Made by a program: the position numbers and the translations under genes. This document shows positions 1 to 64,000 of a DNA stretch of 64,000 nucleotides, piece after piece. The notes under the pieces are model-generated. The model saw nothing but the letters and a program-made list of their open reading frames with translations, made no database searches and was not told where the DNA came from. Within the stretch, counting starts at the first letter, position 1. Every line of letters begins with the position of its first letter. Location of the stretch: positions 28,027 to 92,026 of the IMG/VR virus record IMGVR_UViG_3300046740_000431. The stretch is one strand, 5' to 3'. Source of the stretch: a virus.

Positions 1-62
1 TTACAGCCGGCTTGCGCGCGATGCCGAGGGGCGTAGACGTTGGCCTTGCGGCCCAAGAGATG

Positions 63-105
63 ACCAGCCGGGGTTTCCCCGTTGGTTCCCCGGCTGGTTC
101 TGTCG

Positions 106-107
<2 letters not shown>
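63..107 (+). terminator. GC-rich hairpin, probable intrinsic terminator
   Basis: 11-bp perfect inverted repeat ACCAGCCGGGG (63-73) / CCCCGGCTGGT (88-98) followed by TCTGTCGTT; also lies just 3' of the minus-strand tRNA. Confidence 0.5.
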
Positions 108-179
<72 letters not shown>

Positions 180-347
180 GGTGACGTTGTAGCCGTGGGG
201 AGGCGAGATGTCCAGCTCGAGGCCAGGCAGGACGCGGGTCGTAGGCGCTCACGCGACACCAAGCGTCCAGCCGCCGCCGGTCCGCTACGTCGGTGATGTC
301 GCGGTGAGCCGACGATCCGCCCGCTGGATCAAGATCCAGAACGGGGG

Positions 348-680
348 ATGCGAAACCACGAAGCCCCGGCACGCGGGCCGCACATCGGACCGATCGCCGA
401 CTCACTGCTGCTTCCGCCCTACAAGCCCCAGTCGGATCAACCTCGGTTCCCGTGCACGGCCAGGGTCGTGGTTGCGCGGACGATCCCTGATGAGCACGGC
501 GACCCGATCACCTACCGCGTGCGCACCACCGGCGAGGACTGGTGGTTGAGCGCGACGCTGCGCGGGTTCCGCGCGAGCGCCATGTTGCACACGGTGAGCG
601 AGCGCCGCGCCACGATCTGGATGCTGGCGATCAAGAACGGCATGATCGGGATCGGCGATGCCGGTCAGTGGCCGGCTTGA
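348..680 (+). CDS. hypothetical protein
   Basis: 110-aa ORF with protein-like composition filling the gap between tRNA and terL region. Confidence 0.4.
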   Translation: MRNHEAPARGPHIGPIADSLLLPPYKPQSDQPRFPCTARVVVARTIPDEHGDPITYRVRTTGEDWWLSATLRGFRASAMLHTVSERRATIWMLAIKNGMIGIGDAGQWPA

Positions 681-695
681 CGGCGACGTCGGCGG

Positions 696-899
696 TCAGG
701 CTCTGACGAAGTCGCCGCTTCGATATTCGCCGTGATCGAAGCCCTCGTGCCGCACCCCACCGTGCGAGACCAGCCCGTCGTCCTGGTAGCACCGACATCC
801 GCCCTTCTCGACCTCGTCGCACCGGCAGCCCGGCCAGCGCGGAACCTGCGGAGCGCGCGGCGTCAGGTCGAGCTGGCCTTCGCGGACCCGGCCGCTCAC
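696..899 (-). CDS. small hypothetical protein
   Basis: GTG start overlaps terL stop (GTGA); contains CRC..CRC. Confidence 0.3.
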   Translation of the reverse strand: MSGRVREGQLDLTPRAPQVPRWPGCRCDEVEKGGCRCYQDDGLVSHGGVRHEGFDHGEYRSGDFVRA

Positions 900-2407
900 G
901 TTCGCCGCCGTCTCGAGGTGACGCCAGCCGGGGCCGCCGCCATGCGCGCGCCCTCGCGAGCGATCCACGTGGCCATGAGCCGATCCCCTGTGTGGCTCTT
1001 GGGGTCGTAGCGGAGCATCTCGTCGAGCAGCTTGCGGACCTCGGCGTTCATCGACGCCTGGAGCATCTGCGGCCCGAGGCGGGCGGCGCCGCGGTTAGGG
1101 ATGATCCACTTCCCGGCGGAGAACTCGATCGCGAGCGACTCGATCCCGTAGCTCGGATCGTACTTGTTCTTCCCCGTGTAGAACGCCTTGACCGGGACCG
1201 CGGTCTGGTCGTTGACGAACTGCTTGAGCATCCGCTGCTGGCCGTTGCTCTCGACGACCACGAGGGAGTTGTAGCGCTGGTTCACGTCCTTGATGCGCGA
1301 GACGATCTCGGGGCCTCCCCAGCGCCCGGCCTCGATGTTGAGCAGCTGGCGCGCCTGGTCCTTCTCGCGCACCGCGATCGTCACCAGGGCCGTCTCGTCG
1401 CCCGTCGTCGCCTTGGTCACCGCCAGGTCGACGCCGGTCACCGTGCGGTATCCCGCGGGGACCACGACCAGCGAATAGGCGAGCTCGATGCCGTCCCCGT
1501 TGAGGAGCGCCGCGCGCAGGTAGTCGAGCTTGAAGCGCCGGTCCGCGTCGGCGACCGGGTCGCAGAACAGCGAGCGCCGGGACTCGATGGGGCCGCGGTC
1601 CTCGATCGCCTTCTCGATGCGCTCGAGCGGCCACACCGACGGCCAGCTGGAGACCCCGTCCTGCAGCACGGGGTACTTGCGGGCGAAGGTGTTCGCCTCC
1701 GCCGCGTAGCGGTGCATGGCGTCGTCGGGGTGCCAGGCGTTGCCGATGAACCAGAGCCTGCCGTGTGCCGTGCGCCGCCCCTCGATCGTGCTCTTGAGCC
1801 AGCCGTAGTACTTCTCGCGCAGGTGGTCGCTGTGCGTGTTCACCGCGTCGAGGTAGTCGTCGATGATGATCAGGTCGTAGCGGCCGCCGAGCACGGATCC
1901 GCCGAACCCGGCCGCCTGGACCGTCGGATCCTTCGAGCGCGTGGCGCGCCGGACGATGAAGGCGTCCGCCTGCCACATCCCGGTGGTGTCGCTCTTGTCG
2001 GGCACGACGCCCGGGAAAACCATCCGGTACTCGATGGAGTTCTCGATGTAGTTCTTGATCGACTTGACGATCTTCTTCGGCCCGCCGGCGGCGCTCGCCA
2101 GGATCAGGATGCGGATGTTCGGGTTCCGGCCGATCTCCCAGAGCGTCCGGCCGACCGAGATCCCCGAGGTCTTCCCGGCCTCGGTGTGGGTCCAGATGAC
2201 CACGCGCGGGTGCTTGTCGAGGACGTCGTGCCAGTCCTCGTGCATCGGCGCGAGCTCGATGGGTAGGTTGGTCTCCTCGTCGCGGAGCACGAATTGGCAG
2301 AACACCACCGGGTCCGTGCGCGAGACCTCGGCGAGCTTGGCGAGCGCCGGCCCCAGCGTCTGCGCGGCCGCGATGGCCTTCGCGTGCGGCCGGGTGTCAG
2401 TTCGCAT
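896..2407 (-). CDS. terL: terminase large subunit
   Basis: Walker A-like HTEAGKT, Walker B DLIIIDD, coupling motif IGNAW, RNase H-like nuclease motifs TGVDLA, VVESNG, GDRLMA. Confidence 0.92.
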   Translation of the reverse strand: MRTDTRPHAKAIAAAQTLGPALAKLAEVSRTDPVVFCQFVLRDEETNLPIELAPMHEDWHDVLDKHPRVVIWTHTEAGKTSGISVGRTLWEIGRNPNIRILILASAAGGPKKIVKSIKNYIENSIEYRMVFPGVVPDKSDTTGMWQADAFIVRRATRSKDPTVQAAGFGGSVLGGRYDLIIIDDYLDAVNTHSDHLREKYYGWLKSTIEGRRTAHGRLWFIGNAWHPDDAMHRYAAEANTFARKYPVLQDGVSSWPSVWPLERIEKAIEDRGPIESRRSLFCDPVADADRRFKLDYLRAALLNGDGIELAYSLVVVPAGYRTVTGVDLAVTKATTGDETALVTIAVREKDQARQLLNIEAGRWGGPEIVSRIKDVNQRYNSLVVVESNGQQRMLKQFVNDQTAVPVKAFYTGKNKYDPSYGIESLAIEFSAGKWIIPNRGAARLGPQMLQASMNAEVRKLLDEMLRYDPKSHTGDRLMATWIAREGARMAAAPAGVTSRRRRT

Positions 2408-3056
2408 CGCCGGCCGGGGTCGGCGGGATCTCGTCGTGGCCCTGGTCGTCGTCGACCTCGACGGCGCTCGCGTCTACCACTGGCGGCGGGACCGGCGAAC
2501 TCGCGAGCGACTTCCTCCGCTGGGCCAGCTCGATGGTCGCCTGGGCGTGGGCGACGATGCGCGCGGCTTCCTCGGCCGATGCCGGCTCGATTCCGGTGGG
2601 GAGGAGGAGCGATCCGTCGTAGGCGTAGGCGCCGTCGATCCTGGCGATCTTGTCGGCCGCTGCCACCGCCGCGGTGATCAGCTGCGCCGCCTTGCTCTTG
2701 TTGGTGTCGTCCATCGCCAGCTTGGCCGCACGCTGGAACATCATGGTCAGCATCGCGCGGGTGCGCGCCTGCTTCCGGTTCTTGGGCGCCGCGACCTCAC
2801 CGTCGAGCGTCTCGAGCGCCCCGTTGAGGGCGGTCCTGGCCGCGGTGCGGCCGCATGCCCAGGTCTTCGGCTTACCGTCCGGGTTGGTGCCGGTGTGCTC
2901 CAGCCAGGTGATCACCTGGTCCGGGGAGTAGCCGAGGCCGAGCATCTCGCGAGCTCCGGCGAGGGCTAGCGCCTTCTGGGTGGCCTTCGGGACCGGGGCG
3001 GCGGGCGCCGGCAGCGCTGGGTCCGGCGGCCCGCTGGGCGTCTCGTCATCGGCCAC
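2397..3056 (-). CDS. putative terminase small subunit
   Basis: Helical ~220-aa protein directly upstream of and overlapping terL; start placed at GTG 3056, 7 nt after TGnTATCGT (track start 3065 also possible). Confidence 0.55.
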   Translation of the reverse strand: MADDETPSGPPDPALPAPAAPVPKATQKALALAGAREMLGLGYSPDQVITWLEHTGTNPDGKPKTWACGRTAARTALNGALETLDGEVAAPKNRKQARTRAMLTMMFQRAAKLAMDDTNKSKAAQLITAAVAAADKIARIDGAYAYDGSLLLPTGIEPASAEEAARIVAHAQATIELAQRRKSLASSPVPPPVVDASAVEVDDDQGHDEIPPTPAGDAN

Positions 3057-3095
3057 ATCTGGCACGATATCACGGGCCGCGTCGGATAACGGAGG

Positions 3096-3464
3096 TCAGT
3101 ACGGGATGGCCACCGCCATCGCCTGGACGACAGCCAGGAAGATGTCGTCCTTCGCTCGCTGCTCGGGTGGGAGCTGCGCATACGGGACGATACACGGGTG
3201 CTCCTTGGTGTCGGCGTTCTTGACCGGACCGTGCTTCCATCCGTCGGCTTGCTTGTTCCTGACCCATGACTCGTGCAGCTGCTCGGGCGTGTCGCCGACG
3301 AGCACGCGGGCCACGCCGTCGAGCGCGCTCGTGCGCTGCCACGCGGGCGCTTCGTCCCACCCGACCTGCGAGGTGTCGCCCATGGCGATGCAGTAGGCGC
3401 GATTGGCCTCGTGCGCGGCGCGCGCGCACGCGGTGAGGCGATGATCGATCTGTGTGTTCTCCAT
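3096..3464 (-). CDS. RyR (ryanodine-receptor repeat) domain protein
   Basis: AHEANRAY...LHESWVRNKQADGWKHGPVKNADTKEHPCIVPYAQLPPEQRAKD is the RyR-domain signature; start re-assigned to MENTQ. Confidence 0.88.
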   Translation of the reverse strand: MENTQIDHRLTACARAAHEANRAYCIAMGDTSQVGWDEAPAWQRTSALDGVARVLVGDTPEQLHESWVRNKQADGWKHGPVKNADTKEHPCIVPYAQLPPEQRAKDDIFLAVVQAMAVAIPY

Positions 3465-3499
3465 CGACGGCACGCTATCACGGGCGTGCCCGGTAAAGG

Positions 3500-3892
3500 T
3501 CACACCAGATCGTCGGAGACCAGCTGGTCGGCGCTGCGCCAACCCTGCCCGCGCGCGCCGCCAGCCAGCACCCATGCCACAACCGGCACCGCGTCGATCG
3601 CCACCTTACCGTAGGGCGGCGCGCCGTCGTCGAACACGTACAGCTCGACAGGCGGGACGCCGAGCGCCCGGGCATCGGCGATCCCGAAGTAGCGGAACGC
3701 GCCGCGATCGGCGATCTCGGCGAGCTCGCGCTCGACCGCTCTCGTGCACGTCGCCATCAGGTCGGCGGTGAGATCTCGACCGGCGTACGGTGTCATCGCG
3801 TGGACCGCGCAGAACCTGACCAGCTGGTCGAGCGGTCCGCGCGCCAGATCCCGGCGGCCACGCGCCAGCTTGCGCCTGATCGTCGAGATCAC
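3500..3892 (-). CDS. hypothetical protein
   Basis: C-terminal part of track ORF 3500..4312; GTG start coupled to the upstream stop. Confidence 0.5.
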   Translation of the reverse strand: MISTIRRKLARGRRDLARGPLDQLVRFCAVHAMTPYAGRDLTADLMATCTRAVERELAEIADRGAFRYFGIADARALGVPPVELYVFDDGAPPYGKVAIDAVPVVAWVLAGGARGQGWRSADQLVSDDLV

Positions 3893-4296
3893 TTCGGCCG
3901 CTTCCCCGGCCGCCACGGGAACACCTCGACCGGCTTGTGGCGGGCCACCATGCGGATGCACATGTCCGCGGTCCCGCTCGAGCGAGCGTCCCAGAACAGC
4001 AGCGCCGCGTCTCCGATCTCGGCCATCTGCCGGTTGCGCATCTTGGGGGCCAGCCACTTGCTGTGCTGGGAGATCATCCGGGGCGTGATCGGGCAGGGGA
4101 TCACCACTTTGCCGCGGGCCTCCGCCCAGGCCTTGCCGCAGAGGTCGGCGCCGCGAGCCAGCCCGCAGACCACGTGGGTCCACTCGCCGGGGACCCAGAG
4201 CAGACCAGTCGGATCGAGCTTGGAGATCGTCTCGTCGATCTCCTCGATCGACGGGTAGACGGTCTGGCTTCCGGCGATGATGACCGAGCGTATCAC
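3889..4296 (-). CDS. SLOG superfamily protein (YspA/DUF2493-like)
   Basis: VIIAGS, VVCGLARGADLCG, RNRQMA, LLFWD..S.GT motifs. Confidence 0.85.
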   Translation of the reverse strand: MIRSVIIAGSQTVYPSIEEIDETISKLDPTGLLWVPGEWTHVVCGLARGADLCGKAWAEARGKVVIPCPITPRMISQHSKWLAPKMRNRQMAEIGDAALLFWDARSSGTADMCIRMVARHKPVEVFPWRPGKRPK

Positions 4297-4577
4297 TTTG
4301 GTAGCCTATCAAGCCTGTTGATTGCCTGGGACCGCGTTATCCAGGCATCACCGGTCCACACGCGACATCGGCACCCGCCCGGATCTGCAGCTCGTCCGCT
4401 GCTGTGTGGACACGTCGCACTGTCGGCGAACAGGATCGAGTCCCACGGGGCGAACACGCTGCCACGCATCCTGAACACTGGCTCCCATCCCTCGCCGGAC
4501 ACGTCCCTGTCCCAAAGCACGGCTGCAAGAGGAAATTTGTCGCCGACCTCGCTGATAGTCATGCCGCTCTGGTTCAC
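4293..4577 (-). CDS. hypothetical protein
   Basis: 4-nt overlaps with both neighbours. Confidence 0.45.
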   Translation of the reverse strand: MNQSGMTISEVGDKFPLAAVLWDRDVSGEGWEPVFRMRGSVFAPWDSILFADSATCPHSSGRAADPGGCRCRVWTGDAWITRSQAINRLDRLPK

Positions 4578-5185
4578 GCCGACTTGCTCTTGGCACCCTC
4601 GAGCGAGCGCCGGTGGAACTCCTCAGCGGTGTAGCGGCGCCATGCCGGCTTGGAGATACGACATGGCATCGTAGCTGGCCCTCGGCCGATGCGGTGGACG
4701 CCGTCAGCGACGAATGCAACTCCTGCCTCGCAGAGGCCGCAGCGAACGGATTCCTCGTACAACCACACCTCGGCGATGAACCCGACGTCGAGGATCATCC
4801 CTGAGCACGACGGGCACGACGGTGGCCCGCCTGGCATCACGAGGCCGTCAGTGCCGATCTTGACGTGCACTAGGCCGCAGCTGCCGGGAAGCGGCGGACC
4901 ACCGTAGGCCGGCGGCGTGAGCATCGCCTCGTGGATCGCGCGGACCTCGGCGTGCTGGCAGATCGAGCCGCACCGCTTGCGGCAGTCATCGGTCCCGGTG
5001 CAACGGAAGTCTCCGGGCGGGCCGTTGTACCCACCACCCTTGCACGTCGCGAAGCGCTCGAGCGTGAACACCGAGGCGCCGCGGTTGCTCTTGATGCAGC
5101 CACCTGACCTCTGCCTGCCCTGGCGGGCTTCCTCCTCGGCGCGCGAGATCGAGTCACTTGGCGGTCTCGGTGATTTGTCGTTCAT
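4574..5185 (-). CDS. Cys-rich hypothetical protein
   Basis: Multiple CxxC/CxxxC motifs; TAGATT 8 nt upstream of ATG. Confidence 0.5.
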   Translation of the reverse strand: MNDKSPRPPSDSISRAEEEARQGRQRSGGCIKSNRGASVFTLERFATCKGGGYNGPPGDFRCTGTDDCRKRCGSICQHAEVRAIHEAMLTPPAYGGPPLPGSCGLVHVKIGTDGLVMPGGPPSCPSCSGMILDVGFIAEVWLYEESVRCGLCEAGVAFVADGVHRIGRGPATMPCRISKPAWRRYTAEEFHRRSLEGAKSKSA

Positions 5186-5215
5186 GGCCCGCCAATCTAC
5201 AGCGAGCCGCGGAGA

Positions 5216-5593
5216 TCAGCGAGCGAGATCCTCGACCTCGATCACGATGGCGTCGAGGTCGTCGTCGATCACCTCGATCACTCGACCGCCCGGATCGTGA
5301 TCGTCGCCCACGTCCTCGATCTTGCCGAGCTCGGCGACCAGGAACCTGGCGAGCGCGTCGACGTCACCGTCGCTCACCCCGCGGGGACCGCGGCGCACGA
5401 TCTCGCTGGCGATCCAGCGTGCCTCGGCGCGTCCGGGTGTCGGCCTGATGCTGTAGGGCTTTGTCACGGGCTCGGGGAGCACGACCGTGTGCGACTCGGT
5501 CTCGAACTCACCTGACACCACCGACAGCCGGCGGTTGTAGGATCTGGTCTCGATGTCCGGGACCGCCGGCGGCGGGTCGTCCGGGGTCCTCAC
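5216..5593 (-). CDS. hypothetical protein
   Basis: Coupled GTG start; acidic C-terminus. Confidence 0.45.
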   Translation of the reverse strand: MRTPDDPPPAVPDIETRSYNRRLSVVSGEFETESHTVVLPEPVTKPYSIRPTPGRAEARWIASEIVRRGPRGVSDGDVDALARFLVAELGKIEDVGDDHDPGGRVIEVIDDDLDAIVIEVEDLAR

Positions 5594-5850
5594 CGCAGAC
5601 CGATGGAGTAGATCCCGGCCAGCGCACAGGCGTCGCGGTCCGGCTCGAACGGACGCCACTGGCCGGGCGGCTGCTTGTCGGCCTGGTCGGCGCTACGCCA
5701 GAACACCTCGAGCTCCGTCTCGGCCCGCTCCGCCCTCGAGATCGCCGCGTCCCGCTCGGCGATCAGCGTGGCGATCGGCGAGGACGGGAAGCTCTCGATC
5801 GCGGACGCCCCGGTGCTGATCCCGCCAAGCGTGATGTCGTCGGTCGTCAC
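5590..5850 (-). CDS. hypothetical coiled-coil protein
   Basis: Coupled GTG start; LIAERDAAISRAERAE coiled coil. Confidence 0.45.
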   Translation of the reverse strand: MTTDDITLGGISTGASAIESFPSSPIATLIAERDAAISRAERAETELEVFWRSADQADKQPPGQWRPFEPDRDACALAGIYSIGLR

Positions 5851-6173
5851 TGGATCCCGCCCGCCTCGCGCACCATGCGATCGAACTCGTCCTCGTGCTT
5901 GGCACAGAAGACCGGCTCCTCGTGACCGGCCTTGGCCAGCTCGGCCTCGCACCCCGGCTCCCTGCACAAACCGAGGTCGGCGCGGGCGACGTGGAGCTTG
6001 CCGTCGATCGCCCGCTGACACACCCCGGCCGGGTCGAGCAGGATGGCGGCATCGCCGATCAGGTCGGCCTCGGCGGCGACCAGCGAGTCTGGAGCGTCGC
6101 TGTCGAGCAGCTGCTGCAGGCGCGCCACCCGCGTGACGATCAGACCCCTCGCGTGAGCTTCGATCTTCCCCAT
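5847..6173 (-). CDS. hypothetical protein
   Basis: ATG 7 nt after a -10 box; CxxxxC..CxxH motif. Confidence 0.55.
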   Translation of the reverse strand: MGKIEAHARGLIVTRVARLQQLLDSDAPDSLVAAEADLIGDAAILLDPAGVCQRAIDGKLHVARADLGLCREPGCEAELAKAGHEEPVFCAKHEDEFDRMVREAGGIQ

Positions 6174-6180
6174 GCCAAAG

Positions 6181-6253
6181 ACCGTACACACGAGAATCCC
6201 CTAAGTCAACCACCAGGTATCAGCTTGACCATTGGTGCACGCGGACACACCAT
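6181..6253. promoter_or_regulatory. back-to-back sigma70-type promoters, both leaderless
   Basis: Minus: TTGACT(6209-6204)-17 bp-TACGGT(6186-6181)-7 nt-ATG 6173. Plus: TTGACC(6225-6230)-17 bp-CACCAT(6248-6253)-7 nt-ATG 6261. Confidence 0.65.
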
Positions 6254-6260
6254 CCTTGGC

Positions 6261-6404
6261 ATGGCCCAACCATGTTGCCGATGCCGGGAATCACCCGCCC
6301 TGGCCAACTCTTCGATGTGCCGCTCCTGTTGGCAGGGTTGGTGGTGCGCGGTCGCCGACCTGTCGCGTCTCAGGATCTCCGAGCGGAGGTCGGCCGAGTC
6401 GTGA
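6261..6404 (+). CDS. small Cys-rich (Zn-finger-like) protein
   Basis: MAQPCCRC...MCRSC, 47 aa, follows the plus-strand promoter. Confidence 0.45.
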   Translation: MAQPCCRCRESPALANSSMCRSCWQGWWCAVADLSRLRISERRSAES

Positions 6405-6823
6405 GGGTAGCCGCGCTGGTCGTCGCGCTCGCTGGATGCTCCGGCACGTGGGGATCTGCCAGGCATGGCACAACGGCGGCGATGATCGCGAGCTCGGCGG
6501 CGGTCGCCTGCGACGTCGGCGGGACGATCTGGATGAGCCACAGCGGCAGGTACGACCGGATGAGCGACAGGGGCTACCAGCTCGCGGAGATGAACCCGCT
6601 CCTCGGCCACGAGCCGAGCCCGGCGACGCTCGTCGGGGCTGCCGTCGCGGTGATCGGCCTCAACTACGCCGTGCTAGAGTCGCCGCTACCAGCCTGGGTC
6701 AAGTCCGGCTGGTTCGGCGTGCTGGGCGCGGCAGAGGCGTACACCCTGGCTGGTAACGCTCGGTGGACCGGAGCCTGCGGGGTGGCCTGGACGCACGATG
6801 CCGGGATCTTTCCTGCCAGGTGA
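6401..6823 (+). CDS. putative membrane lipoprotein
   Basis: N-terminal lipobox VALAG-C, further hydrophobic helices, EMNPLL motif; GTG coupled to the upstream stop. Confidence 0.6.
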   Translation: MRVAALVVALAGCSGTWGSARHGTTAAMIASSAAVACDVGGTIWMSHSGRYDRMSDRGYQLAEMNPLLGHEPSPATLVGAAVAVIGLNYAVLESPLPAWVKSGWFGVLGAAEAYTLAGNARWTGACGVAWTHDAGIFPAR

Positions 6824-7114
6824 CAGGGCGTCCGGCAGCGGGATCCCGGCGATCTGCAGGTGATCCCCGGGCGAGAAGTCGTACCGCAGCGGCCTGCCGA
6901 TCTTGAGCTGCGTGGTGCCGGCGCCGAACTCCGTCTCCCATGCGCGGGCCAACCCACGGGCTACGGTCCACGAATCCACTGGGCCGATCGCGTACGCCCG
7001 CGGATCACGCACACGGGCGTCTACGACTCTGACGAGCAGGTACCACTGCTCACCGTGACGGAGCTTGGCTCCTCGTCGTCTGGCGTTTCTGCCCTGCCTT
7101 GATTCAGCGGTCAC
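6686..7114 (-). CDS. hypothetical protein
   Basis: TAATAT 6 nt before GTG; 3' end overlaps the convergent gene. Confidence 0.35.
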   Translation of the reverse strand: MTAESRQGRNARRRGAKLRHGEQWYLLVRVVDARVRDPRAYAIGPVDSWTVARGLARAWETEFGAGTTQLKIGRPLRYDFSPGDHLQIAGIPLPDALSPGRKDPGIVRPGHPAGSGPPSVTSQGVRLCRAQHAEPAGLDPGW

Positions 7115-7133
7115 GCGTGCATATTACGCCAGA

Positions 7134-7454
7134 TCACGGCGGCAGGATGCGGAGGGTCTCTGGCACGCGGAACGTCTGGGGCCGTCCGTCGGGCGACAGC
7201 CCGTGGAACAGCACCTCGTAGTCGCCGGGGATGTCGGTCTCGCCCGGCGACCAGTCGTGCCGGAGCTCGCCGACGCTCGACCCGACGGCCGACCCGGTGA
7301 GGATGACCGGCCCCAGGAGCTGGAACGTCAGCGTCCACCCGGTGAAGTCGAACCGGCCATCGATCCCGGTGACATCGGCGAAGTACGCCGGCAGCAAGTC
7401 GCCCTGGGTGATCTCGATCGGGGCGCTCGAGCTGGAGCAGGAGAAGCAGGTCAC
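7134..7454 (-). CDS. BppU N-terminal-like virion adaptor protein
   Basis: ITQGD.LP, FDFTG.T.TF, G.L.HDW..GETD.PG.YE.F pattern. Confidence 0.6.
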   Translation of the reverse strand: MTCFSCSSSSAPIEITQGDLLPAYFADVTGIDGRFDFTGWTLTFQLLGPVILTGSAVGSSVGELRHDWSPGETDIPGDYEVLFHGLSPDGRPQTFRVPETLRILPP

Positions 7455-7496
7455 GGCGCCCCTACGGTAACACGCCGGGTCGACGCGGTCGTAGGG

Positions 7497-7730
7497 TCAC
7501 TCGTTGCGGGCGATCGACGCGTTCGCCTGCATGACGCAGGTCTCGAGGCTGGTGAGCGCCAGCGACTGCTCGCGCGAGACCGGAGTCTCGGACGCGATCA
7601 GGATCGCCAGCTCGCGGGCCTTGTCGCGGATCGCCTGGTAGCGGGGCAGCTGGTCGTCCTTCGGGGCGTGGTAGACGAACGCGCTGTCGATCTGGGCGGT
7701 GACCTTGTCGGTCGGCGTGTACTTGGGCAT
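7497..7730 (-). CDS. Acb2/Tad1-like helical-hairpin anti-defence sponge candidate (77 aa)
   Basis: FVYHAPKDDQLPRYQAIRDKARELA...TPVSREQSLALTSLETCVMQANASIARNE; it is the C-terminal end of track ORF 7497..8333, with ATG at 7730. Confidence 0.78.
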   Translation of the reverse strand: MPKYTPTDKVTAQIDSAFVYHAPKDDQLPRYQAIRDKARELAILIASETPVSREQSLALTSLETCVMQANASIARNE

Positions 7731-7756
7731 GCGGCGGACGCTACACCGCCGGTCGA

Positions 7757-10516
7757 TCACCGGCCACCCAAGCGCGCCGTCACGACCGGGGAGACCCGCC
7801 TGGCGTGGACGGTCACCGGCGACGATGCGATCCCAGCTGGCTGCACGACCACGTGAGCCACGGCGTCGCCGATCGGCCGGCTCCTGCGCGGCGTGGTGTC
7901 CGGGTAGACCGGCGCCCAAGACATGTCCGGGGCCGGGGCGCTCGGGATGACGGCTTCCGGCGCGGCGGCGCCGCCCTCGCGAACGGGCGAGCGTGCACGG
8001 TCGACGCGAGCCGGGAACGCCGGCAGCCAGGACAGGTCGGGGACCGGTGCGGCCGCGATCGGCAGGAGCGGGTCGACGGCGCCGGCGATGTCGGCGCGGC
8101 GCGCGGGCCGGCGGGCACCGGCATCTGGCAGCCATGCGCTCACCGGCGGAGGAGGGACGAGCACCGGATCGGCCAGGCCGACCACTGCCGCTGGATGCCG
8201 ACGAGTCCGCGCCGTCCGCGTGTCGGTCGGCAACCAGTCGATCGGCGTGGACGGCTGCACGGGCGGCGCGGTCTCGCCACCGGCCGGACCTCGAGCAGCT
8301 CGAGGTGCCCTGTCTGGGTGGTGCGCGGCCCACGTCAGCGGCCCAGCGTTGGTGTCGCTCGGCGGCGCGGTCTCGCCGTCGGTTCGTGCCCGGCGCGGCC
8401 GCGGGGCAGGCTGGTAGACCGGGGCCCAGCTGAGCGGCGTCACGACCGGCGCGGCAACGACGATCGGCTCGACGGCTCCACCCTCGATCCGCGGGCGCGC
8501 GCGGCGCGTCGTCTCGGGTGCCGGGATCAGCCAGTCGAACGGCTGCAGGTCCGCCGAGACGGCCTGGAACGCGAGGAGCGCCATCTGGCCGCCCTCGTTG
8601 AGCCCGCCCTGGGCGCGGAAGCTGTACGTCCCCTTGAGGTCGACGAGCCGCGTGGCGATCTCGACCTGGATGTAGCCATTCGGGTTGACGTCACCCTCGG
8701 CGCACGCCCGGTGGATCTTGGCGAACCCGTCGAGGAACGTGAAGACGTGGTCCTGGTTGACGTCGCCGTTTCCGAAGATGATGGCGACGAGCAGCGCCTT
8801 GGCCGTGGTCGTGACGGTCCCGCTCGTGATGGTGGCCGCGGCACCGTTGGCGCGCTCGACGATGCTCGAGGCCTGCAGGATGGGGGCGTCGAAGATCTCG
8901 AGCCCTGCGATGACGACCTCGTCCTCGTTACCACCGACGTTCCCGATCGACGCCGACCACGTGTGCGCCGTCCCGCCGGCGGCGGAGATCTTCACGGCGA
9001 CGCTTGCCGAAGACCCGGCGAACGCGTCGTAGGGCCGCGGGGTCCCAGGGATGTACGTGTAGACGTTCCCGCGCGCGTCGGTCGCCTGGTTCGGCGACGA
9101 GGCCTGGTCGCCTCGAGCGAAGGCGGCGACGAGCGTCGAGTAGAGCGGCGCGGTGTCAGTCGTCCGCAGGAGCGTGTGCGTCCCGGTGCCTGCGCTCGTG
9201 ATGTCCACGACCGTGCCGGCCTTCGCGAGCGCAGGGGACAGCGCCAGCTTGAGGGTCGTGCCGGTCGGTGCCGCGACGAAGTACGGCGTGACGCCGTCGG
9301 TGTTGCCCGGGAACGTTCCGGTGGTCGCGATCAGGAACGGGCCGGCGCACAGCACCATGCCGTGCGCCGCGGTGGTCAGCGTGTCGGTCGACGCGTCGGC
9401 GGTGAACGTGAGGTCCGTGCCAAACGTGGTGAGCGAACCGCCGGTAAACGCGAGCCCGCTCAGGATGTTCTGGCGCACGGCGGCGCCACCGGTGGTCAGC
9501 CTGGCACCGCCGCCGAACGGAGGAGCGAAGCTGCTCTCGAAGAACGCTCGGCGAGCTCGTGGCGAGCGATCGGCGAACGTCGGCAGCCAGCCGATGCCCG
9601 GCGTGGGAGCCGCCGGCAGCGTGGCCTCGGGCGCGACGTGGCCGCCTACCAGGACCGCCGCTCGAGCTCGTGGCGCGCGGTCCGCGAAGCTCGGCGCCCA
9701 GCTGAGCAGGGGCTCGGTGGGGTTCTGGATCGTCGCCTCGGGACCGGCCATCCCTCCGACGATCGCGGCCGCGCGCGGGCGGGGTGCGCGATCGGGGAAG
9801 GTCGGCGACCACGAGAGCGGCGGCGCGCCGGCGTTGACGTCCGGCGCTTCCGGCTCTACGACGTCCCCGGTGCGCGCGGGCGCCGCGCGGCGAGCTTGGC
9901 GGTCCGGCATGGACGGCAACCACGAGCAGTCGGGGAGCGCGGGGCCAGGCGCAGGCGTCGTCACCGGAGCGGCGAGCACCGACAGCATCAACGCGGCCGC
10001 GGTCACCCGCTGGCGCCCCGGCTCGCCGAACCACGGCATCCACGGGACCTCCGGTGCCGTGTCGTCGATGCTCGAGATCGTGCCGTCGAACGTGAACTGG
10101 TTGGCGGTGAACTGCCCGGACTCGAGCGTCTGGGTCGGGTCGACGTAGGGTCCAGCCGTGGTGAACGCGAACGTCCCGTTCCCGGTGGTCGCGCCGGAGA
10201 TCGTCACCGAGCGCGACGCCGGCCTGGCATCGATGATCACGGTGATCGCCTGCCCGGCCGACCACGTCATCGGCTGCGAGAACACGAGCACGTCGCCCGG
10301 CGTCGTGTAGAGCTCGAGGCTGGCGTCGTCGAGCCAGATCCCGCCGTTCGGCTGGGCGAACAGGCTGTGGAAGTTGCCGCCGGTGAACGCCGTCGACGCC
10401 AGCGTGGGCGTGAACGTGAAGCGCCAGATCCCCGTGTTGATGGCGAGCGCCGTCGAGGCGAAGGTGTTCGCCGCGAACGTCTGCGGCGTCGCCGTCACCC
10501 TGAGCAGCGTGGTCAT
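7757..10516 (-). CDS. large repeat-containing virion or fibre-like protein (919 aa)
   Basis: Thr/Gly-rich beta domains alternating with Pro/Arg-rich segments carrying about 12 'LSW.P.F.DR.PR.R' repeats. Confidence 0.7.
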   Translation of the reverse strand: MTTLLRVTATPQTFAANTFASTALAINTGIWRFTFTPTLASTAFTGGNFHSLFAQPNGGIWLDDASLELYTTPGDVLVFSQPMTWSAGQAITVIIDARPASRSVTISGATTGNGTFAFTTAGPYVDPTQTLESGQFTANQFTFDGTISSIDDTAPEVPWMPWFGEPGRQRVTAAALMLSVLAAPVTTPAPGPALPDCSWLPSMPDRQARRAAPARTGDVVEPEAPDVNAGAPPLSWSPTFPDRAPRPRAAAIVGGMAGPEATIQNPTEPLLSWAPSFADRAPRARAAVLVGGHVAPEATLPAAPTPGIGWLPTFADRSPRARRAFFESSFAPPFGGGARLTTGGAAVRQNILSGLAFTGGSLTTFGTDLTFTADASTDTLTTAAHGMVLCAGPFLIATTGTFPGNTDGVTPYFVAAPTGTTLKLALSPALAKAGTVVDITSAGTGTHTLLRTTDTAPLYSTLVAAFARGDQASSPNQATDARGNVYTYIPGTPRPYDAFAGSSASVAVKISAAGGTAHTWSASIGNVGGNEDEVVIAGLEIFDAPILQASSIVERANGAAATITSGTVTTTAKALLVAIIFGNGDVNQDHVFTFLDGFAKIHRACAEGDVNPNGYIQVEIATRLVDLKGTYSFRAQGGLNEGGQMALLAFQAVSADLQPFDWLIPAPETTRRARPRIEGGAVEPIVVAAPVVTPLSWAPVYQPAPRPRRARTDGETAPPSDTNAGPLTWAAHHPDRAPRAARGPAGGETAPPVQPSTPIDWLPTDTRTARTRRHPAAVVGLADPVLVPPPPVSAWLPDAGARRPARRADIAGAVDPLLPIAAAPVPDLSWLPAFPARVDRARSPVREGGAAAPEAVIPSAPAPDMSWAPVYPDTTPRRSRPIGDAVAHVVVQPAGIASSPVTVHARRVSPVVTARLGGR

Positions 10517-10519
10517 CCG

Positions 10520-10789
10520 CTACCCGCTACCGAGGTACTCGACGCCTCGGAGGAACACGCGGCGGCCCTCCATGCGCTCGAGCTTGGCCTCGAACGGGGT
10601 GCACGGCTTGTCCGCGCACGGCCCGCAGGTGTGCTTGAAGCACAACCGGCAGAACCCGCCCACGTCGGCCGCGGCGGCGCCCGGCGCGATGATCACGACG
10701 TGCTGGCAGTGGCAGCACGTGATCGTGCTCCGCTCCACGGTCGGCGCGTCCGGGTCCGTGATGATCAGCGTGCCGAACTCGCGCGCCAC
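10520..10789 (-). CDS. small multi-Cys Zn-binding protein
   Basis: CCHC, CRLC, CGPC and C motifs in 89 aa. Confidence 0.7.
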   Translation of the reverse strand: MAREFGTLIITDPDAPTVERSTITCCHCQHVVIIAPGAAAADVGGFCRLCFKHTCGPCADKPCTPFEAKLERMEGRRVFLRGVEYLGSG

Positions 10790-10793
10790 CGGC

Positions 10794-11246
10794 CTACAGC
10801 TCCTCGATGTAGAGCGTCCCCGTGCACGCGACCGTCGCCGCGGTCGGCGTTCGGAGCGCGATCCCGTTGTTGGCGGTCGCCGGGACGACGATCTCGCCGT
10901 CCGGCGCCGGCACCCAGCGGAACGAGGCGCGCTGGTTCAGGCCGAGCGACCAGAGGATCGCGTTGGCGGTCAGCGTCGGATCCACGGTGTGGGCCTGCGC
11001 GGCGTCGAACAGCGCGACGGCGTTGGCCGTGTCGAGCGGCTGCGGCGTCACGGTGGTGCCGGTGCCGACGGTGGTGCAGCGCTGGATCTGCCACAGGAAC
11101 CCGTTGTCCGCGGGGGTGGCCTCGCCGGCCGACACGATCATGTCGTAGAGCCTGAGCCGGCGCGGCGTGGTCGCGTCGGCGGTGACATTGCCCACGCTGA
11201 GGGTGGCGGATGCGGTGCGGGTCAGAGCGACGGAGTAGCGGCCCAT
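10794..11246 (-). CDS. beta-rich putative virion structural protein
   Basis: Thr/Ala-rich 150 aa ending in a hydrophobic strand plus EE; AAAGGA RBS. Confidence 0.7.
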   Translation of the reverse strand: MGRYSVALTRTASATLSVGNVTADATTPRRLRLYDMIVSAGEATPADNGFLWQIQRCTTVGTGTTVTPQPLDTANAVALFDAAQAHTVDPTLTANAILWSLGLNQRASFRWVPAPDGEIVVPATANNGIALRTPTAATVACTGTLYIEEL

Positions 11247-11318
11247 GATCGTGTCCTTTGTCGTGGGGCCGGGGCCCCGGTGTAGGACAGCGATGATGGG
11301 ACCGCGCTGGCGGGCGCG

Positions 11319-11516
11319 CTACCCCGGTCCGGTGGCCAGCGCCTTCTCGACCTCGTCGCCGAGACCATCGCGCCAGGCTCGGTACCACTGCGGATTCCTG
11401 CCCTGGGCATCGGGTCGCCAGCCGAGCTCGCGGCAATACGCGGTCGCGAGCTTGCCGATCCCGTGGCGAGCGATGAGATCTCTGACGTCTGGCTTCACGC
11501 TGGAACTTTCGAGCAC
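11319..11516 (-). CDS. hypothetical protein
   Basis: 65-aa ORF in a co-oriented run. Confidence 0.35.
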   Translation of the reverse strand: MLESSSVKPDVRDLIARHGIGKLATAYCRELGWRPDAQGRNPQWYRAWRDGLGDEVEKALATGPG

Positions 11517-11770
11517 GGACCTACGTGACCGCTCATCCTGCGACAGACAAAGAACTGCTCGTCTTCAGTCACGGTCGTGGTCCCGCAGATCGACGGGTAC
11601 CCGATGCCGAGGTCAACCGAGATCTGGTGGTTCTGCCACCGCGGCCACGTTGACCGCTCGAGATCCCTGGCAGCCATAGCCTCCGACCGGCGCGCCGCGA
11701 CAGCAGATCTCGCCTGCGCTGGCGTCGGCCGCCGCGGTGCCCGGCGCAGCTTGCGGCTCGCGTTGCTCAC
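11495..11770 (-). CDS. hypothetical protein
   Basis: Coupled GTG start; C...C.R..GH.GPC motif. Confidence 0.4.
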   Translation of the reverse strand: MSNASRKLRRAPRRPTPAQARSAVAARRSEAMAARDLERSTWPRWQNHQISVDLGIGYPSICGTTTVTEDEQFFVCRRMSGHVGPCSKVPA

Positions 11771-12009
11771 GGCTGCTCCATTGGCCTGCTGTGGATCTCC
11801 TTGTTGCTGCGGTCGATCTCCTCCTTCATCTTGCCGATGAACACCCGCCTCTGATCGGCGTTCTCGGGGATGTGGTCGAGCGCCGCGCGGCCCAGCGCGG
11901 AGACCCGCATCTCGGCCAGCACGCGGCGCGTGAGCCAAGTAACGCGGAGCGTCTGCCAAATGGCGAGTGCGCCGGTGAACAGGGTGCAAACGATGCTGAC
12001 CAGCGTCAT
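11767..12009 (-). CDS. small membrane protein
   Basis: N-terminal hydrophobic helix MTLVSIVCTLFTGALAIW; GAGGA RBS. Confidence 0.5.
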   Translation of the reverse strand: MTLVSIVCTLFTGALAIWQTLRVTWLTRRVLAEMRVSALGRAALDHIPENADQRRVFIGKMKEEIDRSNKEIHSRPMEQP

Positions 12010-12124
12010 GACGTCCTGTGGTCCTCTCCGTAGTCGTTGGGCTGCTGGCTGGGAGATCCCGGCCAGGCGTTGAGGTTCGCGTAGGCGACCAGGAACACCC
12101 AGGCGCCGGCCACGAGACACCAGG

Positions 12125-14164
12125 TCAAGCTGCCCTCGCGTACTCGATCGTGCGGATCGCAGCCATGCCGACGGCGCGCGCGAGCTGCGGAGGCACGCTG
12201 TTTCCGACGCATTTGATCTGCGCGGTTTTGGTGAGCGGCTTCCCGCGGAACAGCAGCTCGATCTTGTAGCTCGGCGGGAAGCCCTGGCAGAGGAACAACT
12301 CGCGCGCCGTGAGCATGCGGAACCCGATGTCGACGAGGACCCACTGCACGCCGTCAATCTCGAGGACGATCGGCGCGTCGTAGCCCAGGAACCTGGCCAC
12401 GCGCATCGCCCGCTCGCTGACCTCGAGCTCCATGGTGAGCGTGACCAGCGCGAAGCGATCCCGGGTGTCGATGGTCGACAGCGGCTTGGCGAGCGACTCC
12501 GGCCCGCTCTCGCCGTTGTAGCGGATCAGGTACGCGGCGGTCATCGCGTGATGCGTGCCGGACGCCGAGATCGTGTCCAGCGGCTCCTCGACGGCGTGGC
12601 TCGACGCGGCCACGTGCGCGTCGCTCGTCCCGCGCAGCTTTAGCAGGTTGAGCATGGCCACCGAGTGGTGGTCGCGCTGGGTGATCGTGCCGATCGGCGC
12701 GTTCATTCGCTGGCCGCCAGCGAAGCCGCCCTCGCGCTCGCCGTAGTTCTTGACCAGCACGGGCATCGCCAGTCCGTGCTTCTGGGTGCCGACGATAGTC
12801 CCGATCGGCTTCTGGGCGTCGTAGACGCGGGGCTCCTGCGCCTTCGTGGTCTCGGTGGCTCCTCGCTCGCCGTTCGAGCGATGGACGAGGTACGGGGTCG
12901 CCACCGCCAGGCGCCTTGAGGTGTCGATCGTCGAGAGCGGTTCGTCTGGCCGCTGACCGCGCGCCTCGCCGTCGCGCTGGCCGTTGTACCGGACGACCAC
13001 GGGCGCTGCCACGGCGTGCTCGCCGCGCTTCGACGTCATGATCGTGGTGAGCGGCACGTCGGCGTTTTGCGCGTCGTTGCCGCCGCCGCCGTACGTCTTC
13101 GCCTTGAGCACGAGCGGCGACACGACGCCGTGGCCGTCGCGGTTGCCGCAGATCGTCCGCATCGGCTCGTCCACGCTCGAGACGCGAACGTCCGTCCCGC
13201 CCTTGTCGCCGTAGGACGTCGGCACAATGAACGGGCGACCGGCACCGAACACGAAGCGCTCGATCCCGGCCCGGATCCGCGCGAGCGTCTTCTCGGCGAG
13301 CGCCTTTGCCCGCTCGAAGATCGAGGGGCACTCGATCGACCAGTCGATGCACTCGGCCGCGGTTCGCCACGGCTTCGCCCGGTTCGGGCCGTGCGTGGGC
13401 TCTGGCCACACGGCCGGGTTGTCGCTGGCGATCAGCACGAACCGCTTCCGGCTCGTCGGCGCGCCGTAGTCGCTCGCCTTCAGGACGCGGTACGAGACGT
13501 GCCGGTAGTACTTCCCGAGCCTCGAGATGAACGCGTTGAACAGCGACCCGATGCGCGCCTTGATCGGCCGCATGAAGTTGCAGTTCTTGAGGCACTTCGG
13601 GCGCCGCTTCCCGCTCTTGGTATCCGTCCCCCGCCGCGCGGCGAGCTCGTCGCTGCACCCGTTCGAGTGGCAGCGGTGGAGCGGACCCCACTTCATGAAC
13701 GGCTCGACGTTCTCGAGCGACATCACGCGCGGCCTGACCGCCGACGCTGCCCACGAGACCGCGATCCAGGCGAGCCCGCGCACCTTGGTCGCTTCCTTGT
13801 CGAGCGGCCCGCCCTTGGCCTGCGAGAAGAAGATGCACGTAGGCGAGAAGTGCGCGTAGGCGATCCGCTTCCCGCCGCTCGCCGCGACCGGGTCGACCTT
13901 CACGATGTCCTCGCAGAACACCCGGCACCTGGGGTTGTTCTCCTCGTACATGGCCAGCGCGGCCGCCCAGTGGTTCACCGCGATCGTCGGTGCCCGGCGC
14001 TCGATGCCGAGTTCCTCGTACGCCCACCTCATGCCCAGGCTCGCGCCTCCACCGCCGGCGAAGTTGTCGGCGTCTGGCTCGTCGGGATCTACCCAGACGC
14101 GGAGCGGCGGAGCGCTGGCCGGCTCACCGTCGCAGAACAGCTGCAGCTGAGGTCTCACCTTCAC
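12125..14164 (-). CDS. C5-cytosine DNA methyltransferase
   Basis: Motif I FAGGGGAS, IV FSPTC, VI ENV, VIII GAPTSRKR, X GNSVPP; long variable region with repeated P(L/I).TI units. Confidence 0.93.
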   Translation of the reverse strand: MKVRPQLQLFCDGEPASAPPLRVWVDPDEPDADNFAGGGGASLGMRWAYEELGIERRAPTIAVNHWAAALAMYEENNPRCRVFCEDIVKVDPVAASGGKRIAYAHFSPTCIFFSQAKGGPLDKEATKVRGLAWIAVSWAASAVRPRVMSLENVEPFMKWGPLHRCHSNGCSDELAARRGTDTKSGKRRPKCLKNCNFMRPIKARIGSLFNAFISRLGKYYRHVSYRVLKASDYGAPTSRKRFVLIASDNPAVWPEPTHGPNRAKPWRTAAECIDWSIECPSIFERAKALAEKTLARIRAGIERFVFGAGRPFIVPTSYGDKGGTDVRVSSVDEPMRTICGNRDGHGVVSPLVLKAKTYGGGGNDAQNADVPLTTIMTSKRGEHAVAAPVVVRYNGQRDGEARGQRPDEPLSTIDTSRRLAVATPYLVHRSNGERGATETTKAQEPRVYDAQKPIGTIVGTQKHGLAMPVLVKNYGEREGGFAGGQRMNAPIGTITQRDHHSVAMLNLLKLRGTSDAHVAASSHAVEEPLDTISASGTHHAMTAAYLIRYNGESGPESLAKPLSTIDTRDRFALVTLTMELEVSERAMRVARFLGYDAPIVLEIDGVQWVLVDIGFRMLTARELFLCQGFPPSYKIELLFRGKPLTKTAQIKCVGNSVPPQLARAVGMAAIRTIEYARAA

Positions 14165-14751
14165 GGGGTCTCCAGCGTAGCCCTGGCCGCGACGTATCGA
14201 CCGTCGGCGGCCAGCTCGTCGGCCTCGAAGTTGGACACCAAGATCTCGACGAGATCCCGGGTTGCGGTCTCGAGCTCCCGGATCCGCTCGAGCAGCTCGC
14301 AGATCTCGCCCTCGCGCAGCAGGAGCTCATCGCAGACCACGCGCGTGCTCTCGTCACCGGCGCCACGGCCGCGGAGATCCGCCACCGCAGCTGAGACCAT
14401 GCCGGCCCTGGAGCGCAGCGCCTCGTACGTGAGCGACGAGATCCCGTCACCTGCACGGGGGATCATACCGTATGTAGATCCCTCCGGTTGGATCCCCTCT
14501 CCTTGGCAGGCAAGGCAGGCGCCGGTCCCGCGGCAGGTCCGGCACATCGCCGCGAGCCAGAGGCAGTCGGGCAGGTGGTCCACCGCGTAGGCAGCCGTAC
14601 CCTGCGTGACGGGAACCCCGGCGCAGCGGCACAGCTCCGACGGGTGCTCGCCGCCGGAGACCTTCGGCCAGACGAACGGCTTGGGCTCTGGCGCGAGCAG
14701 CATCCTCCACGCGCGGCGCTGCTGGCGTAGGAACGTCGCGATCCGCCTCAT
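14161..14751 (-). CDS. hypothetical protein
   Basis: Coupled ATG; CxxCxGxG motifs and a coiled coil. Confidence 0.45.
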   Translation of the reverse strand: MRRIATFLRQQRRAWRMLLAPEPKPFVWPKVSGGEHPSELCRCAGVPVTQGTAAYAVDHLPDCLWLAAMCRTCRGTGACLACQGEGIQPEGSTYGMIPRAGDGISSLTYEALRSRAGMVSAAVADLRGRGAGDESTRVVCDELLLREGEICELLERIRELETATRDLVEILVSNFEADELAADGRYVAARATLETP

Positions 14752-15266
14752 CCTCCGACCTCGACCGCCGACGACGACTGCTCTGCACTGCGGGGTGCAG
14801 GATCGGCGTTGGTCACCGGGATCTCGATGGGCAGAACCTCCTCCCTCCGTCGACGACGACCGATCGGTCCCGTCTGGAACCCAACCAGGATGCTGTGCTG
14901 TTCTCGCACCCAAGAAACGCTGAGATCCTGGATTGTGCCAGAAAGTACTAGGTCCCCAATCCGCTGGAGTACGTTGGCGACTGCCCTCCTGCGCTGCACC
15001 TCCGGCTCGGCGAACGACACCGCGCCGTGCTTGAGTGCGCGGCGGATCTCGCGGAGCGACCGGTCGGCGACCACATCGGCGTCGAGGTCGTGCTCGGCAA
15101 CGCTCTGCTGGCGGAGCACGCGCTTGGCGGCGTCGTGCCAGGCCAGGTCGTCCATGGTGATGCCGACGGCGTGTTGGCCGGCGAGGTTGGTGATCCTGAC
15201 CTCCTCGATCGGGATCTCGAGGGTGATCAGGATGTCCTGGTCGTTGATGACGTGGGAGGTCTTCAC
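14748..15266 (-). CDS. hypothetical protein
   Basis: 172 aa, coupled at both ends. Confidence 0.55.
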   Translation of the reverse strand: MKTSHVINDQDILITLEIPIEEVRITNLAGQHAVGITMDDLAWHDAAKRVLRQQSVAEHDLDADVVADRSLREIRRALKHGAVSFAEPEVQRRRAVANVLQRIGDLVLSGTIQDLSVSWVREQHSILVGFQTGPIGRRRRREEVLPIEIPVTNADPAPRSAEQSSSAVEVGG

Positions 15267-15499
15267 GTGATCTCCGGCGTCTGGTGGAGCGCCCTGGTCG
15301 CAGCGAGCTCGGCGTCGATTGCGTCGGACTCGGCCCGCGAGGCGCGGTCGTGTTCGAGCTTAGCGGCCTCGAGCCGGCGATCGGCGTCGTGTCGCGCGGA
15401 GCCGGCCTCGTAGCGGGCGCGGACCGCAGCCTCGAACGCCTTGAGCGTACCCACCGTGACGGTGACGGTGCGATGGTCGTCTGCGTTGAACTTCTTCAC
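15263..15499 (-). CDS. hypothetical coiled-coil protein
   Basis: Coupled GTG start. Confidence 0.45.
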   Translation of the reverse strand: MKKFNADDHRTVTVTVGTLKAFEAAVRARYEAGSARHDADRRLEAAKLEHDRASRAESDAIDAELAATRALHQTPEIT

Positions 15500-15945
15500 G
15501 AGGGGATCGGCTCCCCGAGCCCGAAGCTCGACAGGATGCGGGCGAAGGCCTCTTCGTCCGTGGAGTACTCGGCGCCCAGCGCGCAGAACACGCTCTGCCT
15601 GGTGTCCCCGCTGAACACCAGCTGGCGGGCCCCACCGTAGGCGAAGCCGATCTCCGCCCAGGCGCCGCGGGTGGCGAGGTCGGGGTAGGCCTTGGGCGGG
15701 ACCAGGAACCACACGGTCAGCGCGGTCGCCGCCTCGGAAAGGCACTCGAGCGCGACGCGGCGGCGCTGCACTGGCGGCCAGCTGTCGGGGTTCGCCGCGC
15801 CGGCCTGCTCGATGCTGTCGATCCACGATGCCATGGCGTCAACGCCGGCCTGGCGGAGCCGGTCACGCCAGCGCTTGGCCCGCTCGATCTCCGCCGACGA
15901 CGCGGCGACGTACACCTTCGGTCCTGAAACTTTCTCTCGTGCCAT
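15496..15945 (-). CDS. nucleoside 2-deoxyribosyltransferase / nucleotide hydrolase-like protein
   Basis: KVYVAAS...SWID...TRGAWAEIGFA pattern; GGAGG RBS before ATG 15945. Confidence 0.7.
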   Translation of the reverse strand: MAREKVSGPKVYVAASSAEIERAKRWRDRLRQAGVDAMASWIDSIEQAGAANPDSWPPVQRRRVALECLSEAATALTVWFLVPPKAYPDLATRGAWAEIGFAYGGARQLVFSGDTRQSVFCALGAEYSTDEEAFARILSSFGLGEPIPS

Positions 15946-16019
15946 CTGGTCCTCCGCTCGGCCATGCGAGCTGCGAAAACCACGGTTGCATATCCGGGTG
16001 TGGCACGTCAATCACCGGG

Positions 16020-16772
16020 TCAGTGCTGTGGGTAGGTTACGCAGTGCACGCGGCCGTCCCAGCATGCCCGGCACTCGCCGCACTTGTTGTCCCTGGTCTC
16101 CACGGCGCGGCACTCGATGGACCCACGACCCTCGACCACGCGCACGCCGCTCGAGCTGTACGGGACGCTGGAGACCGCGCTGACGGGGATCCCGGCGAGC
16201 TCGGCGGGCAGCACGGGCTCCGAGTCGATCATGTGCGCGGAGAGCCGCACCGTGAGGTTGCCCGGGATCTCGCGACCGGCCAGGTACTCCCTGACCACCT
16301 CGTACTCCCTGGTGGGCAGCCAGTGCCTGACGCCCGGCGTTCTTCGGCAGACCTCGACGATGTTCTCGAGGTGCCAGAGGCCCTGTAGATCCCCGCTGTC
16401 ATGCCACCGGAACCAGTCGTGCGGCGGCCTGCAGGCGCTCGAGATCAGCTTGACCATCGCCTCGACCCAGAGCGGGTGGTGGATGCCGTTCCACCTGCGC
16501 CGGTGGCCCTCGAGCAGCGGGCGCCAGGTCCGGTACCAGTCGGTCATGGCGTAGCAGCCGGAGCACACCGAGCCAGGGACGCCGCGGAGCTTGCCGCCGG
16601 TCTGGCAGCGCTGGGCCGAGATCCCGTAGCTGTAGCCCGGCATCTTCGACGGGTGTCCGAGCGATCCAGCGATGGCCGTGGCCACCTTCCTGGTCATCGG
16701 CCCGCTGTAGTCGTGGGGGATCGCCGTCGCCTCCGTGAACTCGCGGACGACGGGCAGCGAGCCGCGGCGCAC
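16020..16772 (-). CDS. phage GP88-family protein (radical-SAM-like)
   Basis: KMPG.S, C-x13-CSGCYA, FRWHDSGD, HWLPTRE, NLTVRLS, CGECRACWD. Confidence 0.85.
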   Translation of the reverse strand: MRRGSLPVVREFTEATAIPHDYSGPMTRKVATAIAGSLGHPSKMPGYSYGISAQRCQTGGKLRGVPGSVCSGCYAMTDWYRTWRPLLEGHRRRWNGIHHPLWVEAMVKLISSACRPPHDWFRWHDSGDLQGLWHLENIVEVCRRTPGVRHWLPTREYEVVREYLAGREIPGNLTVRLSAHMIDSEPVLPAELAGIPVSAVSSVPYSSSGVRVVEGRGSIECRAVETRDNKCGECRACWDGRVHCVTYPQH

Positions 16773-17069
16773 CTACCCTCCGCCGGAATCGCCGAGGTCG
16801 ACGTAGCCGATGGACCGGAGCTCGCGCCTGGCCTGCTGCCGGTTGACCCGTCGGAACCTGCGGGTCATCGCGCGCGCCGCCGACTCTCCGCGGTGCCACG
16901 GCCGCCAGTGGTCCGCGGCGTGGGTGTGTCCGTTGATGATCCCCGGGTCGTCGCCGAATACGGCGCCCGGGATCTCAACCCACCTGAACCACAGAGAGTC
17001 GGAGCCGTCCATCCTGACGATGCCGTCGAGGCGCGGCGTCACGGCGTCGATCCTATCGATGTTGGTCAT
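16773..17069 (-). CDS. hypothetical protein
   Basis: Coupled ATG. Confidence 0.4.
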   Translation of the reverse strand: MTNIDRIDAVTPRLDGIVRMDGSDSLWFRWVEIPGAVFGDDPGIINGHTHAADHWRPWHRGESAARAMTRRFRRVNRQQARRELRSIGYVDLGDSGGG

Positions 17070-17284
17070 CGGGTGTGGTCCGCCGGGTAGATGCGGTTGA
17101 CGCGCTTCCCGCCGGCGGCTTCGTGGACGCTGGCGTCGAGCTCGTGGTCGAGCAGCCGACCGACCGAGTACTCCGCCGACTTGCTCTGCGATGCGTGCTC
17201 CTGGCACTGCTCGACCATGACCCACCCATCGAGCTCGGGATCGTACGCCTCCGAGCAGCCGCAGCCGCGGACGACAGCGCTCAC
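17066..17284 (-). CDS. hypothetical protein
   Basis: CGC...CxxH; coupled at both ends. Confidence 0.45.
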   Translation of the reverse strand: MSAVVRGCGCSEAYDPELDGWVMVEQCQEHASQSKSAEYSVGRLLDHELDASVHEAAGGKRVNRIYPADHTR

Positions 17285-17730
17285 GGGCGGGCCGCCAGGA
17301 ACTCAGCCACGGCCGCGTTGGCGCCGCTGATGACCGCCTCCGCGGACTCGGCCATGCCGTGCTGCTCCACCACCGCGGCGAGAGCCTGGCGGCTCCACCC
17401 GACGATCACGCCGTAGAGCCAGGAGTCCGTGGGGTTCTTGGACCAGTCGCGCTGGTCGGTCGACATCGCGGTGATCAGCGAGGCGATGGCGATGTGGAGA
17501 ACTGGGAGAGATCCCCTGATGTCGTCCTGTGCGTCAGCCCGCTGCCGGTCGTACTCCGGCATCTGAGCCTTGGCTTGCTCGTCATGTGCGGAGCGAAGCT
17601 CGAGAAGCTCAGAGACGGCATTCTGGAGATCTGCTCGCATCTTCCTGACGCGATCGAGAAGATCTCCAGGACCACCGTGTTCGTCGACTCCCAGGGCACT
17701 CGCCAGAGCTTCGGTTGCTGAGCTTTCCAT
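17281..17730 (-). CDS. hypothetical protein
   Basis: GGAGG RBS at 17739-17735, ATG 17730; coiled coil plus RDWS....DSWLYGVIVGW motif. Confidence 0.6.
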   Translation of the reverse strand: MESSATEALASALGVDEHGGPGDLLDRVRKMRADLQNAVSELLELRSAHDEQAKAQMPEYDRQRADAQDDIRGSLPVLHIAIASLITAMSTDQRDWSKNPTDSWLYGVIVGWSRQALAAVVEQHGMAESAEAVISGANAAVAEFLAARP

Positions 17731-17740
17731 GTTCCCTCCG

Positions 17741-17834
17741 TGCACCAGGCGGGGCTCGAACCCGCGACCTTCGCAGCCGGACCGGAGGTATGACGCTCCG
17801 ACCGCGGACGCTCTACCGTCTGAGCTACCGGTGC
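17741..17834 (-). ncRNA. tRNA-like RNA with enlarged (38-nt) anticodon arm
   Basis: Acceptor GCACCGG/CTGGTGC plus A, D arm GCTC-AGACGGTA-GAGC, variable AGGTC and T arm GCGGG-TTCGAGC-CCCGC are canonical; the anticodon arm is TCCGCGGTCGGAGCGTCATACCTCCGGTCCGGCTGCGA. Confidence 0.8.
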
Positions 17835-17919
17835 ATACGACGCAGGAGAATTCCTGCGCCGGGCGCCCGCGGCCGCCACGCCGAGTCGCGCCAGGGGTGG
17901 CGCGGCGGGAACATCGAGA

Positions 17920-18033
17920 TCACCGGACCGCCAAGCTCCACAGCACGACTGCCAGTGGCATCACGAGCAACCACAACAGGAGGAGGATACCTGCGCTTCC
18001 GCAGGCGTCAGGCTTGTTTCGTCCGATCGGCAT
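17920..18033 (-). CDS. 37-aa single-pass membrane peptide (absent from ORF track)
   Basis: MPIGRNKPDACGSAGILLLLWLLVMPLAVVLWSLAVR*; ATG 6 nt after the -10 box. Confidence 0.55.
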   Translation of the reverse strand: MPIGRNKPDACGSAGILLLLWLLVMPLAVVLWSLAVR

Positions 18034-18039
18034 CAGGCG

Positions 18040-18069
18040 ATAATGCGGGCGTAGAGCGTGAAATGTCAA
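18040..18069 (-). promoter_or_regulatory. sigma70-type promoter
   Basis: TTGACA(18069-18064)-18 bp-CATTAT(18045-18040). Confidence 0.6.
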
Positions 18070-18338
18070 GCATCGCCTAACGCCTCGGCCAGCCGCTCGC
18101 GCTCGAAATTCGGCCTCGCTTCTCGGTCAACCTGGCGGATCCCGGCGAGCAGGTTGTAGCTGGGACGGGTCTTCGCCTCCCCGGTGCTGGCGTCCATCAT
18201 GGTCACCGCGACCACGCGGAGACGAGATCTCATGTCGCGAGCTGCCGAGATCGCCTCATCGACCAGGAGGTCGACGGACTGGTATCGCTGGCCGGTGTCG
18301 AGCACCACCTCGACGATGAACGGGCCGCAGGACTTCAC
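18066..18338 (-). CDS. hypothetical protein
   Basis: 90-aa ORF with protein-like composition. Confidence 0.45.
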   Translation of the reverse strand: MKSCGPFIVEVVLDTGQRYQSVDLLVDEAISAARDMRSRLRVVAVTMMDASTGEAKTRPSYNLLAGIRQVDREARPNFERERLAEALGDA

Positions 18339-18371
18339 CAGATCGACTATGCGGCGCCCGCCCGCAAACGG

Positions 18372-19556
18372 TCAAGCCAGGAGCTGCTCGACCTGGGCGC
18401 CCGACAGCGTGGCGTTGCTGACCAGCGTGAGCACCGGGGACCCCGCATCGGTAACGGTTTCGAGCATCACCCACCACCCGGCTGGCACGAATCCGCCGAT
18501 CGCGTTGCCGTTCCCGGTCTTGTTGGCGATGGCGACGCCGAGCCCGAGGTTGTACTCGACCTCGCAGCAGCTCGGCTGAACCGTCGTAGATCCCGCGGTC
18601 GGTCCCATGCGGAACTGCACGCGACCCTTGTGGTTGCCGGCCAATGACGCCGTCACGGATGCCGACGCGCGGTAGGAGACGATCGACGGGGCTGTCGGCG
18701 ATACCTGGAAAGCGGTGTTGAGCACGCGCGCGGCGACTCCGCCGGTGATCCCGGGGAGCTGGGCAGTGACGGAGCCGAACCCGGCGCCAGCTGGTCCAGT
18801 TGCGCCGGTAGCCCCGGTGTTGCCCTGTGGTCCGGTTGCCCCGGTGGCCCCCTGCGCTCCGGTCATCCCCTGAGTGCCGGTGGCACCCTGCGGACCAGTC
18901 GCACCCTGTGGGCCAGTCGATCCGGCTGGGCCAGTCAACCCCTGCGGACCTTGGGCTCCGGTCGCGCCGGCAGTTCCAGTGAGGCCCTGCGGGCCTTGCA
19001 CGCCGGTGGAACCTGGAATCCCTGCTGCCCCGGTCAACCCCGTCGCGCCGGTGTCGCCCTTCGCGCCAGCCGGTCCTGCGGTGCCCTGGATCCCCTGCAT
19101 CCCGGTCTGCCCCGTTGCCCCGGTCGCGCCCTGGGCGCCGGCCGGGCCGGTGGCGCCGGCTGGTCCCTGCGGCCCGGTCGCTCCGGCGTCACCCTTCGGG
19201 CCCTGCGGGCCGACGGCACCGACAGCTCCGGCCGGGCCGGTGGTGCCGGCTGCACCCTGGGATCCGGTGGCGCCCTGCGGACCGGTGGCGCCGACCTGGC
19301 CAGGAGATCCCGTTGCTCCGGTTGGCCCCTGAGGTCCAGCCGCTCCCTGGGCTCCTGTCGGTCCAGCTGGTCCGGCTGGCCCCTCGATGGTCATCCACGC
19401 GGTGTCGCTGTTGTCGGCGGTCTTTACTTCGAGGTGCGGGACGTTCGACCCGTCCACCCAGACGCACAGCCTACCGGTTGGGCCCGTGAACCCGTTGCCG
19501 GGCTGCTGGGGGTTGTTGGGGGTGATCCAGATCGTTGGCATCGGGACGTCGGACAT
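18372..19556 (-). CDS. collagen-like fibre protein
   Basis: About 66 uninterrupted Gly-X-Y triplets (approx. 18789-19382) between globular N- and C-terminal domains. Confidence 0.88.
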
Positions 19557-19602
19557 CGTGCGGTGATACGCCACGGACCGACACCACACCACGTCTAAGT
19601 TG

Positions 19603-19926
19603 CTACGGCTCCCACGTCGCGCCAGGCACGACGTCGAAGGCCTTGGCGTAGGCCTTGCCGTCGCTCGGCGTCGCGCCGGCGCCAGCCGAGATCGCAGCGG
19701 CGCGCTGAGCGGCCGACAGGGCGATGTACGTGACGGTGGATCCGGTCGACGGGGTCCTGACGTCCGCGATCTGCGCGCCGATGGTCGCGAGGTTCGCCGT
19801 CAGGAAGTCCTGCAGAGCAGGAAGCGACGTGTCGCTCACCATGTGACACCAGTCGTCACCGACGACGCCTGGAGGGTGGAAGTCGGTCGCGGAATGCGTG
19901 GATACGGGGCCGATGTAGATGGTCAC
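19603..19926 (-). CDS. DUF4031-like protein
   Basis: M.IYI...[12 protein letters not shown]...QRAAAI.AGA. Confidence 0.6.
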
Positions 19927-20714
19927 ACCGGGATCGGTATCACGTTGCCGGCGTCGTCGACCTGAAACCCGTCCGCGATCTCTGCCGTGGCCCTCGCAAC
20001 GATGACGGCGCGCGCGAGAGCTGCTTCCTGGTCGTGCCGCTCGAGCTCGCCGAGCAGGTCTACGAGCTTCATGATCTTCTCGAGGGTAGCCCTCTGCCTC
20101 CGCGGAGTCGCCGCGCAGGCGGCGAACAGGCGCAGGATCTCTTGGTTGATCCCGAGGACAGCCTGCTCGACTTCGTCAACCCGTGAACTCGCCTGCGCCT
20201 GTGCACGCTCGGCCTGGCACTTCATGCAACCGGGGTCGCAGTCTCCGCGCTGGCCCGTCCCACCTGGCCCGTGCTTCATGCGTAGATCTCGGCCGGTTTC
20301 GCCAGGGAAGAAACCGGCCGCGCGCAGCTTGTTCAACTTCTCGAACATCCTTGGCGGCTCCGTGCTCCGCTCGATCTCCTCTCGGACGATCTGTCGGATG
20401 TTGACCGCCGACTCGACGCCTTGTGCTCGAAGATCTCGCAGTTCGCGAAGCGCGGCCGCCGTCATCCACCCTGCATCTCCGGTCGCGTAGTGCTTCAGCA
20501 TCTTGTCGATGGCGGAGTCGGACAGCTTGGCCGGCTTCTGCGCCAGCTCGTCAAGCCTCCGCTTCGCCCTGGCCGCGAGATCTCCAACTGCCGCAAGGCA
20601 ACTCAGGCAGTCCACCAGGTCAACGCACGTGGTTGCGTTCTCCGTTGGCGACCCGCTCCCGCAGTAGCGCTCGAGTCCGCCGAACCCGTCTCCGAGTAGA
20701 TGTGTAGTTGCCAT
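19923..20714 (-). CDS. hypothetical protein
   Basis: AAGGAAG RBS before MATTH; Cys motifs and coiled coils. Confidence 0.55.
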   Translation of the reverse strand: MATTHLLGDGFGGLERYCGSGSPTENATTCVDLVDCLSCLAAVGDLAARAKRRLDELAQKPAKLSDSAIDKMLKHYATGDAGWMTAAALRELRDLRAQGVESAVNIRQIVREEIERSTEPPRMFEKLNKLRAAGFFPGETGRDLRMKHGPGGTGQRGDCDPGCMKCQAERAQAQASSRVDEVEQAVLGINQEILRLFAACAATPRRQRATLEKIMKLVDLLGELERHDQEAALARAVIVARATAEIADGFQVDDAGNVIPIPV

Positions 20715-20734
20715 TGTCTTCCTTGTTGTTGATG

Positions 20735-21166
20735 TCATGCGCTTTTTCGGTGCGTGTCGTGGCATCCAGAACAGCGGCATCCGTGGGTAGCCGCTCCGTG
20801 CGCCGCGCCGTTGATGCAGAGCTTGAGCAGGCGCAGCTTGTCTCGCCGGTGCTGCGCGAGCAGCCGCTGGGTCTGGTCTGACTTGTACCGGCGTGCCATC
20901 GGGCTCGATGCGTCCTCGATCGCGGTCGACCCGGACTGGCCCACCGCCCACGGCGTAGGGCTGCCCTCTCGCCTGACCAGGTACCCGGCCTTCGCCATCC
21001 TGCCGAGCTGGCCGTTCATCCACCTGACCAGCGCGTCGGGTTGCAGCCTCGACCTTGGCATCACCGCGGCAACGATCTGATCGGCGGTAGAGATCCCGGC
21101 CAGGCTCACCGCCCTCAGGATCGCGGTCCACGTGGTCCCGATCCGGGCAGATCTCCGTTGCCTCAT
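20735..21166 (-). CDS. hypothetical protein, possible wHTH plus Zn finger
   Basis: LGRMAKAGYLVR wing-like segment; C..H..C..C C-terminus; AAAGGA RBS. Confidence 0.5.
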   Translation of the reverse strand: MRQRRSARIGTTWTAILRAVSLAGISTADQIVAAVMPRSRLQPDALVRWMNGQLGRMAKAGYLVRREGSPTPWAVGQSGSTAIEDASSPMARRYKSDQTQRLLAQHRRDKLRLLKLCINGAAHGAATHGCRCSGCHDTHRKSA

Positions 21167-21174
21167 GGGTCCTT

Positions 21175-21789
21175 TTATCGTCGCTTACCCGTGAATGTCA
21201 ACGAACGTCCGGCCGGCTGTGGATAAGGCACCAGGAACGGAGCTCGCCAGATCGCGGCCGCCGATGAGATCCCGGACTCGATGGCCTGCGGCACGATGGC
21301 GACCGGGACGCCGGCAGCCAGCGCAGCGGCAACGTCAGGGCGTCCTGTGAGAAGCGGATCGGTCATCGCGACCACTGCGTCGGCGCGCTGCGCCAGCGCA
21401 GCGGCGGCCTCGGCCTTCATATGGTGGGGCTCGGTCCTGACGAGGTACGGGGACACAGCGAAGATCCCCATGGTCTCGAGCCAGGATGCGTGCTGGCAAC
21501 CCTGCGCCGCCCAGTCCCCTGGCCACGCCAGGTAGACCACCAGCGGGATTCCGAGCGCCGCCAGCGCGGCCGGCGCGATCCTCACCTGGCGAGGCGCCAT
21601 GGCGCTCGCGCGGGCGCCGGATAGCATGTGCCCGTCGGCCGTCGCCCGGCGGACCATCTGCACGGTGGCGGCCGGGCTCCTGCCCGTGGCCTTGGCGATC
21701 TCGACCGCCACCGGAGGCCGGTGGAGCTCTATGGCGAGGCGCTGGACCTGGCGAAGCCACGAAGCTCGGCGCGCCGGGATCAGCTTCAC
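21175..21789 (-). CDS. LexA-like wHTH fused to an alpha/beta domain
   Basis: RPPVAVEIAKATGRS...VRR; coupled GTG start. Confidence 0.5.
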   Translation of the reverse strand: MKLIPARRASWLRQVQRLAIELHRPPVAVEIAKATGRSPAATVQMVRRATADGHMLSGARASAMAPRQVRIAPAALAALGIPLVVYLAWPGDWAAQGCQHASWLETMGIFAVSPYLVRTEPHHMKAEAAAALAQRADAVVAMTDPLLTGRPDVAAALAAGVPVAIVPQAIESGISSAAAIWRAPFLVPYPQPAGRSLTFTGKRR

Positions 21790-23525
21790 GCCGGCCTCGC
21801 CTTCCTGCGCAGCACGTCCTCGGCGAGCCGCCTGATGTGGTCGTCGGCTGCGCCTTTGAACTCCGGCATGCCGGACGCGTCGGGGTTCAGGAGGTAGTGC
21901 GACTGGGCCTCCTTGATGCCGAGCACGTCGGAGATCACCGGGTCGCTGCCCTCGTCGGCGAGCGGGACGTAGATCGTCACCGGCTGGGTCTGCCCATCGC
22001 GGTGCAGGCGGCCGATGTCCTGGTGGATCACCTGCGGTGACCAGTCGAGCTCTCCGATGACGCCAGTCCTGCACACGGACTGGAGGCCATCGAGCCCGGC
22101 GCCGGCGCGCAGCGAGATGATCAAGACCTGGGCATCACCCTCGACGAACCGCTTCCTGGCCGCGTCCTTCTGGCCTTCGCTCTGCTTCCCGGTGTAGAGC
22201 GCGTACCGGATCGGCGTCGTGTGGCGCTCGAACGAGTCGGCCCACAAGCTGTAGACCTCGTGGTGCCAGCCGAACAACACGACCTTGTCGCCGCCGTCGA
22301 CCAGCATGCGGACCAGGTCAGCCACCGCGCCGGCCTTTGCGATCCCGGTGGCCTGTCGGAGCCTCCAGTCGAGCTCTCCGGCGCTCTGCATCCGTTCGGT
22401 CGGTGACCCGATCCTGTCGAGCACCCGGCGCGCGAGCTCGGCGACGTCGGCGGACGCCTTGTTGATCGCGTCCGGGTCGCACTCGACGGCGTGCCTCACC
22501 ACCGTGAGCTCCGGGATCTCGCGGCCGACGTCCTTCCGGGTGCGCCGGATCATCAATCCGCTCTCGCGCAGGTAGCTGCCGAGCGCCGCGGGGTCCTGGA
22601 CCGACGCCTTGCCGTCCTGCCCCGGCGGGCCTCCGCACCACTCGTCGTAGAACTCCTTGTGCGTGCCGAGCTGCCCAGGCGCGATCACCTCCATCACGTT
22701 GAAGATCTCGTTGCCGTAGTTGTAGACCGGCGTCGCCGTGAGCCCGATCCGCAGGTCGGCGGCCTGCGCGAGCGCCACGCCGGCCGCGTACTTCTTCGTC
22801 CCCGCGTGCCTGAATTCCTGCGCCTCGTCCATGATCACCGTGCGGGCCACGCCGGCCAGCGACTCCACCCAGCCGTGGAGCTTGTGGTAGTTGATCAAGA
22901 GCACATCGGGCACGCTCTTGCTCCTGACCATCGAGCGGCGCTTGGTGACCGGGTCCCGCTCCATGCGGATGTCCGTGAACGGGTACGGCTGGGCCTTGCG
23001 GATCCGATGGACGCGCAGCTTCGGCGCGAAGCGCGCGAGCTCGCGCTCCCACTGCCTGGTGAGGTGGGTCATCGTGATCACAACGGCGGGCAGGGTTCCG
23101 GGCGCCGTGAGCGCGCAGATCGCGGTGACCGTCTTGCCGGTCCCGAGGTCGTCGGCGATGAGCAGGTTACCGGTGCGCAGCGCGAGGTCGGCGCCGAGCC
23201 GCTGGTACTCGCGGGCCGGCAGCGCGAGCTCGAACGCGCGCGGCACGTAGTCGGCCATGTCGATCGCCTCGATGGCCGCGAGCTTCGCTTCCTGCTCGCC
23301 GATCAGCGACCGGAACTTCGCCTCGGACTTGGCGTCGACCTCGAGCGGGTGCCTCTCGCGGAACCAGTCGAGGTCGTAGGCGTGCTCCGGGGTCGCGGAG
23401 AGCTTGAACACCCCGGCCCGGTACCGCTGCGCGCCGCCGAACAGCCTCCGCAGCCGGATGCTCACGTGTGCCGGCGCGGTGATGATGAGCTGGTCGTCTT
23501 CGATTCGGATTGCGCCTGGGGTCAC
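21786..23525 (-). CDS. SNF2-family helicase
   Basis: IADDLGTGKT, IMDEAQ, LTATP, AGAGLDGLQ, QDIGRLHRDGQ. Confidence 0.92.
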   Translation of the reverse strand: MTPGAIRIEDDQLIITAPAHVSIRLRRLFGGAQRYRAGVFKLSATPEHAYDLDWFRERHPLEVDAKSEAKFRSLIGEQEAKLAAIEAIDMADYVPRAFELALPAREYQRLGADLALRTGNLLIADDLGTGKTVTAICALTAPGTLPAVVITMTHLTRQWERELARFAPKLRVHRIRKAQPYPFTDIRMERDPVTKRRSMVRSKSVPDVLLINYHKLHGWVESLAGVARTVIMDEAQEFRHAGTKKYAAGVALAQAADLRIGLTATPVYNYGNEIFNVMEVIAPGQLGTHKEFYDEWCGGPPGQDGKASVQDPAALGSYLRESGLMIRRTRKDVGREIPELTVVRHAVECDPDAINKASADVAELARRVLDRIGSPTERMQSAGELDWRLRQATGIAKAGAVADLVRMLVDGGDKVVLFGWHHEVYSLWADSFERHTTPIRYALYTGKQSEGQKDAARKRFVEGDAQVLIISLRAGAGLDGLQSVCRTGVIGELDWSPQVIHQDIGRLHRDGQTQPVTIYVPLADEGSDPVISDVLGIKEAQSHYLLNPDASGMPEFKGAADDHIRRLAEDVLRRKARPA

Positions 23526-24322
23526 GCGGTCCTCCAGAACTTCGGGTACGGCAACGCGGCCGCGGTCAACACCTCGCGCCGGCGGCGCCGATCGAGGCTC
23601 CAGAGGTATCGGTGATTGCCGTGGTGCCGCAGCGGCCGGGTCAGGAGCGGGCGCCATCGCCGCAGCCACGCCGCTGCGTCCTCATCGGGCCCGAGCCGGT
23701 CCGCGCCCCAGCGCTCGAGCGCGGCCGCCGCGTAGCGCCACCCGACATCGCGGCACGTCAGCTTGCTCATCGCGCGCCTGCTCAGCACGGTGCCGTCGGG
23801 GAGCAGCCGCAGCGTCGACGGGTTGGTGCGGCCGACGTACCGGCCGTTGGTGGCGCAGTAGATCGTGCCGAGGTGGCCCGGGAACACCATCGCGCCAGCC
23901 GCGCTGGTCCGCGCGACCGGATCGGCGCAGCTCGCGACCGCGGTCACCCGGCCGCGCAGCGCGGAGAAGCACCGCGCGAGGAACCAGCTCTCGCCGTTGC
24001 CCGGCACGCTGTCGACGAGCACGAAGCGCCCGAGGTCGACCGCCTCGCGCGGATCGAGCGTGGGCCACACCGCTCGGTGCGCCGCGCCGGACGCGCCGAC
24101 CGAGAACACCGCCACGCCAGCGAGCTCGCCGCGCTGGTACAGCCCGAACCGGAACCGCGCCGCGCACCATGTTCCGCTGTAGTGGTGGTGTTCGACGAAC
24201 GCCCGCGGCCGCGCGTCGTCGGCGAACTCGACGACGTCGTACGCGGACGGCCGGATCAGCTCGCCGCTGGGCCGCCGGGACTCGCGGCGCTCGGTCCAGC
24301 GCTGGACGAAGTCGGTGATCAC
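23522..24322 (-). CDS. mom: Mom-family adenine modification enzyme
   Basis: FVEHHHYS, GVAVFS, LGRFVLVD.VP.N.ESWFL, ADP, GH.GTIY.ATN..Y.G. Confidence 0.85.
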   Translation of the reverse strand: MITDFVQRWTERRESRRPSGELIRPSAYDVVEFADDARPRAFVEHHHYSGTWCAARFRFGLYQRGELAGVAVFSVGASGAAHRAVWPTLDPREAVDLGRFVLVDSVPGNGESWFLARCFSALRGRVTAVASCADPVARTSAAGAMVFPGHLGTIYCATNGRYVGRTNPSTLRLLPDGTVLSRRAMSKLTCRDVGWRYAAAALERWGADRLGPDEDAAAWLRRWRPLLTRPLRHHGNHRYLWSLDRRRRREVLTAAALPYPKFWRTA

Positions 24323-24359
24323 CGGACGCCCATGGCTGCACCGAGACCGTCGAGACTGC

Positions 24360-24803
24360 TCACGACGTCCTCAGCGCGATCACGCGGAACGGCTTTCCAC
24401 CGATGGTTGAGTCGCGCTGGTTGCCAAGCGGGCCGGTGAGCTTGCGGGTCAGCTGCGCCGACGTCGTCACGACGATCACGGCGTCGACGTCCTGCATCGT
24501 CGCGTAGCGCTGGACCTGGCGCTCGACCGCCGCGGCTGATCCGCCGAGCTTGAGCTCCAGCACGACGTTGATCCGGCGCGCGACGTCTGGGGCCACGCGG
24601 ACGTGGACAAGGATGTCGAACCGCCCGCCGTGGATCGCGACCTCGCGCTCGAAGCTGACCCCGCGGTCGGCCAGCGTTCCCTGGATCCGCTCGGTGAGCG
24701 CGATCGACACCTGATCCTGCAGCTCCGCCTCGTCGCGAACCCGGAACACGTACCCGGCCAGCGCGTCGAAGACGAGCCTAATCGCTTCCTCGGTGGTGAT
24801 CAT
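24360..24803 (-). CDS. PD-(D/E)XK nuclease-like protein
   Basis: FEREV...RFDILV...LELK...QVQRY. Confidence 0.7.
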   Translation of the reverse strand: MITTEEAIRLVFDALAGYVFRVRDEAELQDQVSIALTERIQGTLADRGVSFEREVAIHGGRFDILVHVRVAPDVARRINVVLELKLGGSAAAVERQVQRYATMQDVDAVIVVTTSAQLTRKLTGPLGNQRDSTIGGKPFRVIALRTS

Positions 24804-25063
24804 CCGAAATCCTCGACGTACTCGATGATGACCCTGAAGTTCAAACAGCCGGTGGGGCGGAATGTTTTGATGGCGTACGCGATGAACTTCTCGCGCTGCT
24901 CGGACGACTCGCGCCTCAGACGACGAACGACATCATCCTCGCTGGCACAGGCACCGAGACGCCGCATTCTACCGGCGAAGAACTCGTCGATTTTAGACAC
25001 CGCTCTCGCCAGATCAGCGTCGATCTGACACCCGATGCACGATCCGCACTTTTTGATCATCAT
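24800..25063 (-). CDS. hypothetical protein
   Basis: CGSCIGC N-terminus; coupled at both ends. Confidence 0.4.
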   Translation of the reverse strand: MMIKKCGSCIGCQIDADLARAVSKIDEFFAGRMRRLGACASEDDVVRRLRRESSEQREKFIAYAIKTFRPTGCLNFRVIIEYVEDFG

Positions 25064-25629
25064 GGTGACCTCACAGGGATCCATCCGCGCCGACCGCCGA
25101 TCGACACCACCGCACCCTTGGTCTCCAGCCGGCGGAGAATGTCGGCCACCGTGACAGCCGGGATCCCGAGCCCGTCGGTCAGCTCGCGGTGCAGCGGCGG
25201 CATGCCGTAGAGCTCCACGTACCGGTACAGCCACGCGAAGACACGCCACTCGTTGGGCGCCAGGTAGATCGGATCCGGCGTCTCCGCGATCGGCGCCGGT
25301 GTCGCTGCGGGCGCCGAGATCGACCGCACCGGGAACTCGTCGGAGAACTCACCGGCGAGCGCGCGCTGGGCCAGGCTCTCGATGTCCCAGCTGACCGAAG
25401 CGTGTCCGGGAACCCGGCGCAGCGCGTCCACCAGGTCGAGCTTCGGCCGCGGAGAGCCGGCCCGGATGTCGTGGTAGTCGCCGCAGAGCACGGAGAGGGC
25501 GATCCTTGCCATCGCCAGGCGGGTCGGCTTCGCTGCGTCGCCTGCTGAGCTGGAGCGCTCGACCAGGGCGCTGACCTCGGCGTAGAGCCGGGCGGTCGCG
25601 GACCCGAGCTTCGCTTCCACCGCGGGCAT
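25060..25629 (-). CDS. protein with C-terminal LexA-type DNA-binding domain
   Basis: EWRVFAWLYRYVELYGMPPLHREL...LRRLETKG; no peptidase domain. Confidence 0.7.
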   Translation of the reverse strand: MPAVEAKLGSATARLYAEVSALVERSSSAGDAAKPTRLAMARIALSVLCGDYHDIRAGSPRPKLDLVDALRRVPGHASVSWDIESLAQRALAGEFSDEFPVRSISAPAATPAPIAETPDPIYLAPNEWRVFAWLYRYVELYGMPPLHRELTDGLGIPAVTVADILRRLETKGAVVSIGGRRGWIPVRSP

Positions 25630-25845
25630 CTAGTTGGCGCCCTTGGCGACCGTAATCGATCCGTCCGGTCCGCGACGAAGACCGCCAGCCTTGAGATAGG
25701 CGTCCATCTGCTTCCCGGGCATGTCAACGAACATGATCCGGTGGCCGTCCTCGAAGATCACGCCTTCGATGAGCTTCGAGCCGTCCGGCCGGTCCATCAC
25801 GACCCACCCCCAGTCGTCGCGCGCGCATGAGTACCCTCGGGTCAT
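25630..25845 (-). CDS. hypothetical protein
   Basis: 71-aa ORF abutting the next gene. Confidence 0.5.
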   Translation of the reverse strand: MTRGYSCARDDWGWVVMDRPDGSKLIEGVIFEDGHRIMFVDMPGKQMDAYLKAGGLRRGPDGSITVAKGAN

Positions 25846-25876
25846 CCAGTCATTTAGCGGGCACGGACCGCAAAAG

Positions 25877-26638
25877 TCAACGCGTACCGGTCGACCCGAG
25901 CCCGCCGGCGCCGCGCTCGGTCGGCGTCAGGTCCGCGACGTCGACTACCTCGAGCTCGGGCAGCGCGATGCGCTGAAACACCATCTGGGCGACCCGATCG
26001 CCGATGGACACGTGGATCGCGTGCCCGCCGACGTTGGCCGCGATCACCCAGCACTCCCCGCGGTAGTCGCTGTCGATCGTGGCAAGATGCACCCACAAGC
26101 CACGCGTGGCCAGGCCTGACCGCGGGCGGATGTGCGCTTCCATCCCGAGCGGGATCTCCAGGTGCAGCCCGGTCCTGATCTTCACGATCTGGCCTACCGC
26201 GACGAGGCATCCCTCGATGGCTCGCACGTCGTACCCGGACGCCCCCGAGCTCGCGCGCTTCGGCATGACGGCGCCGTCCGCGAGCGAGATCCGAATGCTG
26301 TCCGCGGTCGGCGGCGCCTGGCGCTGGTAGCGCTTGATGCGCTCGGAGAGCTGCCCGGCGAGCTCGTCGGCGATGGCCAGGTGGTCGGCGCCGACCGAGT
26401 CGACCTCGAAGCGAGCGCCGATCGTCGGGCACGCCCACAGCGGGCGATCGACCATCGCCGCGCTCGCGAAGACCACGACGTGCGTGGGCCCGGCGGTCTG
26501 CAGCGGCAACGCCGACAGGTTCCCGGCGTACCAGCCGTCCGGGATGTTGCCGTTGACGCCGGCCACGATGTGCGGCCCGCACGAGCCGTTGATCTCGGCG
26601 ACCAGCTTGCTTACGGGGTCTCGGCGGTCCGTGCTCAT
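25877..26638 (-). CDS. dut: trimeric dUTPase with N-terminal extension
   Basis: All five motifs: ASGYDV, PRSG, TIDSDYRG, GDRVAQ, RGAGGLGSTG; GGAGG RBS before MSTDRR. Confidence 0.92.
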   Translation of the reverse strand: MSTDRRDPVSKLVAEINGSCGPHIVAGVNGNIPDGWYAGNLSALPLQTAGPTHVVVFASAAMVDRPLWACPTIGARFEVDSVGADHLAIADELAGQLSERIKRYQRQAPPTADSIRISLADGAVMPKRASSGASGYDVRAIEGCLVAVGQIVKIRTGLHLEIPLGMEAHIRPRSGLATRGLWVHLATIDSDYRGECWVIAANVGGHAIHVSIGDRVAQMVFQRIALPELEVVDVADLTPTERGAGGLGSTGTR

Positions 26639-26901
26639 CTCATCCTCCTTGCTTGTTCGTCCGCGTTCGGCAGCGCCAGGTATTGGAATCCGCCGATGTA
26701 GTGAGCGTCCCAGGCATCGCGCTGGCACCACACCGGCGACCTCGGCCTGCCTGACCATGTCCGCGGCCGCTGCGAAGCGTGCGCCTTGGCCGCCGGAGAT
26801 CTTGCAGCTGGGCGCGTCCTGACGGCGGCCCGTACCCGAACGCCTTCGACCACGATCTGGACGCTGGTCCCGTCGGGCATGAACATGATCACGCGCCTCA
26901 T
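26635..26901 (-). CDS. hypothetical protein
   Basis: Coupled ATGA overlaps. Confidence 0.35.
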   Translation of the reverse strand: MRRVIMFMPDGTSVQIVVEGVRVRAAVRTRPAARSPAAKAHASQRPRTWSGRPRSPVWCQRDAWDAHYIGGFQYLALPNADEQARRMR

Positions 26902-27200
26902 CGCTGGCACCACACGCTGTGCGCGGAGACGTGCGGCGTCGCTCCACCGGTACAGTAGATGCGTCCGACCAGCACGCGCTCGTCGAACGGCGTGGTGTCC
27001 GGGTGGCCGTGCGTCCCATCCGCCTCCGGGCTACCGCCCGGCGCCGGGCGCATCGCGAACTCGCCGGCCGGGCGGACCTCGCCGGCTCCGACGCCGTCCA
27101 TGTACCAGCCGGGCGCCGTGTGCCACGCCACCGGGCGCGCAGCCAAGCACCACAGCTGCAGCGCGATGCTCGCGATCAGGCAGGCGACCTCGGTCAGCAC
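26898..27200 (-). CDS. hypothetical protein with signal-peptide-like N-terminus
   Basis: Hydrophobic start VLTEVACLIASIALQLWCLAA. Confidence 0.35.
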   Translation of the reverse strand: MLTEVACLIASIALQLWCLAARPVAWHTAPGWYMDGVGAGEVRPAGEFAMRPAPGGSPEADGTHGHPDTTPFDERVLVGRIYCTGGATPHVSAHSVWCQR

Positions 27201-27714
27201 GCCTTCCCCCACCGCGACCTCGTCGAGCACACGGCGCACGACGTCCAGCCGATCGCGTGCCTGCAGACCCAGTCCTCGCCGGGGAAGAGATCGCGCCACG
27301 CCTTCCACACCGGAGACGCCGTCATGTCGAAGGCCAGCGCGGCGGCGTCGAGGCTGCAACGCACCAGCTTGGCGTACCGGGCGGCGCAGCGCGACTTCGT
27401 GGTGATGTGCCAGCCGAGCTCGCGGAATTCTCGACGGTTGAGCACCAGCGTCCCGTGCCCGGACCGCGCCGATCGCCCGCCGTCTCGTCTTTCTCGCGCC
27501 GCCGGTGAGCTGCTCGCGCCGCGCCGGATGACCAAGCGCCAGGTCGCCGACCTCGTGCACCGGGTTCGCCACGGCGCGACGTTGCCGGCTCCCAGGTCAG
27601 CGCCTTGTGCGGTCGCTCCTTGCCGGACGTGTCCGCCCCCTACTGAAGCTTGCGCGTGGGGCCTGGTTTGTCTTCTACCTGGCTCCCCGCCGTCTCGAAA
27701 CTTGATTGCGGCCG

Positions 27715-28104
27715 TCACGCCTCGCCTCGGATCTCTCGGAGCTTGACCTCGAGCTTGGCGCGATGCTCGTAAGCTTCGGCGATCCGCTCCTCGATGGTCG
27801 CTCGAGCGGTCTCCAGCCGGACGATGTCAGCGCTGATTGCGTCGCGCGCCTCACGAACCGCCGCCGCCTCGGAGATGTTCTCCTCTGACCTGCCCGGCGC
27901 CGGCCGCGCCATCGAGACCGCATCGGTGATCCGCGGCACGAGCGAGCTGGACTTCGCCTTGGTCAGGACGTGGCCGACGGCGGCGTGCGAGGTCCCGGCC
28001 GCTCGCGCGACGTCGGCGATCGAGAGGCCGGCGTCCTTCATCCTCGCGATGACGCTCGAGCGCCACTCCTCGGTGACCGGGTGATCGGAGATCGCGTGGA
28101 TCAC
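27715..28104 (-). CDS. XRE-family HTH regulator
   Basis: GLSIADVARAAGTSHAAVGHVL plus C-terminal coiled coil. Confidence 0.75.
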   Translation of the reverse strand: MIHAISDHPVTEEWRSSVIARMKDAGLSIADVARAAGTSHAAVGHVLTKAKSSSLVPRITDAVSMARPAPGRSEENISEAAAVREARDAISADIVRLETARATIEERIAEAYEHRAKLEVKLREIRGEA

Positions 28105-28640
28105 GTTGACCTCGCCGTGAACGTGTACGCGTGGACCATCGGGTTGTTCTCGACCTGGTCAGGCCATCGGTGAATCGTGTCCCACGCGGCAAGGTAGGAC
28201 GCCTGCGGGTCCTCGTGGGAGACGCCCGCGAGGTGAGCGCAGCGGAAGATCTCGGCGCCGTCGAGCTGGCCGTCGATGACCTCGATGCCCTCAGCCCACG
28301 CGTCGGACGCGGTGATCTCGCGGAGCCGCTGGGTGCGGACCTCGGCGATCGTGATGTGGTACCGCGCCGCCCACCCCGGCATGAACAGCGGGATACGCCA
28401 CTTCCGCTGCGTCGGATCGGCCGTCCCGTCGTCCTGGTCCTGTCGGTAGAGCACGGCGCCGCGCTCCTCTTGGTACAGGTACTCGTTGCCGCCGACGTAG
28501 TCCCACGCCTCCTTCGCGTAAAGCGTCTCGCCTACCTTGTAGCGCGGAGACGCGCCGTTCTTGGCCACTCGCCTGGTCTGCGTCTTCACCCGGCGCTTGA
28601 GCCCGAGGATCGACTCGGCCGTGAAGATGATGCCCTTCAC
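28101..28640 (-). CDS. ASCH/PUA-like phage protein
   Basis: KTQTRR, GETLYAKEAW, W..PLFMP..AAR....I..VR.QRL..IT..DA.AEG, NP.V. Confidence 0.78.
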   Translation of the reverse strand: MKGIIFTAESILGLKRRVKTQTRRVAKNGASPRYKVGETLYAKEAWDYVGGNEYLYQEERGAVLYRQDQDDGTADPTQRKWRIPLFMPGWAARYHITIAEVRTQRLREITASDAWAEGIEVIDGQLDGAEIFRCAHLAGVSHEDPQASYLAAWDTIHRWPDQVENNPMVHAYTFTARST

Positions 28641-28924
28641 GGCAACCCCATGGCGTCGGCGATCAGGTTGCCGAGGAGAGCACGGCTGTAGCGATCAGCG
28701 ATCGTCGTGACCGCCGGCCGCGTAGAGCACCCGGCGCATGTCTCAGGCGCGGCGCAGACGGCGGTTGCCTGCGCGCCGGTGGTCGCGGCGACGTGGCGGA
28801 CGATCTCGTCCACGAACAGCTGGCGCTTGAGCTTCCTCCGCGGTCTCGAGATCGCGCGCTTCTCGCGCTGCTCGCGGAGCGCGATGGCCCGAGCGGCGGT
28901 CTCCTTGCTGGTGGACCGGCGCAT
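28637..28924 (-). CDS. hypothetical protein
   Basis: Coupled at both ends. Confidence 0.45.
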   Translation of the reverse strand: MRRSTSKETAARAIALREQREKRAISRPRRKLKRQLFVDEIVRHVAATTGAQATAVCAAPETCAGCSTRPAVTTIADRYSRALLGNLIADAMGLP

Positions 28925-29436
28925 CAGATCCGCACCTGCGCGGCGACAGCGAGCTCGACATCAGGCGGCAACGTCCAGAAGCCGAGCGCGCCGCGGCACG
29001 GCACCGGCTTGGCCAGCGCGCGGACGTCGCGCAGTACGTAGCCGACTGGGCCGAAGAACCACCGGCGCTGCTCGCCGAGGTGGCGATCGATCTCGTTTGC
29101 GAGCAGACCGGTCGAGTCGAACACGATGCTGTCGATCGTGGCGACCGCGATCACCGCGCTGGTGATGCGGGACAGCCGGTACCACCGTTGCCACTCGGTC
29201 TGCTCTGGATCTCCCCATCCATGAAACATCCGGTTCGCCTCGGTGGGGCCATCGGAGACGCCGACGATCTCCTTGATGCGATCGTAGACCGACTCGTCGA
29301 TCTCGCGGCTCGCGTGGATCGCGAACGGCTTCCCGAAGTCGACCGCATTGATCATTTTACGCGGGCGGTTCTCGACCAGCTTCACCGAAGAGGCCACCAA
29401 GCCGGCCCATGGTTGCGTTAGCGTCAGCGCCCTCAT
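28924..29436 (-). CDS. ASCH domain protein
   Basis: MRALTLTQPWA.LV....KLVENR, AIHAS, WFFGP.GYVL, CRGALGFW. Confidence 0.88.
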   Translation of the reverse strand: MRALTLTQPWAGLVASSVKLVENRPRKMINAVDFGKPFAIHASREIDESVYDRIKEIVGVSDGPTEANRMFHGWGDPEQTEWQRWYRLSRITSAVIAVATIDSIVFDSTGLLANEIDRHLGEQRRWFFGPVGYVLRDVRALAKPVPCRGALGFWTLPPDVELAVAAQVRI

Positions 29437-30098
29437 CGCGAGCTCTCCTGAAGATATTTGATTGCCGAGCGCAAGTGTACGACGTCGTCTCGGAATACTC
29501 CGATTCCGGTGTTGCACCGGTAGCATAGGAGACCGCGAACGATGCCGGTGACGTGATCGTGATCCACGTGAAACCGACGCGGTGACTCGGTGGATAGGAG
29601 TCGGCAGATCGCGCACCGACCTCCCTGATTGACGAGCATCTCGTCGTATCGCTCGATGGTGAGTCCGAATTTCTTACGAAGGTGATGTCCCCAGCGCTGT
29701 CGATCCCACTCCTTGGGGTGCTGGGCAGCCCACGCCTTCGACTTCGCGGTCACGCACCTCTTGCAGATGTTTCCAGCTTCCTTGCCAGCGCTCATTTCGC
29801 CAGGAAGCTTGACATCGCAGCACACGCGGCATGTCGTGCGTGCCGCTTCGCGTAGAGGATTCAGGTGATCCGACCGGTAAGCGACGCGCGCGGCTCGCTT
29901 GGTATCCGCCGGCTCACTTCGCACCCATCCACAGGAACAAGCTACACGCAGACCGCCTGGTGGCGCACGGCGTGAAACAGTGAACTCACCGATCGACGTG
30001 TACGACATCGCGTGACCAGCTAGCACGACCGGACCAAGCGGCTTGATGCCGCTTGCCACGATCCCGGCCCACGGCTGGGTCAGCGTGAGCGCGCGCAT
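29433..30098 (-). CDS. endonuclease VII-family (His-Me finger) putative homing endonuclease, in frame with an ASCH 5' fragment
   Basis: YDEML..QGGRCAIC, HVDHDH.TG.VRGLLC..CNTGIG, AIKYL; visibly lower GC; alternative start at ATG 30008. Confidence 0.9.
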   Translation of the reverse strand: MRALTLTQPWAGIVASGIKPLGPVVLAGHAMSYTSIGEFTVSRRAPPGGLRVACSCGWVRSEPADTKRAARVAYRSDHLNPLREAARTTCRVCCDVKLPGEMSAGKEAGNICKRCVTAKSKAWAAQHPKEWDRQRWGHHLRKKFGLTIERYDEMLVNQGGRCAICRLLSTESPRRFHVDHDHVTGIVRGLLCYRCNTGIGVFRDDVVHLRSAIKYLQESSR

Positions 30099-30505
30099 CA
30101 CGCAGCCTCTGGAAGTCGGTAGGTCCCAGGGGCGCCGGGCTCCATCAGGCGAGCCAGGCTACGGAGCGCGCATACCGTGGTGTGCGGCCTGAGCTGCGCC
30201 GTGTAGTCGTGCAGCCAGATCGCGCCGTTCACGAGCATGACGCGGCAGAACAGGCAGAAGACGTCGACGCGTTCCGGGGTCCCGACGATCCGTGCGGTGT
30301 CCGGGTTTCCGTCGTAGAACAGCCACGCCGAAGATGCCGGGCAGCCGCGGTGCTTGAACCTGTAGTCCTGCAGCGCGAGCGCAACCAAATCCATGATCTC
30401 GGCGTCGCGCGGGTTGGCGCGCCCGCTGGATACCAGGTCGAGCGCGGTGATCGCGTGCGGTCGAGCGCGCTCGATCGCACCCTGCCTTGTTCGCGCGCCC
30501 TTCAC
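30098..30505 (-). CDS. hypothetical protein
   Basis: Coupled at both ends. Confidence 0.5.
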   Translation of the reverse strand: MKGARTRQGAIERARPHAITALDLVSSGRANPRDAEIMDLVALALQDYRFKHRGCPASSAWLFYDGNPDTARIVGTPERVDVFCLFCRVMLVNGAIWLHDYTAQLRPHTTVCALRSLARLMEPGAPGTYRLPEAA

Positions 30506-31569
30506 GCTTCCACCTCTGGGAACTCGAGGTGCTGGACGCCGTCGAGGTACGGCATCTCCACGACGCCGCCAGGCTTCCTCTTGGACCCGCTGCCGACCAG
30601 CACCGTGCATAGACCACCGCTGTCGTCTGACCGCGATCCCTCTTCGGTCATCTGCTTCAGGAAGAACGCGGTGCCCGTATGCTTACACTGGTTTCGTAGC
30701 CACCTGACCCACAGCGAATCGAGCGGCCTCGCCGCTGCGCCGCTCTCGCACCCGACAATGACCCAGCCGATCCCGTCAGGGTGTAGCCAGTGCCCGTAGG
30801 AGCGTTCGGCATCGCACTCGACGCACCACGGCGTCGCGCCATCGTCGGCAACGCACCATTCGGCTGGTCCGTGGTTCCGGTCGTCGCAGCGCGGCAGGTC
30901 GAGATCGACCTCGCCGAGCAGCGGCTCACAGCTCAGGAACCGAACTGCGGCCGGCGTCGCGAGAAGGTCTGGGATGCGCTCCTCGGCGGCGTCCTGGTTC
31001 TCAACCGAGACGCCGAGCCATACGTTAGGCAGCGGCCACCCGTTGTCGAGGCCACGACTTGGGATTGAGTCCACGACACCGTCGAGTGCATATAGTGCGG
31101 CGTTCTCGATTAGCTCTCTCGGTGGCAAAGCCGGCCTCGCAAGCAGAGCGCGCCCGGTCGGGTTCGCCCACGCGAACCACTCGCGCATCCGCTTCGGGCG
31201 CTTCGTGAGCACCTGGAAGGTGTGCTGCGGACAGGCCGCCATGACCCCGAATACGGCGGCGATCTGCTCGTTCGTGAACGCGTCGAAGAACAGGTCGCTC
31301 ATCGAGTCGACGAAGATTTTGCGCGGTGCCCGCCATCGCAGCGGCATAGCTAGCGCGTCGGTGTCAAACAGCCCCTCTCCGGTCCAACACGGGTCGCCGC
31401 CTGGCCCGAGCTTCACTAGGCTGTCGTACTTCGTGGGTTTGCCCTTGGCCATGCGCACGATCCGAGCGGCCTGGTGCTTCGCGTAGCAGTTGCGACACCC
31501 AGGCGAGACCTGCGCGCACCCCTTCGTAGGGTTCCACGTCTCGCCGGTCCAGGAGATCTTCGTCGGCAT
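30502..31569 (-). CDS. DUF5131 (phage Gp37/Gp68) radical-SAM-like protein
   Basis: ISWT..TWNP..GC..VSPGC.NCYA, SMSDLF, FQVLTKRP, NVWLGVSVENQ, FLSCEPLL, WVIVG.ESG. Confidence 0.92.
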   Translation of the reverse strand: MPTKISWTGETWNPTKGCAQVSPGCRNCYAKHQAARIVRMAKGKPTKYDSLVKLGPGGDPCWTGEGLFDTDALAMPLRWRAPRKIFVDSMSDLFFDAFTNEQIAAVFGVMAACPQHTFQVLTKRPKRMREWFAWANPTGRALLARPALPPRELIENAALYALDGVVDSIPSRGLDNGWPLPNVWLGVSVENQDAAEERIPDLLATPAAVRFLSCEPLLGEVDLDLPRCDDRNHGPAEWCVADDGATPWCVECDAERSYGHWLHPDGIGWVIVGCESGAAARPLDSLWVRWLRNQCKHTGTAFFLKQMTEEGSRSDDSGGLCTVLVGSGSKRKPGGVVEMPYLDGVQHLEFPEVEA

Positions 31570-31900
31570 CAGTCCTGCTCCCTGACTACCTGCCTGCAGC
31601 AGTCGCACCTTTGCTCAACTCCGATGGTAGCTACCGTTCTTTCGTCGAAAAGAACCACCAACCGAACCGACCGGATCCAGAGATCCGGATCGGGATCCGG
31701 CGGCGAGAACTCGACGATCACGCGCCTGGGGTCGTCCCAGAACTCGGTGTCACCGATCGTCACGAGCGACTTCGGATCTTGGCGGTATCGATCACTCGCG
31801 ATCGACATGGCGACGTCGAGCGACGGGATTCCGCGCATGGTCGCGCTGTATCCGTCGTGCAAGTAGAAGGTCTGGAACCTGATCATCAGTCCTGCTCCCT
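31567..31900. repeat. 17-bp direct repeat flanking one gene
   Basis: CATCAGTCCTGCTCCCT at 31567-31583 and 31884-31900. Confidence 0.9.
31569..31886 (-). CDS. hypothetical protein (candidate inserted gene)
   Basis: 105 aa between the direct repeats, TGATG-coupled on both sides. Confidence 0.55.
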   Translation of the reverse strand: MIRFQTFYLHDGYSATMRGIPSLDVAMSIASDRYRQDPKSLVTIGDTEFWDDPRRVIVEFSPPDPDPDLWIRSVRLVVLFDERTVATIGVEQRCDCCRQVVREQD

Positions 31901-32881
31901 CAGGTCTCGGATCGACAGTCCGTAACCGGCCAGTCCCTCGTTGAACTTCCGCATCGCCATCGACTCGACCTGCCGAACTCGCTCGCGCGAGACGAACATC
32001 TTCTGGGCGATCTCCTCGAGCAACGCCTCGTGATCGTTCGCGGCGCGAGCCCCGTCGAGACGCGCGATCTCGTCGATCAGGCACGACGGCACGGCCTTCT
32101 CGGGGTCGTCTGTCGGCGAGTCGAACCACCGCTCGATGGCGTCCTCTGCCTCGTCGAGGAACTTGGTATCGAGGGCGCCCTCCTTACGCGGCCCAGCCAG
32201 CTCGAGGGTGTCTGGGATCTTGCGATAGACCTGAGTGTACGTGCTCGGCACCGGGCGAGCTGACGCCACGATCGCGGCCGCGCGCTCGCGGGCACCCGCG
32301 AGCATCTTGTCGACGCGCGTCTTGACGGCGGCGCACCGCGTCGCGTGGCGTTCGGTTGCTTCCGGCGTGGCGGCGCCTCGCTTGGGCGCCTGCTTCGCGA
32401 GGGCGGCCCGGATCTCCGATGCTCTCCTCTGGGAGGCGGCCACCACGGACGCGGCGCTGGCCTTCGCCCTGGCTACACGCCGCTCGGCCGCCCGCTCGGC
32501 CCTGGCGCGAGCTGCCGGTGACCGCTCGTCCATGTCCCGCTCCCACGCCGTGGCGATCTCGCGAGCTCGCTCCGCGCTCCCCAGCGGGCCGAGCGCGTAG
32601 ATCAGCTGGCGGCCGTCACCTCCGCGCGCCGGCGGCAGCCGGACCTCGACGTACCACACCGCCGTGTGATCGAACTCGTGCTTATCGGCGACGGTGCGCT
32701 CGGCCCCGGCGTAGCGCTTCGATGGCGCGTTGATCACCACCGAGCCGTCGTCGAGCACGTCGAGCAGGAGGTTGAACCGACACGACATCCACGGGCACGG
32801 GCGCGGCCCGGTGCGGCAGTCGCCCACGGTCTCCGGTCGCTTCAGATCGATCACGGGAAGATGCACGGCGTTCCTCACCAT
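31886..32881 (-). CDS. Cys-motif protein with C-terminal sigma70 region-4 HTH (candidate late regulator)
   Basis: N-terminal RP....DC..GPRPCPWMSC...L.LDV; C-terminal LEEIAQKMFVSRERVRQVESMAMRKF. Confidence 0.8.
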   Translation of the reverse strand: MVRNAVHLPVIDLKRPETVGDCRTGPRPCPWMSCRFNLLLDVLDDGSVVINAPSKRYAGAERTVADKHEFDHTAVWYVEVRLPPARGGDGRQLIYALGPLGSAERAREIATAWERDMDERSPAARARAERAAERRVARAKASAASVVAASQRRASEIRAALAKQAPKRGAATPEATERHATRCAAVKTRVDKMLAGARERAAAIVASARPVPSTYTQVYRKIPDTLELAGPRKEGALDTKFLDEAEDAIERWFDSPTDDPEKAVPSCLIDEIARLDGARAANDHEALLEEIAQKMFVSRERVRQVESMAMRKFNEGLAGYGLSIRDLREQD

Positions 32882-32883
32882 GG

Positions 32884-33510
32884 CTACAGCAGCGCCTCCT
32901 GCGCGGACGGCCTGGGCGGAGACCAGACCCCGAGGCCGAGCATCGTCTCGAGCACCCACGCCTCGTGGGCGTGGACCTGGCGGGCGTGGATGACCACCCC
33001 AGTCCACCCCTTCTGGGCAGCGTAGACCTTCGAGATCTTGGTGACCGTGAACTGAGAATCGTCCTCTGCGAGCGCTCCGGTGAGCCCGTCCGCGACGGCG
33101 CGGGCGATCTTGTCGTCGTCCGGCTTCACCGTGGGGAACAGCATCCGCTTGCCGTCGGCGGACAGATCGCCGCCAGTGGTCCAGTGTCCGCCCGGCCTCG
33201 CCAGCACGAACACCATCGCGAGCGATACGGCGCCAGGACGAGCGACCAGTCGCTGCGCGGCGGCGTTACGCGCGCTGATCGACCTGACGCGGATCAGCGC
33301 CTGCCACGCCTCGAGCTCCTTGCCGCCCTGGTCGGTCACGGAGACCCCGACGATGGTTCCGCCGAAGCACGAGCGTCCGCGGCACGACTTCCCTGGCTTG
33401 CAGTCGCTGCACTTGCCGCGTGCGATCGGAAACCCGGACATGTTGCCCTTGGCGACCGGGGTGCCCTCGACCACGAACCGGACGTCGAGCATGGACGGAG
33501 GCGTCGTCAC
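32884..33510 (-). CDS. rusA: RusA-family Holliday junction resolvase
   Basis: G.PV.KG, KPDDDKIARAVADGL, DDSQ....K.YA. Confidence 0.85.
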   Translation of the reverse strand: MTTPPSMLDVRFVVEGTPVAKGNMSGFPIARGKCSDCKPGKSCRGRSCFGGTIVGVSVTDQGGKELEAWQALIRVRSISARNAAAQRLVARPGAVSLAMVFVLARPGGHWTTGGDLSADGKRMLFPTVKPDDDKIARAVADGLTGALAEDDSQFTVTKISKVYAAQKGWTGVVIHARQVHAHEAWVLETMLGLGVWSPPRPSAQEALL

Positions 33511-33839
33511 GAGACGGCAACGCCTCCATCGTCATCGTCATTCGTAGTCGATGATTCGGACGCCGCCGCGCTCTTGTCGCGCTCGACGCAGACGGTCGGC
33601 TTGTCCTTGATGCGGGCCTGGCGCGGCTTCCCGTCGGAGTCCACGTACTTGTGAACGGTCAGGCCGACCGACTGCATCGCGGTCAGGAGGGCGGTCTGAG
33701 CGTTTCGCTTCCGCTCGTTGAGCGTGGCGATCTCTCCGGTGATCGCCCGCAGATCCTCGGCTGGTTCCTCGATATCCGGCCGCTCTACGCGGCTCATCCC
33801 CGGCGCCGGCAGATCCTCTTGCTTCTTCGGTCTTCCCAT
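33507..33839 (-). CDS. hypothetical protein
   Basis: AGGAG RBS; coiled coil. Confidence 0.6.
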   Translation of the reverse strand: MGRPKKQEDLPAPGMSRVERPDIEEPAEDLRAITGEIATLNERKRNAQTALLTAMQSVGLTVHKYVDSDGKPRQARIKDKPTVCVERDKSAAASESSTTNDDDDGGVAVS

Positions 33840-33848
33840 GTCGATCTC

Positions 33849-34499
33849 CTACTTCGGTGGCAGCTGATTTCCGACGGCATCCCACCCAGGGCGACGTCGA
33901 CGAGCGAACAGCTCGAGGTTTGGACCGTCCATGCCGACGAGCGGGTGGACGATCTTCGAGAAGAACTCCGGCGGCTTCGCGCTATGGACGTAGTCGCCGG
34001 CCTTGATGCGCCGAACGCGGCCGCGCGAATCGGTGGCTGGGTTGCCTTCTTCGTCGAGAAGGACGCGGCCGATCTCCAGATCTCCGACCTGGTACGTCGG
34101 GACGGCAGCCGGGAACGTGGACCTGACGGCGTTGCTCTGGATCAGGTCAGACGCTGAGCCGCGCACGCAGATCAACGCCGTCTCGTGGGAGCCTCGAACG
34201 GTTCTACCCATCCCGAACCACGGCAGCCCGTTCTTGGTGATCTTGTTCCAGACCACCTCTGAGAGGTCCCGGAACCCCCATGCCCTGGCGACGTCGAGCG
34301 CGTCGCGCTGCATCGAGGAGAGTCGCCACAGGAACAGGATCGCCGTGCTGGCGACCTGGACTTCGAGCGTCGAGAGGTACGCCTCGATCGCCGTGGTCGT
34401 CATCACCGGGTACTGGTGAGCCGCTCCGCGCGTGTCGCCGGGCAACTTGTCCTTCGGGGCCCATGGAGGGTCGGCGACGATGACGCGATACGGCTTCAT
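33849..34499 (-). CDS. MT-A70-family N6-adenine methyltransferase
   Basis: IVADPPW, LFLW, AWGF, W.K, HSAKP, LELFAR..RPGWD..GNQ. Confidence 0.92.
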   Translation of the reverse strand: MKPYRVIVADPPWAPKDKLPGDTRGAAHQYPVMTTTAIEAYLSTLEVQVASTAILFLWRLSSMQRDALDVARAWGFRDLSEVVWNKITKNGLPWFGMGRTVRGSHETALICVRGSASDLIQSNAVRSTFPAAVPTYQVGDLEIGRVLLDEEGNPATDSRGRVRRIKAGDYVHSAKPPEFFSKIVHPLVGMDGPNLELFARRRRPGWDAVGNQLPPK

Positions 34500-35464
34500 G
34501 TAGTCCTCGTGAACAGGTCTCGCTGACCTTCTACTGGCAGGCAGTGAGGCGAGAACCAGATCCGCTCTTTGGCCGACGACCAGGATGCGCTGTTACCCTT
34601 CCAGGCAACGCAGGTCCACGTGGCCGGCATATGCGGTCCGTGCTCGGTGTCCCAGCCGCAGAGCGCGATCCGCAGAGCGGGGTTGTCGCCGTTCTCGAGC
34701 GCCCACGTTCTCGCCGCTGCGGAAAGATCTGGATCGTCCTCGCGGTAGAGACGCTTTTCGCGCTCGTCGTGGGCGTACGGTGAATCAAGCAGCACGCCGC
34801 ACGGGGTCATCCCGTGTGCGGTGTCGATGCCAAGCGTCGACCGGCCGAGCACGCGCATCCAGTCGCCGCAGCAGATCCTGACGCCTCGCAGGCGATCGGA
34901 TAGTGCTCCGAACAGGTCAGCAAGCGGCGGCGCGCCGGTTCGGTGCACGCCCTTGCCGCGATGGGTGAGCGGCTTTTTGCGGCTCGGTGCGTGGATGCCG
35001 TGGCCCGGCGTGCCGACCTTCGGAAGGCAGCGGTGCAGCGCAAGTCGTTCGTCGGCAGAGCACCACCCGTTGCCGATCCACGTGCAGATGCCCCAGACCC
35101 ACCAGCCGGCGATCTTCGAGTCGGAGTACTCGGGGTCGGCGATGAGCTTGTCGAGCAGGGACGGTACCTGCGCAACGAGCCACAGGTGCCGCGCGTGAAG
35201 ATCTGCCTCATTGACCGGCCAGTCAGCCCAGTTCGCTACTTCATCAGGCGTCGCGCGCGTCGCGCGCCAGAAGTTCGCGATCAGGCCGTCCTTGTCGTTG
35301 GCGGTCTCGACCTTGCCGGGTCCGCCGGGCCGCGCGAGCAACGTGGCGAGGCTGCCGGCGAACGGCTCAACGTAGTTCGGCACGTCGCCGAACGCTCGCC
35401 AGATCAGCGATGCAGCGCGGCTCTTGCCACCGAACCACGGGAAAGGCGCGCGCAAGTCGCTCAC
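34496..35464 (-). CDS. Dam-like (D12 class) DNA adenine methyltransferase
   Basis: PFPWFGGKS, YVEPFAGS, AND; catalytic motif reads DSPY. Confidence 0.88.
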   Translation of the reverse strand: MSDLRAPFPWFGGKSRAASLIWRAFGDVPNYVEPFAGSLATLLARPGGPGKVETANDKDGLIANFWRATRATPDEVANWADWPVNEADLHARHLWLVAQVPSLLDKLIADPEYSDSKIAGWWVWGICTWIGNGWCSADERLALHRCLPKVGTPGHGIHAPSRKKPLTHRGKGVHRTGAPPLADLFGALSDRLRGVRICCGDWMRVLGRSTLGIDTAHGMTPCGVLLDSPYAHDEREKRLYREDDPDLSAAARTWALENGDNPALRIALCGWDTEHGPHMPATWTCVAWKGNSASWSSAKERIWFSPHCLPVEGQRDLFTRTT

Positions 35465-36999
35465 CTGACGTGCCAGTCCCCTGCGTCGTCGAATCGGCGC
35501 GCGAAGTCGTCACCCATCGACTGCTGACCTCGCGGCCCCGCCGAGCGCAGGTTGAGCGCCGCTGCGTACTCGAGCTCGGTGTCGTACAAGGCGTGCGATT
35601 TTACGTCCCAGAACATCCTAATGTCAATTTGTCCCTCTCCGTTGTTGTTCTTCAACACCAGCACGTGGAGATCGCTCTGGCTGTTCACGAGCCGGCCGGT
35701 CGCGTCTTTCTTGAGCGGCTCGTACATCCACGGCCGGTGGAGCGCCACGATCAGCTTGCCGGCCATGTCGGCAGCTCCGGTGTCGCGGATGTCCGAGATC
35801 CGCGGCCGCTTGTCGTCGCGCCTCTCCACCTCGCGGTTCAGCTGCGCGAAGATCGCCACGGCGATCTGTTCCTCTTGGGCGAAGTCGCTGAGCACGGCGC
35901 AGACGTGGGAGAGCCCCTCGTCTCGGCTCCTCGCGTGCGCGGGCTGCGGGAACTTCTGCAGGTAGTCGACGATCAGCTGGCCGTACGGCTTCTGCCCCCG
36001 GTGCCGGCGGACCAGGTTCTCGCGGCGGACCCTGCGGACCAGCGCCTCGACGGTCATCCCGGCTGCCGGCAGCAGGCTCTCGGTTCGGGCCGCACGCATC
36101 GCCGCGACGGCTGACTCGACGGCCTCGAGCTCCTCTGCCTTCACGCGCCTGGCGCGGAGCAGCTCGGTACTGACGTGGCTCTCCTGGCCGATGGCACGGA
36201 GGCCGAACGAGGTCTTCCCGTCCTCGTAGGTGGCGAGGAGCGAGTCGATTCCTGCGATGCGCTTCGACGATCGTGCCAGGTGCATCGCCACCGTCGTCTT
36301 CCCGCACCCCGGTCGGGCGATCCAGATCGCCGGCTCGCCGATCGGGTTGCCTCCGGTCTTCAGGTCGAGCGTCGCGATCCCCGTAGGCACCCCGGAGAAC
36401 ACGTCCTTGCCGGCCGCCTTCGCATCCATGTCCGCGCGCAGCTTGGCCGCTTCCTCGGCCATCAGGGCGCCCATCTCGAAGATCGGCCGCTCGTCGCCGG
36501 TCGCCACCGAGAGCAGCGCCACGGTCACGTCGTGCACGAGCTGCTCGCCCTCGATGCCGTCACCCTCGGCCTCCTGGAGCACGGCGCCGATCATCATGCG
36601 GACGTCGCGCGTGATCCGGTGCTTGCGGATGATCTGCGCGTACGCCTCGACGTTGTCGACCGTCGGCACGCGGAGCGTGAGCTCGCCGAGGAACGCGACC
36701 CCGCCGATCGCGTCGAGCTTGCCGGCCTTCTCGATCTCGTTCTCGAGCGTGACGAAGTCGATCGGCATCCGCGCCGCCTCGAGGTTGCGGATGGCCTGGA
36801 ACACAACCTTGTGGCGGTTGTCGTAGAAGTCCTCGACCTCGATGGTGTCGATGAGCGCCAGCGCGTCGTTGCGCAGGATCACGCCGCCGAGAATCGAGGC
36901 CTCGGCATCACCGTTGTGCGCGAGCTGGCCGCGGTACGGATCTGCAGCTGCAGGGGTGTCGCGGCGGCCGCGGTCGTCTCGCTTGCGATCTCGGCTCAC
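35461..36999 (-). CDS. dnaB: replicative DNA helicase
   Basis: N-domain AEASILGG..L / EDFY...HK.VF, Walker A ARPGCGKT, Walker B IVDYLQ, AQLNR, RP.ISDIRDTG. Confidence 0.92.
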   Translation of the reverse strand: MSRDRKRDDRGRRDTPAAADPYRGQLAHNGDAEASILGGVILRNDALALIDTIEVEDFYDNRHKVVFQAIRNLEAARMPIDFVTLENEIEKAGKLDAIGGVAFLGELTLRVPTVDNVEAYAQIIRKHRITRDVRMMIGAVLQEAEGDGIEGEQLVHDVTVALLSVATGDERPIFEMGALMAEEAAKLRADMDAKAAGKDVFSGVPTGIATLDLKTGGNPIGEPAIWIARPGCGKTTVAMHLARSSKRIAGIDSLLATYEDGKTSFGLRAIGQESHVSTELLRARRVKAEELEAVESAVAAMRAARTESLLPAAGMTVEALVRRVRRENLVRRHRGQKPYGQLIVDYLQKFPQPAHARSRDEGLSHVCAVLSDFAQEEQIAVAIFAQLNREVERRDDKRPRISDIRDTGAADMAGKLIVALHRPWMYEPLKKDATGRLVNSQSDLHVLVLKNNNGEGQIDIRMFWDVKSHALYDTELEYAAALNLRSAGPRGQQSMGDDFARRFDDAGDWHVR

Positions 37000-38099
37000 A
37001 GGTTCTCCGGGGTCAGGGTGCGGAACTCGCGAGCGGCTGTCGGGTCTGGCCGGCCGTCAGGTCCGCGCGCCGTCCTGGTCTTGGCGCGCCGGCGCGCCGT
37101 CTGGATGCGATCCCACTTCTCGACGAGCGCGCCTGGGCTCTCGACCTCGAAGCGCGCCTCTGACTGCTGTCCGTGAAACACCCAGTGGACCGTCCTGGCG
37201 ATCTCGGTCCAGGCGTCCGCCTCCGTGGTCTCGGGCTGGGCGTTGGCCATGGCGCGGTGGACCGTCCGGTGGAGCCGGCGGAACGCGTCGGCCCACGCCA
37301 GCCTGCGGCCGGTCCTCGCCTCCCTGTCCCAGGGCACCGTACCGACCACGGCCGAGGGGTGCTCAGCCAAGACCGCACCCCTCAGGTAGTCGGCCGCCGC
37401 GAATGCGCGCTCTGAAATGTTCGCCGCTGCCTGCTTCGTGGTCGGCTGGTCGTGGTCGGCTGGCTTCGTTTCGTCCGCCCAAATGACCAGGGCGTCCTGG
37501 GTCTGGACAGTTGATCTTCTAGGATCTCGGGAGGTTGAAGATCTAAGATCAGAGATCAGATCCGGATCTTCGGAGGATCTCAGGAGATCTTGATAGGACG
37601 GATCTGTGGTTTCGGGCACTTGCGAAATAGTCCAAATGTCCGGTTTAATGTCCGGTTTAATGTCCGGCGGGGGTCCGTACGGAAAATGTGTCAAATGATC
37701 GGATCCATGCCCCTTGGATGGTGATCCAGTGGGCATCGGACTGGCGTTTTCGCCTGTAGTTCCGGCCTGTAGCAGTACCGGCATGGGTGACGAGTAAAAT
37801 GGTCGGCTGTCTCGAAGCACGATCTGGGTGATCCCACCCCTCCCACGCTGTCCCCAGATCTCGCAGAACCCGGACTGCTCCAGTGCCGTGAGCAGCCTGA
37901 CCACGCTGGACCTGCTCACCCGATGCTGGTGAGCGATCCCGTCGATGGTTGCCGAGTACCTGGGGGATCCGTCCCGGATCTCCGCCACCGAGATCAACCA
38001 CATCGCCATGCGAACGTGTTCAGGACGCAGGCGCCACCAGGCGGCGCCCTCGCTCATCGTAGCCCGCAGCCACTCTGCGGCGTTCACGGGCCATCGCAC
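36996..38099 (-). CDS. putative replication initiator (lambda O-like organisation)
   Basis: N-terminal wHTH (TIDGIA....VSRSSVVR.L..LE..GF), low-complexity linker with repeats, directly upstream of dnaB. Confidence 0.7.
   Translation of the reverse strand: MRWPVNAAEWLRATMSEGAAWWRLRPEHVRMAMWLISVAEIRDGSPRYSATIDGIAHQHRVSRSSVVRLLTALEQSGFCEIWGQRGRGGITQIVLRDSRPFYSSPMPVLLQAGTTGENASPMPTGSPSKGHGSDHLTHFPYGPPPDIKPDIKPDIWTISQVPETTDPSYQDLLRSSEDPDLISDLRSSTSRDPRRSTVQTQDALVIWADETKPADHDQPTTKQAAANISERAFAAADYLRGAVLAEHPSAVVGTVPWDREARTGRRLAWADAFRRLHRTVHRAMANAQPETTEADAWTEIARTVHWVFHGQQSEARFEVESPGALVEKWDRIQTARRRAKTRTARGPDGRPDPTAAREFRTLTPENL
37513..37667. repeat. origin-like tract: GATC cluster plus 12-bp tandem repeats
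   Basis: 10 GATC in 37513-37604; AATGTCCGGTTT x2 plus AATGTCCGG at 37635-37667; locally AT-rich. Confidence 0.7.
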
Positions 38100-38329
38100 T
38101 GTGACGGGTTCAGCGTCTTAGCAAATCCCCGAGTCTTGTCCGCCGGATCCCAGCCAGGAAACCGTGGCGTGTGTGGACTCGGGAACTTGATGAGGCGCTG
38201 ATACCGTGACGTCCTGGCGGGGACCATCTCTCAGCGGATACCGGATCCGCGAGACGCAGTGCAAGGCATTTTGCGGCTCATTCGTGCGAATCAGCCACAC
38301 CGCGCGGGGCACACATGAGGCAAAATCGC

Positions 38330-38653
38330 CTACGTGAGATCCCTCACCCAGTGCTCGAGATCGACCGCTCCATCGGTTGCCATCCTGACCAAGAGGATGG
38401 TCTTCGGATGAGGCCAGTGCCGGGCGTTGACGGCGTCGGTGAGGGTCTTCGTCTGCGGGCAGTCGTCCTCGGAGAGCCCGACTTTCGGAGCGAGCTCGCG
38501 GAGCTCGGCGGCGAAGTCAGTCACCGTTCGGTTGCGATCCTGGATCCACCTCGCCAGCGTAGTCCTCGGCTTGAGCGGCGGGCGCCCGCGTAGCTTCGGA
38601 GCCGCGGGCGACACCGCCGTCGACTTGACGTGCGCGGTGGATTTGCGTGCCAT
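38330..38653 (-). CDS. Cro/CI-like HTH regulator with AT-hook-like RGRP
   Basis: TLARWI.....TVTDFA.EL ... P.......V...TDGAV pattern; first gene of the leftward operon. Confidence 0.6.
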   Translation of the reverse strand: MARKSTAHVKSTAVSPAAPKLRGRPPLKPRTTLARWIQDRNRTVTDFAAELRELAPKVGLSEDDCPQTKTLTDAVNARHWPHPKTILLVRMATDGAVDLEHWVRDLT

Positions 38654-38660
38654 GCACGAC

Positions 38661-38751
38661 AAGCTACGCAAGCGGCGATCCACCGACAAGGATCCATTAT
38701 CCGAGCGTCTCGGCAAATCGCTGGACACGGCGAGAGCGCGTGGTGTAGAGC
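38661..38751. promoter_or_regulatory. divergent early promoter region
   Basis: Minus: TTGTCG(38689-38684)-17 bp-TAGCTT(38666-38661)-7 nt-ATG. Plus (weaker): TGGACA(38722-38727)-18 bp-TAGAGC-8 nt-ATG 38760. Confidence 0.5.
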
Positions 38752-38759
38752 TTTTCCGT

Positions 38760-39878
38760 ATGGAAATCACCAACGCGTCCGGTGGCCGGACGCACGCGGT
38801 CGCCGGGCGTAGCCACCTGGTCGCGGTCGACCTCGACCCGGAAGAGGATCGCGAGGCCTGGCTCGAGTCCCGCCGGCAAGGGCACGGCGGCAGCGACGTA
38901 GCCAAGATCGTCGGAGAGCATCCGACGGAGGGCCCCATTGATGTGTTTCTGGCCAGCACCGGGGCCAGCGTCGGATTCGCCGAGAACGAGCGCACCAGAG
39001 GAGGGCGGTTCCTGGAGCCGTTCGTGATCGACTGGTTCGCGACCGGGTCCCCGGCCTGGCCACGCACCGGCGGCCAGTTCCGGGTCGTGAAGCCGCCGAG
39101 CGTCTACCACCGCGACCGGCCGTGGCAGCGGGGTAGCGCAGACGGACTGGGCTACTACCCCGAGGTGATCGCCCACCTTGGCGACGGCGTCGACCTCCTG
39201 CGTAGCATGGTCGCGCCGAGCTTCATGCTCGAGGTGAAGACCCACGGCTGGCTGGGGTCGCGCGGGTACAACCTCGACGACGAGGACAGCCCGCTGATCT
39301 CCGTGCCGCCCGACAAGCGGATCCAGTGCGCGTGGTACATGGCGCTCTACGACGTCGACCTCGCGTTCTTGGCCGCGCTGGTGGACACCCACCTGCGCCG
39401 AACCTTCGCGATCCCGCGCGACCGAGACCTCGAGGCGATGCTGCTCGAGGAGGTCGACACGTTCCGCCGCCGGTACATCCTCACCGGCGAGCCGCCGCCG
39501 CCGGACGGCAGACCGTCGTATCGCGAGTACCTGCGCGGCCGGTTCAAGACCCACGGCGCCGAGCTGGTGTCATCCACGCCTGCCGTCGACCTCGCCGTCG
39601 AGACGCTGATCGCGCTCAAGCGAGACGAGAAGCAGGCAAAGAAAGACCGCGAGCTCGCGGAGCAGACCATCAAGGCTTGCATCGGAGACCAGGAGGGGGT
39701 CAGGACCGCTCACGGCGTGGTGACCTGGCGCTCGCAGCCGAGCGGCAAGCTCCGATCGAAGGAGGCGCTGGCCGAGCTCTACGCGGTAGCCGGCTGGACC
39801 GACGACGAGATCTCCGCGTTCGAGGAGCGCCACAAGCTTCCCGATAACCGCGTGCTTAGAACCCCGACCATCAAGTAA
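38760..39878 (+). CDS. YqaJ / lambda-exonuclease family protein
   Basis: WLESRRQG.GGSD, G..LEP, SADG, LEVKT, QCAWYM. Confidence 0.9.
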   Translation: MEITNASGGRTHAVAGRSHLVAVDLDPEEDREAWLESRRQGHGGSDVAKIVGEHPTEGPIDVFLASTGASVGFAENERTRGGRFLEPFVIDWFATGSPAWPRTGGQFRVVKPPSVYHRDRPWQRGSADGLGYYPEVIAHLGDGVDLLRSMVAPSFMLEVKTHGWLGSRGYNLDDEDSPLISVPPDKRIQCAWYMALYDVDLAFLAALVDTHLRRTFAIPRDRDLEAMLLEEVDTFRRRYILTGEPPPPDGRPSYREYLRGRFKTHGAELVSSTPAVDLAVETLIALKRDEKQAKKDRELAEQTIKACIGDQEGVRTAHGVVTWRSQPSGKLRSKEALAELYAVAGWTDDEISAFEERHKLPDNRVLRTPTIK

Positions 39879-39891
39879 GGACACAGACCAC

Positions 39892-41043
39892 ATGCAACAG
39901 AAGTCACCAACGCCACCGCCAGCTCCACCCGGACCGCTGTTCAGCCCGTCGGGACTCACCGTGGGGCCGACCGGCGACATGGTGTCCGGCACGCCCAACC
40001 GGGATCCAATGCCGACGCAGGGGCCCGGAAGCGCCGCCGGTGAGGTCGGAGACAAGAGCGCCGCGAAAGCGTTCTCCGATGGCTCGCAGGCGGCAGAAGG
40101 AATCGCACGCGCCGACGCCGGTGACGCCGACCAGCCGCCCGCCGCATCGACATCTCCGCGCCAGGATCAGCCAGCTGGGCAGCCCACCCAGGCTCGCACC
40201 CCGGTCTCCTTCGAGCCCACCAACGCCGACGAGATGTACCGCTACGCGAAGATGCTGGCCGGCTCTACGCTGCTCCCTCGCGGGTTCTACGACCGCGACG
40301 ACAAGGAACGAAAAAATCCGAGGATCGCCGACGTTCACTTCGTCCTTATCAAGGGTCAGGCGCTGGGGCTCCACCCGCAGGTCGCGATCGGCAACATCAA
40401 CGTCATCGAGGGGAAGGCGGAGATCGGAGCTACGCTGATGGTAGCGCTCTGCCTGCGCTCTGGGCTGTGCGAGTACTTCGAGCTCGTCAAGAGCGACGAG
40501 AGGTCGGCCACCTTCGTCACCAAGCGAGTCGGCGGCCGGCGCGAGATCGAGTTCTCCTACTCGATCGAGGAGGCCGAGCAGATGGGGCTCCTTGACAAGG
40601 GCAGCACTCAATGGGCCAAGGAGAACAACCAGTGGCGTAAGCAGCCGCGCACCATGTTGCGGAGACGGTGTCAAACCGCCCTGGCCCGCGAGGTCTACCC
40701 AGATATCGTGATGGGGCTCTACGACCACGACGAGCTCGCCGAGATGCGCGACCGCGAGCTGGCGCTCGGCATCAACCCGGCCACGGTGATCGCGATGAAC
40801 GGGATCGCCGCCGCGCCGCATCCTGCGCTGGCCGAGCGCTCGGAGCCCGACCTGTTCGCCAAGGCGGCCGCGGGCGCCGTCGACGCGTTCAAGCACGCCT
40901 ACCCGAGCGCCGCCGACCCGCTCAAGCAACGCATGGCCGAGCGCAGGGAGATCAGCCTCCGCAGGTGCTCGCTGTGCCAGACCCCGCTCGATCCGCGCGA
41001 TACCGATCCGTGCATCGCGTGCCGGCCAGACGACCGAGAGTAA
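39892..41043 (+). CDS. recT: RecT-like single-strand annealing protein
   Basis: G..LGL.P..A..NINVIEGK, SIEEA..MGL, W.KQPRTML..R, AR..YPD...GLY..DEL; follows the exonuclease. Confidence 0.8.
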   Translation: MQQKSPTPPPAPPGPLFSPSGLTVGPTGDMVSGTPNRDPMPTQGPGSAAGEVGDKSAAKAFSDGSQAAEGIARADAGDADQPPAASTSPRQDQPAGQPTQARTPVSFEPTNADEMYRYAKMLAGSTLLPRGFYDRDDKERKNPRIADVHFVLIKGQALGLHPQVAIGNINVIEGKAEIGATLMVALCLRSGLCEYFELVKSDERSATFVTKRVGGRREIEFSYSIEEAEQMGLLDKGSTQWAKENNQWRKQPRTMLRRRCQTALAREVYPDIVMGLYDHDELAEMRDRELALGINPATVIAMNGIAAAPHPALAERSEPDLFAKAAAGAVDAFKHAYPSAADPLKQRMAERREISLRRCSLCQTPLDPRDTDPCIACRPDDRE

Positions 41044-41085
41044 CAAGTAGCTACCACCGCCAGAGGCGGTAACCAGAAAGGCATC

Positions 41086-42606
41086 ATGGCAGCGCAAGAA
41101 ATCCAGCAGATTCGTGGAGCCCACCTCCACATCCCAGATCATCACCATCGCCAGTGCTGGGGGGATATGCCGTCGCTTCGCGACAGCATTCTCTCTGAAG
41201 GGGTCTTGGTACCGCTCGAGGTTCGCAAGAGGAAGGAGGGTGGTTACTGGATCGTCTGGGGGGTCCGCCGGTTCAAGGCTGGCGGGATGGCTGAGCTCAA
41301 GACGTTCCCCTGCATCGTCGTCGACATCGACGAAGAAGAGGCGATGTCCAGGCAGTTCGCCGAGAACCGAGACCGGGAAGGGCACCATCCGCTCGACGTC
41401 GCCCTTTACTGCGGCGATTTCGCCAACCAAGGCAGGGATCACAACTGGATCGCCAAGCGGCTCCACCTAAAGAAGCGTGACGTCGTGCAGAAGCTCCGGC
41501 TGCTCGCGCTCTCCCCGGCAGCGCGGAAGGCGTTCGTCGCTGGCAAGTTCGACGAGGACGCGGCGGTCGCGCTCACCACGACCAGCGACCCGGCGAAGCA
41601 GGCCGACGTGCTGGCCGCGCTCGACGCGGGATCGCTTCAGGCCGAAGAGATCGTCGGGTACATCCGGCGGACGTTCACGGCGCCGCTCGACGACGTCCCG
41701 TGGCGGGTGAGCGACGAGAAGCTCGTCGCGAAGGCCGGGGCGTGCGGGCCGTGCCCGAAGAGATCGGACGTACAGCGCGACATGTTCCCGAGGGAATCGA
41801 CCGGCCTCCGCTGCCTCGACGTCGACTGCTGGCGCTCGAAGATGGAGGCGACGTGGAAGATCGAGCTGGCCCGCCCCGGGGTCGTGTTGTTCGACCAGCA
41901 GACCGACTCGGTGTTCGCGGTCACCGACAGCAGGCCGAGCGTCATCAGGTCGTCCGGCATGGTCGATGCCGACGTCGCGTGCCCGCACATGACGACCACG
42001 AGGACGTGGCGCGAGGCGGTCTTCTCCGCCCTCCCCGAGGGCGCGGAGCCGCCCACGGTCTACCTGGCCAGAGACCAGGACGGCCGGCCCAGGTTCCTGA
42101 TGCGCGAGGCCACGGTCTCGAGGATCGTGAAGCGCTCGCCGGGCGCGCGGCGCGATCAGGATGACGACGCGCCGGCCAAAACACCGGCGGGCGCGCAGCC
42201 GAGCCCGGCGGGTGACGCTGGCGCGACGTCGCGGCGTGCCGAGAACCGCATCCGGCGATCGATGATCCAGACGTTCGCCGAGCGCGTGGTGTCTGGAGAT
42301 CACGACACCTGGGCGTGGGTGGTCGACCGCATGCTCGACGGCGCTACGCCGAGGTCCCTGTCCGCCGCGGCCGACCTGCTCGAGGACTCGATCCGTGGGC
42401 TCGACCAGGACGGCCTCACCGCCAAGGGCGGCCTGGCCGCGCTGGCCGCTACCGCCAATCGCCAGGCGCGCCGCGTGGCGACGGCGATCATGATCTTCGA
42501 GGAGGCCGACGTCGTCGGCGAGATCTCCGAGTCGCTCCACGCGCTCGCCAAGTCGTGCGATCTCGACCTGGCGACGATCGAGCGCGAGATCAGGTCCCCA
42601 GCGTGA
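41086..42606 (+). CDS. ParB/Spo0J-family protein
   Basis: L..SI...GVL.PL.VR, IV.G.RRFKA, EN..RE...PLD.A, HTH, then C..CPKR...C....CW. Confidence 0.85.
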   Translation: MAAQEIQQIRGAHLHIPDHHHRQCWGDMPSLRDSILSEGVLVPLEVRKRKEGGYWIVWGVRRFKAGGMAELKTFPCIVVDIDEEEAMSRQFAENRDREGHHPLDVALYCGDFANQGRDHNWIAKRLHLKKRDVVQKLRLLALSPAARKAFVAGKFDEDAAVALTTTSDPAKQADVLAALDAGSLQAEEIVGYIRRTFTAPLDDVPWRVSDEKLVAKAGACGPCPKRSDVQRDMFPRESTGLRCLDVDCWRSKMEATWKIELARPGVVLFDQQTDSVFAVTDSRPSVIRSSGMVDADVACPHMTTTRTWREAVFSALPEGAEPPTVYLARDQDGRPRFLMREATVSRIVKRSPGARRDQDDDAPAKTPAGAQPSPAGDAGATSRRAENRIRRSMIQTFAERVVSGDHDTWAWVVDRMLDGATPRSLSAAADLLEDSIRGLDQDGLTAKGGLAALAATANRQARRVATAIMIFEEADVVGEISESLHALAKSCDLDLATIEREIRSPA

Positions 42607-43145
42607 CCACCGAGCTTCTCGGCGCGAGCAGGATCGACGGGCCCGCCGCCTGCTCGAAGATCCTGCTCGTCGGTGAGCTCAATCCGTACGGGGCCGAGGC
42701 CAGGTACGCGCTCTACCACGAGCCACGCCAGGCGGCCGGCTTCCGGCTCCAGCACAAAATCCTCGGCGTCAACGCTCGCCACACCTACCTGCCGATGTGG
42801 CGCACCAACCTGTGCGCCGGGTCGTGGCAGAGCGACGAAGCGGCGAAGCGCGCATCCACGCTGACCGGGCCTGGCGCGCCTTGGAAAGTCGTCGTGATGC
42901 TCGGGGTGAAGGTCGTCAAGGCGTTCAGCGGGATCTCGGTCATCGGCAAGCTCGAGATGTTCTCGAGCGTCACCGTCGAGGTGTCCAGCAAGCCGGTGAT
43001 GACCTTCGTCGCGCTTCCGCACCCGAGCGGAAGGAACACGATCTGGAACGGCAAGGGCGCCGTCCAACTCGCACGCCGGCTGCTCGCCGCGGCTGCGCCT
43101 GACATCCACTGGGGCGAGATCGACACGACCACAGGAGAGCCATGA
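42603..43145 (+). CDS. uracil-DNA glycosylase superfamily-like protein
   Basis: ILLVGE.NP, AG.RL, TNLC, VVMLG, LPHPSGRN..WN; GTG coupled to the parB stop. Confidence 0.65.
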   Translation: MTTELLGASRIDGPAACSKILLVGELNPYGAEARYALYHEPRQAAGFRLQHKILGVNARHTYLPMWRTNLCAGSWQSDEAAKRASTLTGPGAPWKVVVMLGVKVVKAFSGISVIGKLEMFSSVTVEVSSKPVMTFVALPHPSGRNTIWNGKGAVQLARRLLAAAAPDIHWGEIDTTTGEP

Positions 43146-43393
43146 GCGAGCAACCCGACACCACCACAACCACCACGCCTCCGCCGGCGCCGCCGGACAC
43201 CCTCACGCAGAGACAGCAGCAGGTCGCGATCCTGCTCGCGCTCGGTCGCAACCACCACGAGATCGCGACCGAGATCGGCTGCGGGGTCAAGACCGTCGAC
43301 ACCCACCGCGCATCGGTCCTGTCCAGGCTCAAGCTTCGCAACAACGTCGAGCTCGCCCGGCATGCGCTGCGCGAGGGGTGGGTTACGCTGTGA
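43142..43393 (+). CDS. stand-alone LuxR-type HTH regulator
   Basis: LTQRQQQVA.LLA.G....EIA..IG..VKTVDTHR..V..RL......EL.R.A. Confidence 0.9.
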   Translation: MSEQPDTTTTTTPPPAPPDTLTQRQQQVAILLALGRNHHEIATEIGCGVKTVDTHRASVLSRLKLRNNVELARHALREGWVTL

Positions 43394-43400
43394 CGCAGCC

Positions 43401-43829
43401 ATGAAGCGCGGCGGTCCCATCAAGCGGAGCCCGATGCGTCGTCGGCGCGGCTCGACAAAGTACAGCCGGCGCGAGCGCGACCTCGAGCGGATGGCTTGGA
43501 TCAAGACGCTGCCGTGCGCGATCGGCGGCAACAGAACCAACCAATCAGCGGTGGCCGCTGAGCTGTGGCTTGGGCCACCACCTGACCGCTGCAGGCGGGC
43601 GGTCGAGGCTCACCACGCCGGAGAGCACGGGCTCGGCGCGAAGCCTGACGACGACACCTGCATCCCGCTCTGCGACCACCACCACGACGCGCTGACCGAC
43701 CGCCGCGGCGTGTTCTCCGGGTGGCAGAAGTACGGCCTGAAGATCTGGGAGCTCGCGGTTGTCGCCCACTACCAGGCCATGTACGCGGCGCGGTCAAGCT
43801 CCGGTGACGTCGGAGATCCGACATGGTAG
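43401..43829 (+). CDS. DUF968/HNH-like nuclease
   Basis: WIKTLPC, EAHH, G.G.KPDD...IPLC..HH. Confidence 0.7.
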   Translation: MKRGGPIKRSPMRRRRGSTKYSRRERDLERMAWIKTLPCAIGGNRTNQSAVAAELWLGPPPDRCRRAVEAHHAGEHGLGAKPDDDTCIPLCDHHHDALTDRRGVFSGWQKYGLKIWELAVVAHYQAMYAARSSSGDVGDPTW

Positions 43830-44770
43830 GCGTCCCGTGGATCGGCCTGTCTTCGATCGTCGCGCCGATGCGCAGGCTCGTGGCTGCCGCGCCCGCCGCG
43901 CTTCCTCTCCGCGAGCGCGCGGCATGGGTTGCCGGCGAGCACTTCGGGTATGACGTTCTCGCGTCAGATCCGTCGGCGATCAACATCGGCGCCCTGGCCG
44001 TCGTGTCGAACGCGGCGCCGCCGCTGTACCAGTGCAGGCCGTCGGCATCCCGCGTCGTGCACGACACGGATCTCCATTCGATCCCAGGCGAGGCTCCGCC
44101 GCTCCTGCGTTCCGCCGGCATCATCGAGGCGCGCCGGCCGGAGACCGGGGAGCGGCTATGGGGCGACGTCGCATCGCTCGGCTGGTACCCGATCGCGGCC
44201 GCGGACCGCGGCGCGGGCGCCCTGCTCGACGCCATCATGCTGGTCGGCCTGAGCTACCCAGACGGCGCGATCGTGGCGAGCTGGATGCCGGCGTGGACCG
44301 GTGAGGATCTCGCCGAGCAGCTGCCGTACCCGGACGTGCAGAGCTCGCTGATCGACGCCCTCGACCTCGCCGCGCACACCGAGTTCGCTCGGCAGGCTGC
44401 GCGCTACCTGATCGTGTTCGGCCTGCTCGAGAAGATCGAGGACGGGCCGCTCCGCTTCGAGATCGACAAGCGCACCAGGGTCAGGGCAGTGCGCACGCGC
44501 GACCTCTCAGCCAAGGGCCACGTCGCCGGTCCTGTGATGCCACGCCAGGACCCGGTCACAGCGCTCGACCCGCGCGCTCGAGCGCTGGCCGACACGATGG
44601 TGCGCGGCCACCTCAAGCGGGTGCGCGTCGGCGCCGGGCGCGAGCGCATCCGATGGGTCTACGTCGAGGCGTATGGGTCGCGCCGGTGGATGGCTCCGCG
44701 CTGGACCGTGGAGCGCGACCACTCGGCAGGCGGGCTCGCCAACAGCTCGCTGATCTACCGGCCTACCTGA
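43823..44770 (+). CDS. hypothetical phage protein
   Basis: 315 aa; C-terminal VRGH.KR..VG.GR......YV..Y motif. Confidence 0.65.
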   Translation: MVGVPWIGLSSIVAPMRRLVAAAPAALPLRERAAWVAGEHFGYDVLASDPSAINIGALAVVSNAAPPLYQCRPSASRVVHDTDLHSIPGEAPPLLRSAGIIEARRPETGERLWGDVASLGWYPIAAADRGAGALLDAIMLVGLSYPDGAIVASWMPAWTGEDLAEQLPYPDVQSSLIDALDLAAHTEFARQAARYLIVFGLLEKIEDGPLRFEIDKRTRVRAVRTRDLSAKGHVAGPVMPRQDPVTALDPRARALADTMVRGHLKRVRVGAGRERIRWVYVEAYGSRRWMAPRWTVERDHSAGGLANSSLIYRPT

Positions 44771-45416
44771 TCAGGTACAGCTCGGGGTCCATCGGCGAGT
44801 ACGAATCGGTCGGCGACACCTCGAAGTGGCAGTGAGAACCGTCGGAGTCGAGCGGGTTGTCTCCGACGATGCCGAGCGGCTGCCCGACCTCGACGACCTG
44901 CCCGACGGTCACGACCAGCGAGGAGAGGTGAAAGCACCCTGATCGTATGCCGTTGCCGTGGTCGATCCAGACCGCTCCGCCAGTCGGGGTCATCGCCGCG
45001 AACGTGACGCGACCGCGGGCCGCCGATTGCGCGTACGTCCCCGTTGGCACGACCCATCGCGGGGTTCCGTCAGCGTTGCGCCCTTCGGCCCCGTGGTCGC
45101 CAGCGGCTGCCGGAAGGTCGCCGGTCTTCCATGGGTAGAAGAAGTCACACCCGTAGTGTCCCGGGCGATCGGGCGGACGGAACCCGCTGGTGATCACCGC
45201 GCGGCGCCCGTCCGCCAGCGCAGGAAGCGGGCAGTGCAGGAACGCGGCCGGGCGGAACGTGGCCGTGATGCTCGCGATCGTAGCCGGACCAGCCATGCCG
45301 TCGACCTCGAGCGGAGGATGGGCAGCCTGCCAAGCGCGCACGAGCTCCGTTACGTGCTCTGGAGTCAGGTGTCCGGCATGCAGCTGGTCAACGTTGTAGT
45401 CGCGGGCGGAGGTCAC
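44763..45416 (-). CDS. endolysin: PG-binding segment plus M23 peptidase
   Basis: WQ....LEVDG.AGPAT; ITSGF, HYGCD (HxxxD), HL, HCHFEV (HxH). Confidence 0.88.
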   Translation of the reverse strand: MTSARDYNVDQLHAGHLTPEHVTELVRAWQAAHPPLEVDGMAGPATIASITATFRPAAFLHCPLPALADGRRAVITSGFRPPDRPGHYGCDFFYPWKTGDLPAAAGDHGAEGRNADGTPRWVVPTGTYAQSAARGRVTFAAMTPTGGAVWIDHGNGIRSGCFHLSSLVVTVGQVVEVGQPLGIVGDNPLDSDGSHCHFEVSPTDSYSPMDPELYLIR

Positions 45417-46189
45417 CTTGCGACCGCCTCGTGCCACTCGACTCCGGGCCACTGCTGCCTGAGCTGCTCGAGCATGATCTCGCCCTGGTCGGCGACGGCC
45501 AGGGCGCCTTGGACTGCCGGCTGCTTCGCCTGCCACGCGCGGACGAACGCGAGCGCGGCGCAGTACCCGTCCTTCTTTCCGTGAGCCAGCGCGGTCGCCT
45601 CGAGCTCAGGCCAGGCAATGTGGCCGAGCTTGAGCACCGAGAGCAGCGCCTGCGCGCCGAGCTCGGCGACCACCGCGACCAGCGCCGGCGCGTCGGCCTT
45701 TCCGCACTCGATCACCGCCGTCTTGGCGGCCGCCGGGATCTTCGACACGGCAGCGCACGACATCTGCGAGATCCCCATCACGAGAACCGCCAGCATGGCG
45801 ATCTTGGACCCGGCGGTGATCCGGGCCTGCGGCAGCGCCGCCGGGGCGGTCGGCGGATCCTTGGGCAGTAACCCGCCGCGCGCCGCGGCGAGCAGCGCGA
45901 GCGCGGCGTCGTCCATCCTGGCCAGGGTGTCACGCGCGCGGTCGTCGAGCGTGTTCTTGGTTCGCGGCGCGATCACGCCGAGCACGATCCTGCCGCCGCG
46001 CAGCACGGACTCGAGGCCGCCGATCGCGGCGAGCACGATCACCAACCAGGGGACGTCGACGCCGGGCGGAGCCGCCTGGGCGCCGGTATCGGCGTGCGCG
46101 ATTGCCCTGAACAGGATCATGGTCAGCGCGATCACGCCGAAGAAGAGGGCAGCCATGGTGACGCGAGATGGGGAGCGGTCGGTGATCAT
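45413..46189 (-). CDS. multi-pass membrane protein, holin/spanin candidate
   Basis: Three hydrophobic segments and a TKNTLDD motif; immediately upstream of the endolysin. Confidence 0.55.
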   Translation of the reverse strand: MITDRSPSRVTMAALFFGVIALTMILFRAIAHADTGAQAAPPGVDVPWLVIVLAAIGGLESVLRGGRIVLGVIAPRTKNTLDDRARDTLARMDDAALALLAAARGGLLPKDPPTAPAALPQARITAGSKIAMLAVLVMGISQMSCAAVSKIPAAAKTAVIECGKADAPALVAVVAELGAQALLSVLKLGHIAWPELEATALAHGKKDGYCAALAFVRAWQAKQPAVQGALAVADQGEIMLEQLRQQWPGVEWHEAVAR

Positions 46190-46782
46190 TGAGATAGTCC
46201 TTTGTCGTCGAGGTGGAGGTACGAGGTGTCCAGCTGCAGGCGCCGCCCGAGCTGGATTCTGATTTCGTGGAGCTCGGAGTCGATGCGGTCAACGGCCTTC
46301 TCGAGGGCCTGGAGCCTGACGACGTCGCCGCCGTGGGACTCGGCCCGGTTGAGGATGCCGGACGCGATGGTGCCGACGCCGCCGGCCAGCGTGACCACGG
46401 CCGCGATCACCATCTTCTGGGCAGATCGCATCTTGGCCTCGGTGGCGTCGAGCCTGGCCTCGATCTTGTCGGCGATCTCCTTCGGGGACCTCAGCACCGC
46501 CTCGTAGTCGCGCCCCCGCTGCCGGTTCTCGCTGCGCTCCTTGCTGAGCGCGACGGCCAGCTTGGCGACGTCGAAGACGGTGGCGGGGTCGTTGCCGTTC
46601 CGGGTCGACTGCCTGACCACGGCGCGAGCGCGGTCGTCGGGGTCCCGATCGAAGAGGTCGAACGGAGAGGTGACCTCTTCGATCGCGTCCTGGACCCGGC
46701 TCGCCTCCGTGCGGCGGCGCCTGGATTCGGACTGGAGATCCCGGTCGATCCCGGTCTGGGTGCGCTTGGGTCGTTCTTCCAT
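46186..46782 (-). CDS. single-TM coiled-coil protein of the lysis region
   Basis: One hydrophobic helix flanked by coiled coils. Confidence 0.55.
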   Translation of the reverse strand: MEERPKRTQTGIDRDLQSESRRRRTEASRVQDAIEEVTSPFDLFDRDPDDRARAVVRQSTRNGNDPATVFDVAKLAVALSKERSENRQRGRDYEAVLRSPKEIADKIEARLDATEAKMRSAQKMVIAAVVTLAGGVGTIASGILNRAESHGGDVVRLQALEKAVDRIDSELHEIRIQLGRRLQLDTSYLHLDDKGLSQ

Positions 46783-46789
46783 GATGGCC

Positions 46790-47194
46790 TCACAGGTAGT
46801 TGTTGCCGAGCGCGCTGGGCGCGAGCTCGAGAGCGGACAGCGGGACCAGGCACGACCTGCCAGCTGCCCGGATCGCCCACAGGTCGAACGTCCCGCGCTG
46901 GGGGGCCAGCGCCTTCGTCATGCTCCCAGAGAACACGATCCTGTTGTCGCGCCCCGACGGGGTCGAGCGGACGGCGAACAGCTGGCGGATGGGCCGCGCC
47001 GCCGTGCGCCCGACGAGAACAAGGAATTCGCCGGACGTCAGCGTGATCTCGCCGCCGACAGGGTCGGTGATCGAGATCTGCAGGGTGGCGTCCTCGCTCA
47101 CGACGAGGTGGAGCGGGCGACGCTGGTCAGTCAGGATGCCAGGGCCGAATGGCCTGGTCCCGTCGTCGAGCACGACGCGCCAGTGGGTGAGCAC
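46790..47194 (-). CDS. putative virion adaptor protein
   Basis: Beta-rich C-terminal part of track ORF 46790..47437; TACGAT 6 nt before GTG. Confidence 0.5.
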   Translation of the reverse strand: MLTHWRVVLDDGTRPFGPGILTDQRRPLHLVVSEDATLQISITDPVGGEITLTSGEFLVLVGRTAARPIRQLFAVRSTPSGRDNRIVFSGSMTKALAPQRGTFDLWAIRAAGRSCLVPLSALELAPSALGNNYL

Positions 47195-47237
47195 GAATCC
47201 ATCGTATGTGCGTTGCTGGAACGTGCGCCAGGTAGGC

Positions 47238-48689
47238 TCAGGCGTACTCGTCGATGAACCCGAGACCGCCGCCGCCGCCGCCGCCGGCCACCGATGTCGC
47301 GGTGTTGCCGGACGCACCACCACCACCGCCGCCGCCGCCGATCGATCCGGCGTTGCCAGCGACGCTGGACGTGTTCTGCACGACCGCCGGAGCTGCTCCT
47401 CCGCCGAGCGGGGTTGACCCGCCGCCGCCGCCCACACCGGACACCGTTCCGGCCTGTCCAGTACCGCCTGGGCGATAGAACAGGATGTCGGTCGCCGTCG
47501 AGCCGGCCTGCGGAGCGAGGGGCCCTGACGGGATCGTCGTCGTGTTGTTGGCCGCCCGACCGCCGGTCCCGCCCTTGACGATGAAGGTCACGCCGTTGAT
47601 CACGAACGACGTGTCGCCGCCGGTGGCGCCCGGGTTGTTGCCGGCAGCTCCGCCAGCGCCGCCCGCTCCGATGATCACCGCCCCGCCTGTGATCCCGGCC
47701 GGGTTCACGACCCTGTGCTCGGCGTAGAACCCGGAGTTCCCGCCGGCGGCGCCGCCGTTGGTCAGCACGCCGCCGCCGCCGCCGCCGCCCGCCGCCATCC
47801 TGAGGATTACCTCCAGAGTGCCCGGCGTGGGCACGTACGTCGTGTTAGCCGCGAAACGCTGGCGGTTGAGACGCCGGCCAGGGACGTTGATCGTCAGCGC
47901 GTCCTGCCCGTCGATCCTCCACCTGTACGTTCCGCCAGACGCGGACAACACGACCCCGATCACGCGCGGCGTGGTGCCCGGGGTGAGCGACGGGGATCCG
48001 GTGTTGCCGAGGTATACGGGATCCCCGACCGCCGGAGACCCCGCGGGCGCCACGGGCGAGATCCCGAACATCCTCACGATCACGAGCTTGCCCGCGCCGA
48101 CGTCGCCAGGCGTCACGCCGTCGACCAGGAACCCGACCCGGCCGGACACCAGGACGGTTCCGAGCGCCTGCGTGATCGTCATCGCCTCGAACTGCGCCTG
48201 GGTGCCGACGTTGACCTGGGAGATCCCGGACAGCTTGACCATGGTGCCAGGCGAGATCCCGCCAGGCGTCATCGCGATCTGGAGGTTGCCGTCGACCGAC
48301 GCGTGCAGCGTGCGAGCGGAGATGCGGTTGAGTGCGAGCGCCCAACCCTTGACCGATCCCGTCTCGAGCGTCTCCCCGGCAGCCGGGATCCTCTCCTTCG
48401 TGCGGGTGTCGAGCACCGACACCGCGGCCGTCTGGATCGCCTCGGTGCCGGACAGCGCGTTGACCACGAGGCGGATCTGGTAGGTACCCTCCTTGGTCGG
48501 CGTGAAGCTCGGGTTCTCGATCGCCGCGTTGCTAAGGACATCGGCTGTCCCCTCTGGCTGATCGGTGATCGACCACGCGTAGGTCAGCTCGCCGCCCTCG
48601 TCGTCGTTCGAGAGCAGCACCGTGGACGAGATCGCGACGTTCGCCGCCGTCGCGTCAGCGCCGTTGATCTGGATCTTCGCGCGGGCCAT
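47238..48689 (-). CDS. tail fibre protein (PKD/Ig-like N-terminus, Gly-rich C-terminus)
   Basis: TYAWSI..QP.G...FTP..EGTY..RLVV; AGGGGGG tracts; last gene after the baseplate. Confidence 0.78.
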   Translation of the reverse strand: MARAKIQINGADATAANVAISSTVLLSNDDEGGELTYAWSITDQPEGTADVLSNAAIENPSFTPTKEGTYQIRLVVNALSGTEAIQTAAVSVLDTRTKERIPAAGETLETGSVKGWALALNRISARTLHASVDGNLQIAMTPGGISPGTMVKLSGISQVNVGTQAQFEAMTITQALGTVLVSGRVGFLVDGVTPGDVGAGKLVIVRMFGISPVAPAGSPAVGDPVYLGNTGSPSLTPGTTPRVIGVVLSASGGTYRWRIDGQDALTINVPGRRLNRQRFAANTTYVPTPGTLEVILRMAAGGGGGGGVLTNGGAAGGNSGFYAEHRVVNPAGITGGAVIIGAGGAGGAAGNNPGATGGDTSFVINGVTFIVKGGTGGRAANNTTTIPSGPLAPQAGSTATDILFYRPGGTGQAGTVSGVGGGGGSTPLGGGAAPAVVQNTSSVAGNAGSIGGGGGGGGASGNTATSVAGGGGGGGLGFIDEYA

Positions 48690-48695
48690 GGGACC

Positions 48696-49877
48696 TCAGT
48701 ACGAGAGCTGGACGGTTGCGTTGAACACGACGTTCTCCAGCTTCGCGTCCGTGGTGGAGGCGGCGCCCGCCGCGTTGCGGAGGGACAGCCGACCGTTCGC
48801 GTTGAAGACCTGCACGTAGCTCGTGCCGATGCCGCAGGAGATCCCGGCGGCGGCCATAGCGGTCTGCTGGCTCGAGTCGACGGCCTGGACGCCGGTGTCG
48901 ATCTGGTTCACGTATAGGGTCTCGCCGGACCCGAGCGAGGCACCGAGGTTGTCCTTCACGTTCACCGACAGCTGCTGCGTGACGCGCAGGATCTGTCCTC
49001 CGGTGATGAACAGGTTGAAGTCGCCGCGCTGGCCGCCGATGACCGGGGCGACCGCGACGTCGAAGCCTGGGGGGGATACGCAGTCGAGGATCGTGGCGGT
49101 CTGTGCGCCGGCGCCGCCATTCCACTGCACCCGGAACCGAACCGACACCGTGGTCATGCCGTTGGCCGAGAGCACGACCCGCCGATCCACGATGTTCAGT
49201 CCGGTGATCGAGGTCGTGCTGCTGCTGACGAGGATCTCGGCGAGCTTCACGTAGCCGGCCGTCGTGGCCGGGACGAGCCCGGGGTTGGCGGCGGTCCCGA
49301 CCTTGTAGCTGAGCCCAGCGGTCGATGCCGCCGGGCTGGCAACGATCCCGGTGTCGCCGTCCTGGCCGTAGCTCAGCGTCTTGAAGAACACGTGGTCGAG
49401 GAACGACACGGTGCCCGTGTCGAGCTGTCGCCGAGGGATGGCGTTGGTGAGCCGGCGGTCGGTGCGGACCTCGACGATGTCGATGCGCGAGTTGGGCCCG
49501 GCCGGCGCGGCCGGCACCGGGAAGGTCACCGGCGCGAGCAGCGAGAGCGGCTTGAACGGGGAGAGGTCGTTGACCTGCTCGAGGTCCGGGATGCCCAGGT
49601 TGCTGACGACGTCGACCGGGTCGTGGCGGAACCCGATCCCTGGCGTCACGACCACCGTCATCGCGGCCGGGCTGGATGGGAGCACGCGGAAGCCGTCGGC
49701 GATCATGCCAGACAGCGGGCCGATCGCCGAAGAGGTGTTCGAGGTCCGCGGGGACAGCAGCACGCGGGCGAGCTCGCGGATCGTGCGGAAGATCTGCGAC
49801 TGCACCTGGTTGAGGTCGCCGGAGGATGGGCGCTCACGGAGCCCGATGTTCGTCTGATCGAAAGGTGCGTCTGCCAT
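48696..49877 (-). CDS. baseplate or fibre attachment protein
   Basis: RIDIV.V, P....GYVKLAEI.V, I.DRR motifs typical of proximal fibre proteins. Confidence 0.7.
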   Translation of the reverse strand: MADAPFDQTNIGLRERPSSGDLNQVQSQIFRTIRELARVLLSPRTSNTSSAIGPLSGMIADGFRVLPSSPAAMTVVVTPGIGFRHDPVDVVSNLGIPDLEQVNDLSPFKPLSLLAPVTFPVPAAPAGPNSRIDIVEVRTDRRLTNAIPRRQLDTGTVSFLDHVFFKTLSYGQDGDTGIVASPAASTAGLSYKVGTAANPGLVPATTAGYVKLAEILVSSSTTSITGLNIVDRRVVLSANGMTTVSVRFRVQWNGGAGAQTATILDCVSPPGFDVAVAPVIGGQRGDFNLFITGGQILRVTQQLSVNVKDNLGASLGSGETLYVNQIDTGVQAVDSSQQTAMAAAGISCGIGTSYVQVFNANGRLSLRNAAGAASTTDAKLENVVFNATVQLSY

Positions 49878-49878
49878 G

Positions 49879-51018
49879 TCACAGCTCCTGGATGGTGATC
49901 ACGACGAAGACCCCGGCGGCCTTGATCGAATCGAGTAGCGCGTAGAGGCCGGCGAAGAACTCCTCGAGCCCGAAGTCGCGCCCGTCGTACGCCGGGGCCC
50001 GCGCCGGCGGGGCTAGCGTGTCGGGCACGTCGTACGCGGACAGCGCGCGGGTCGCCGCGGACGACGGGATCCCTACGTCATCCCCGTCCGGGTCGTCATA
50101 GGCGAACCCGTAGTCGGCAATGGCCGGCGGCATCGCGACCTCGACGATGAACGCGCCGAGGTAGTCGCTCTCGCCGAGGTACCGGTTGCGGATCGGAGAC
50201 GCCGGGCGCGGGTCGTCGTAGGCGAACAGCGTGGAGTCGAACGGCTCGCCGGGCAGCGGTCCTGCGTCGGGGGCGTCGTAGCACTCCTGGTACTCGTGCC
50301 TCCACGTCTCGATCCGGCGCCAGAACAGGCCGGGGAAGCGGCGGAAGTAGTTCGTGAGCTGCCGCATGATCGCAGCCGGCGAGACCGTGTCCGGGAGGGT
50401 CCTGATTCTGGTCTGGTAGCTCTGGTCACCTTCGCCGGGCTGCCTTGGGAGCTCGCGCTCTGAGCCCAGCACGTCGAGCGTGGCCGGTCGCCCGAGCCCA
50501 TCCGCGTCAGCGTCGTTCCTCACCCTGATCGACGGGTCCCAGAACACCGGGCTCTGCAGCGGAAGGTCGATGGTGTCGAGCTCGCCAGGCCAGGAGACGC
50601 CCTGTGGGTCGACGAACGGCCCCTTGATGTTCCACTCGTAGCCGTAGCCCAGCGCCTGAGCGGTCCCGGACGCCTGCAGCGCGCCGGCACTGAACGCCAC
50701 GTTCGAGAGCAACCGGAAGCCCTGCCCGCCGCGGCTGGCGCGCACGACCGTCCCGGCCAGCATGACGCCAGCTCCGGCGGCCGCGTTGCCGCGGTAGAAC
50801 GTCGCCGGCACGGTCGCCAGCACGCCGCCGCGCGCGGTCAGGATGTGGACGTCGCGGTCGAAGTTAACGACAGCCGACGAGCAGCGGGCCCCGACAGCGG
50901 CGGCCGCCTGGTACAGCTCGTAGCCAGGCCCGACGTCGCGCAGCGGCGCGAGATAGGAATCCGGGATCGCGCGGCCGATCGCGGCGAGCAGCTGGTCCTG
51001 TGTCAGCGGAACGAACAT
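49879..51018 (-). CDS. baseplate wedge protein (gpI-like position)
   Basis: LDVLG.ER.L.R..GE.D..Y..RI; C-terminal IKAAGV; follows baseplate J. Confidence 0.7.
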   Translation of the reverse strand: MFVPLTQDQLLAAIGRAIPDSYLAPLRDVGPGYELYQAAAAVGARCSSAVVNFDRDVHILTARGGVLATVPATFYRGNAAAGAGVMLAGTVVRASRGGQGFRLLSNVAFSAGALQASGTAQALGYGYEWNIKGPFVDPQGVSWPGELDTIDLPLQSPVFWDPSIRVRNDADADGLGRPATLDVLGSERELPRQPGEGDQSYQTRIRTLPDTVSPAAIMRQLTNYFRRFPGLFWRRIETWRHEYQECYDAPDAGPLPGEPFDSTLFAYDDPRPASPIRNRYLGESDYLGAFIVEVAMPPAIADYGFAYDDPDGDDVGIPSSAATRALSAYDVPDTLAPPARAPAYDGRDFGLEEFFAGLYALLDSIKAAGVFVVITIQEL

Positions 51019-52208
51019 CAGACGTTCGTCGCCTGGCTCTGGAGGGTCGCCTGGCTGTCGGTGGTGACCAGCGCGAGCGACGTCGCCAGCTTCTGGTACG
51101 GGCTCGTCGGGATCAGCGGGCCAACCGGGGAGGCCACCTCGTCGCCGAAGACGTCGATCCCGCTCACGCTGCGCAGGAGCGTGGGGACGACCGCCGGATC
51201 GAACGTCGTGCCCGGCTTGCTGCCGTTGATCAGCTGGACGACCAGCGTCCGCGCGAACAGCGCCACGGCGTCCGGGTTGGTCACGGTGGCCTGGAAGCGG
51301 AGGCGCAACACGACCGAGATCAGGCGAACCTGCGCGACCACGACGCGGACCGGAATCCCGTCAGCGCGGAACTCGTCGAGCGCGGCCGACACGACCTGGG
51401 CGAACGCCTGGCTCTTGACCTCGTAGGTCGGGACCGCTACCCCCTGCTTCACCAGCGCGTCGGTGAACCCGTCGGAGATCACCAGCGTTACCGATCGCGT
51501 GGGGAACCCGAACGACTGCAGCGACTCGATCGCCACGGCACGCACCACGCCGGGCACCGCGAGCGCGCCGGTCTCGATCGCCCCCTTGGTGCCGCGGCGC
51601 GCGGCGACGAAGAACAGCCTGATGCGCGTCTTGAAGTCGTCGTCGCTCTCGACGGTCGCCCCGCCGGCTGCGGCCTCCGGGTTGGTGACGGCGAGCCCGG
51701 CCGGCGCGCCGGGCACCGAGGAAGTCAAGTTGATGATCTTGCCGCTGGCCACGTTCTGGTCGAGCCCGGCGAGCGTGGACCTCGCGAGCACCTGGATCGG
51801 CCCGATTCCGCCGAGCGGGAACGGCGTGGCGACGACGGTGCGGAACTCCTGGCCCGTACCGGTCGCGCCGCGCGTCCCGGCGGGAATCGTGAACGCAACC
51901 GGAGATGCCGTCGGGAACGAGAACGCCAGGTAGACGAACGACGGCGCCGCCGGCTTCTTCTGGAGCGTGTATCGGTCCCACGCCCAGCGCTCGAGCTTCG
52001 CTCCGAACGCCGAGTCGAGCCACACACCCTCCTCCACCGCGGCGAGCTGGCCGATGACCTCCTCGCCGACGACCGCCGTCGCGTAGCCGTGGATGTTCGA
52101 GTCGGAGCCGTCGCGGTCGACCGCGTTGACCGTGAGCCGCTGGCTCCGCGACACCGCCTCGTCGCGGAACACGCGGAACAGATCTCCGGCCTTCGGGAAG
52201 TCGGGCAT
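51018..52208 (-). CDS. baseplate J-like protein
   Basis: A.G..L...A, IPAGT, GG...ESDDDF..RI, GT..AI...AL.VPGV. Confidence 0.9.
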   Translation of the reverse strand: MPDFPKAGDLFRVFRDEAVSRSQRLTVNAVDRDGSDSNIHGYATAVVGEEVIGQLAAVEEGVWLDSAFGAKLERWAWDRYTLQKKPAAPSFVYLAFSFPTASPVAFTIPAGTRGATGTGQEFRTVVATPFPLGGIGPIQVLARSTLAGLDQNVASGKIINLTSSVPGAPAGLAVTNPEAAAGGATVESDDDFKTRIRLFFVAARRGTKGAIETGALAVPGVVRAVAIESLQSFGFPTRSVTLVISDGFTDALVKQGVAVPTYEVKSQAFAQVVSAALDEFRADGIPVRVVVAQVRLISVVLRLRFQATVTNPDAVALFARTLVVQLINGSKPGTTFDPAVVPTLLRSVSGIDVFGDEVASPVGPLIPTSPYQKLATSLALVTTDSQATLQSQATNV

Positions 52209-53069
52209 TCACATCTCCACGATCCGGCCGGCGACGGCCCCCATGCGCATGTTGATCGTCGTGCCGCCCGAGGCCTGGATCGCCAGCTGGATCACGGCCA
52301 CGCCGCTGCGGTCGAGCATCCCGTGCGCGACCGCGCGGGCGACGTCGGGCTCCTGTTCTGCCTGCTGCTCGATGTCGCGCAGGATCGTCTGCAGGTCCCC
52401 GCCGCTCGAGATCGGCTCCTTCTCGGCGATGAGCACCCCGTACTCGGGGAGATGACGGAACGAGCCGCGCCTGGTGTTCATGCGGCGCAGCACGAGCTTC
52501 CTGGTGAGCGGGACGCCGGCCTCGGTCGTGAAGTCGCCATCGTCGGAGATCTGCAGCGTCCCGGCGGCGCCGAGCCCGCGGTCGAGCTGGAACGGCGGGT
52601 TCGCGAGATCGCGGTCTCGGAAGTCCTCGGCCCGCGCTCGCTCAACGGGATCCATCGTCTGGACGACGCCGTCGAAGTCCGCGCTATTGGGCAGCGTCAC
52701 TGCGAAGCCGTCGACCGACAGCAGACCGACGGCGGTCACCGTGTGGCGATCGAGGTGGTCGCCGAGCGCGTCGAGCGTCACCAGGTCGACGGAGGTCGCG
52801 TCGTGCATCGAGGCCGCGATCACCACGATCGCCTGGCCCATGGTGTCGTTCTGCACCGTCCAGGTCAGCGGGTTGAGCGCGTCACCGGTCGAGAACTCAT
52901 CGCTGTGCAGCGGCTCTGCACTGAGCAGGACGCGAACGCCGTGCGTGGAGATCGCGAATGCGCCGGCCACCGTGATGGTGGTCGGGCTGCTGCCGTACGC
53001 CCCGAGCCCATACGGGCTGCTACCGAATCCCACGACTGCGATGATCCCGGCGAGATCACCGACGGGCAA
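52209..53069 (-). CDS. baseplate wedge subunit (gpW/gp25-like C-terminus, Ig-like N-terminus)
   Basis: LRR..T..GSF.HLPEYG...I..Q...EPDV; position between spike and J. Confidence 0.7.
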   Translation of the reverse strand: MPVGDLAGIIAVVGFGSSPYGLGAYGSSPTTITVAGAFAISTHGVRVLLSAEPLHSDEFSTGDALNPLTWTVQNDTMGQAIVVIAASMHDATSVDLVTLDALGDHLDRHTVTAVGLLSVDGFAVTLPNSADFDGVVQTMDPVERARAEDFRDRDLANPPFQLDRGLGAAGTLQISDDGDFTTEAGVPLTRKLVLRRMNTRRGSFRHLPEYGVLIAEKEPISSGGDLQTILRDIEQQAEQEPDVARAVAHGMLDRSGVAVIQLAIQASGGTTINMRMGAVAGRIVEM

Positions 53070-53075
53070 GGCCGG

Positions 53076-53690
53076 TCACTTCGTGGTCGACAGCTGCGAG
53101 CAACCGGGCGTCACCGCGGGCGTCGTGGCGACCAGCGACGTCGCGGCAGACGGGCCAGCGGTGACGCCTGGGACCTGGTGGATGTGAGTGTTGTAGTCGC
53201 CCGTGATGAAGGCGTCGAGATCGCTTCGCCTGACGATCGGATCATCCGCGTCGTCTCCGCCGTGCCGGATCTTCCCGCCGCCGCGCGCCTCGAGGACGAT
53301 GTCGCCGCCGCCCTGGACGATGATCCGCACGTTCTGTCCTGGCTTGACCACGAGCACCACGTCGTCGGGGTTGTCGATCACGTCGTCCGGCGGCGGGTCG
53401 CCCTCGTCCCACACGGCCCCGACCACACGAGCTCCGGCGTTGAAGACGCCGTCGGGGACCGCGAGCAGCACGGTCTGATCGAGGTCGACGGGGAGATGCA
53501 GGCCGTAGCCTGGGCCTCCGTACGGCGGTGACACCGCGGCTGTTTCCGGGACCCCGTCAACCGTGATGACGTCGACGTGGATGCCTTTCTCGGTCACGTC
53601 TACCGCCGTGACGATCCCGAGGTCGACGAACTTCCGCGGGTCGATCCGCGGCCGCGAAATTGCGTTGGCGAGCTTGGCTACGTCGGTCAT
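53076..53690 (-). CDS. baseplate central spike (gpV-like)
   Basis: OB-fold N-terminus (G.G...P....V) and C-terminal YNTHIH metal-binding tip. Confidence 0.82.
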   Translation of the reverse strand: MTDVAKLANAISRPRIDPRKFVDLGIVTAVDVTEKGIHVDVITVDGVPETAAVSPPYGGPGYGLHLPVDLDQTVLLAVPDGVFNAGARVVGAVWDEGDPPPDDVIDNPDDVVLVVKPGQNVRIIVQGGGDIVLEARGGGKIRHGGDDADDPIVRRSDLDAFITGDYNTHIHQVPGVTAGPSAATSLVATTPAVTPGCSQLSTTK

Positions 53691-55810
53691 TTGTTCCTCG
53701 GTCTGGTCGGCCTGGTGTCCGGCGTCACCGGGGCCGGCCCGAGCGTGCCGTCGAACAGGTTGAGGTGTGGGAGGACGGTGGCTGCGTTGTTCGCGGTGGT
53801 CCCGGTTCCGGTCGGGACCGGCGTTCGCTTCGGCCCCTTGGGGTCGACGTTGGCTTTCTTGCCGCCGCCGGCGACCTTCACCGGTCGTGTCCGCACCCCG
53901 GACGGGCTGGGCGACGCGACGTCAGAAACCGCAGGCTCGAAGTGTCGCGGGATCACGTAGTTCTGGAACTGCAGAGACGTCTTGACTCCCTTGTCCCAGT
54001 CGAAGGTGACACCCACGACCTGGTAGTAGCGGATGACCTCGCGGATCGCGCCGCGCGACAACCCGACTAGCGCGCGCGCCAGGGCCAGGTCCCCGAGGAT
54101 CGTGTGCAGCTGGTCGACCTCCTGCGCGAACGTCAGGCGGGCGAGGTTGTTGACGTCGGCCGCGATCGGAAGCGACGCCTGGAGCGCGCTCGCGTCCGTG
54201 ACGAACTCGATCGGCTCGAGCGGCCTGAGGCGCAGTAGGTCCGGGTCGTCGTTGCTACCTCCGAAGCTAGCCAGGTTCCCGGTCTCGGCGGTCCCGCCGG
54301 TCTCCCCGCGGCCCATCTCCTCGTAGATGCCTCGGGCGATCTGGGTCAGCTGGTCGACCGACCTGATCCCCCACATGGGCACGCGCAGGAGCTCGGATTC
54401 CGCCTTCGCCTCCGCCGCTCCTGACCCGGCCGGCGGCCACTGCCCGAAGATCAGGCGTTGCTTCCCCTGCGCGCGGTCGTCGAACGAGATCGTCTGCACC
54501 GTGGGGACGATGGTCACGCCACCGAACTTGCGCTGGACCTTGATGCGCTTGATCTCGCGACCGAGCACGAGCCGCCGGACCCTGACCTGTTCGGACCCGA
54601 CCTGTCTCGACTTCCCGTTCGCGAACGGCGCCGGGATCTTGGAGCCCGGGTCGACGATGTCGAAGATCCGATGGATTGGGCGGATCCAGAGCATCGAGCC
54701 GATGATGTGCGGCATCGCCCCGACGAGCTCGCAGTAGTTGGTGATGAGGTCCCAGTAGGTCGCCTTGCCGCCATTCTCCGGCGTCGACTGGGTCGCCTTG
54801 TCGCCGGTTGCTACGCCAGCGGCGCCGCCACTCGCCTCCTTGGTCTTCGCGGTGGGCGAGGATGCCGCCTTCGCGCGCACGGCGGTCATGCCGTCTACCG
54901 TGCCCGGCGACGGGACGATGCCGTTCGGCCACTCGGTCTCGTTGGTGGCGACCGTGAGTCGGAACCCGTGCTCGAACGGGATGGTCTGGAGGAGGTCCGC
55001 GATCACGTCATTGATCGGCTGGTCGAGCTTCACCTTGGCGACCTGCGCGGCGACGTACTTGGTATCCAGCAGGATGGCGCGGATCTCGCGGCCCTCGATG
55101 GTGATCGTGGCGCCGTTCTCCCCGTGGTCGACGTCCCACGTGTCGGCGGTTGCGTAGAAGAGGAGCGTGCCCTCGTTCACGTCCTTCCGGCCGGTGAACG
55201 GATCGATCATGTCGGTGGTGGTCTTGAGGATCGACAACGGCCGTCCGTCCTCGTCGACGGCGCCGCGCATGCCGCGCGCGAAGTCCTCGGCGCTCACTGC
55301 ACCCAGGTGGATCTCGACGCCGACCGCGCGCATGAGCTGCGGGTCGATCGGGAACTCCACGTAGTCGAAGGTCAGCGAGAAGGTCGGCGCCGAGCGCGGA
55401 TGTGGGAGCGTGAACGTCCCCTTCTTCGGCACCCGGTTGGCGATCACGGTGAAGCCGTCCGTACCGAACGTGAGCGGCTCGATCTCGGTGCGCGGGATGT
55501 TGGAGCTCGTGCGCTGGGAGGTGGCGCCGGCGCCGGGCGTCAGCGCGTTGGACGGCAGCGTCAGGTCGGCGGCGGCGAGCGCCCGGTTGTCGAGCGCGCG
55601 GCGCGGCCGGTGCTTTCCTGTGTCGCTGACGCGCGGCGCGCTGTCGCCCTGGGTCGTGCTCGTGCCCAGGATGCGCGCCTCCTGGGTCTGCGCCGTCAGC
55701 GCGTCGAACGAGATCTCGTCGCGGGGCTTCTGGATCTGGAGCGCCTCGTCGAAGCGGATCACCAGCTTGACGACGCACGACGGGTACCACGACAGGTCGA
55801 TGCCGCTCAC
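53687..55810 (-). CDS. baseplate hub protein
   Basis: Position between the LysM protein and the spike; TITIEGR...IL.D, T.WD.I motifs; GTG coupled to the upstream stop. Confidence 0.72.
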   Translation of the reverse strand: MSGIDLSWYPSCVVKLVIRFDEALQIQKPRDEISFDALTAQTQEARILGTSTTQGDSAPRVSDTGKHRPRRALDNRALAAADLTLPSNALTPGAGATSQRTSSNIPRTEIEPLTFGTDGFTVIANRVPKKGTFTLPHPRSAPTFSLTFDYVEFPIDPQLMRAVGVEIHLGAVSAEDFARGMRGAVDEDGRPLSILKTTTDMIDPFTGRKDVNEGTLLFYATADTWDVDHGENGATITIEGREIRAILLDTKYVAAQVAKVKLDQPINDVIADLLQTIPFEHGFRLTVATNETEWPNGIVPSPGTVDGMTAVRAKAASSPTAKTKEASGGAAGVATGDKATQSTPENGGKATYWDLITNYCELVGAMPHIIGSMLWIRPIHRIFDIVDPGSKIPAPFANGKSRQVGSEQVRVRRLVLGREIKRIKVQRKFGGVTIVPTVQTISFDDRAQGKQRLIFGQWPPAGSGAAEAKAESELLRVPMWGIRSVDQLTQIARGIYEEMGRGETGGTAETGNLASFGGSNDDPDLLRLRPLEPIEFVTDASALQASLPIAADVNNLARLTFAQEVDQLHTILGDLALARALVGLSRGAIREVIRYYQVVGVTFDWDKGVKTSLQFQNYVIPRHFEPAVSDVASPSPSGVRTRPVKVAGGGKKANVDPKGPKRTPVPTGTGTTANNAATVLPHLNLFDGTLGPAPVTPDTRPTRPRNK

Positions 55811-57198
55811 GACGAGGTACCTGCGTTGGGCACGAAGATCATCGTGCCGGCCGGAGGGCTCACCGTGTCGAGCGCGTTGTAGCGCCGCAGCCGCTCCCAG
55901 TCCTCCGAGTTGCCGTACCACTCGAGCGCCACGTCTCGGAGGTCTTGCTGGTCGCGCAGCACGACCACACCGACGGAATCAGCCTCGAGCTGCCGGAGCG
56001 CCGCGAAGCGCTGGCGCGCCGCCACGTGGCGCATCTTGCGCGCGAGCTGGACCGCAGCGCGATTCTGGCAGGCGGCGGCGATGGACGCGCCCGGGTCGGA
56101 GTTGATCAGGGAGTCGGCGAGCCTGCCCGAGCGCCCGAGGTCGATGTCCGAGAGCGCATCGCGCGAGAACGCGTCGGGCGTGATCGAAGTTGGGTCCTGC
56201 GCCGCCAGCATCGCCGGGTAGACGACGCCGTCGAGCGTGTCGATCAGCTGCTGCGCCTGGTCGCGAACGTACGTCGCGATCGTGGTGGCGCGGCGGAGCG
56301 AGTCCGTCGTGTCCGAGATCGCCGAGATCCGCGTCTCGATGGCGTCGCCGATCCCGGACACGGCGCCCTCGATCGTGCCGATGAGACCGTCGATCGCGTC
56401 CGCGAACGACGGGTCGAGGTCGTCGATGCCGTCGAAGTTGGTCCCGTCGTGCAGGTCCGTAGCCGCCGATCTGAACTCCGAGGCCAATCCGGTCAGCGTC
56501 GTCCGCGCCGGCGAGGGCAGTCCGGTGCGCTCGTCTCGCGACATCCACTTGAAGGTGGCCTTCCACACGACGTCGTGGAGGTCGATCCAGTCCTGCTCGA
56601 AGGTGGTCAGCCGACCGGTCCTTCGGAGGTGTGCCCACTGCACCCGGAGCGGTCGCCCGCTGTAGGCGATGTCCTCGAACAGCTCGGCGAGGTCGCGCGC
56701 CGTGAGCAGGCTGCTCGTGACCGATAGCGGGCTATCTGCCGGGACCGACACCCCGTCCGGTACGAAGTCCTGCAGGATCGCCTGGGGCCCGCCGGAGACG
56801 TCGCCGAGAAAGCGGTCCTTCCACGCCCCGTTCATCTCGGTCGGCATCTCGCGACCGCCGAGCACGGTCTGGTTGATCCTCGGGTATCCGGTGTACTCGC
56901 CTTCGTCGATCCGCTGCTCGGAGGTGAACTTGAGGCTTCCCTTGTAGGGCAACGCGCGGCCGCTCAGCTGGATGATGCGGCCGTGCCCGGTCAACTCCGT
57001 GATCACCAGCGGCGGGTTGTCGGATCCTGCCTGCGCGATGGCCTCGGCGAGGGTCAGGTTCCGGTTGCCCGGTGCCCGAACCACGGTGAGCACGGGCGCC
57101 CCGACCCCGATAGCGCGGCCGATGGAGACGTTCGGCACCCTCGGTGTCTGGCGCTGCGCCGTTGCCTTCCCGATGGTGACCTGTGGGATCTTCGGCAT
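55807..57198 (-). CDS. tail tube initiator / LysM-like protein
   Basis: C-terminal DLRDVALEWYG....W..L..YN.L......G..I.VP. Confidence 0.75.
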   Translation of the reverse strand: MPKIPQVTIGKATAQRQTPRVPNVSIGRAIGVGAPVLTVVRAPGNRNLTLAEAIAQAGSDNPPLVITELTGHGRIIQLSGRALPYKGSLKFTSEQRIDEGEYTGYPRINQTVLGGREMPTEMNGAWKDRFLGDVSGGPQAILQDFVPDGVSVPADSPLSVTSSLLTARDLAELFEDIAYSGRPLRVQWAHLRRTGRLTTFEQDWIDLHDVVWKATFKWMSRDERTGLPSPARTTLTGLASEFRSAATDLHDGTNFDGIDDLDPSFADAIDGLIGTIEGAVSGIGDAIETRISAISDTTDSLRRATTIATYVRDQAQQLIDTLDGVVYPAMLAAQDPTSITPDAFSRDALSDIDLGRSGRLADSLINSDPGASIAAACQNRAAVQLARKMRHVAARQRFAALRQLEADSVGVVVLRDQQDLRDVALEWYGNSEDWERLRRYNALDTVSPPAGTMIFVPNAGTSS

Positions 57199-57201
57199 GG
57201 G

Positions 57202-58845
57202 TCACCGGAACGAGAACAGCGGGCGAACCCCGGAGTCGAGCCGGCGCTCGCCCAGGCGAGCGAGATCGTCACCGAACGCCACGGCCACGCGCCCGCCGTC
57301 GATCCCTGGTGGGAAGTTGTTGTTGATCTCGAACTTGCTGCCCCTGAAGTCCTGATACGTGCCGGCGCCCGCCGCGCTCGCGGTGCCGCGCTTGCCGTCG
57401 TCGGCGGCTGAGCTCGCGCCGTTGAGGTCGATCTTGTCGATGCTGACCCCGGGAAGCTTGTTGATCAGCCCGATCACCTTGTTGACGATCCAGATGATCG
57501 CGTCCATCACGGCGTTGATCACGTCGCCGAGGAAGCCGATGTACTTGACGATGATCAGGATCTGAAACAGGAGCGCCCCGGCGAAGACGCTCACGATCGG
57601 CTTGATCGCTTCCCACAGCTTCCCGAGCACGGCGATCACCTTGGTGATGATCCCGCGCCCGGTCTCGACGATCCCGCCGAACGCCTTCACGAACATGTCG
57701 CGGATGCCCCACACGTTTCGCTTGAGCATCTCGAACGCCACGATCAGGACCGTGATCACCGCGCCGATGATCCCCAGGCGTCCGGCGACCGTGCTGATGA
57801 TCCTGATGATGGGACCTCCGGCGGTCGCGAACATGCCGATCCCGGGGTTGGCTGCTTTGGCGGCGAAGAAGTCCATCCCGCCGGCCGCGCCGGCGCGGCG
57901 CTCCATGAACCCCATAGCGCCGCTGAACAGCTGCTTCCCTCGACCGACGATCCCCATCTTCTCCGACGAGACCAGGTTGACGGCCTTCGAGGCGATCAGC
58001 AGCGCCAGGTACGTCTTCGCGGCCTTGACCACGAGGTCCATGTGGCTCGACAGCCCCTTGCCGATCGCGGCTACGACCGGGCCGATGTCGTCGAACATGC
58101 TCTTGATGGCCTGCAGGGACGCGGTGATCGCCGGGATCAGGTTCTTGTAGAACACGCCGATCAGGTCACCGAACGCGTCGCCGAGCTCGCGCCTGACCTG
58201 GAGCATCTGCCGGTAGCTCTCGAGCGTGGCGTCGTTGATCGCGTCGGCGCCCGCGATCGTGTCGTCCTGGATAGCCTTGAGCTTGTCGGGGCCCTGCTTG
58301 AGCATCGACATCATCGCCGCGGCCTGCGACCTGGGTAGGCCGAACCCCTGGATCATCTCGTTGATGTCGAGCTTCCCGTCGACGGCCGCCTTCGACAGCG
58401 CGACGATCCGCTTCTCGGGCCCATCCTTGATCGAGACCCCGAGGTCTTTGTACAGCTTGTTCAGCTTCTGGGTGGTGGCACCGACGCCGGCCATCCCGTC
58501 CTCGAGCTTGGCGCCCTTCGCGGTCATCGACGTGATGATCCGCTCGGCAGATCCCATCTCGATGCCGGAGAGCTCGAACATGTCGAACAGCGAGTGCGCC
58601 TTCTCGGCCGCCAGGCCGGTCATGTCGTGCACGCGCATGACGGCCTGGTAGAGCTGGTCGACGTCGTGGACCCCTTCGGCGATCTTCCACATCCCAGCGA
58701 TCCCGCTGGCGGCGCCGACGATCTCGCCGAGCCCGTGGAATGACGCCATGACGTTCTTCGCGGACTTCGCGAGCATGCTGAGCTTGCTCGCGGCAGCGTC
58801 CGCGCCGTCGATGACGATCTTTTCCCTGAGCTCTACCTCGCTCAT
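57202..58845 (-). CDS. tape measure protein (547 aa)
   Basis: Ala/Gly-rich helical protein with hydrophobic repeats, downstream of the chaperone genes. Confidence 0.82.
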   Translation of the reverse strand: MSEVELREKIVIDGADAAASKLSMLAKSAKNVMASFHGLGEIVGAASGIAGMWKIAEGVHDVDQLYQAVMRVHDMTGLAAEKAHSLFDMFELSGIEMGSAERIITSMTAKGAKLEDGMAGVGATTQKLNKLYKDLGVSIKDGPEKRIVALSKAAVDGKLDINEMIQGFGLPRSQAAAMMSMLKQGPDKLKAIQDDTIAGADAINDATLESYRQMLQVRRELGDAFGDLIGVFYKNLIPAITASLQAIKSMFDDIGPVVAAIGKGLSSHMDLVVKAAKTYLALLIASKAVNLVSSEKMGIVGRGKQLFSGAMGFMERRAGAAGGMDFFAAKAANPGIGMFATAGGPIIRIISTVAGRLGIIGAVITVLIVAFEMLKRNVWGIRDMFVKAFGGIVETGRGIITKVIAVLGKLWEAIKPIVSVFAGALLFQILIIVKYIGFLGDVINAVMDAIIWIVNKVIGLINKLPGVSIDKIDLNGASSAADDGKRGTASAAGAGTYQDFRGSKFEINNNFPPGIDGGRVAVAFGDDLARLGERRLDSGVRPLFSFR

Positions 58846-58846
58846 T

Positions 58847-59118
58847 TCATCTCTTCCTGGCGGCTTCCGCCTGCTTGCGCTCCTCTTCGAGGAGCTCGTG
58901 AACCTGGTCGGCCCAGGACAACAGGGTGACGGTCGGCTCGTGCTGGGCTTCGGTGGCCGGCTGCCGGCCGTAGCGCGAGAGGTACATCAGGAGGCGGTCG
59001 ACGTTGCGGGCGTACTCGGCGGGCGTCCGGTACATCTTCGCCAGGCGAAGCGAGTACAGGACGCCGAATGGGATGAGCGGCCGACGGGTTACGCCCGGAT
59101 CCGTCGGCTCTTGATAAA
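58847..59118 (-). CDS. tail assembly chaperone, frameshift extension (gpGT-like)
   Basis: Open -1 frame overlapping the chaperone 3' end, no convincing own RBS or start. Confidence 0.6.
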
Positions 59119-59538
59119 ACTCCGAGCGGTCGACGCGTTCGGGACGGCGATGTCGGAGTACGCCTGGATCGTGAGCTGGCGGAGCTTCGGGTGCATCTGG
59201 GCCCACAGCTCCTCGCTGGAGCCGTCGTGCTGGTGAACCTCGATGTACTCGCCGGTCTCGTTGATCACGCCGGCGATGGACCGGCGCGCCAGCTGGTAGG
59301 CCAGGTCGATCGACTCGGTGCCAGACGCGGTGGTCGCCGCCTTCTCCTCGAGCGGCGTGAGGAGCTTGAGGCAGATCGTGCGGATCGATCCGAAGCTCGT
59401 GGTGACGTAGCTGAGCAGCCGCTCCTCGTCGTCCGGCACGTCGTACTCGGCGATCGTGCGCGGCCGCGGCGCGGCGTCGATGAGCCCTGGAATGGGCCCG
59501 GGGCGGGCGCCGTTGCCGGTGCGGTTGTGGTTAGCCAT
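59089..59538 (-). CDS. tail assembly chaperone
   Basis: Between tube and tape measure; GAAGGA RBS before MANHN. Confidence 0.72.
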   Translation of the reverse strand: MANHNRTGNGARPGPIPGLIDAAPRPRTIAEYDVPDDEERLLSYVTTSFGSIRTICLKLLTPLEEKAATTASGTESIDLAYQLARRSIAGVINETGEYIEVHQHDGSSEELWAQMHPKLRQLTIQAYSDIAVPNASTARSFIKSRRIRA

Positions 59539-59588
59539 GTTGGATCCTTCTGCCGGCTGGGGTCCGCGGCCGGCGCGCAGGTAGAATG

Positions 59589-60023
59589 TCAGCGCGAGAC
59601 GATGCGGCCGTTCTCGGCCTCCCACGACAGGGTCATCTTGCCGTAGTCGGTGCGCGAGCCGAACGACATCGGGACGTCGGAGAAAAAGACGTTGGGGACA
59701 TTGATGATCGCACGGTCTCCGTCGGGGAACTGGAGGGTCGACTTGATGCCGATCTGGGTTGTGATCGCCCGGTTCTGCGCGCGGGCCTGGATCGCCTGGA
59801 CCAGCGTCAGGGCGTCGCTGTTCTCCATGTCGATCTCGATCTTCCCGGAGAGCCCCTCGAAGAAATCGTCTTTCCGGGGAGAGGTCTCGCCGATGTACTC
59901 CTCGGTCTTGATCGAGAACTTCCAGTTCACGTCGAAGCTCCGCACCGCCGTGATCGTCTTGATCGGGGTTCGGTCGACCACGATGGTCACCGACGTGTCC
60001 TGGCCTGCGATTCTTTGGTCCAT
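59589..60023 (-). CDS. tail tube protein
   Basis: 144-aa beta-rich protein downstream of the sheath; AGGAG RBS. Confidence 0.8.
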   Translation of the reverse strand: MDQRIAGQDTSVTIVVDRTPIKTITAVRSFDVNWKFSIKTEEYIGETSPRKDDFFEGLSGKIEIDMENSDALTLVQAIQARAQNRAITTQIGIKSTLQFPDGDRAIINVPNVFFSDVPMSFGSRTDYGKMTLSWEAENGRIVSR

Positions 60024-60179
60024 GGTGGTGGGCTCCTAAAACGACGAAGGCGCACGCCGCGCGGTTGGTGTTCCGCTTCGGTGTGCGCCCTATCCCTGCT
60101 CGGAAGAGTGGTGTGGCGACGTCGGCCGGACGACCCGGCCTGAGATCACGCTACGTCGCCACGGCGACGAGCGGCAAGG

Positions 60180-60542
60180 TCACTGCGGCTGGACGGTGGC
60201 GAGCTCGCTGAGGATCCCGGTCGCGTCCGTGCCACCGTCCCGGATGATCGAGATCCGGGATCGGAACCCAGGGTTCGCGGTCTGGTCGAGCACGTTCCGC
60301 TCGACGCCGATCGCGGCGACCGGGAACGGCGGCATGCCTGGCAGGAGGAAGTGACTGCCGGGGCCGAGCACCGTGGCCGCGTCGGCGCCGGACGACCCGG
60401 CCGTCACGACTCGGAACCAGAGCCCGGCCCCCCGCGCGGTGAGCCAGTACTGCCGGCGAGGGGACATACTGAGGCCGATCTCCACCGCGCCAGCGCCCGC
60501 GGTGGTCGCGCTTGCCGAGTCCGCTGCTGATACGAACGCCAT
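60180..60542 (-). CDS. hypothetical virion protein
   Basis: 120 aa between sheath and tube; GGAAGG RBS. Confidence 0.6.
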   Translation of the reverse strand: MAFVSAADSASATTAGAGAVEIGLSMSPRRQYWLTARGAGLWFRVVTAGSSGADAATVLGPGSHFLLPGMPPFPVAAIGVERNVLDQTANPGFRSRISIIRDGGTDATGILSELATVQPQ

Positions 60543-60557
60543 GATCCGATCCCTTCC

Positions 60558-62558
60558 TCAGCCCGAGAGCTGAGCGATGTTGAGCACGCCGTAGCCGACG
60601 CTCGCCTGCTGCACGATGGTGTTGGCGATCAGGAGCATCTCGACGCTGTACTGGACGACGAACACCCCGGCGTTGCCGAGCTGCTCGGTGTTGCCACCTA
60701 CTGCGTCGACCGTGTAGCCGCGGATGCGCGCCGCCGTCGTGTTGTTGGGCGAGAGCAGCCCGTCGAAGTAGTCGTGAATCGCGCCGACGATGTCATCCTT
60801 CAGGGCCTCGGTCAGCACCTCCTTCGAGAACGGCGCGAGGAACGATGCGACGTTGTCCTCGACGAAGAACGAGAACCTGCGCGTGTAGATCTCCTTCTCG
60901 CCGGCGAGGAGCGAGCGCGTCACGCCGGACTGGAAGATCATGCCGCTGTCGCGGTCGAGCCGCGGCGCCATGACGCCCTTGGCGCGCAGCTGCGTGTACT
61001 GCCCGATCCCAAGCCCGCTCACGTTGCGCTGGATCGAGAACGCCGACGACATGATCGTCTTGACCGGGTCTCTGGCCTGGCCAGGGTTTCGCTCGGGCGC
61101 CAGCTGGCTCAGGATCGCGGCGTCCCAGCTCGTGGACGGCGTGTCGATCTGGCCGTTCTTGTAGAGCAGGCCGTCCGCGCCCTTGACGTTGGTGCCGACG
61201 GCCTGCGGGATGAACGTCATCACGCCAGGCCAGTTGTAGATCCCCTCGCGCGCTCGGTGCGCCCCGGCGCCAGGGGCGGCGTCCCCGAGCACGGTAGACA
61301 GCGAGGTGGTATCGAGCGGCGGGGCGAACAGCCAGAGGCGGCCGATCCCGGTCTGCTTCTGGGCGGCCACGTGCGCCGTGCCCTTGGTGTCGATGTTGGC
61401 CGACGACCGCGCCGACCACACGTGCGTGATCTCGCGCTCCGGCAGGTCGTCATCGATCAGCGCGTCGATCGCGAGCCCGTAGAGCACGTCGAGCTCGGCG
61501 GTAGATCCGATGTTTGGCGTCTGCACGTTGGCGGTGAACACGATCCCCGTGGTCGGGTCGGTCTTCATGGCGAGGCCGGACAGCGGGTCAGCGCTGAGCG
61601 CGGTGAGCGCCGGCGGTGCCACGGTCGGGGTGACGGTGGTCGCGGCCGCGATCGTGGCGTCCAGGGGGCGCATCGGGACCAGGTAGCTACCAGCCGCCGC
61701 CAGCGCGAGCTCGCCGCCGGTGTCTGCCGTGTCGCCGGTGTGGATCCGCCACGGCAGCGCCGCGGCGGTGGTCCAGTCGAAGGACGCTCCGCTCTGCTTC
61801 TCGATCGAGAGCGCGACGTCGCTGGTCACGCCCTGGACTCGGTACGTGTCGGCGTTGGCTCCGAGCCCGGCGGCGCCGCCGATCACGCCAAGCACCAGCG
61901 CGTCGCCGACGCGAACGCCAAGCGTGCCGTCCGGTCGCACGACGGTCAGGAACCCGCCGCCGGCGGATCCGAACGACTGGGTGGCCGCCGGTGCGCCGGC
62001 CGCGGTGACGGCGCCGTCGACGCCTGTCTTGAACTCCGGCGGCGCCGAGAACTGGACGCGAGCGGCGGTGCGCACGCGGTTGTTGCCGGACTTGAACTCG
62101 CGACCGGCGGGCACGGTCGCGCCGGACAACGGGACGACCGGGACCGGGCTCGTCGCGCTGGCGTTGGTCGGAAGCTTGCGCCACAGCCGGGCCCCGCGGC
62201 TCGATGCGAGGTTGATCGGGACCACGACGAGCCGAGAGAACGCCTTGTTCTGGAGCTCGACGAACCCGTTGCCGTGGTCGCCGCCGAACTCCCCGATCGT
62301 CTCGTCCCAGCCGCCGAGCTTGTCGGCCTGGTCCTGCGCGCCGAAAACCTCCGTGGGCTGCGGCCGCGTGGTGATGACGCCGCTGGCGTCGATCGCGATG
62401 CCGAGCGTGCAGTCCGCGAACTCGCCTACGAGGCAGGCGACCCCCGAACTGACCCCGCCGATCTGCCCGGTCGGCGCCTGGTCGACGGTCACGACGCCCT
62501 CGATCTGAGCGAGGACATCGACACCCGGGAACTGGCTGAATCGTCTGGTGAAACCCAT
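60558..62558 (-). CDS. contractile tail sheath protein
   Basis: N-terminal PGV...E, GVA.LVGE; C-terminal L...GV, G..FQSGVT, I..RR...FV. Confidence 0.88.
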   Translation of the reverse strand: MGFTRRFSQFPGVDVLAQIEGVVTVDQAPTGQIGGVSSGVACLVGEFADCTLGIAIDASGVITTRPQPTEVFGAQDQADKLGGWDETIGEFGGDHGNGFVELQNKAFSRLVVVPINLASSRGARLWRKLPTNASATSPVPVVPLSGATVPAGREFKSGNNRVRTAARVQFSAPPEFKTGVDGAVTAAGAPAATQSFGSAGGGFLTVVRPDGTLGVRVGDALVLGVIGGAAGLGANADTYRVQGVTSDVALSIEKQSGASFDWTTAAALPWRIHTGDTADTGGELALAAAGSYLVPMRPLDATIAAATTVTPTVAPPALTALSADPLSGLAMKTDPTTGIVFTANVQTPNIGSTAELDVLYGLAIDALIDDDLPEREITHVWSARSSANIDTKGTAHVAAQKQTGIGRLWLFAPPLDTTSLSTVLGDAAPGAGAHRAREGIYNWPGVMTFIPQAVGTNVKGADGLLYKNGQIDTPSTSWDAAILSQLAPERNPGQARDPVKTIMSSAFSIQRNVSGLGIGQYTQLRAKGVMAPRLDRDSGMIFQSGVTRSLLAGEKEIYTRRFSFFVEDNVASFLAPFSKEVLTEALKDDIVGAIHDYFDGLLSPNNTTAARIRGYTVDAVGGNTEQLGNAGVFVVQYSVEMLLIANTIVQQASVGYGVLNIAQLSG

Positions 62559-62569
62559 GTTTGTCCTCG

Positions 62570-63292
62570 CTATCCGTGTCCGATAGTGCCTCTCACGATC
62601 GGGCGGGCCAAGGGCAGGAGGTGGACGCGGTACACGGGGCACCATGACTGCAGCCGCATGACCAGCGGCCACACCGCGGCCTGGGCGGTACCCGTGGCGT
62701 CCGGCTGCTGGCCGCTGACGAGGCAGTACTCGGCGACGGCGCCGTGGTAGCGGGGGAGCGCGAGCCGGAACCCGGCGCGCCATTCCACCGGCGAGAACGC
62801 GTCCTCGAGCATGCGGCGAACGCCGGTCCGCTGGATCTTGTCTTCGCACATCACCGTCACCGTCACCTCGTTGAGCTTGTAGAACGAGGTGCACACGAGC
62901 GTGATCACCTTGCCGTTTGCCTCGTCGGGGCCGATGGTAATCGGCCGGCTGTGGTTGACGCCGGTCTCGGTGTCGTAGCTGCCAACCTCGATCGAGTTCA
63001 CCACGGCGCTCGGGGCAGGCACCGACCCGTCGTCGTGATCCGCCCAGTCGGTGACCACGCGGCTCAGGGCGACGCTGCGGCCGGCGATCCCTCCGTCGAG
63101 CCCGGCGACGTACGAGGCGAGCCCGTGCACGATGGCGGTGTGGACATCGTGGTCGGAGCGGGCAGAGAGCGGGTGCTCCTGCTTCGGGACGCGGATCAGG
63201 ACTGAGCCGTCGGGGTCAGGCGTGCGGACCCCGCCGTCGTCCTCGAAGTAGGGTTGTTCGCGGAGTACTCGATCGTCGTCGCAAGTCGTCAT
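62570..63292 (-). CDS. putative tail completion / terminator protein
   Basis: Directly upstream of the sheath; PSA.V motif; ATGA-coupled. Confidence 0.55.
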   Translation of the reverse strand: MTTCDDDRVLREQPYFEDDGGVRTPDPDGSVLIRVPKQEHPLSARSDHDVHTAIVHGLASYVAGLDGGIAGRSVALSRVVTDWADHDDGSVPAPSAVVNSIEVGSYDTETGVNHSRPITIGPDEANGKVITLVCTSFYKLNEVTVTVMCEDKIQRTGVRRMLEDAFSPVEWRAGFRLALPRYHGAVAEYCLVSGQQPDATGTAQAAVWPLVMRLQSWCPVYRVHLLPLARPIVRGTIGHG

Positions 63293-64000
63293 CGCATGAT
63301 GGTGGCTCCGCGTCGCCGAGTCGCGCCACCGCCGTCCGTGCTCTCGCCCGCGCGCCAGCCGCGACGCTCGAGCCACTTGGCCAACGACGTCGCGGCCATT
63401 CCGATCGACCTGGCGGCCGGCGTGACGCCGCCGGCGCCGCGGATCGCGGCGAGCCGCTGGCAGGCGTTCTCGATCTCGCCGTGCGACCCGTGCGCGCGCC
63501 TGCGGACCCACGCGATGTCATACTCGGACGTCAGGCCGGCCTCGCGCGCGTACGCGGCGACGACGGCGTCGAGGTCGGCACGGCTGTCGACTGGCTGGAT
63601 CATGATCGGATCGATCTCGTACGGGGCGATCGAGACCCCGAACTCCGACAGCGGCCGGCAGATTATGAGCCTGACCTCGCGCAGCGCTTCTCGGCTGACC
63701 TCGAAGTCCGGCGGCATCCTGCTGCTCAGCATGCAGATCGTCCCGCCGTGGGCGGCAGCCAGCGCTGACGCCGTCGTCCTGTAGCTGATCGGAGCACGCA
63801 CGCTCTCGTGACCCTTGCCGCTGTGCCGCCGCGGGTCGCACATCACGAACGGGCGATCGGTGTTGGATCCGCGTGCTCGATCGATCTCGATGCAGCGCCT
63901 GTGGATGCTGAGGGCGATCCTCGGCAGCCACTCCTCGCCGGCGAGCACGAGCGGCACCACGCGGTGCGTAGAGAGACGCAGCGAACGGGCGGCACGGTCG
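63289..64000 (-). CDS. degenerate sigma54-activator (NtrC/Fis)-like protein, 5' end probably outside the window
   Basis: PLVLAGE, IA..IH, RPFV.CD, A.GGTI, VRLII, GEIEN...RL, then a Fis-type HTH AARSIGMAATSLAKWL; Walker A GKT and GAFTGA not present. Confidence 0.65.
   Translation of the reverse strand, partial: DRAARSLRLSTHRVVPLVLAGEEWLPRIALSIHRRCIEIDRARGSNTDRPFVMCDPRRHSGKGHESVRAPISYRTTASALAAAHGGTICMLSSRMPPDFEVSREALREVRLIICRPLSEFGVSIAPYEIDPIMIQPVDSRADLDAVVAAYAREAGLTSEYDIAWVRRRAHGSHGEIENACQRLAAIRGAGGVTPAARSIGMAATSLAKWLERRGWRAGESTDGGGATRRRGATIMR

Follow-up and report, generated by a model that had tools for sequence, protein, structure and literature searches.

A RyR-domain protein of a Pectobacterium phage was described in two 2026 preprints as a sponge for 3'cADPR (PMC13232231; 10.64898/2026.06.04.730250). 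RyR Tad, gp68 of the N4-like enterobacterial phage CB1 (Pectobacterium phage vB_PatP_CB1), has an N-terminal β domain in addition to its R12/RyR fold, is active as a minimal fragment (residues 65–183), and binds 1''-3' gcADPR with a KD of 43 nM through H129, W132, K147, H154, K170 and D171 (10.64898/2026.06.04.730250). RyDEP (Mycobacterium phage DyoEdafos gp78; PDB 35TM), a small stand-alone protein of the same Pfam family, is a glycosidase that yields ADPR from 2'cADPR and 3'cADPR by breaking their ribose-ribose bond. In the RyDEP study, homologue H7 bound without cleavage and none of the 8 homologues tested besides RyDEP itself cleaved, despite conservation of the residues; the published residues do not tell sponge RyDEPs from glycosidase RyDEPs (PMC13232231). 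These two systems bear out the link between phage RyR-domain proteins and ADPR-derived signals that the original prediction had invoked.

The Acb2 family includes Acb2_4, PaMx33 Acb2 and T4 Vs.4, and specificity is labile within the Acb2 clade. Of 7 systems assayed, the E. albertii cGAMP CBASS was the only one that Acb2_4 inhibited; the more distant clade member Acb2_27 blocks type I Thoeris and a cUA CBASS, and Acb2_17, 37 and 38 blocked none of the systems assayed (Hadary et al. 2025). Anti-signalling hotspots and sponge fusions have a precedent in N4-like phages, in which Acb4-Sequestin, Bes1, Bes2, Tad2, Tad3 and RyR Tad are hotspot members.

The window analysed here is a 64,000-nt stretch of a soil-metagenome contig (CheckV completeness only 69%). 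It derives from a 92-kb uncultivated soil phage with a GC content of 69%, and no close isolated relatives of the contig were found. Positions 3056–7730 of the window are an accessory-gene hotspot of about 11 small minus-strand genes, many of them ORFans, flanked by DNA-metabolism and DNA-modification genes on one side and the terminase on the other. The original prediction had placed three small genes next to the terminase, and this arrangement holds: genes for a RyR-domain protein (3096–3464), a SLOG-fold protein (3889–4296) and an Acb2-family protein (7497–7730) all lie on the minus strand near TerL, the large terminase subunit (896–2407, minus strand; phrog_38, E 3.5e-57; GC3 0.96), which is ~25% identical to Streptomyces phage terminases. 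TerL forms the downstream boundary of the array. The upstream boundary is a 919-aa gene (7757–10516, minus strand; GC3 0.90) with no match in Pfam or PHROG searches. Like the N4-like hotspot, the array is a compact set of small genes that would combine nucleotide-signalling inhibitors with genes of other kinds. The two differ in phage lineage, in position (between primase and virion RNA polymerase in N4-like phages, upstream of the terminase here) and in content, which here is RyR, Acb2 and SLOG with leaderless-type promoter boxes.

The RyR-domain protein (122 aa, pI 5.7) is a stand-alone RyR/R12 domain, as originally proposed. It matches PF02026 (E 3.4e-11, 43.7 bits; cut-off 27.4) and, in the PDB, the RyR channels (~1e-19) and RyDEP (35TM, 3e-12). 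A longer reading from ATG 3575 (159 aa) was rejected in favour of ATG 3464 on GC3 and the promoter box. The protein is 58% identical to residues 66–181 of the Pectobacterium phage Nepra protein, and the aligned region matches H7 of the RyDEP preprint. It is ~60% identical to CB1 gp68, with identity of 58–60% extending over the whole C-terminal domain; it corresponds almost end to end to the minimal active fragment of gp68 and lacks the N-terminal β domain. All six gp68 binding residues are kept, as H64, W67, K82, H89, K105 and D106. We therefore predict from sequence that it is a cADPR sponge of the RyR Tad/RyDEP H7 type. Most likely, a dimer would bind 3'cADPR and 2'cADPR in a pocket lined by these six residues, and capture of cADPR would keep Thoeris effectors off.

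A glycosidase of the DyoEdafos RyDEP kind is improbable here. Both equivalents of the catalytic dyad, H64 and D106, occur in the protein together with W67 and H89; in a gapless alignment, H64/W67/H89/D106 fall on H75/W78/H100/D117 of RyDEP with a constant offset of 11. Against this, identity to RyDEP is only 44% over 55 residues, compared with 58% to the sponges H7 and RyR Tad, catalysis is unlikely to judge by the nearer relatives, and all eight homologues tested besides RyDEP failed to cleave. The gene also lies outside a NARP1 operon, and NARP1-type genes that could use ADPR (NAPRTase, PRPP-synthetase-like) were not found on the contig, an absence that counts for little because the contig is incomplete. 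The sponge mode is the more likely of the two for this domain.

The Acb2-family protein (77 aa, pI 5.8) belongs to the F-x-Y-H-x-P clade and matches PF24729 over its full length (E 5e-16, 59.1 bits) and phrog_1454 (1.3e-20). A 278-aa ORF covering the gene is spurious; the gene is its last 77 codons (GC3 0.99). An AlphaFold2 (AF2) model (pLDDT 90.6) has the family topology, one short N-terminal helix followed by two long helices that form a hairpin. The original description as an Acb2/Tad1-like hairpin stands for Acb2, to judge from the Pfam match and 52% identity to Acb2_4, its closest tested relative and a blocker of 3'3'-cGAMP CBASS only, and falls for Tad1. CbTad1 and SBSphiJ7 Tad1 share the hairpin motif SRE..aLT.lEEa.mW.N, but these proteins are 120–140 aa long and carry it only at their C-terminal residues ~87–121, whereas the 77-aa window protein consists of helices only; an assignment to Tad1 was rejected on these grounds. 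Searched with a clade profile, the PDB gave Acb2_43 (9PTQ), a 3'cADPR sponge, as the best match (3e-4), with Tad1 at 7e-3. The Acb2_43 hairpin superposes on the model with an rmsd of 1.8 Å over 57 residues (Z 6.0), but Acb2_43 builds its own pocket from N- and C-terminal β strands (L6/V7/H5) where the model has an N-terminal helix, and Acb2_4, which is closer to the window protein, failed to block Thoeris. The Trp common in the MWAN motif is Gln in the window protein and in a few relatives. We predict a cyclic-dinucleotide (3'3'-cGAMP) sponge. A hexamer, as in the family, would most likely sequester CBASS cyclic dinucleotides, 3'3'-cGAMP first.

RyR and Acb2 modules are linked recurrently in other phages, beyond chance. 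A RyR domain lies within 5 kb at 6 of 80 viral loci of the Acb2 clade, adjacent in 3 of these, compared with a database rate of 0.57% (binomial, 7e-6) and with 0 of 80 SLOG loci (Fisher P 0.014). The linked lineages are unrelated and range in GC from 35 to 65%. The two modules also occur fused in single ORFs, in both orders, in L209/P0153 and in 7 of the 10 representatives checked. We looked for this link in PMC13232231 and 10.64898/2026.06.04.730250 and did not find it there.

The trio that includes SLOG is not conserved. No RyR domain was found within 10 kb of SLOG at the 80 SLOG loci, and Acb2 was near SLOG at 1 of 80. One viral contig has SLOG and Acb2 ~300 nt apart. Whole SLOG records contained RyR in 1 of 50 and Acb2 in 2 of 50, and none of 160 RyR or Acb2 loci contained SLOG. 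Co-occurrence, which the original prediction had proposed as a check, thus holds for RyR with Acb2 and fails for SLOG with either.

The reading as a counter-signalling cluster is partly supported. We consider it probable that the locus is an anti-signalling hotspot with a RyR cADPR sponge and an Acb2 sponge, in which the SLOG protein and the ORFans would be passengers. Both putative sponges are fresh members of known families, and the SLOG protein is one candidate. The three genes might instead lie close together only because a hypervariable accessory region gathers small genes of unrelated kinds, each with only its own role. Between the trio genes stand seven to eight ORFans for which related loci contain no homologues, the closest relatives of the SLOG and RyR genes (L001, L087) come without the other trio genes, and most array genes have their own promoter-like box. 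This is somewhat unlikely given the recurrence of RyR-Acb2 linkage, up to fusion in both orders, and the documented clustering of anti-signalling genes in hotspots.

The SLOG-fold protein (135 aa, pI 9.5) is stand-alone, as was first suggested, and by fold is a SLOG of the YpsA/YAcAr type. Its AF2 model (pLDDT 95.7) has a Rossmann-like SLOG fold, with VIA Z scores of 11.5 (YpsA), 10.3 (ShosA), 9.9 (DprA) and 9.5 (ThsA, 6lhx); two further ThsA entries, 8bto and 7uxs (the 3'cADPR complex), score 8.2 and 7.5. It matches phrog_289 (1.5e-15), and in the Atlas it falls into viral clusters of the YAcAr/DprA kind (0.93–0.95). Its own match to the Pfam YAcAr family (DUF2493) is sub-threshold (E 0.005, 17 bits; cut-off 28.2), and PF10686 is matched by 17 of 31 clade members. 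It shares with YpsA/YAcAr SLOGs the Gly-rich loop after strand 1 (IIAGS) and the G-x-D (GAD) and S-x-G-T-x-D motifs. The conserved polar residues S10, D51, R87, N88, D103, S106 and D111 are typical of a nucleotide pocket. The protein is a candidate nucleotide binder.

All three genes could form one dedicated, co-regulated counter-signalling set, with the SLOG protein binding or hydrolysing cADPR-type or related signals, much as the ThsA SLOG domain binds 3'cADPR. ThsA is among the fold matches, the pocket-type residues are conserved, the gene sits in the same array between members of two proven sponge families, one viral contig carries SLOG close to Acb2, and Iyer et al. (2022) put forward the hypothesis that YpsA-like SLOGs of viruses bind cADPR or break it down. 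We nevertheless regard a single set as unlikely. SLOG does not co-occur with the other two genes, no sequence-level similarity to ThsA was detected, YpsA, ShosA and DprA score at least as well as ThsA, the promoter box type is not limited to the trio, and the literature searched held no experiment on any viral YAcAr protein.

The SLOG protein may also have DNA as its target or regulate in response to a ligand, and would then be no signal sponge and have no relation to the two sponges. It could handle ssDNA or recombination in a DprA-like way, assist a helicase as a cofactor, or be the sensing half of a SLOG-HTH regulator. DprA (Foldseek, 6.5e-5) and the DprA-like ShosA are its top Foldseek matches (EcThsA, 1.8e-3), and in the clade 4 of 31 proteins match the DprA Pfam family. 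A C-terminal HTH (HTH_23, HTH_28) is present in several close homologues, close homologues have replication and methylase genes as neighbours, the ICP1 HelB helicase is a fusion partner of DUF2493, and the protein is basic. However, it lacks the other DprA domains, its best Z score is to YpsA rather than DprA, and the SLOG family is found among early host-takeover genes in N4-like phages, which is also compatible with an anti-defence role. On balance this role is possible but doubtful.

The original prediction gave two of the genes leaderless-type starts with the same TAGCGT box, and TAGCGT-N7-ATG indeed occurs exactly twice in the window (0.04 expected), at the RyR and Acb2 starts. The RyR box (3472–3477; 7 nt, ATG 3464) is part of a 16-nt core, CCCGTGATAGCGTGCC (3469–3484), and the Acb2 box (7738–7743; 7 nt, ATG 7730) closely follows the stop codon of the 919-aa gene, all on the minus strand. 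The SLOG gene is preceded by a -10-like TAGGCT (4303–4308, minus strand) with TGA just 5' and 6 nt before GTG 4296. The box pattern is wider than first stated: TANNNT lies 6–9 nt 5' of the start codon at 8 gene starts in 3056–7730. Genome-wide, TANNNT peaks 6–7 nt from qualifying starts (13 observed, 2.8 expected; P ~9e-6). The presence of this box at the 8 genes and the lack of a Shine-Dalgarno sequence suggest leaderless units of one or two cistrons.

Co-regulation of the trio as a set gained no support: such boxes precede most array genes, and the RyR core recurs in front of the next downstream gene and is not found before the Acb2 gene. An extended -10 type core, CCCGTGATATCGTGCC (3061–3076, minus strand), precedes a 219-aa gene (2397–3056, minus strand; GC3 0.89–0.92; leaderless-type promoter TATCGT, 7 nt, GTG) that overlaps the TerL start; the two cores match exactly as one degenerate 16-nt sequence (0.00 expected by chance). 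By position alone, this gene is possibly the small terminase subunit; its DUF5681 match is weak (E 0.045) and a PHROG search gave zero matches. Because the core is shared with a possible small terminase gene, RyR expression could be late rather than early.

The remaining array genes are ORFans on the minus strand. One (3500–3892; GC3 0.84–0.90 over 3526–3800) encodes 130 aa if GTG 3892 is the start, or 98 aa if it is ATG 3796. GTG 3892 overlaps the stop codon of the SLOG gene and is preceded by an SD-like GGGGAAG. This ORFan had no match in Pfam, PHROG or the Atlas, and a scan of 247 related loci from viruses and MAGs (L172 outside the scan) gave no homologue. ORFans of 203 aa (4574–5185; TAGATT, 8 nt, ATG) and 94 aa (4293–4577; start overlapping the upstream stop) have a GC3 frame signal and no Pfam or PHROG match. 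They are followed upstream by ORFans of 147 aa (5216–5659), 108 aa (5847–6173; TTGACT, 17-nt spacer, TACGGT, 7 nt, ATG), 142 aa (6686–7114; TAATAT, 6 nt, GTG) and 106 aa (7134–7454; TACCGT, 9 nt, GTG), and a short gene is possible inside 5590–5800. In the stretch 6206–6830, a plus-strand ORF (6272–6823) competes with short minus-strand ORFs, none with a match in a family search; the GC3 frame signal over 6376–6700 is compatible with 6272–6823 on the plus strand or 6370–6573 on the minus strand.

The RyR (3096–3464), SLOG (3889–4296) and Acb2-like (7497–7730) genes all exist on the minus strand, as originally predicted, on evidence from Pfam, fold and the GC content of third codon positions (GC3). 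They belong to a gene array (about 11 small genes, from 7730 to 3056) that is bounded upstream by the gene for a 919-aa protein without a family match (7757–10516) and downstream by genes for a possible small terminase subunit (2397–3056, assigned by position) and the large terminase subunit (TerL, 896–2407; phrog_38, 3.5e-57). In the array, 4 kb of ORFans and the SLOG gene separate the RyR Tad-type gene from the Acb2-type gene, which puts two genes of validated anti-defence families only a few kb from each other in the midst of small genes. The array is a genuine anti-signalling hotspot: it contains two members, new and divergent, of sponge families with proven function, a SLOG candidate and several ORFans. 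Any statement on ligands, oligomers, timing or host is an inference. Anti-signalling hotspots and fused sponges (Acb4-Sequestin) have been described in N4-like phages.

The window forms the final 64 kb of one viral contig of 92,026 bp, linear in the IMG/VR classification and 69% complete by CheckV. The sole full match among public sequencing runs is a soil metagenome, probably the sample of origin; no RNA run is among the matches listed. Because the GC content of the window is ~69%, shadow frames crowd raw ORF lists; genes were called by GC3. The minus strand carries most genes between 1 and 37 kb. Most upstream in transcription order is a DnaB-like helicase (35461–37056); other genes encode a Mom-like DNA modification protein (23522–24370), a DNA helicase downstream of it (21786–23681) and a 733-aa DNA methyltransferase (12125–14326). 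The methyltransferase and the Mom-like protein probably protect the phage DNA against restriction too. TerL is ~25% identical to Streptomyces phage terminases, and the identity of DnaB to its counterparts in diverse isolated phages does not exceed 31%; comparison of TerL and DnaB with isolated phages (≤31% identity) found no cultured or close relative. MAG contigs with close homologues of the SLOG protein were binned to Xanthobacteraceae, Kofleriaceae and Galbitalea, taxa that do not add up to a consistent host clue. ARAGORN detected two tRNAs on the minus strand: a tRNA-Met (CAT) at 105–179, adjoining the window's terminase end, and a tRNA-Pro (CGG) at 17740–17834 that is unusually long (95 nt).

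The RyR protein scores above the curated threshold of PF02026 (43.7 bits, cut-off 27.4; E 3.4e-11) and matches RyR channels in the PDB at ~1e-19 and the anti-Thoeris protein RyDEP (DyoEdafos gp78, PDB 35TM) at E 3.3e-12. The GC3 signal of its frame fades above ~3450, alignments of its homologues start near residue 3, and a TAGCGT box lies 7 nt before ATG 3464, which together set the gene at 122 aa; a 159-aa ORF from ATG 3575 was rejected on these grounds. The function of the viral RyR/R12 family is settled by two 2026 preprints (PMC13232231; 10.64898/2026.06.04.730250), and the link between phage RyR-domain proteins and ADPR-derived signals is real. RyDEP is described in the first; six of the eight homologues tested there bound signals and none cleaved them, and two, H4 and H7, act as sponges in the nanomolar range and overcome type I Thoeris (PMC13232231). 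The Pectobacterium phage CB1 protein gp68 was found independently and named 'RyR Tad'; its C-terminal domain alone (residues 65–183) sponges 1''-3' gcADPR with a KD of 43 nM, and its binding residues are H129, W132, K147, H154, K170 and D171 (10.64898/2026.06.04.730250). The hallmarks of the family are that its members form homodimers via helices α1 and α4, either cleave 2'cADPR and 3'cADPR or bind them with nanomolar affinity, and rescue phages from Thoeris.

A gapless alignment places H64, W67, H89 and D106 of the RyR protein on the RyDEP ligand-pocket residues H75, W78, H100 and D117 (PMC13232231). All six RyR Tad residues are likewise retained without gaps (H64, W67, K82, H89, K105, D106) and are invariant in seven relatives. 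It shares 58% identity, over 116 residues, with the protein of Pectobacterium phage Nepra, whose aligned sequence matches that of H7 in the RyDEP supplement. Given the gapless match to RyDEP, the identity to Nepra/H7 and the six retained residues, we place the RyR protein in the RyDEP/RyR Tad family, where the minimal active fragment of RyR Tad corresponds almost exactly to the whole of it. We judge that it would more likely act as a sponge than as a glycosidase. Searches of the contig (69% complete) turned up no NARP1-type partner gene (NAPRTase, PRPP-synthetase N domain), nor a Tad2 or a Macro domain. With little beyond the minimal active domain, the protein should be useful for comparisons of specificity.

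The Acb2-like protein matches the Acb2/Tad1 hairpin profile PF24729 over positions 2–58 of 58 (59.1 bits, cut-off 27; E 5e-16), and PF24729 is present in all the homologues listed for it. Within a 278-aa ORF at this locus, the last 77 codons only are coding (GC3 0.99). The AF2 model (pLDDT 90.6) has helices at residues 8–16, 25–48 and 53–76, that is, the two long antiparallel helices and short N-terminal element of an Acb2 protomer of ~60–100 aa; the family forms hexamers with ligand pockets at the protomer interfaces. Structure searches with the 77-aa model were uninformative: Foldseek returned nothing at E ≤ 0.001, with Vs.4 and Tad1 at E 1.8–4.5 (the hairpin is too generic), and the VIA match to 9PTQ (Z 6.0) is within the noise for helical hairpins. 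Single-sequence PDB searches with the Acb2-like and SLOG proteins gave no match. The original label, Acb2/Tad1-like, narrows to Acb2. Tad1 identity was rejected, as the protein is 77 aa long and modelled as all helical, whereas Tad1 proteins have 120–140 aa; in Tad1 chains (123–138 aa) the hairpin match is limited to C-terminal residues ~87–121.

The pattern F-x-Y-H-x-P ... SRE.SLALT.LE..VMWANASIARNE is strongly conserved in the clade of the Acb2-like protein, and Hadary et al. (2025) count the F-x-Y-H-x-P clade within Acb2. A few relatives share with the window protein a Gln at the usually-Trp position of MWAN. The nearest tested relative, Acb2_4 (52% identical), was active against just one of seven systems, the E. 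albertii 3'3'-cGAMP CBASS (Hadary et al., 2025). Other clade members differ: Acb2_20, 33 and 35 are cGAMP-positive, whereas Acb2_27 counters a cUA CBASS as well as type I Thoeris, and Acb2_17, 37 and 38 blocked none of the systems tested (Hadary et al., 2025). The best PDB matches of the clade profile are Acb2_43 (E 3e-4) and then Tad1 (7e-3). Acb2_43 is a 3'cADPR-binding Acb2 with its own pocket formed from terminal β strands; the window protein is modelled with an N-terminal helix in place of the β strand. Our best guess from these comparisons is that the Acb2-like protein would be a cyclic-dinucleotide sponge, the ligand being assigned with moderate confidence. The RyR-domain and Acb2 sponge families each gain a divergent, compact member from a high-GC soil phage.

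The co-occurrence of RyR and Acb2 extends well beyond this phage. A RyR gene lies within 5 kb in six of 80 Acb2-clade loci, above chance in comparison with the SLOG loci (Fisher P 0.014) or with the frequency of RyR among phage records, 0.57% (binomial 7e-6). In three of the six the genes are directly adjacent and co-directional (loci L099:7311–7877, L098:2449–3140 and L141:9424–10198; gaps of 3–60 nt; contigs of 35%, 59% and 65% GC), and the six lineages have no common nucleotide similarity and span 35 to 65% GC. One of 80 RyR loci, L209, encodes both domains in a single ORF (9953–10531, plus strand). This fusion, used as query against 1.8 billion cluster representatives, gave many two-domain proteins; among ten matches checked by Pfam, RyR preceded Acb2 in five, Acb2 preceded RyR in two, and two were tandem RyR-RyR proteins. 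Fusion representatives, both orders among them, are P0170, P0204, P0258, P0169, P0162 and P0165; P0161 and P0166 are the tandem form. No RyR domain is listed in seven longer relatives of the window Acb2-like protein. The RyR-Acb2 link and the fusions are absent from both RyR papers (PMC13232231; 10.64898/2026.06.04.730250). Repeated adjacency and fusion in both orders suggest that phages often must blunt Thoeris-type and CBASS-type signals together, and the natural fusions can be tested as dual sponges.

The SLOG protein reaches only 17 bits against Pfam YAcAr (PF10686; E 0.005), below the cut-off of 28.2, so a label based on Pfam only would be weak; 17 of 31 members of its clade match PF10686 at E ≤ 0.01 (best 2e-6). 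Comparison of the AF2 model, built on 31 homologues (pLDDT 95.7), bore out the Rossmann-like SLOG fold. The best structural matches are all from the SLOG superfamily, with Z scores of 11.5 for YpsA (120 residues aligned, rmsd 3.1), 10.5 for a LOG-like Moco carrier, 10.3 for ShosA, 9.9 for DprA and 9.5 for ThsA, and the Foldseek probability for the SLOG fold is 1.00. The protein also matches phrog_289 (1.5e-15) and falls among viral YAcAr/DprA clusters in the Atlas. By fold it belongs to the YpsA/YAcAr clade of SLOGs; it has a single domain and is basic (pI 9.5). The clade profile gave only noise against PDB sequences, with no sequence-level alignment to ThsA. About 30 close homologues, 50–70% identical, occur in high-GC metagenomic contigs; several (P0128, P0129, P0132, P0133 and P0136) carry a C-terminal HTH extension (HTH_23, HTH_28), which hints that these may be DNA-binding regulators whose SLOG domain senses the ligand. 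More distant relatives (~28–42% identical) occur in N4-like phages (early left-end region), in Kuttervirus and, under the annotation 'GTP-binding domain', in many other phages, and a DUF2493 domain is fused to the ICP1 HelB helicase.

The SLOG gene does not share the company of the other two. In viral loci around SLOG homologues (±10 kb), RyR was found in 0 of 80 and an Acb2-clade gene in 1 of 80; reciprocally, SLOG was found in none of 160 RyR-centred or Acb2-centred loci. Whole records with SLOG held RyR in 1 of 50 and PF24729 in 2 of 50. All three genes occur, dispersed, on one 149-kb contig, and in Kuttervirus Maynard 15 kb separate SLOG from RyR. The sole viral contig with a SLOG homologue and an Acb2-family gene as neighbours (L039:10001–10875) has them on opposite strands, ~300 nt apart. 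The three genes do not travel together as a trio; of the set of three originally proposed, adjacency and fusions sustain RyR and Acb2, and neither SLOG nor dedicated co-regulation. A role for viral YpsA-like SLOGs in binding or degrading signals of the cADPR type had been proposed by Iyer et al. (2022), and our literature search found no experimental test of that proposal; the SLOG part of the original prediction is thus an already existing hypothesis, standing since 2022, for which the window protein offers a test. We consider it a tentative and rather improbable reading that the SLOG protein founds a new phage anti-signalling family, either as a SLOG-sensor decoy that would sequester a nucleotide immune signal (NAD-derived or other) or as an N-glycosidase for the destruction of one, and that some of the neighbouring ORFans with leaderless-type promoter boxes are further inhibitors. 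The array offers a short list of inhibitor candidates chosen by neighbourhood, namely the SLOG protein and 7–8 ORFans; if it holds more inhibitors, their targets would hint at the defence systems of the host. A scan of 247 related loci found no homologue of any of these ORFans, and an Atlas search with the ORFan at 3500–3892 gave no usable match.

The TAGCGT box common to the RyR and Acb2 starts was confirmed and proved part of a broader pattern. Within the window, TAGCGT-N7-ATG is present at these two starts and nowhere else (0.04 expected). Genome-wide, TANNNT before qualifying starts peaks sharply at a spacing of 6–7 nt (13 seen, 2.8 expected from other spacings; Poisson P ~9e-6), and five of the 13 fall inside the 4.7-kb array. 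At spacings of 6–9 nt the box precedes seven minus-strand starts in the array (3056, 3464, 4296, 5185, 6173, 7454 and 7730); an eighth boxed start, outside the GC3 filter, is 7114 (TAATAT + 6 nt). An extended −10 TGN is present at three boxed array starts and a Shine-Dalgarno sequence at none. A recognisable −35 element was found only at 6173, in a sigma-70-like promoter (TTGACT, 17-nt spacer, TACGGT, 7 nt, ATG; 6135–6176, minus strand); a scan of 2300–8000 gave no sigma-70 consensus promoter and one terminator-like site, which is chance level. Starts 3892 and 4577 overlap the stop codon of the preceding gene, and translation of these genes appears to be coupled. We read the array as a series of putative leaderless mono- or bicistronic units. 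Leaderless architecture is typical of Actinobacteria.

An exact copy of the 16-nt RyR promoter core, CCCGTGATAKCGTGCC, precedes the adjoining downstream gene (2397–3056), and there is none before the Acb2 gene. The common core, CCCGTGATA(T/G)CGTGCC, occupies 3061–3076 and 3469–3484 on the minus strand, followed at both sites by 4 nt and the start codon. Its repetition at the possible small terminase gene and its absence at the Acb2 gene count against a dedicated regulon, and the proposed co-regulation of the three genes is unsupported. An inverted repeat, CCGGT-GATCG-ACCGG (7749–7763, minus strand), spans the stop of the 919-aa gene, a short way upstream of the −10 box of Acb2, and may serve as an operator or as the stem of a terminator. 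The GC3 signal in 6206–6830 is compatible with a plus-strand ORF (6272–6823), which would overlap the minus-strand gene at 6686–7114, or with a short minus-strand ORF (6370–6573).

What the first reader, a model, noticed from the sequence alone, without database searches (positions are those of the whole stretch)
17728..17834. tRNA-shaped RNA with a 21-nt-enlarged anticodon arm, fused directly to the next gene's RBS
Seen: acceptor stem, D arm, variable loop and T arm are fully canonical (U8, A14, GG in the D loop, TTCGA), but the anticodon arm is 38 nt instead of 17. It can pair as a long stem (CGCGGTCGGA/TCCGGCTGCG) or as an alternative inner hairpin GGAG-C-GT-CAT-AC-CTCC centred on CAT. There is no CCA, and the discriminator is followed at once by CGGAGGGAAC-ATG. 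Intact pairing in every arm argues against random decay. Inference, four options: (a) a non-decoding tRNA mimic acting as a decoy for anticodon nucleases or uncharged-tRNA sensors; (b) an RNase P/Z processing signal that releases an mRNA starting at its Shine-Dalgarno; (c) a two-state switch; (d) an intron-like insert in a Met tRNA. This is the best candidate here for an undescribed element.
Basis: partly seen in the sequence, partly recalled or inferred. Interest (0 to 1): 0.82.

Follow-up and report, generated by a model that had tools for sequence, protein, structure and literature searches.

The report
Phage tRNA look-alike with overlong anticodon arm
A soil phage of high-GC bacteria carries a gene with the complete frame of a lysine-type tRNA but a long hairpin in place of the anticodon arm, so it almost certainly cannot read codons; no relative was found, so it may be a working tRNA-shaped RNA or a recently broken tRNA gene.

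Summary
On the minus strand at 17741-17834 lies a 94-nt tRNA-shaped gene. Acceptor stem, D arm, variable loop and T arm are canonical, and Rfam scores it as tRNA at 47.5 bits (cut-off 29). Its anticodon arm is 38 nt instead of 17.

The arm folds into one dominant hairpin of 10+2 base pairs (z -3.4). No single excision restores a canonical anticodon arm, there is no bulge-helix-bulge motif, and the 92-kb record encodes no splicing or RNA-ligation enzyme. An intron is therefore unlikely.

The frame is closest to bacterial tRNA-Lys(UUU), and the T arm is identical to actinobacterial tRNAs. The same sequence occurs in contigs from other soil samples, so it is not an assembly artefact.

It is a singleton. 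No homologue turned up in IMG/VR, cultured phages, related phages or the neighbourhoods of shared genes, so covariation cannot be tested.

Best reading (0.45): a non-decoding tRNA-shaped RNA, co-transcribed with the next gene and cut out by RNase P and a 3' endonuclease, like a natural "tRNA scaffold". Main rival (0.35): a recently disabled tRNA gene.

This scan has noted similar phage tRNA frames with inserts on other DNA.

The parts
17741..17834 (-). tRNA-shaped gene, 94 nt: 5' end G17834, discriminator A17741
   Evidence: Rfam RF00005 at 47.5 bits, model positions 1-71; ARAGORN; cloverleaf minimum-free-energy fold
17810..17834 (-). 5' acceptor strand, U8-A9 and D arm (GCTC-AGACGGTA-GAGC) with A14, G18 and G19
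   Evidence: Read from the sequence; aligned to the Rfam consensus at posterior probability near 1
17771..17808 (-). Enlarged anticodon arm, 38 nt. T-A and C-G pairs at the base with one bulged C, a 10-bp stem (17797-17806 with 17772-17781, two G-U pairs), a 1x1 internal loop, 2 more pairs and a 9-nt apical loop
   Evidence: Fold of the arm alone: -21.3 kcal/mol, z -3.43, 90% of the ensemble; pair probabilities near 1.0 in the whole RNA
17782..17796 (-). Apical region of the arm. It holds CAU and CCUCCG, the exact complement of CGGAGG at the downstream ribosome-binding site. It overlaps a TCCGG-TCCGG tandem repeat
   Evidence: Read from the sequence; the motif's frequency in this genome gives about 0.004 expected in the loop
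17742..17770 (-). Variable loop AGGTC, T arm and 3' acceptor strand
   Evidence: A 28-nt stretch covering the last 4 nt of the anticodon arm, the variable loop, the T arm and 2 nt of the 3' acceptor strand is identical to a tRNA of an actinobacterial genome
17734..17739 (-). Shine-Dalgarno GGAGGG of the next gene, starting 2 nt after the discriminator
   Evidence: Read from the sequence
17281..17730 (-). ORF of 149 aa directly downstream, an orphan of unknown function
   Evidence: GC by codon position 0.71/0.47/0.77. No Pfam or PHROG family. Only itself found among 5.8 billion proteins. No informative Atlas or PDB match
17841..17858 (-). 7-bp hairpin CGCAGGA-ATTC-TCCTGCG, 6 nt upstream of the tRNA 5' end
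   Evidence: Read from the sequence; forms in the 371-nt fold
18040..18069 (-). Promoter-like site TTGACA-18-CATTAT (10 of 12), about 200 nt upstream on the same strand
   Evidence: Consensus scan: 2 sites found against 0.2 expected from shuffles. Not evidence of function

Best explanation
This is a tRNA-derived gene that no longer decodes. It keeps the whole frame of a class I, lysine-type tRNA: acceptor stem, D arm, variable loop and T arm, with every tertiary-contact base. Where the 17-nt anticodon stem-loop should be, it carries a stable 38-nt hairpin.

Proposed mechanism:
1. It is transcribed from the promoter-like site at 18069-18040 as part of a polycistronic RNA.
2. Host RNase P cuts between 17835 and 17834.
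3. A 3' tRNA endonuclease of the RNase Z or RNase E type cuts after A17741. Both cuts are expected because the enzymes read the acceptor/T-arm stack and the elbow.
4. This releases a stable RNA of about 94 nt, to which CCA could be added.
5. It leaves an ORF149 mRNA that starts 1 nt before its Shine-Dalgarno.

The tRNA frame thus works as a processing and stability module that carries a hairpin, a natural counterpart of the laboratory 'tRNA scaffold'.

Shown: the anatomy, the fold energetics, the lysine-type frame, the lack of a usable anticodon loop and the gene context. Inferred: transcription, both cuts, stability, and that selection rather than recency keeps the frame intact.
For: - The frame is fully canonical and scores as tRNA despite the insert.
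- The arm is one well-defined helix, far better than shuffles. Two of its pairs are G-U, which pair only in RNA of this strand.
- Known decoding tRNAs have anticodon stems of 5 bp, at most 6 (PMC7609411), so a 12-bp arm with a 9-nt loop cannot place an anticodon on the ribosome.
- No excision rebuilds a canonical arm.
- A promoter-like site lies upstream, all neighbouring genes are on the same strand, and the ribosome-binding site abuts the 3' end.
- Engineered tRNAs whose anticodon stem-loop is replaced by a hairpin insert are processed and stable in E. coli (PMC3753655).
- In my scans, insert-bearing frames appeared among phage tRNA genes (4 of about 119 loci) but in 0 of 120 cellular genes with the same arms.
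- Lak phages have tRNAs with 'enigmatic introns' (PMC6784885).
Against: - No homologue exists in any collection searched, so there is no conservation or covariation.
- The gene lies in a mosaic region that the closest related phage lacks, next to an orphan ORF.
- The arm contains a TCCGG-TCCGG tandem repeat that suggests slippage mutation.
- An intact frame is equally expected shortly after a disabling insertion.
- The comparison of 4 of 119 phage loci with 0 of 120 cellular genes is small and used different patterns.
Confidence: 0.45

Rival explanations
1. It is a recently disabled tRNA-Lys gene, a pseudogene. Local duplication or template switching expanded the anticodon stem-loop. The rest looks perfect only because too little time has passed for decay. 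Any processing is a leftover, not a selected function.
For: - It is a singleton in every collection searched.
- It lies in a fast-changing mosaic region: the nearest phage is syntenic except here, and the GP88-like neighbour has 70-72% identical homologues with unrelated flanks.
- The TCCGG tandem repeat and the quasi-palindromic arm fit slippage or template-switch mutation.
- A bulged C at the base of the arm suggests a 1-nt loss opposite it.
Against: - Extending a helix by about 7 pairs needs complementary gains on both strands, which simple tandem duplication does not give.
- The two G-U pairs are not what templated copying produces.
- None of the 16 frame pairs or the conserved tertiary bases is damaged.
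- Phage genomes lose useless DNA quickly.
Confidence: 0.35
2. It is a decoy or sponge for a host nuclease that attacks tRNA-Lys. The enzyme would bind the lysine-type frame but find no cleavable anticodon loop.
For: - The frame is closest to tRNA-Lys(UUU). The 25-nt 5' pattern hits almost only tRNA-Lys genes in metagenomes, and the nearest normal tRNA shares 52 of 56 frame positions.
- tRNA-Lys is the target of PrrC (PMC10264068) and of PARIS, which a phage T5 tRNA-Lys neutralises (PMC11464382).
Against: - Known counter-measures are cleavage-resistant but still decoding tRNAs, or repair enzymes. No non-decoding decoy is described in the papers read.
- These nucleases recognise the anticodon loop, which is absent here.
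- The host and its defences are unknown.
- The tRNA sets compared were biased by my own search patterns.
Confidence: 0.08
3. It is a cis-acting translational control element. The apical CCUCCG pairs with the CGGAGG of the ORF149 ribosome-binding site, and the arm's own CGGAG competes for it. The tRNA-like fold or its processing would then set ORF149 translation.
For: - There is an exact 6-nt complement between the loop and the ribosome-binding site, with about 0.004 expected from this genome's motif frequency.
- The loop-site duplex is -12.6 kcal/mol when computed in trans.
- C-rich loops that pair with G-rich ribosome-binding sites are the mode of action of the 6C sRNA of high-GC Gram-positive bacteria (PMC6486639).
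Against: - The motif was noticed after the fact.
- The alternative fold is 6.5 kcal/mol worse.
- Minimum-free-energy folds with the downstream sequence leave the loop unpaired.
- In an L-shaped fold the tip of the arm and the 3' end lie at opposite ends, and the site starts only 2 nt after the discriminator.
Confidence: 0.07
4. It is a working tRNA after removal of an insert, or one that decodes in an unusual way with its enlarged loop.
For: - Removing 20 nt at the canonical 37/38 site leaves a loop with U33, CGG and A37 on a stem with one bulged base.
- Removing 21 nt from the 3' stem strand leaves a perfect 5-bp stem with a 7-nt loop.
- Phage tRNAs with unexplained inserts exist (PMC6784885).
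Against: - The first product has G1-C72 and A37, whereas bacterial tRNA-Pro has C1-G72 and G37 (textbook knowledge).
- The second product has G at position 33.
- The 3' splice point is fully base-paired and there is no bulge-helix-bulge motif.
- 21 nt is far too short for a self-splicing intron.
- No splicing endonuclease, RtcB or RNA ligase is present in the record, which is 69% complete.
Confidence: 0.05

Closest known systems
Bacterial tRNA-Lys(UUU) (Rfam RF00005)
   Same: Acceptor stem, D arm, variable loop, T arm and discriminator A. 52 of 56 frame positions are identical to a metagenomic tRNA-Lys(UUU).
   Different: There is no 5-bp stem and 7-nt loop, and no UUU anticodon. The arm is 38 nt. 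It therefore fails a defining feature of a decoding tRNA.
Engineered 'tRNA scaffold' chimeras (PMC3753655)
   Same: A tRNA acceptor stem, T arm and D arm are kept, and the anticodon stem-loop is replaced by a hairpin insert. Such RNAs are processed and stable in bacteria.
   Different: Those are laboratory constructs. Here the arrangement is natural, and its processing and stability are untested.
Insert-bearing tRNA genes of Lak megaphages, 'enigmatic introns' (PMC6784885)
   Same: Phage tRNA genes that are longer than expected because of an insert in the anticodon region, with no known removal mechanism.
   Different: Those inserts are conserved across phage genomes and leave a recognisable anticodon. 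This one is a singleton in a 92-kb high-GC phage and leaves no canonical loop. No sequence homology.
Bacterial Y RNA YrlA, a tRNA-like module bound by Rsr/Ro
   Same: A non-decoding RNA that mimics the tRNA elbow. Two such modules next to TROVE genes surfaced in my 5'-half scan.
   Different: YrlA is permuted: its acceptor end is closed by a loop and the RNA ends leave through the anticodon-stem side. It also has an Rsr partner. Here the topology is normal, there is no Rfam hit and no TROVE gene.
6C sRNA of high-GC Gram-positive bacteria (PMC6486639)
   Same: A C-rich apical loop able to pair with G-rich ribosome-binding sites.
   Different: There is no sequence or Rfam similarity, only one loop, and it is embedded in a tRNA frame. 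The resemblance is a lead only.

Membership tests
Decoding tRNA (RF00005) | Cloverleaf frame: 7-bp acceptor stem, D arm with A14 and G18G19, T arm with T54-T55-C56, U8 | tested here: met
   all pairs are intact, and Rfam gives 47.5 bits against a cut-off of 29.
Decoding tRNA (RF00005) | Anticodon stem of 5 (at most 6) bp with a 7-nt loop, U33 and a purine at 37 | tested here: not met
   The arm is 38 nt with 10+2 pairs and a 9-nt loop. The range in known tRNAs is 5-6 bp (PMC7609411).
Decoding tRNA (RF00005) | Aminoacylation and a CCA end | not testable with these tools
   No CCA is encoded. No CCA-adding enzyme is present in the phage record; the host enzyme could add it.
tRNA with a protein-spliced (archaeal or eukaryal type) intron | Bulge-helix-bulge motif, or both splice sites in single-stranded bulges | tested here: not met
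   The 3' cut site of the only 37/38 reading lies inside the 10-bp helix.
tRNA with a protein-spliced (archaeal or eukaryal type) intron | Excision restores a canonical arm that fits the identity of the frame | tested here: not met
   In one search no deletion gives 5 pairs together with U33 and a purine at 37. The CGG reading conflicts with G1-C72 and A37.
tRNA with a protein-spliced (archaeal or eukaryal type) intron | Splicing endonuclease and ligase available | tested here: not met
   PF01974, PF01139 and PF09414 are absent from the 92-kb record. The record is 69% complete and the host is unknown.
Group I intron in a tRNA gene | A self-splicing core of 200 nt or more | tested here: not met
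   The insert is 21 nt, and there is no Rfam intron match.
YrlA / Y RNA | Permuted tRNA-like module, an Rsr (TROVE) partner and a match to the Rfam model | tested here: not met
   The topology is normal, there is no Rfam hit at E up to 1 and no TROVE gene.
Phage tRNA frames carrying inserts (Lak 'introns'; tRNA-Leu frame families noted earlier in this scan) | An intact tRNA frame with a folded insert at the anticodon arm | tested here: met
Phage tRNA frames carrying inserts (Lak 'introns'; tRNA-Leu frame families noted earlier in this scan) | Homology to other members (shared frame lineage, recurrence in many phages) | tested here: not met
   No homologue was found. The other long-arm cases found (L024, L035/L046, L021/L023, L326) come from unrelated contigs.

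The most novel reading that the evidence does not exclude
The tRNA frame is a natural scaffold that delivers a small regulatory hairpin. After tRNA-type processing, a stable RNA displays the loop CCUCCG, an anti-Shine-Dalgarno sequence. That loop would pair with GGAGG ribosome-binding sites, either the one 1 nt beyond its own 3' end before cleavage or host and phage sites in trans. This would be a tRNA-scaffolded translational repressor that works like the C-rich-loop sRNAs of high-GC bacteria.
Probability: 0.1. Interest if true: 0.7.

Novelty: new member of a known kind. Interest (0 to 1): 0.35.

Why it matters
If phages keep tRNA frames as carriers for other RNA hairpins, gene finders that label such genes 'pseudo' or 'undetermined' are hiding a class of phage small RNAs. 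The laboratory tRNA-scaffold trick would then have a natural precedent. A lysine-type frame without an anticodon is also the simplest imaginable bait for nucleases that target tRNA-Lys. This single copy cannot settle either point, because there is no relative to compare and no RNA data. Its value is as one more high-GC, class I example of a pattern seen elsewhere in this scan, and as a compact construct that is easy to test at the bench.

Tried and rejected
- **Cultured phages:** megablast of 15000-21000 and blastn of 17650-17900 against 50,697 records gave no match.
- **Exact 16-nt loop motif in IMG/VR:** two chance hits inside unrelated coding DNA.
- **Neighbouring proteins as handles:** ORF149 and the 402-aa neighbour found no related loci. 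The protein search for ORF149 returned only itself.
- **Related phages by terminase (42-66% identity):** only two normal tRNAs, Met and Val-UAC, in the closest relative and none elsewhere. The region around the feature has no counterpart there.
- **GP88-like neighbour:** ten related loci, with no tRNA nearby in nine and no shared flanks in the three closest (70-72% identical), the only ones compared.
- **First genome contigs pattern:** found nothing. The looser one hit only normal-length tRNAs, mostly Lys-UUU.
- **Final IMG/VR scan with this T arm and a long gap:** only low-GC giant-virus-type tRNAs with ordinary introns.
- **Sequencing runs:** no RNA holder listed. The contigs laid showed no variant inside the element.
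- **Repeats:** no other copy of the arm or of any 12-mer from it in the genome. No reverse transcriptase or diversity-generating repeat near the tail-fibre gene.
- **tRNA-His origin:** considered because 28 of 29 nt match actinobacterial tRNA-His across the 3' stem strand and T arm. Rejected because the acceptor stem and discriminator are not His-like.
- **ARAGORN's Pro-CGG and Gly-ACC calls:** rejected as forced fits.

Full report
**Source.** The window is bases 28027-92026 of a 92,026-bp virus record with 65-73% GC. Its genes include a large terminase, a collagen-like tail fibre, DnaB-type and other helicases, a RecE-like exonuclease and methyltransferases. The nearest cultured relatives by terminase are Streptomyces phages at only about 25% identity. 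It is therefore an uncultured phage, probably of a high-GC Gram-positive host.

**The object.**
- Rfam's tRNA model matches 17741-17834 from end to end at 47.5 bits against a cut-off of 29. The only anomaly is 34 nt where the model has 13.
- ARAGORN gives two incompatible answers depending on settings: Pro-CGG with a long variable arm, or Gly-ACC with a 13-nt intron. That is typical of a forced fit.
- The minimum-free-energy fold is a cloverleaf whose anticodon arm is a 10-bp stem, a 1x1 internal loop, two more pairs and a 9-nt loop.
- The arm alone folds at -21.3 kcal/mol with z -3.43. One of 200 shuffles does as well, and the fold takes 90% of the ensemble.
The gene is on the minus strand, like all its neighbours.

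**Not an artefact.** Contigs from public soil runs carry the same sequence. One from a second study spans 17404-17798 with no difference, one from a third spans 17813-18022, and a 13.4-kb contig spans everything. That last contig may come from the source sample, and bases 17799-17812 rest on it alone. No variant lies inside the element, so these data say nothing about covariation.

**Can it decode?**
- Known functional tRNAs have anticodon stems of 5 or at most 6 bp (PMC7609411).
- I enumerated every contiguous deletion that would bring the arm back to 17 nt. None gives five pairs together with U33 and a purine at position 37.
- The best two are these. A 21-nt deletion inside the 3' stem strand leaves a perfect stem but G at position 33. 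A 20-nt deletion at the canonical 37/38 site leaves U33-CGG-A37 on a stem with a bulged base.
- The second is ARAGORN's Pro call. Bacterial tRNA-Pro has C1-G72 and G37 (textbook knowledge), whereas this frame has G1-C72 and A37.
- The 3' cut site of that reading lies inside the 10-bp helix, so there is no bulge-helix-bulge motif.
- The record has no tRNA-splicing endonuclease, RtcB, RNA ligase or CCA-adding enzyme, though CheckV rates it only 69% complete.
- An insert of 21 nt is far below any self-splicing intron, and Rfam finds nothing else here at E up to 1.

**Origin of the frame.**
- A 25-nt pattern for the 5' acceptor strand and D arm found 66 metagenomic loci. About 60 are tRNA-Lys genes, UUU or CUU. 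The others are one normal tRNA with a 9-nt anticodon loop, two modules next to TROVE genes and two with long inserts.
- The T-arm pattern found 120 cellular tRNAs, all of normal length and mostly Lys-UUU.
- Among 1,471 tRNAs in all loci fetched, the nearest normal one is a tRNA-Lys(UUU) identical at 52 of 56 frame positions. Of the 60 best, 45 are Lys. This set is biased by my own patterns, so the lysine assignment is moderate, not firm.
- The T arm and variable loop are identical to tRNAs of actinobacterial genomes, which fits the presumed host.
- The phage's other tRNA genes are an initiator-like Met and Arg-UCU. A Lys-UUU for the rare AAA codon would have fitted that set.

**Context.**
- A TTGACA-18-CATTAT site lies at 18069-18040 on the same strand.
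- About 200 nt of leader follow, with hairpins; one lies 6 nt before the tRNA 5' end.
- Next comes the tRNA-like gene. One base after its discriminator begins CGGAGGG-AAC-ATG of a 149-aa ORF. That ORF has coding-type GC by codon position but no relatives or family.
- The phage's tRNA-Arg also sits inside an operon about 40 nt before an ORF, so tight packing of tRNA genes and ORFs is normal in this phage.

**Relatives.** None was found.
- The closest phage (terminase 66% identical) is syntenic over most of the genome, but not over the 18 kb that hold this gene. It has only normal Met and Val tRNAs.
- The GP88-like gene 1 kb downstream has 70-72% identical homologues in three other viral contigs, with unrelated flanks and no tRNA.
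- Pattern scans of IMG/VR with this D arm or T arm and a long gap found no homologue.
- They did find unrelated insert-bearing frames: L024, L035/L046, L021/L023, L326 and L279. That is 4 of about 119 phage loci with one D-arm pattern, against 0 of 120 cellular genes.
- Earlier notes of this scan describe phage tRNA-Leu and tRNA-Val frames with variable inserts. One of them led me to the Lak megaphage 'enigmatic introns', which I read (PMC6784885).

**A detail in the loop.** The apical region holds CCUCCG, the exact complement of CGGAGG at the ribosome-binding site. This genome's own motif frequency gives about 0.004 expected in the loop. It coincides with a TCCGG-TCCGG tandem repeat, and the arm's 5' strand contains CGGAG. 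I noticed this after the fact. Folds with the downstream sequence do not form the pairing, and the geometry of an L-shaped tRNA argues against it in cis. I keep it as the novel case at 0.1.

**Verdict.**
- The switch and the intron readings are disfavoured.
- The processing-signal reading fits the context but is inferred.
- The decoy reading gains only the lysine-type frame. tRNA-Lys is the target of PrrC and PARIS (PMC10264068, PMC11464382).
- I commit to a non-decoding tRNA-shaped RNA that is excised like a tRNA and acts as a processing and stability module carrying a hairpin (0.45).
- A recently disabled tRNA gene is a close second (0.35).

With no homologue and no RNA data, this is one more member of the loosely known kind 'phage tRNA frames with inserts', not a new class.

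Noticed in passing
L015-L045 (25 loci, e.g. L017:11503-11568): A family of gut-phage tRNA-like genes with a canonical acceptor stem, D arm and T arm but 36 nt between the D stem and the T-arm region. Two sequence variants differ by a compensatory T-A to G-C change in a 6-bp stem (AAATGG/CCATT against GAAGGG/CCCTT). The family looks conserved and structured.
   Followed up: partly
L035:1057-1114, L046:4479-4536, L024:7241-7311, L326, L021/L023: Other phage contigs, some with 68-70% GC, carry class I tRNA frames with enlarged anticodon arms. L035/L046, for example, has a 9-bp arm with a 6-nt loop. The contigs are unrelated to this phage.
   Followed up: partly
L171:3155-3300 and L198:4850-5100: In GC-rich metagenome contigs, permuted tRNA-like modules (T arm, closed acceptor stem, D arm) lie directly upstream of a gene whose product reads like a TROVE/Ro60 protein. 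These are probably YrlA-type Y RNAs.
   Followed up: no
window 18040-18069 (-) and 17841-17858 (-): A near-consensus promoter-like site, TTGACA-18-CATTAT, and a 7-bp hairpin lie in the 230-nt gap upstream of the tRNA-like gene.
   Followed up: partly
L167:19467-19534 (+), same genome, upstream of the window: A weak match to Hammerhead_II: 29.2 bits, below the gathering score of 37, E 0.035.
   Followed up: no
L167:16261-16336 (-), same genome: The phage tRNA-Arg(UCU) has two non-standard pairs (G-A and A-G) at the ends of its anticodon stem and encodes CCA, unlike the other two tRNA-type genes.
   Followed up: no
same genome, bases 25300-25393 (-): ARAGORN calls a 94-nt tRNA-Gly(GCC) with a long variable arm. 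Rfam finds no tRNA there at E up to 1, so it is probably a false positive.
   Followed up: yes
window 16020-16772 (-): The GP88-like gene has 70-72% identical homologues in three other 75-86-kb viral contigs whose flanks share nothing with this phage. This shows how mosaic the region is.
   Followed up: yes

Follow-up and report, generated by a model that had tools for sequence, protein, structure and literature searches.

A putative homing endonuclease cassette with a replacement gene start in an ASCH-domain gene of a phage

In the 64,000-nucleotide stretch of viral DNA analysed here (the window), an Endo VII-motif nuclease gene is flanked by two copies of the beginning of an ASCH-domain gene. 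We consider that the locus probably represents a free-standing homing endonuclease cassette which brought a donor-derived replacement 5' end with it and now sits between ASCH codons 19 and 20. An earlier sequence-only reading of this DNA had arrived at essentially this interpretation, and the analysis reported below supports it.

Results

Anatomy of the locus

The elements of the locus, all on the minus strand, are the following.

30098..30610, minus: upstream gene of about 170 amino acids, assigned to no family; its TGA stop (30100-30098) overlaps the leader ATG as TGATG
30106..30110, minus: Shine-Dalgarno-like AGAGG, 7 nt before the leader ATG (read from the sequence)
30042..30098, minus: leader, taken as the original first 19 ASCH codons, now the N-terminus of the nuclease ORF (sequence)
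29380..30041, minus: 662-bp insert relative to an uninterrupted allele (repeat spacing; junction read from the sequence)
29433..30041, minus: nuclease body, amino acids 20-221 plus stop (Pfam, composition, alignment, AF2 model)
29448..29687, minus: complete Endo VII catalytic motif, CxxC, DHDH, R, CxxC-N (Pfam PF02945)
29445..29448, minus: GGAG ribosome site of the restored ASCH gene, 8 nt before its ATG (read from the sequence)
29380..29436, minus: replacement 5' end, codons 1-19 of the working ASCH gene including its ATG (sequence)
28924..29436, minus: intact ASCH-domain gene, 170 amino acids plus stop (alignment, profile searches, fold)

The first 19 codons of the 221-amino-acid ORF at 30098-29436 (minus strand) are an ASCH N-terminus and the remainder is an Endo VII-motif nuclease, an in-frame fusion that had been claimed from the sequence and is borne out by the Pfam match (PF02945, ORF residues 138-217, E 1.2e-24, 86.5 bits). 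The stop of this ORF, ending at 29433, overlaps the start of the intact ASCH gene as ATGA. At the other end, the stop of the upstream gene overlaps the leader ATG and therefore hands translation on to the leader; a homologue of this upstream gene was absent beside every other ASCH locus examined. Judging from the sequence, the AGAGG before the leader is the resident ASCH start signal, now serving the nuclease. The 662-bp insert comprises the nuclease body together with a replacement ribosome site, start and 19 codons, the GGAG lying within the final codons of the nuclease ORF, as it also does in the related loci L106 and L291 described below. We infer the boundaries of the insert, including its right-hand end, and the direction of transfer from these sequence relationships. 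The insertion point falls within the ASCH signature motif GxKxxExR, in which K19, E22 and R24 are invariant. No Rfam family was found at E up to 1 in 28700-30400, so that no intron was detected, and the downstream ASCH ORF is by itself a complete gene that can be aligned over its full length with uninterrupted homologues; for these reasons the nuclease is not of the intron- or intein-borne kind.

The identification of the downstream gene as ASCH proved correct by predicted fold, although the Pfam ASCH model stayed below significance on the 170-amino-acid protein. Its AF2 model (pLDDT 84.6) matched the TRIP4 ASCH domain in Foldseek (E 7.5e-9, TM 0.67-0.79), followed by EOLA1 and ZmASCH, and in a PDB profile search the best nine matches (E 0.0017-0.043), as well as all thirteen listed, were ASCH proteins. 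Megablast of the region against phage GenBank records returned no match, and phage records searched by tblastn with the ASCH protein yielded at best 28% identity. Within the ASCH protein, loop 57-92 resembles P0002 and P0003 while loop 106-124 resembles P0004, P0006 and P0007; this mosaic possibly marks the end of a co-conversion tract, but we do not count it as evidence because loops are generally shuffled in the ASCH family.

The two gene starts differ in DNA but hardly in protein

The two 57-nt start copies, 662 nt apart, differ at 19 of 57 nucleotides yet at only three residues; 16 of the 19 residues are identical and nine of those codons are spelled differently, precisely as the sequence-only reading had described them, coordinates included. 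A repeat finder recovered the pair independently as a 61-nt direct repeat with 662-nt spacing. Since it extended upstream of the start codons, we considered whether the 17 nt before both ATGs belong to the duplication and did not adopt this, only about 10/17 positions matching; these matches centre on the ribosome site and so may reflect convergence. Were the 19 substitutions random, about 11 residues should change, and three or fewer changes occurred in 0 of 200,000 trials (P<5e-6 under neutral change), so the pattern of the pair is far beyond chance. The start pair of L106 behaves likewise, with one of 19 residues changed for 18 nucleotide changes (P<5e-6). Thus, in the window as in L106, an endonuclease ORF is flanked by a duplicated gene terminus, the two copies having diverged in DNA while their protein sequence is conserved. 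Having diverged under protein-level constraint, both copies must for the greater part of that time have belonged to working genes.

Beside the junction, 8 of the 9 nucleotides of codons 16-18 differ between leader and replacement start, and the longest identical run between the two starts is 8 nt. Each copy resembles other phages' alleles at least as much as it does its partner: the leader matches eight uninterrupted alleles that belong to its own subfamily and come from other phages and MAGs at 42-49 of 57 nucleotides as against 38/57 for the partner copy, and the downstream copy matches the same eight at 37-42/57, all relatives with readable DNA being at most 60% identical in protein. The replacement start had been called recoded; it is indeed differently spelled, but this is most simply natural divergence between donor and recipient alleles rather than special recoding. 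Next to the junction, the ASSVK spelling is shared with other alleles (P0015 and P0033) and, as far as these sequences indicate, need not be an immunity adaptation. In the AF2 model of the nuclease, leader residues 1-23 are unstructured (pLDDT below 50).

The nuclease is a compositional outlier and the leader is not

The nuclease has a GC3 of 0.644 against 0.75-0.92 in six flanking genes, and its counterparts in L106 (0.56 versus 0.80) and L291 (0.32 versus 0.46-0.63) are outliers as well. Of the 19 leader codons, 18 have G or C in third position (GC3 0.947), like the genome; 12 would be expected at nuclease style (binomial P about 0.003, p=0.644). The replacement start, with 15 of 19 G/C-ending codons, is indistinguishable from either genome style (ASCH gene, 0.86) or nuclease style (0.64). 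The proposed contrast in composition thus holds for the genome-like upstream copy, but the lower-GC style ascribed to the downstream copy is not significant in the window. It is significant in L106, where the downstream start has a GC3 of 7/20 as against 0.80 in the upstream gene. Low overall G+C over 29175-29436 was also considered as a foreign tract reaching into the ASCH body; GC3 there is 0.80-0.90, the low G+C being due to second codon positions, and we rejected this candidate.

The nuclease resembles sequence-specific endonucleases rather than resolvases

From its N-terminus, the nuclease comprises a GH...CxCGW...H module followed by a Cys4 zinc ribbon and a helical linker, and it ends in the Endo VII (beta-beta-alpha-Me) core. 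Across 25 family members C162/C165, D179, H180, H182, R188, C192/C195 and N196 are invariant; in the Endo VII motif such residues make up a zinc site plus a His-Me active site (PMC6083498). The N-terminal module and zinc ribbon, which define a separate, large subfamily, fold confidently in the AF2 model. Foldseek matched only the catalytic core, weakly (Hpy99I, E 4e-3), and returned no match for the N-terminal module. The closest solved relative is the sequence-specific restriction enzyme Hpy99I, followed by T4 Endo VII with a match of only about 50 residues. The motif is C-terminal, ending four residues before the stop, and in a published tree a C-terminal motif characterizes the homing and restriction endonuclease clade and an N-terminal one the resolvases (PMC6083498); by that rule of motif position the window nuclease would fit the endonuclease clade. 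The same phage has a separate RusA resolvase (window 33007-33255). Given the C-terminal motif, the presence of RusA and the short match to T4 Endo VII, we do not regard the enzyme as a T4 Endo VII-type resolvase.

Uninterrupted alleles are the rule and the nuclease recurs upstream of ASCH genes

The sequence-only reading had predicted relatives without the insert, and these exist in numbers: 111 of 112 ASCH loci are uninterrupted, namely 32/32 in bacterial genomes or MAGs and 79/80 in IMG/VR, a set that excludes the window's own record and whose sole nuclease-bearing member is L291. In all uninterrupted loci K19 runs directly into the motif [L/R]-V/I-E-N-R. The closest uninterrupted allele with readable DNA, L121, is 60% identical in protein, and no near-identical genome without the 662 bp was found among the ASCH loci examined. 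Two full paralogous ASCH genes, the arrangement that the same reading had set against its own proposal, were seen in no relative.

The same nuclease family lies directly upstream of ASCH genes in L106, L291 and L118, and also occurs in proteins P0122-P0125 and P0244. A search of metagenome contigs for the adjacency at the DNA level gave 17 matches, only L106 and L118 being real. The nuclease is always immediately upstream of the ASCH gene, the genes upstream of the nuclease being different. Conversely, three scans of 177 IMG/VR Endo VII loci found an ASCH neighbour at none (0/177); linkage to ASCH is therefore a feature of this lineage and not of Endo VII genes at large.

The unit of old start plus Endo VII recurs in proteins P0123, P0124 and P0244, and together with L106 these provide the further cases of a nuclease with a differently spelled start that the sequence-only reading had anticipated. 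Its claim that the nuclease uses the start signals of its target also held: the leader is fused in frame in the window, P0123 and P0124, and in L106, whose ASCH and nuclease proteins are only 31% and 38% identical to those of the window, the old start is kept as a 25-codon mini-ORF that is stop/start coupled to the nuclease. L291 carries the nuclease without the old start, P0125 is a single, leaderless nuclease-ASCH fusion ORF, P0124 is without the whole N-terminal module, and L118 retains a decayed nuclease stub beside a full-length (contig-truncated) ASCH reading frame. The hallmarks of homing genes are thus present: patchy presence, foreign composition and decayed copies.

The ASCH-side junction is constant, at codon 19-21 in all instances. 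On the nuclease side it lies 8 residues before the GH motif in the window and P0122, 2-3 residues before it in P0123 and P0244, at the zinc ribbon in P0124 and, in L106, 17 nt upstream of the nuclease's own ATG. With nucleases 59% identical, the window and P0122 still share their junction, which is therefore itself old. The leader of P0122 keeps 7 of 19 residues, and those of P0123 and P0244 differ at 5 of 13 residues with nucleases 82% identical; leaders thus appear to decay where they are old, and the near-perfect leader in the window therefore points to recent origin or recent refreshment. Nuclease and ASCH identities co-vary across instances, which would also fit long vertical co-inheritance with little recent homing.

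Proposed mechanism and alternatives

According to our proposal, an enzyme of the Endo VII-motif ('DHHRN', F-CphI-like) kind would cut ASCH alleles that lack the nuclease, either at codon 20 or no more than a few bases away, inside GxKxxExR, the most conserved stretch of the gene. The constant ASCH-side junction at codons 19-21 lends this putative site-specific cleavage indirect support. Repair of the break from a nuclease-bearing genome would copy the nuclease together with the donor's ribosome site, start codon and first 19-20 ASCH codons, possibly more, and would leave the recipient's own first 19 codons stranded upstream as the leader. The nuclease would then take over the ribosome site and ATG of the leader, in the window as an in-frame fusion, and ASCH would be translated from the imported start through the ATGA overlap, so that the tightly coupled operon would stay intact. 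The two starts would accordingly derive from different alleles, alike in protein yet 19/57 nt apart. As a result of this divergence, neither junction would keep an entire uninterrupted target, which would confer self-immunity, and deletion through recombination between the starts should be hindered. The decayed stub in L118 would fit the usual life cycle of a homing gene.

We put forward more tentatively, as a reading that may well fall short, that the leader-bearing form is a self-contained cassette: with both homology arms in one short conserved segment, the leader on the left and the ASCH body on the right, it could hop between phages sharing only the ASCH gene, use the victim's ribosome site and start, and rebuild the gene from the imported start. 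If so, the constant ASCH-side junction and the nuclease-side junctions, of which there are at least three or four, would record repeated one-sided repair at the cut site, and the position at which an uncharacterised endonuclease cleaves could be mapped from sequence alone.

It appears unlikely to us that leader and nuclease are instead one old travelling unit that landed just upstream of a resident ASCH gene and left it intact, in which case the downstream start would be native and the leader a relic of an earlier host gene. Such a unit would account for the junction geometry that P0122 shares with the window at 59% nuclease identity, which implies a junction inherited with the nuclease, and it agrees with the genome-like downstream copy and ASCH body (GC3 0.79-0.90) and with leaderless L291 and P0125, in which the nuclease sits upstream of an untouched ASCH gene. 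However, the codon style of the window leader is that of the genome (18/19 versus 12 expected) and its protein is near consensus, whereas long-travelling leaders decay, as in P0122 and P0244; moreover, in L106 it is the downstream copy that is non-resident (GC3 7/20 versus 0.80). A hybrid, in which the junction is mobile and most of the leader is renewed by a crossover whenever homing takes place, reconciles most of these observations.

We consider it quite improbable that nuclease and ASCH form a functional two-gene module, for example in nucleic-acid processing, with the leader as a scar of module exchange in a conserved 5' region and the nuclease no agent of mobility. Strict adjacency with translational coupling in four loci, the single fusion ORF of P0125, the co-varying identities and the fact that solved TRIP4 ASCH structures among the top fold matches are complexes with dsDNA all speak for such a module; against it stand the absence of the nuclease from 111 of 112 other ASCH loci, the outlying composition of the nuclease, the decayed stub of L118 beside a full-length (contig-truncated) ASCH frame, P0124 with its N-terminal module missing, and a motif arrangement that is that of a published endonuclease clade (PMC6083498). 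We attach very little probability to an in-place tandem duplication of the start followed by slow divergence, the nuclease having been acquired separately, or to the Endo VII protein being the phage's Holliday-junction resolvase. The start pair is a direct repeat flanking the nuclease, but its copies are about as far apart as alleles of different phages and yet keep their protein, unlike a non-functional duplicate, and the same layout recurs in unrelated contexts; and while resolvase is a common annotation for phage Endo VII genes, this phage has RusA, and the Endo VII motif is C-terminal here but N-terminal in resolvases.

Discussion

The usual view is that a homing endonuclease can spare its target gene only with the help of an intron, an intein or an intergenic gap. 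The homing cassette that we propose would represent a third route in phages, in which the nuclease arrives with a second gene start and is itself translated from the old one; in a limited literature search we found no published phage example of such a spare-start cassette. The arrangement would explain why phage annotations contain short orphan copies of gene N-termini and odd 'fusion' ORFs, suggests co-conversion tracts as one origin of mosaic phage genes, and yields for a large uncharacterised Endo VII subfamily the concrete prediction of a cut inside the ASCH GxKxxExR motif.

The free-standing Seg and Mob endonucleases of T4 (SegF, SegG, MobE), encoded between or beside other genes, cut nearby in alleles that lack them and carry out intronless homing by break repair with co-conversion of flanking markers, and leaderless L291 and P0125 look exactly like such intronless homing genes beside their target. 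For both homology arms the T4 elements depend on synteny, and they are not known to leave a duplicated gene start; the leader-bearing form, in contrast, has both arms inside one gene. Insertion of an endonuclease gene can also split a phage gene, as T4 mobA does with gene 39/60. Another such case, reported in PMC3045599, is mobE in nrdA of Aeh1. These insertions share with the window an endonuclease gene inside a phage coding sequence whose function is retained, but gene 39/60 and Aeh1 nrdA are left as two reassembling pieces, whereas ASCH is rebuilt as one intact ORF.

By motif and arrangement, the window nuclease may be likened to F-CphI of cyanophage S-PM2 and its 'DHHRN' family (PMC6083498): the motif is the same (CxxC, DHDH, R, CxxC-N) and likewise C-terminal, and F-CphI too is a free-standing phage gene beside its presumed target. 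Unlike at the F-CphI locus, there is no intron at the window locus as judged by Rfam, and the nuclease carries a duplicate of a gene start as well as an N-terminal GH...CxCGW module and zinc ribbon.

The closest parallel in layout comes from fungal mitochondria, where mORFs make 'gene hybrids' in atp6 of Allomyces macrogynus and in atp6, atp9, cox2 and nad3 of Glomus sp., the native and inserted copies being about 64-81% identical in DNA and 91-100% in protein (PMC3630166). As in those hybrids, an endonuclease ORF lies in a protein-coding gene without intron or intein, brings a foreign gene end and strands the native remnant. In Allomyces and Glomus the native copy was matched to a near-identical relative; here the closest readable allele has 60% protein identity. 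The enzyme is of the Endo VII-motif type in a phage genome, as opposed to LAGLIDADG or GIY-YIG. In mORFs it is the 3' end that is duplicated and the remnant is an untranslated tail, whereas here the 5' end is duplicated, with ribosome site, start and 19 codons, and the remnant supplies translation initiation to the endonuclease. By this analogy, the window cassette would mirror the mORF gene hybrids of mitochondria, linking phage biology to these elements.

Two differently spelled ASCH starts around the nuclease gene

In the window, which derives from a 92-kb IMG/VR virus record, the nuclease gene stands in a chain of minus-strand genes.

30610-30098, minus: upstream gene, ~170 aa, no known family
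30098 (ATG) to 29435-29433 (stop), minus: 221-aa ORF, ASCH leader (30098-30042) fused to nuclease
29436-28924, minus: intact 170-aa ASCH gene, opening with the replacement start (29436-29380)
between the intact ASCH gene and the next gene listed, minus: 95-aa gene
28101-28640, minus: second, distantly ASCH-like gene, 179 aa, phrog_874, with an N-terminal G-x-K-x-x-T-x-R-like motif

Through a TGATG overlap, the upstream gene's stop runs into the ATG of the 221-aa ORF; that ORF's stop likewise shares bases with the ATG of the 170-aa ASCH gene (ATGA), and stop/start coupling is retained at both sides of the insert. All five genes from the upstream gene to the second ASCH-like gene are chained through TGATG or ATGA overlaps (27715-30610, minus). 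As listed, the upstream-gene ORF (30098-30610) and a DUF5131 ORF (30502-31608) overlap by ~109 nt (30502-30610), and the true start of the upstream gene probably lies further downstream.

The sequence-only reading held that the ASCH N-terminus is present twice in different spellings, and this was confirmed. Leader and replacement start agree in 16 of 19 residues, nine of which are spelled with different codons; 19 of the 57 bases differ, 12 of these at third codon positions, and no identical stretch exceeds 8 nt. A repeat finder recovered the pair independently at a spacing of 662 nt. When 19 substitutions were placed randomly, ~11 residue changes were expected, and three or fewer were seen in none of 200,000 trials. 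Thus, the duplicated ASCH start is real, and chance is excluded.

Compared with eight uninterrupted alleles of the same subfamily from other phages and MAGs, the leader shares 42-49 of 57 bases and the replacement start 37-42, against 38 between the two copies, which are therefore no closer to each other than are alleles of different phages. The differences between them are nearly all synonymous, so until recently both copies evolved within working genes. Such a pattern would be expected of one start from the recipient and one from the donor. Duplication of the gene start in place, an alternative that we considered, is hard to reconcile with near-purely synonymous, allele-level divergence.

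The target ASCH gene and its uninterrupted relatives

Although the 170-aa protein had no significant Pfam match, a family profile search of the PDB matched ASCH proteins only, and its AF2 model (pLDDT 84.6) matched the TRIP4 ASCH domain (E 7.5e-9). At E<=0.001 the family has 597 members, almost every one 150-200 aa long. It is best conserved in its N-terminal 26 residues, where the GxKxxExR signature shows no variation at K19, E22 and R24. The insert junction falls within this signature, between K19 and residue 20.

The ASCH gene is itself a mosaic: its loop 57-92 is 83-92% identical to the homologues P0002 and P0003 and at most 33% to all others, whereas loop 106-124 is 58-63% identical to P0004, P0006, P0007 and P0013 and 11-16% to P0002 and P0003. 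This places a recombination breakpoint between residues 92 and 106; it could mark the end of a co-conversion tract, yet loops are shuffled family-wide. The second ASCH-like gene lies two genes downstream of the targeted one, and such a pair also occurs in contig L005 (4001-4510 and 5514-6263).

Relatives without the insert had been predicted and were found: all 32 ASCH loci from bacterial genomes and MAGs are uninterrupted, with no Endo VII within 3 kb, and 79 of 80 IMG/VR loci are uninterrupted and without Endo VII. Among these recovered loci we found no near-identical empty allele of the window locus. The best bacterial-genome matches to the ASCH gene (at most 60% protein identity) are mostly Kofleriaceae and Haliangiales MAGs (Myxococcota; L121, L123, L125, L126), and there are hints that the host of this 69% G+C phage is a myxobacterial lineage.

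The nuclease

In the 221-aa ORF, Pfam Endonuclease_7 was recognised at residues 138-217 (E 1.2e-24), and the ORF also matches several PHROG 'endonuclease VII' families. The Endo VII motif, whose residue roles are described in PMC6083498, is complete (two CxxC pairs, DHDH, R, N) and invariant in 25 relatives. It is C-terminal, a placement that in the published tree (PMC6083498) goes with the homing/restriction clade and not with the resolvases. Among solved sequences, the restriction enzyme Hpy99I is nearest, followed by T4 Endo VII. Since the same phage encodes a RusA-family Holliday-junction resolvase ~3 kb away (33007-33255, minus; PF05866, 27.2 bits, above cut-off), the Endo VII protein is not needed as its resolvase.

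A GH...CxCGW...H module and a Cys4 ribbon precede the nuclease core and together mark a large subfamily. Leaderless members start 2-10 residues ahead of the GH motif; the window nuclease has 27 residues there, 19 of them ASCH peptide. Its AF2 model is confident from residue 27 on (mean pLDDT 87), with residues 1-23 unstructured.

Nuclease relatives beside ASCH genes

The expectation that a nuclease with a recoded start would occur elsewhere was borne out by L106, a soil or peat metagenome contig. There, an upstream gene leads through ATGA into a 25-codon mini-ORF, consisting of ASCH codons 1-20 followed by five others, the stop of which overlaps the nuclease's own ATG (ATGA); the full ASCH gene's start in turn overlaps the nuclease stop (GTGA). 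Leader and new start differ in 18 of 60 bases but only one residue; the codons are different at 13 of the 18 residues counted as identical. The 60-kb viral contig L291 carries a free-standing nuclease without a leader, at 57% identity to the L106 enzyme; its neighbours are an unrelated 85-aa gene and the ASCH gene, and it overlaps each through ATGA. Contig L118 retains only the last ~35 nuclease codons directly ahead of the ASCH gene; at L118:231-701 a transposase-like ORF (231-587) occupies the expected place of the Endo VII gene body. This stub may be a homing gene destroyed by IS insertion, or an assembly chimera.

Further homologues are known from protein sequences alone (P0122-P0125 and P0244). 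P0123 and P0244 carry an N-terminal ASCH leader in which decay has begun; in P0124 the leader is joined directly to the zinc ribbon, without the N-terminal module; P0122 has the window's geometry with a leader decayed to 7/19 residues; and P0125 is leaderless but fused to an entire ASCH domain. Read in another frame, the C-terminal ends of P0123 and P0124 would give an ASCH start, from which we infer an overlapping downstream ASCH start. Across 177 other IMG/VR Endo VII loci, no ASCH neighbour occurred, indicating that the link is specific to this nuclease lineage.

On the ASCH side, the junction directly follows K19 in two cases (the window, P0124) and codon 20 in two others (P0123, L106), a spread of ~four bases; on the nuclease side it differs among all four.

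Base composition of the two copies

Table. GC3 per segment in three loci
Window: flanking genes 0.75-0.92; leader 18/19 (0.947); nuclease 0.644; replacement start 15/19 (0.789); ASCH body 0.80-0.90
L106: upstream gene 0.80; leader 14/20; nuclease 0.56; replacement start 7/20; ASCH body 0.61
L291: flanking genes 0.46-0.63; no leader; nuclease 0.32; ASCH start 0.53; ASCH body 0.52

The leader had been described as genome-like in codon style and the replacement start as nuclease-like. In the window the first part held, as 18 of 19 G/C-ending codons would be improbable at the nuclease's GC3 rate (binomial P ~0.003); on the second, the replacement start's 15 of 19 is uninformative. In L106 most of the ASCH gene probably belongs to the imported tract, and in L291 the nuclease is the sole GC3 outlier.

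A candidate history of the cassette

Recurrence, composition and copy divergence support, with caveats, the earlier proposal of a mobile endonuclease that takes a gene's start signals and rebuilds the gene. Judged from sequence, the simplest history is homing with a donor-derived start, in which cleavage, fusion expression and mobility are predicted. Ancestrally, a free-standing endonuclease just upstream of the ASCH gene, as in L291 and P0125, would have cut nuclease-free ASCH alleles within the conserved motif. In a recipient that had the ASCH gene in common but a different gene upstream of it, homology would have allowed repair of the break on its right side, copying the donor's ASCH 5' end and nuclease, while illegitimate joining of the left end would have stranded recipient codons 1-19/20 ahead of the nuclease. 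Such repair would yield a fixed ASCH-side and a varying nuclease-side junction.

Once leader-bearing, the unit would have both homology arms inside the ASCH gene and no longer require synteny. The leader would be refreshed by crossovers within it at each homing event, would decay in lineages that stop moving (P0122, P0244), and may supply ribosome site and ATG to the nuclease through fusion or termination-reinitiation. The GGAG for the rebuilt ASCH gene sits in the nuclease's last codons. Neither window junction keeps the full uninterrupted target sequence, and in codons 16-18 the rebuilt gene differs from the leader in 8 of 9 bases; these altered junctions would fit self-immunity, but other alleles share this peptide spelling, which leaves self-immunity a conjecture. 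Nuclease and ASCH identities co-vary across instances, so that vertical inheritance may account for much of the history. The recurring junctions provide a precise, cheap experimental prediction, which is the main source of interest.

Comparison with known systems

A limited literature search returned no published example of a duplicated replacement gene end in phages. The closest described system appears to be the mORF 'gene hybrid' of mitochondria. There, the C-terminus of atp6, atp9, cox2 or nad3 is replaced by a foreign one imported along with an endonuclease ORF, and the native end is left stranded; DNA identity between native and inserted copies is 64-81%, protein identity 91-100% (PMC3630166). 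Whereas those hybrids replace the 3' gene end, the window cassette would be the mirror image, replacing the 5' end; unlike them, it is phage-borne and encodes an Endo VII-motif enzyme, with the added twist that the stranded piece would drive the nuclease's own translation. The nuclease's motif places it in the F-CphI-defined family (PMC6083498), and its leaderless relatives (L291, P0125) resemble the T4 Seg and Mob 'intronless homing' genes.
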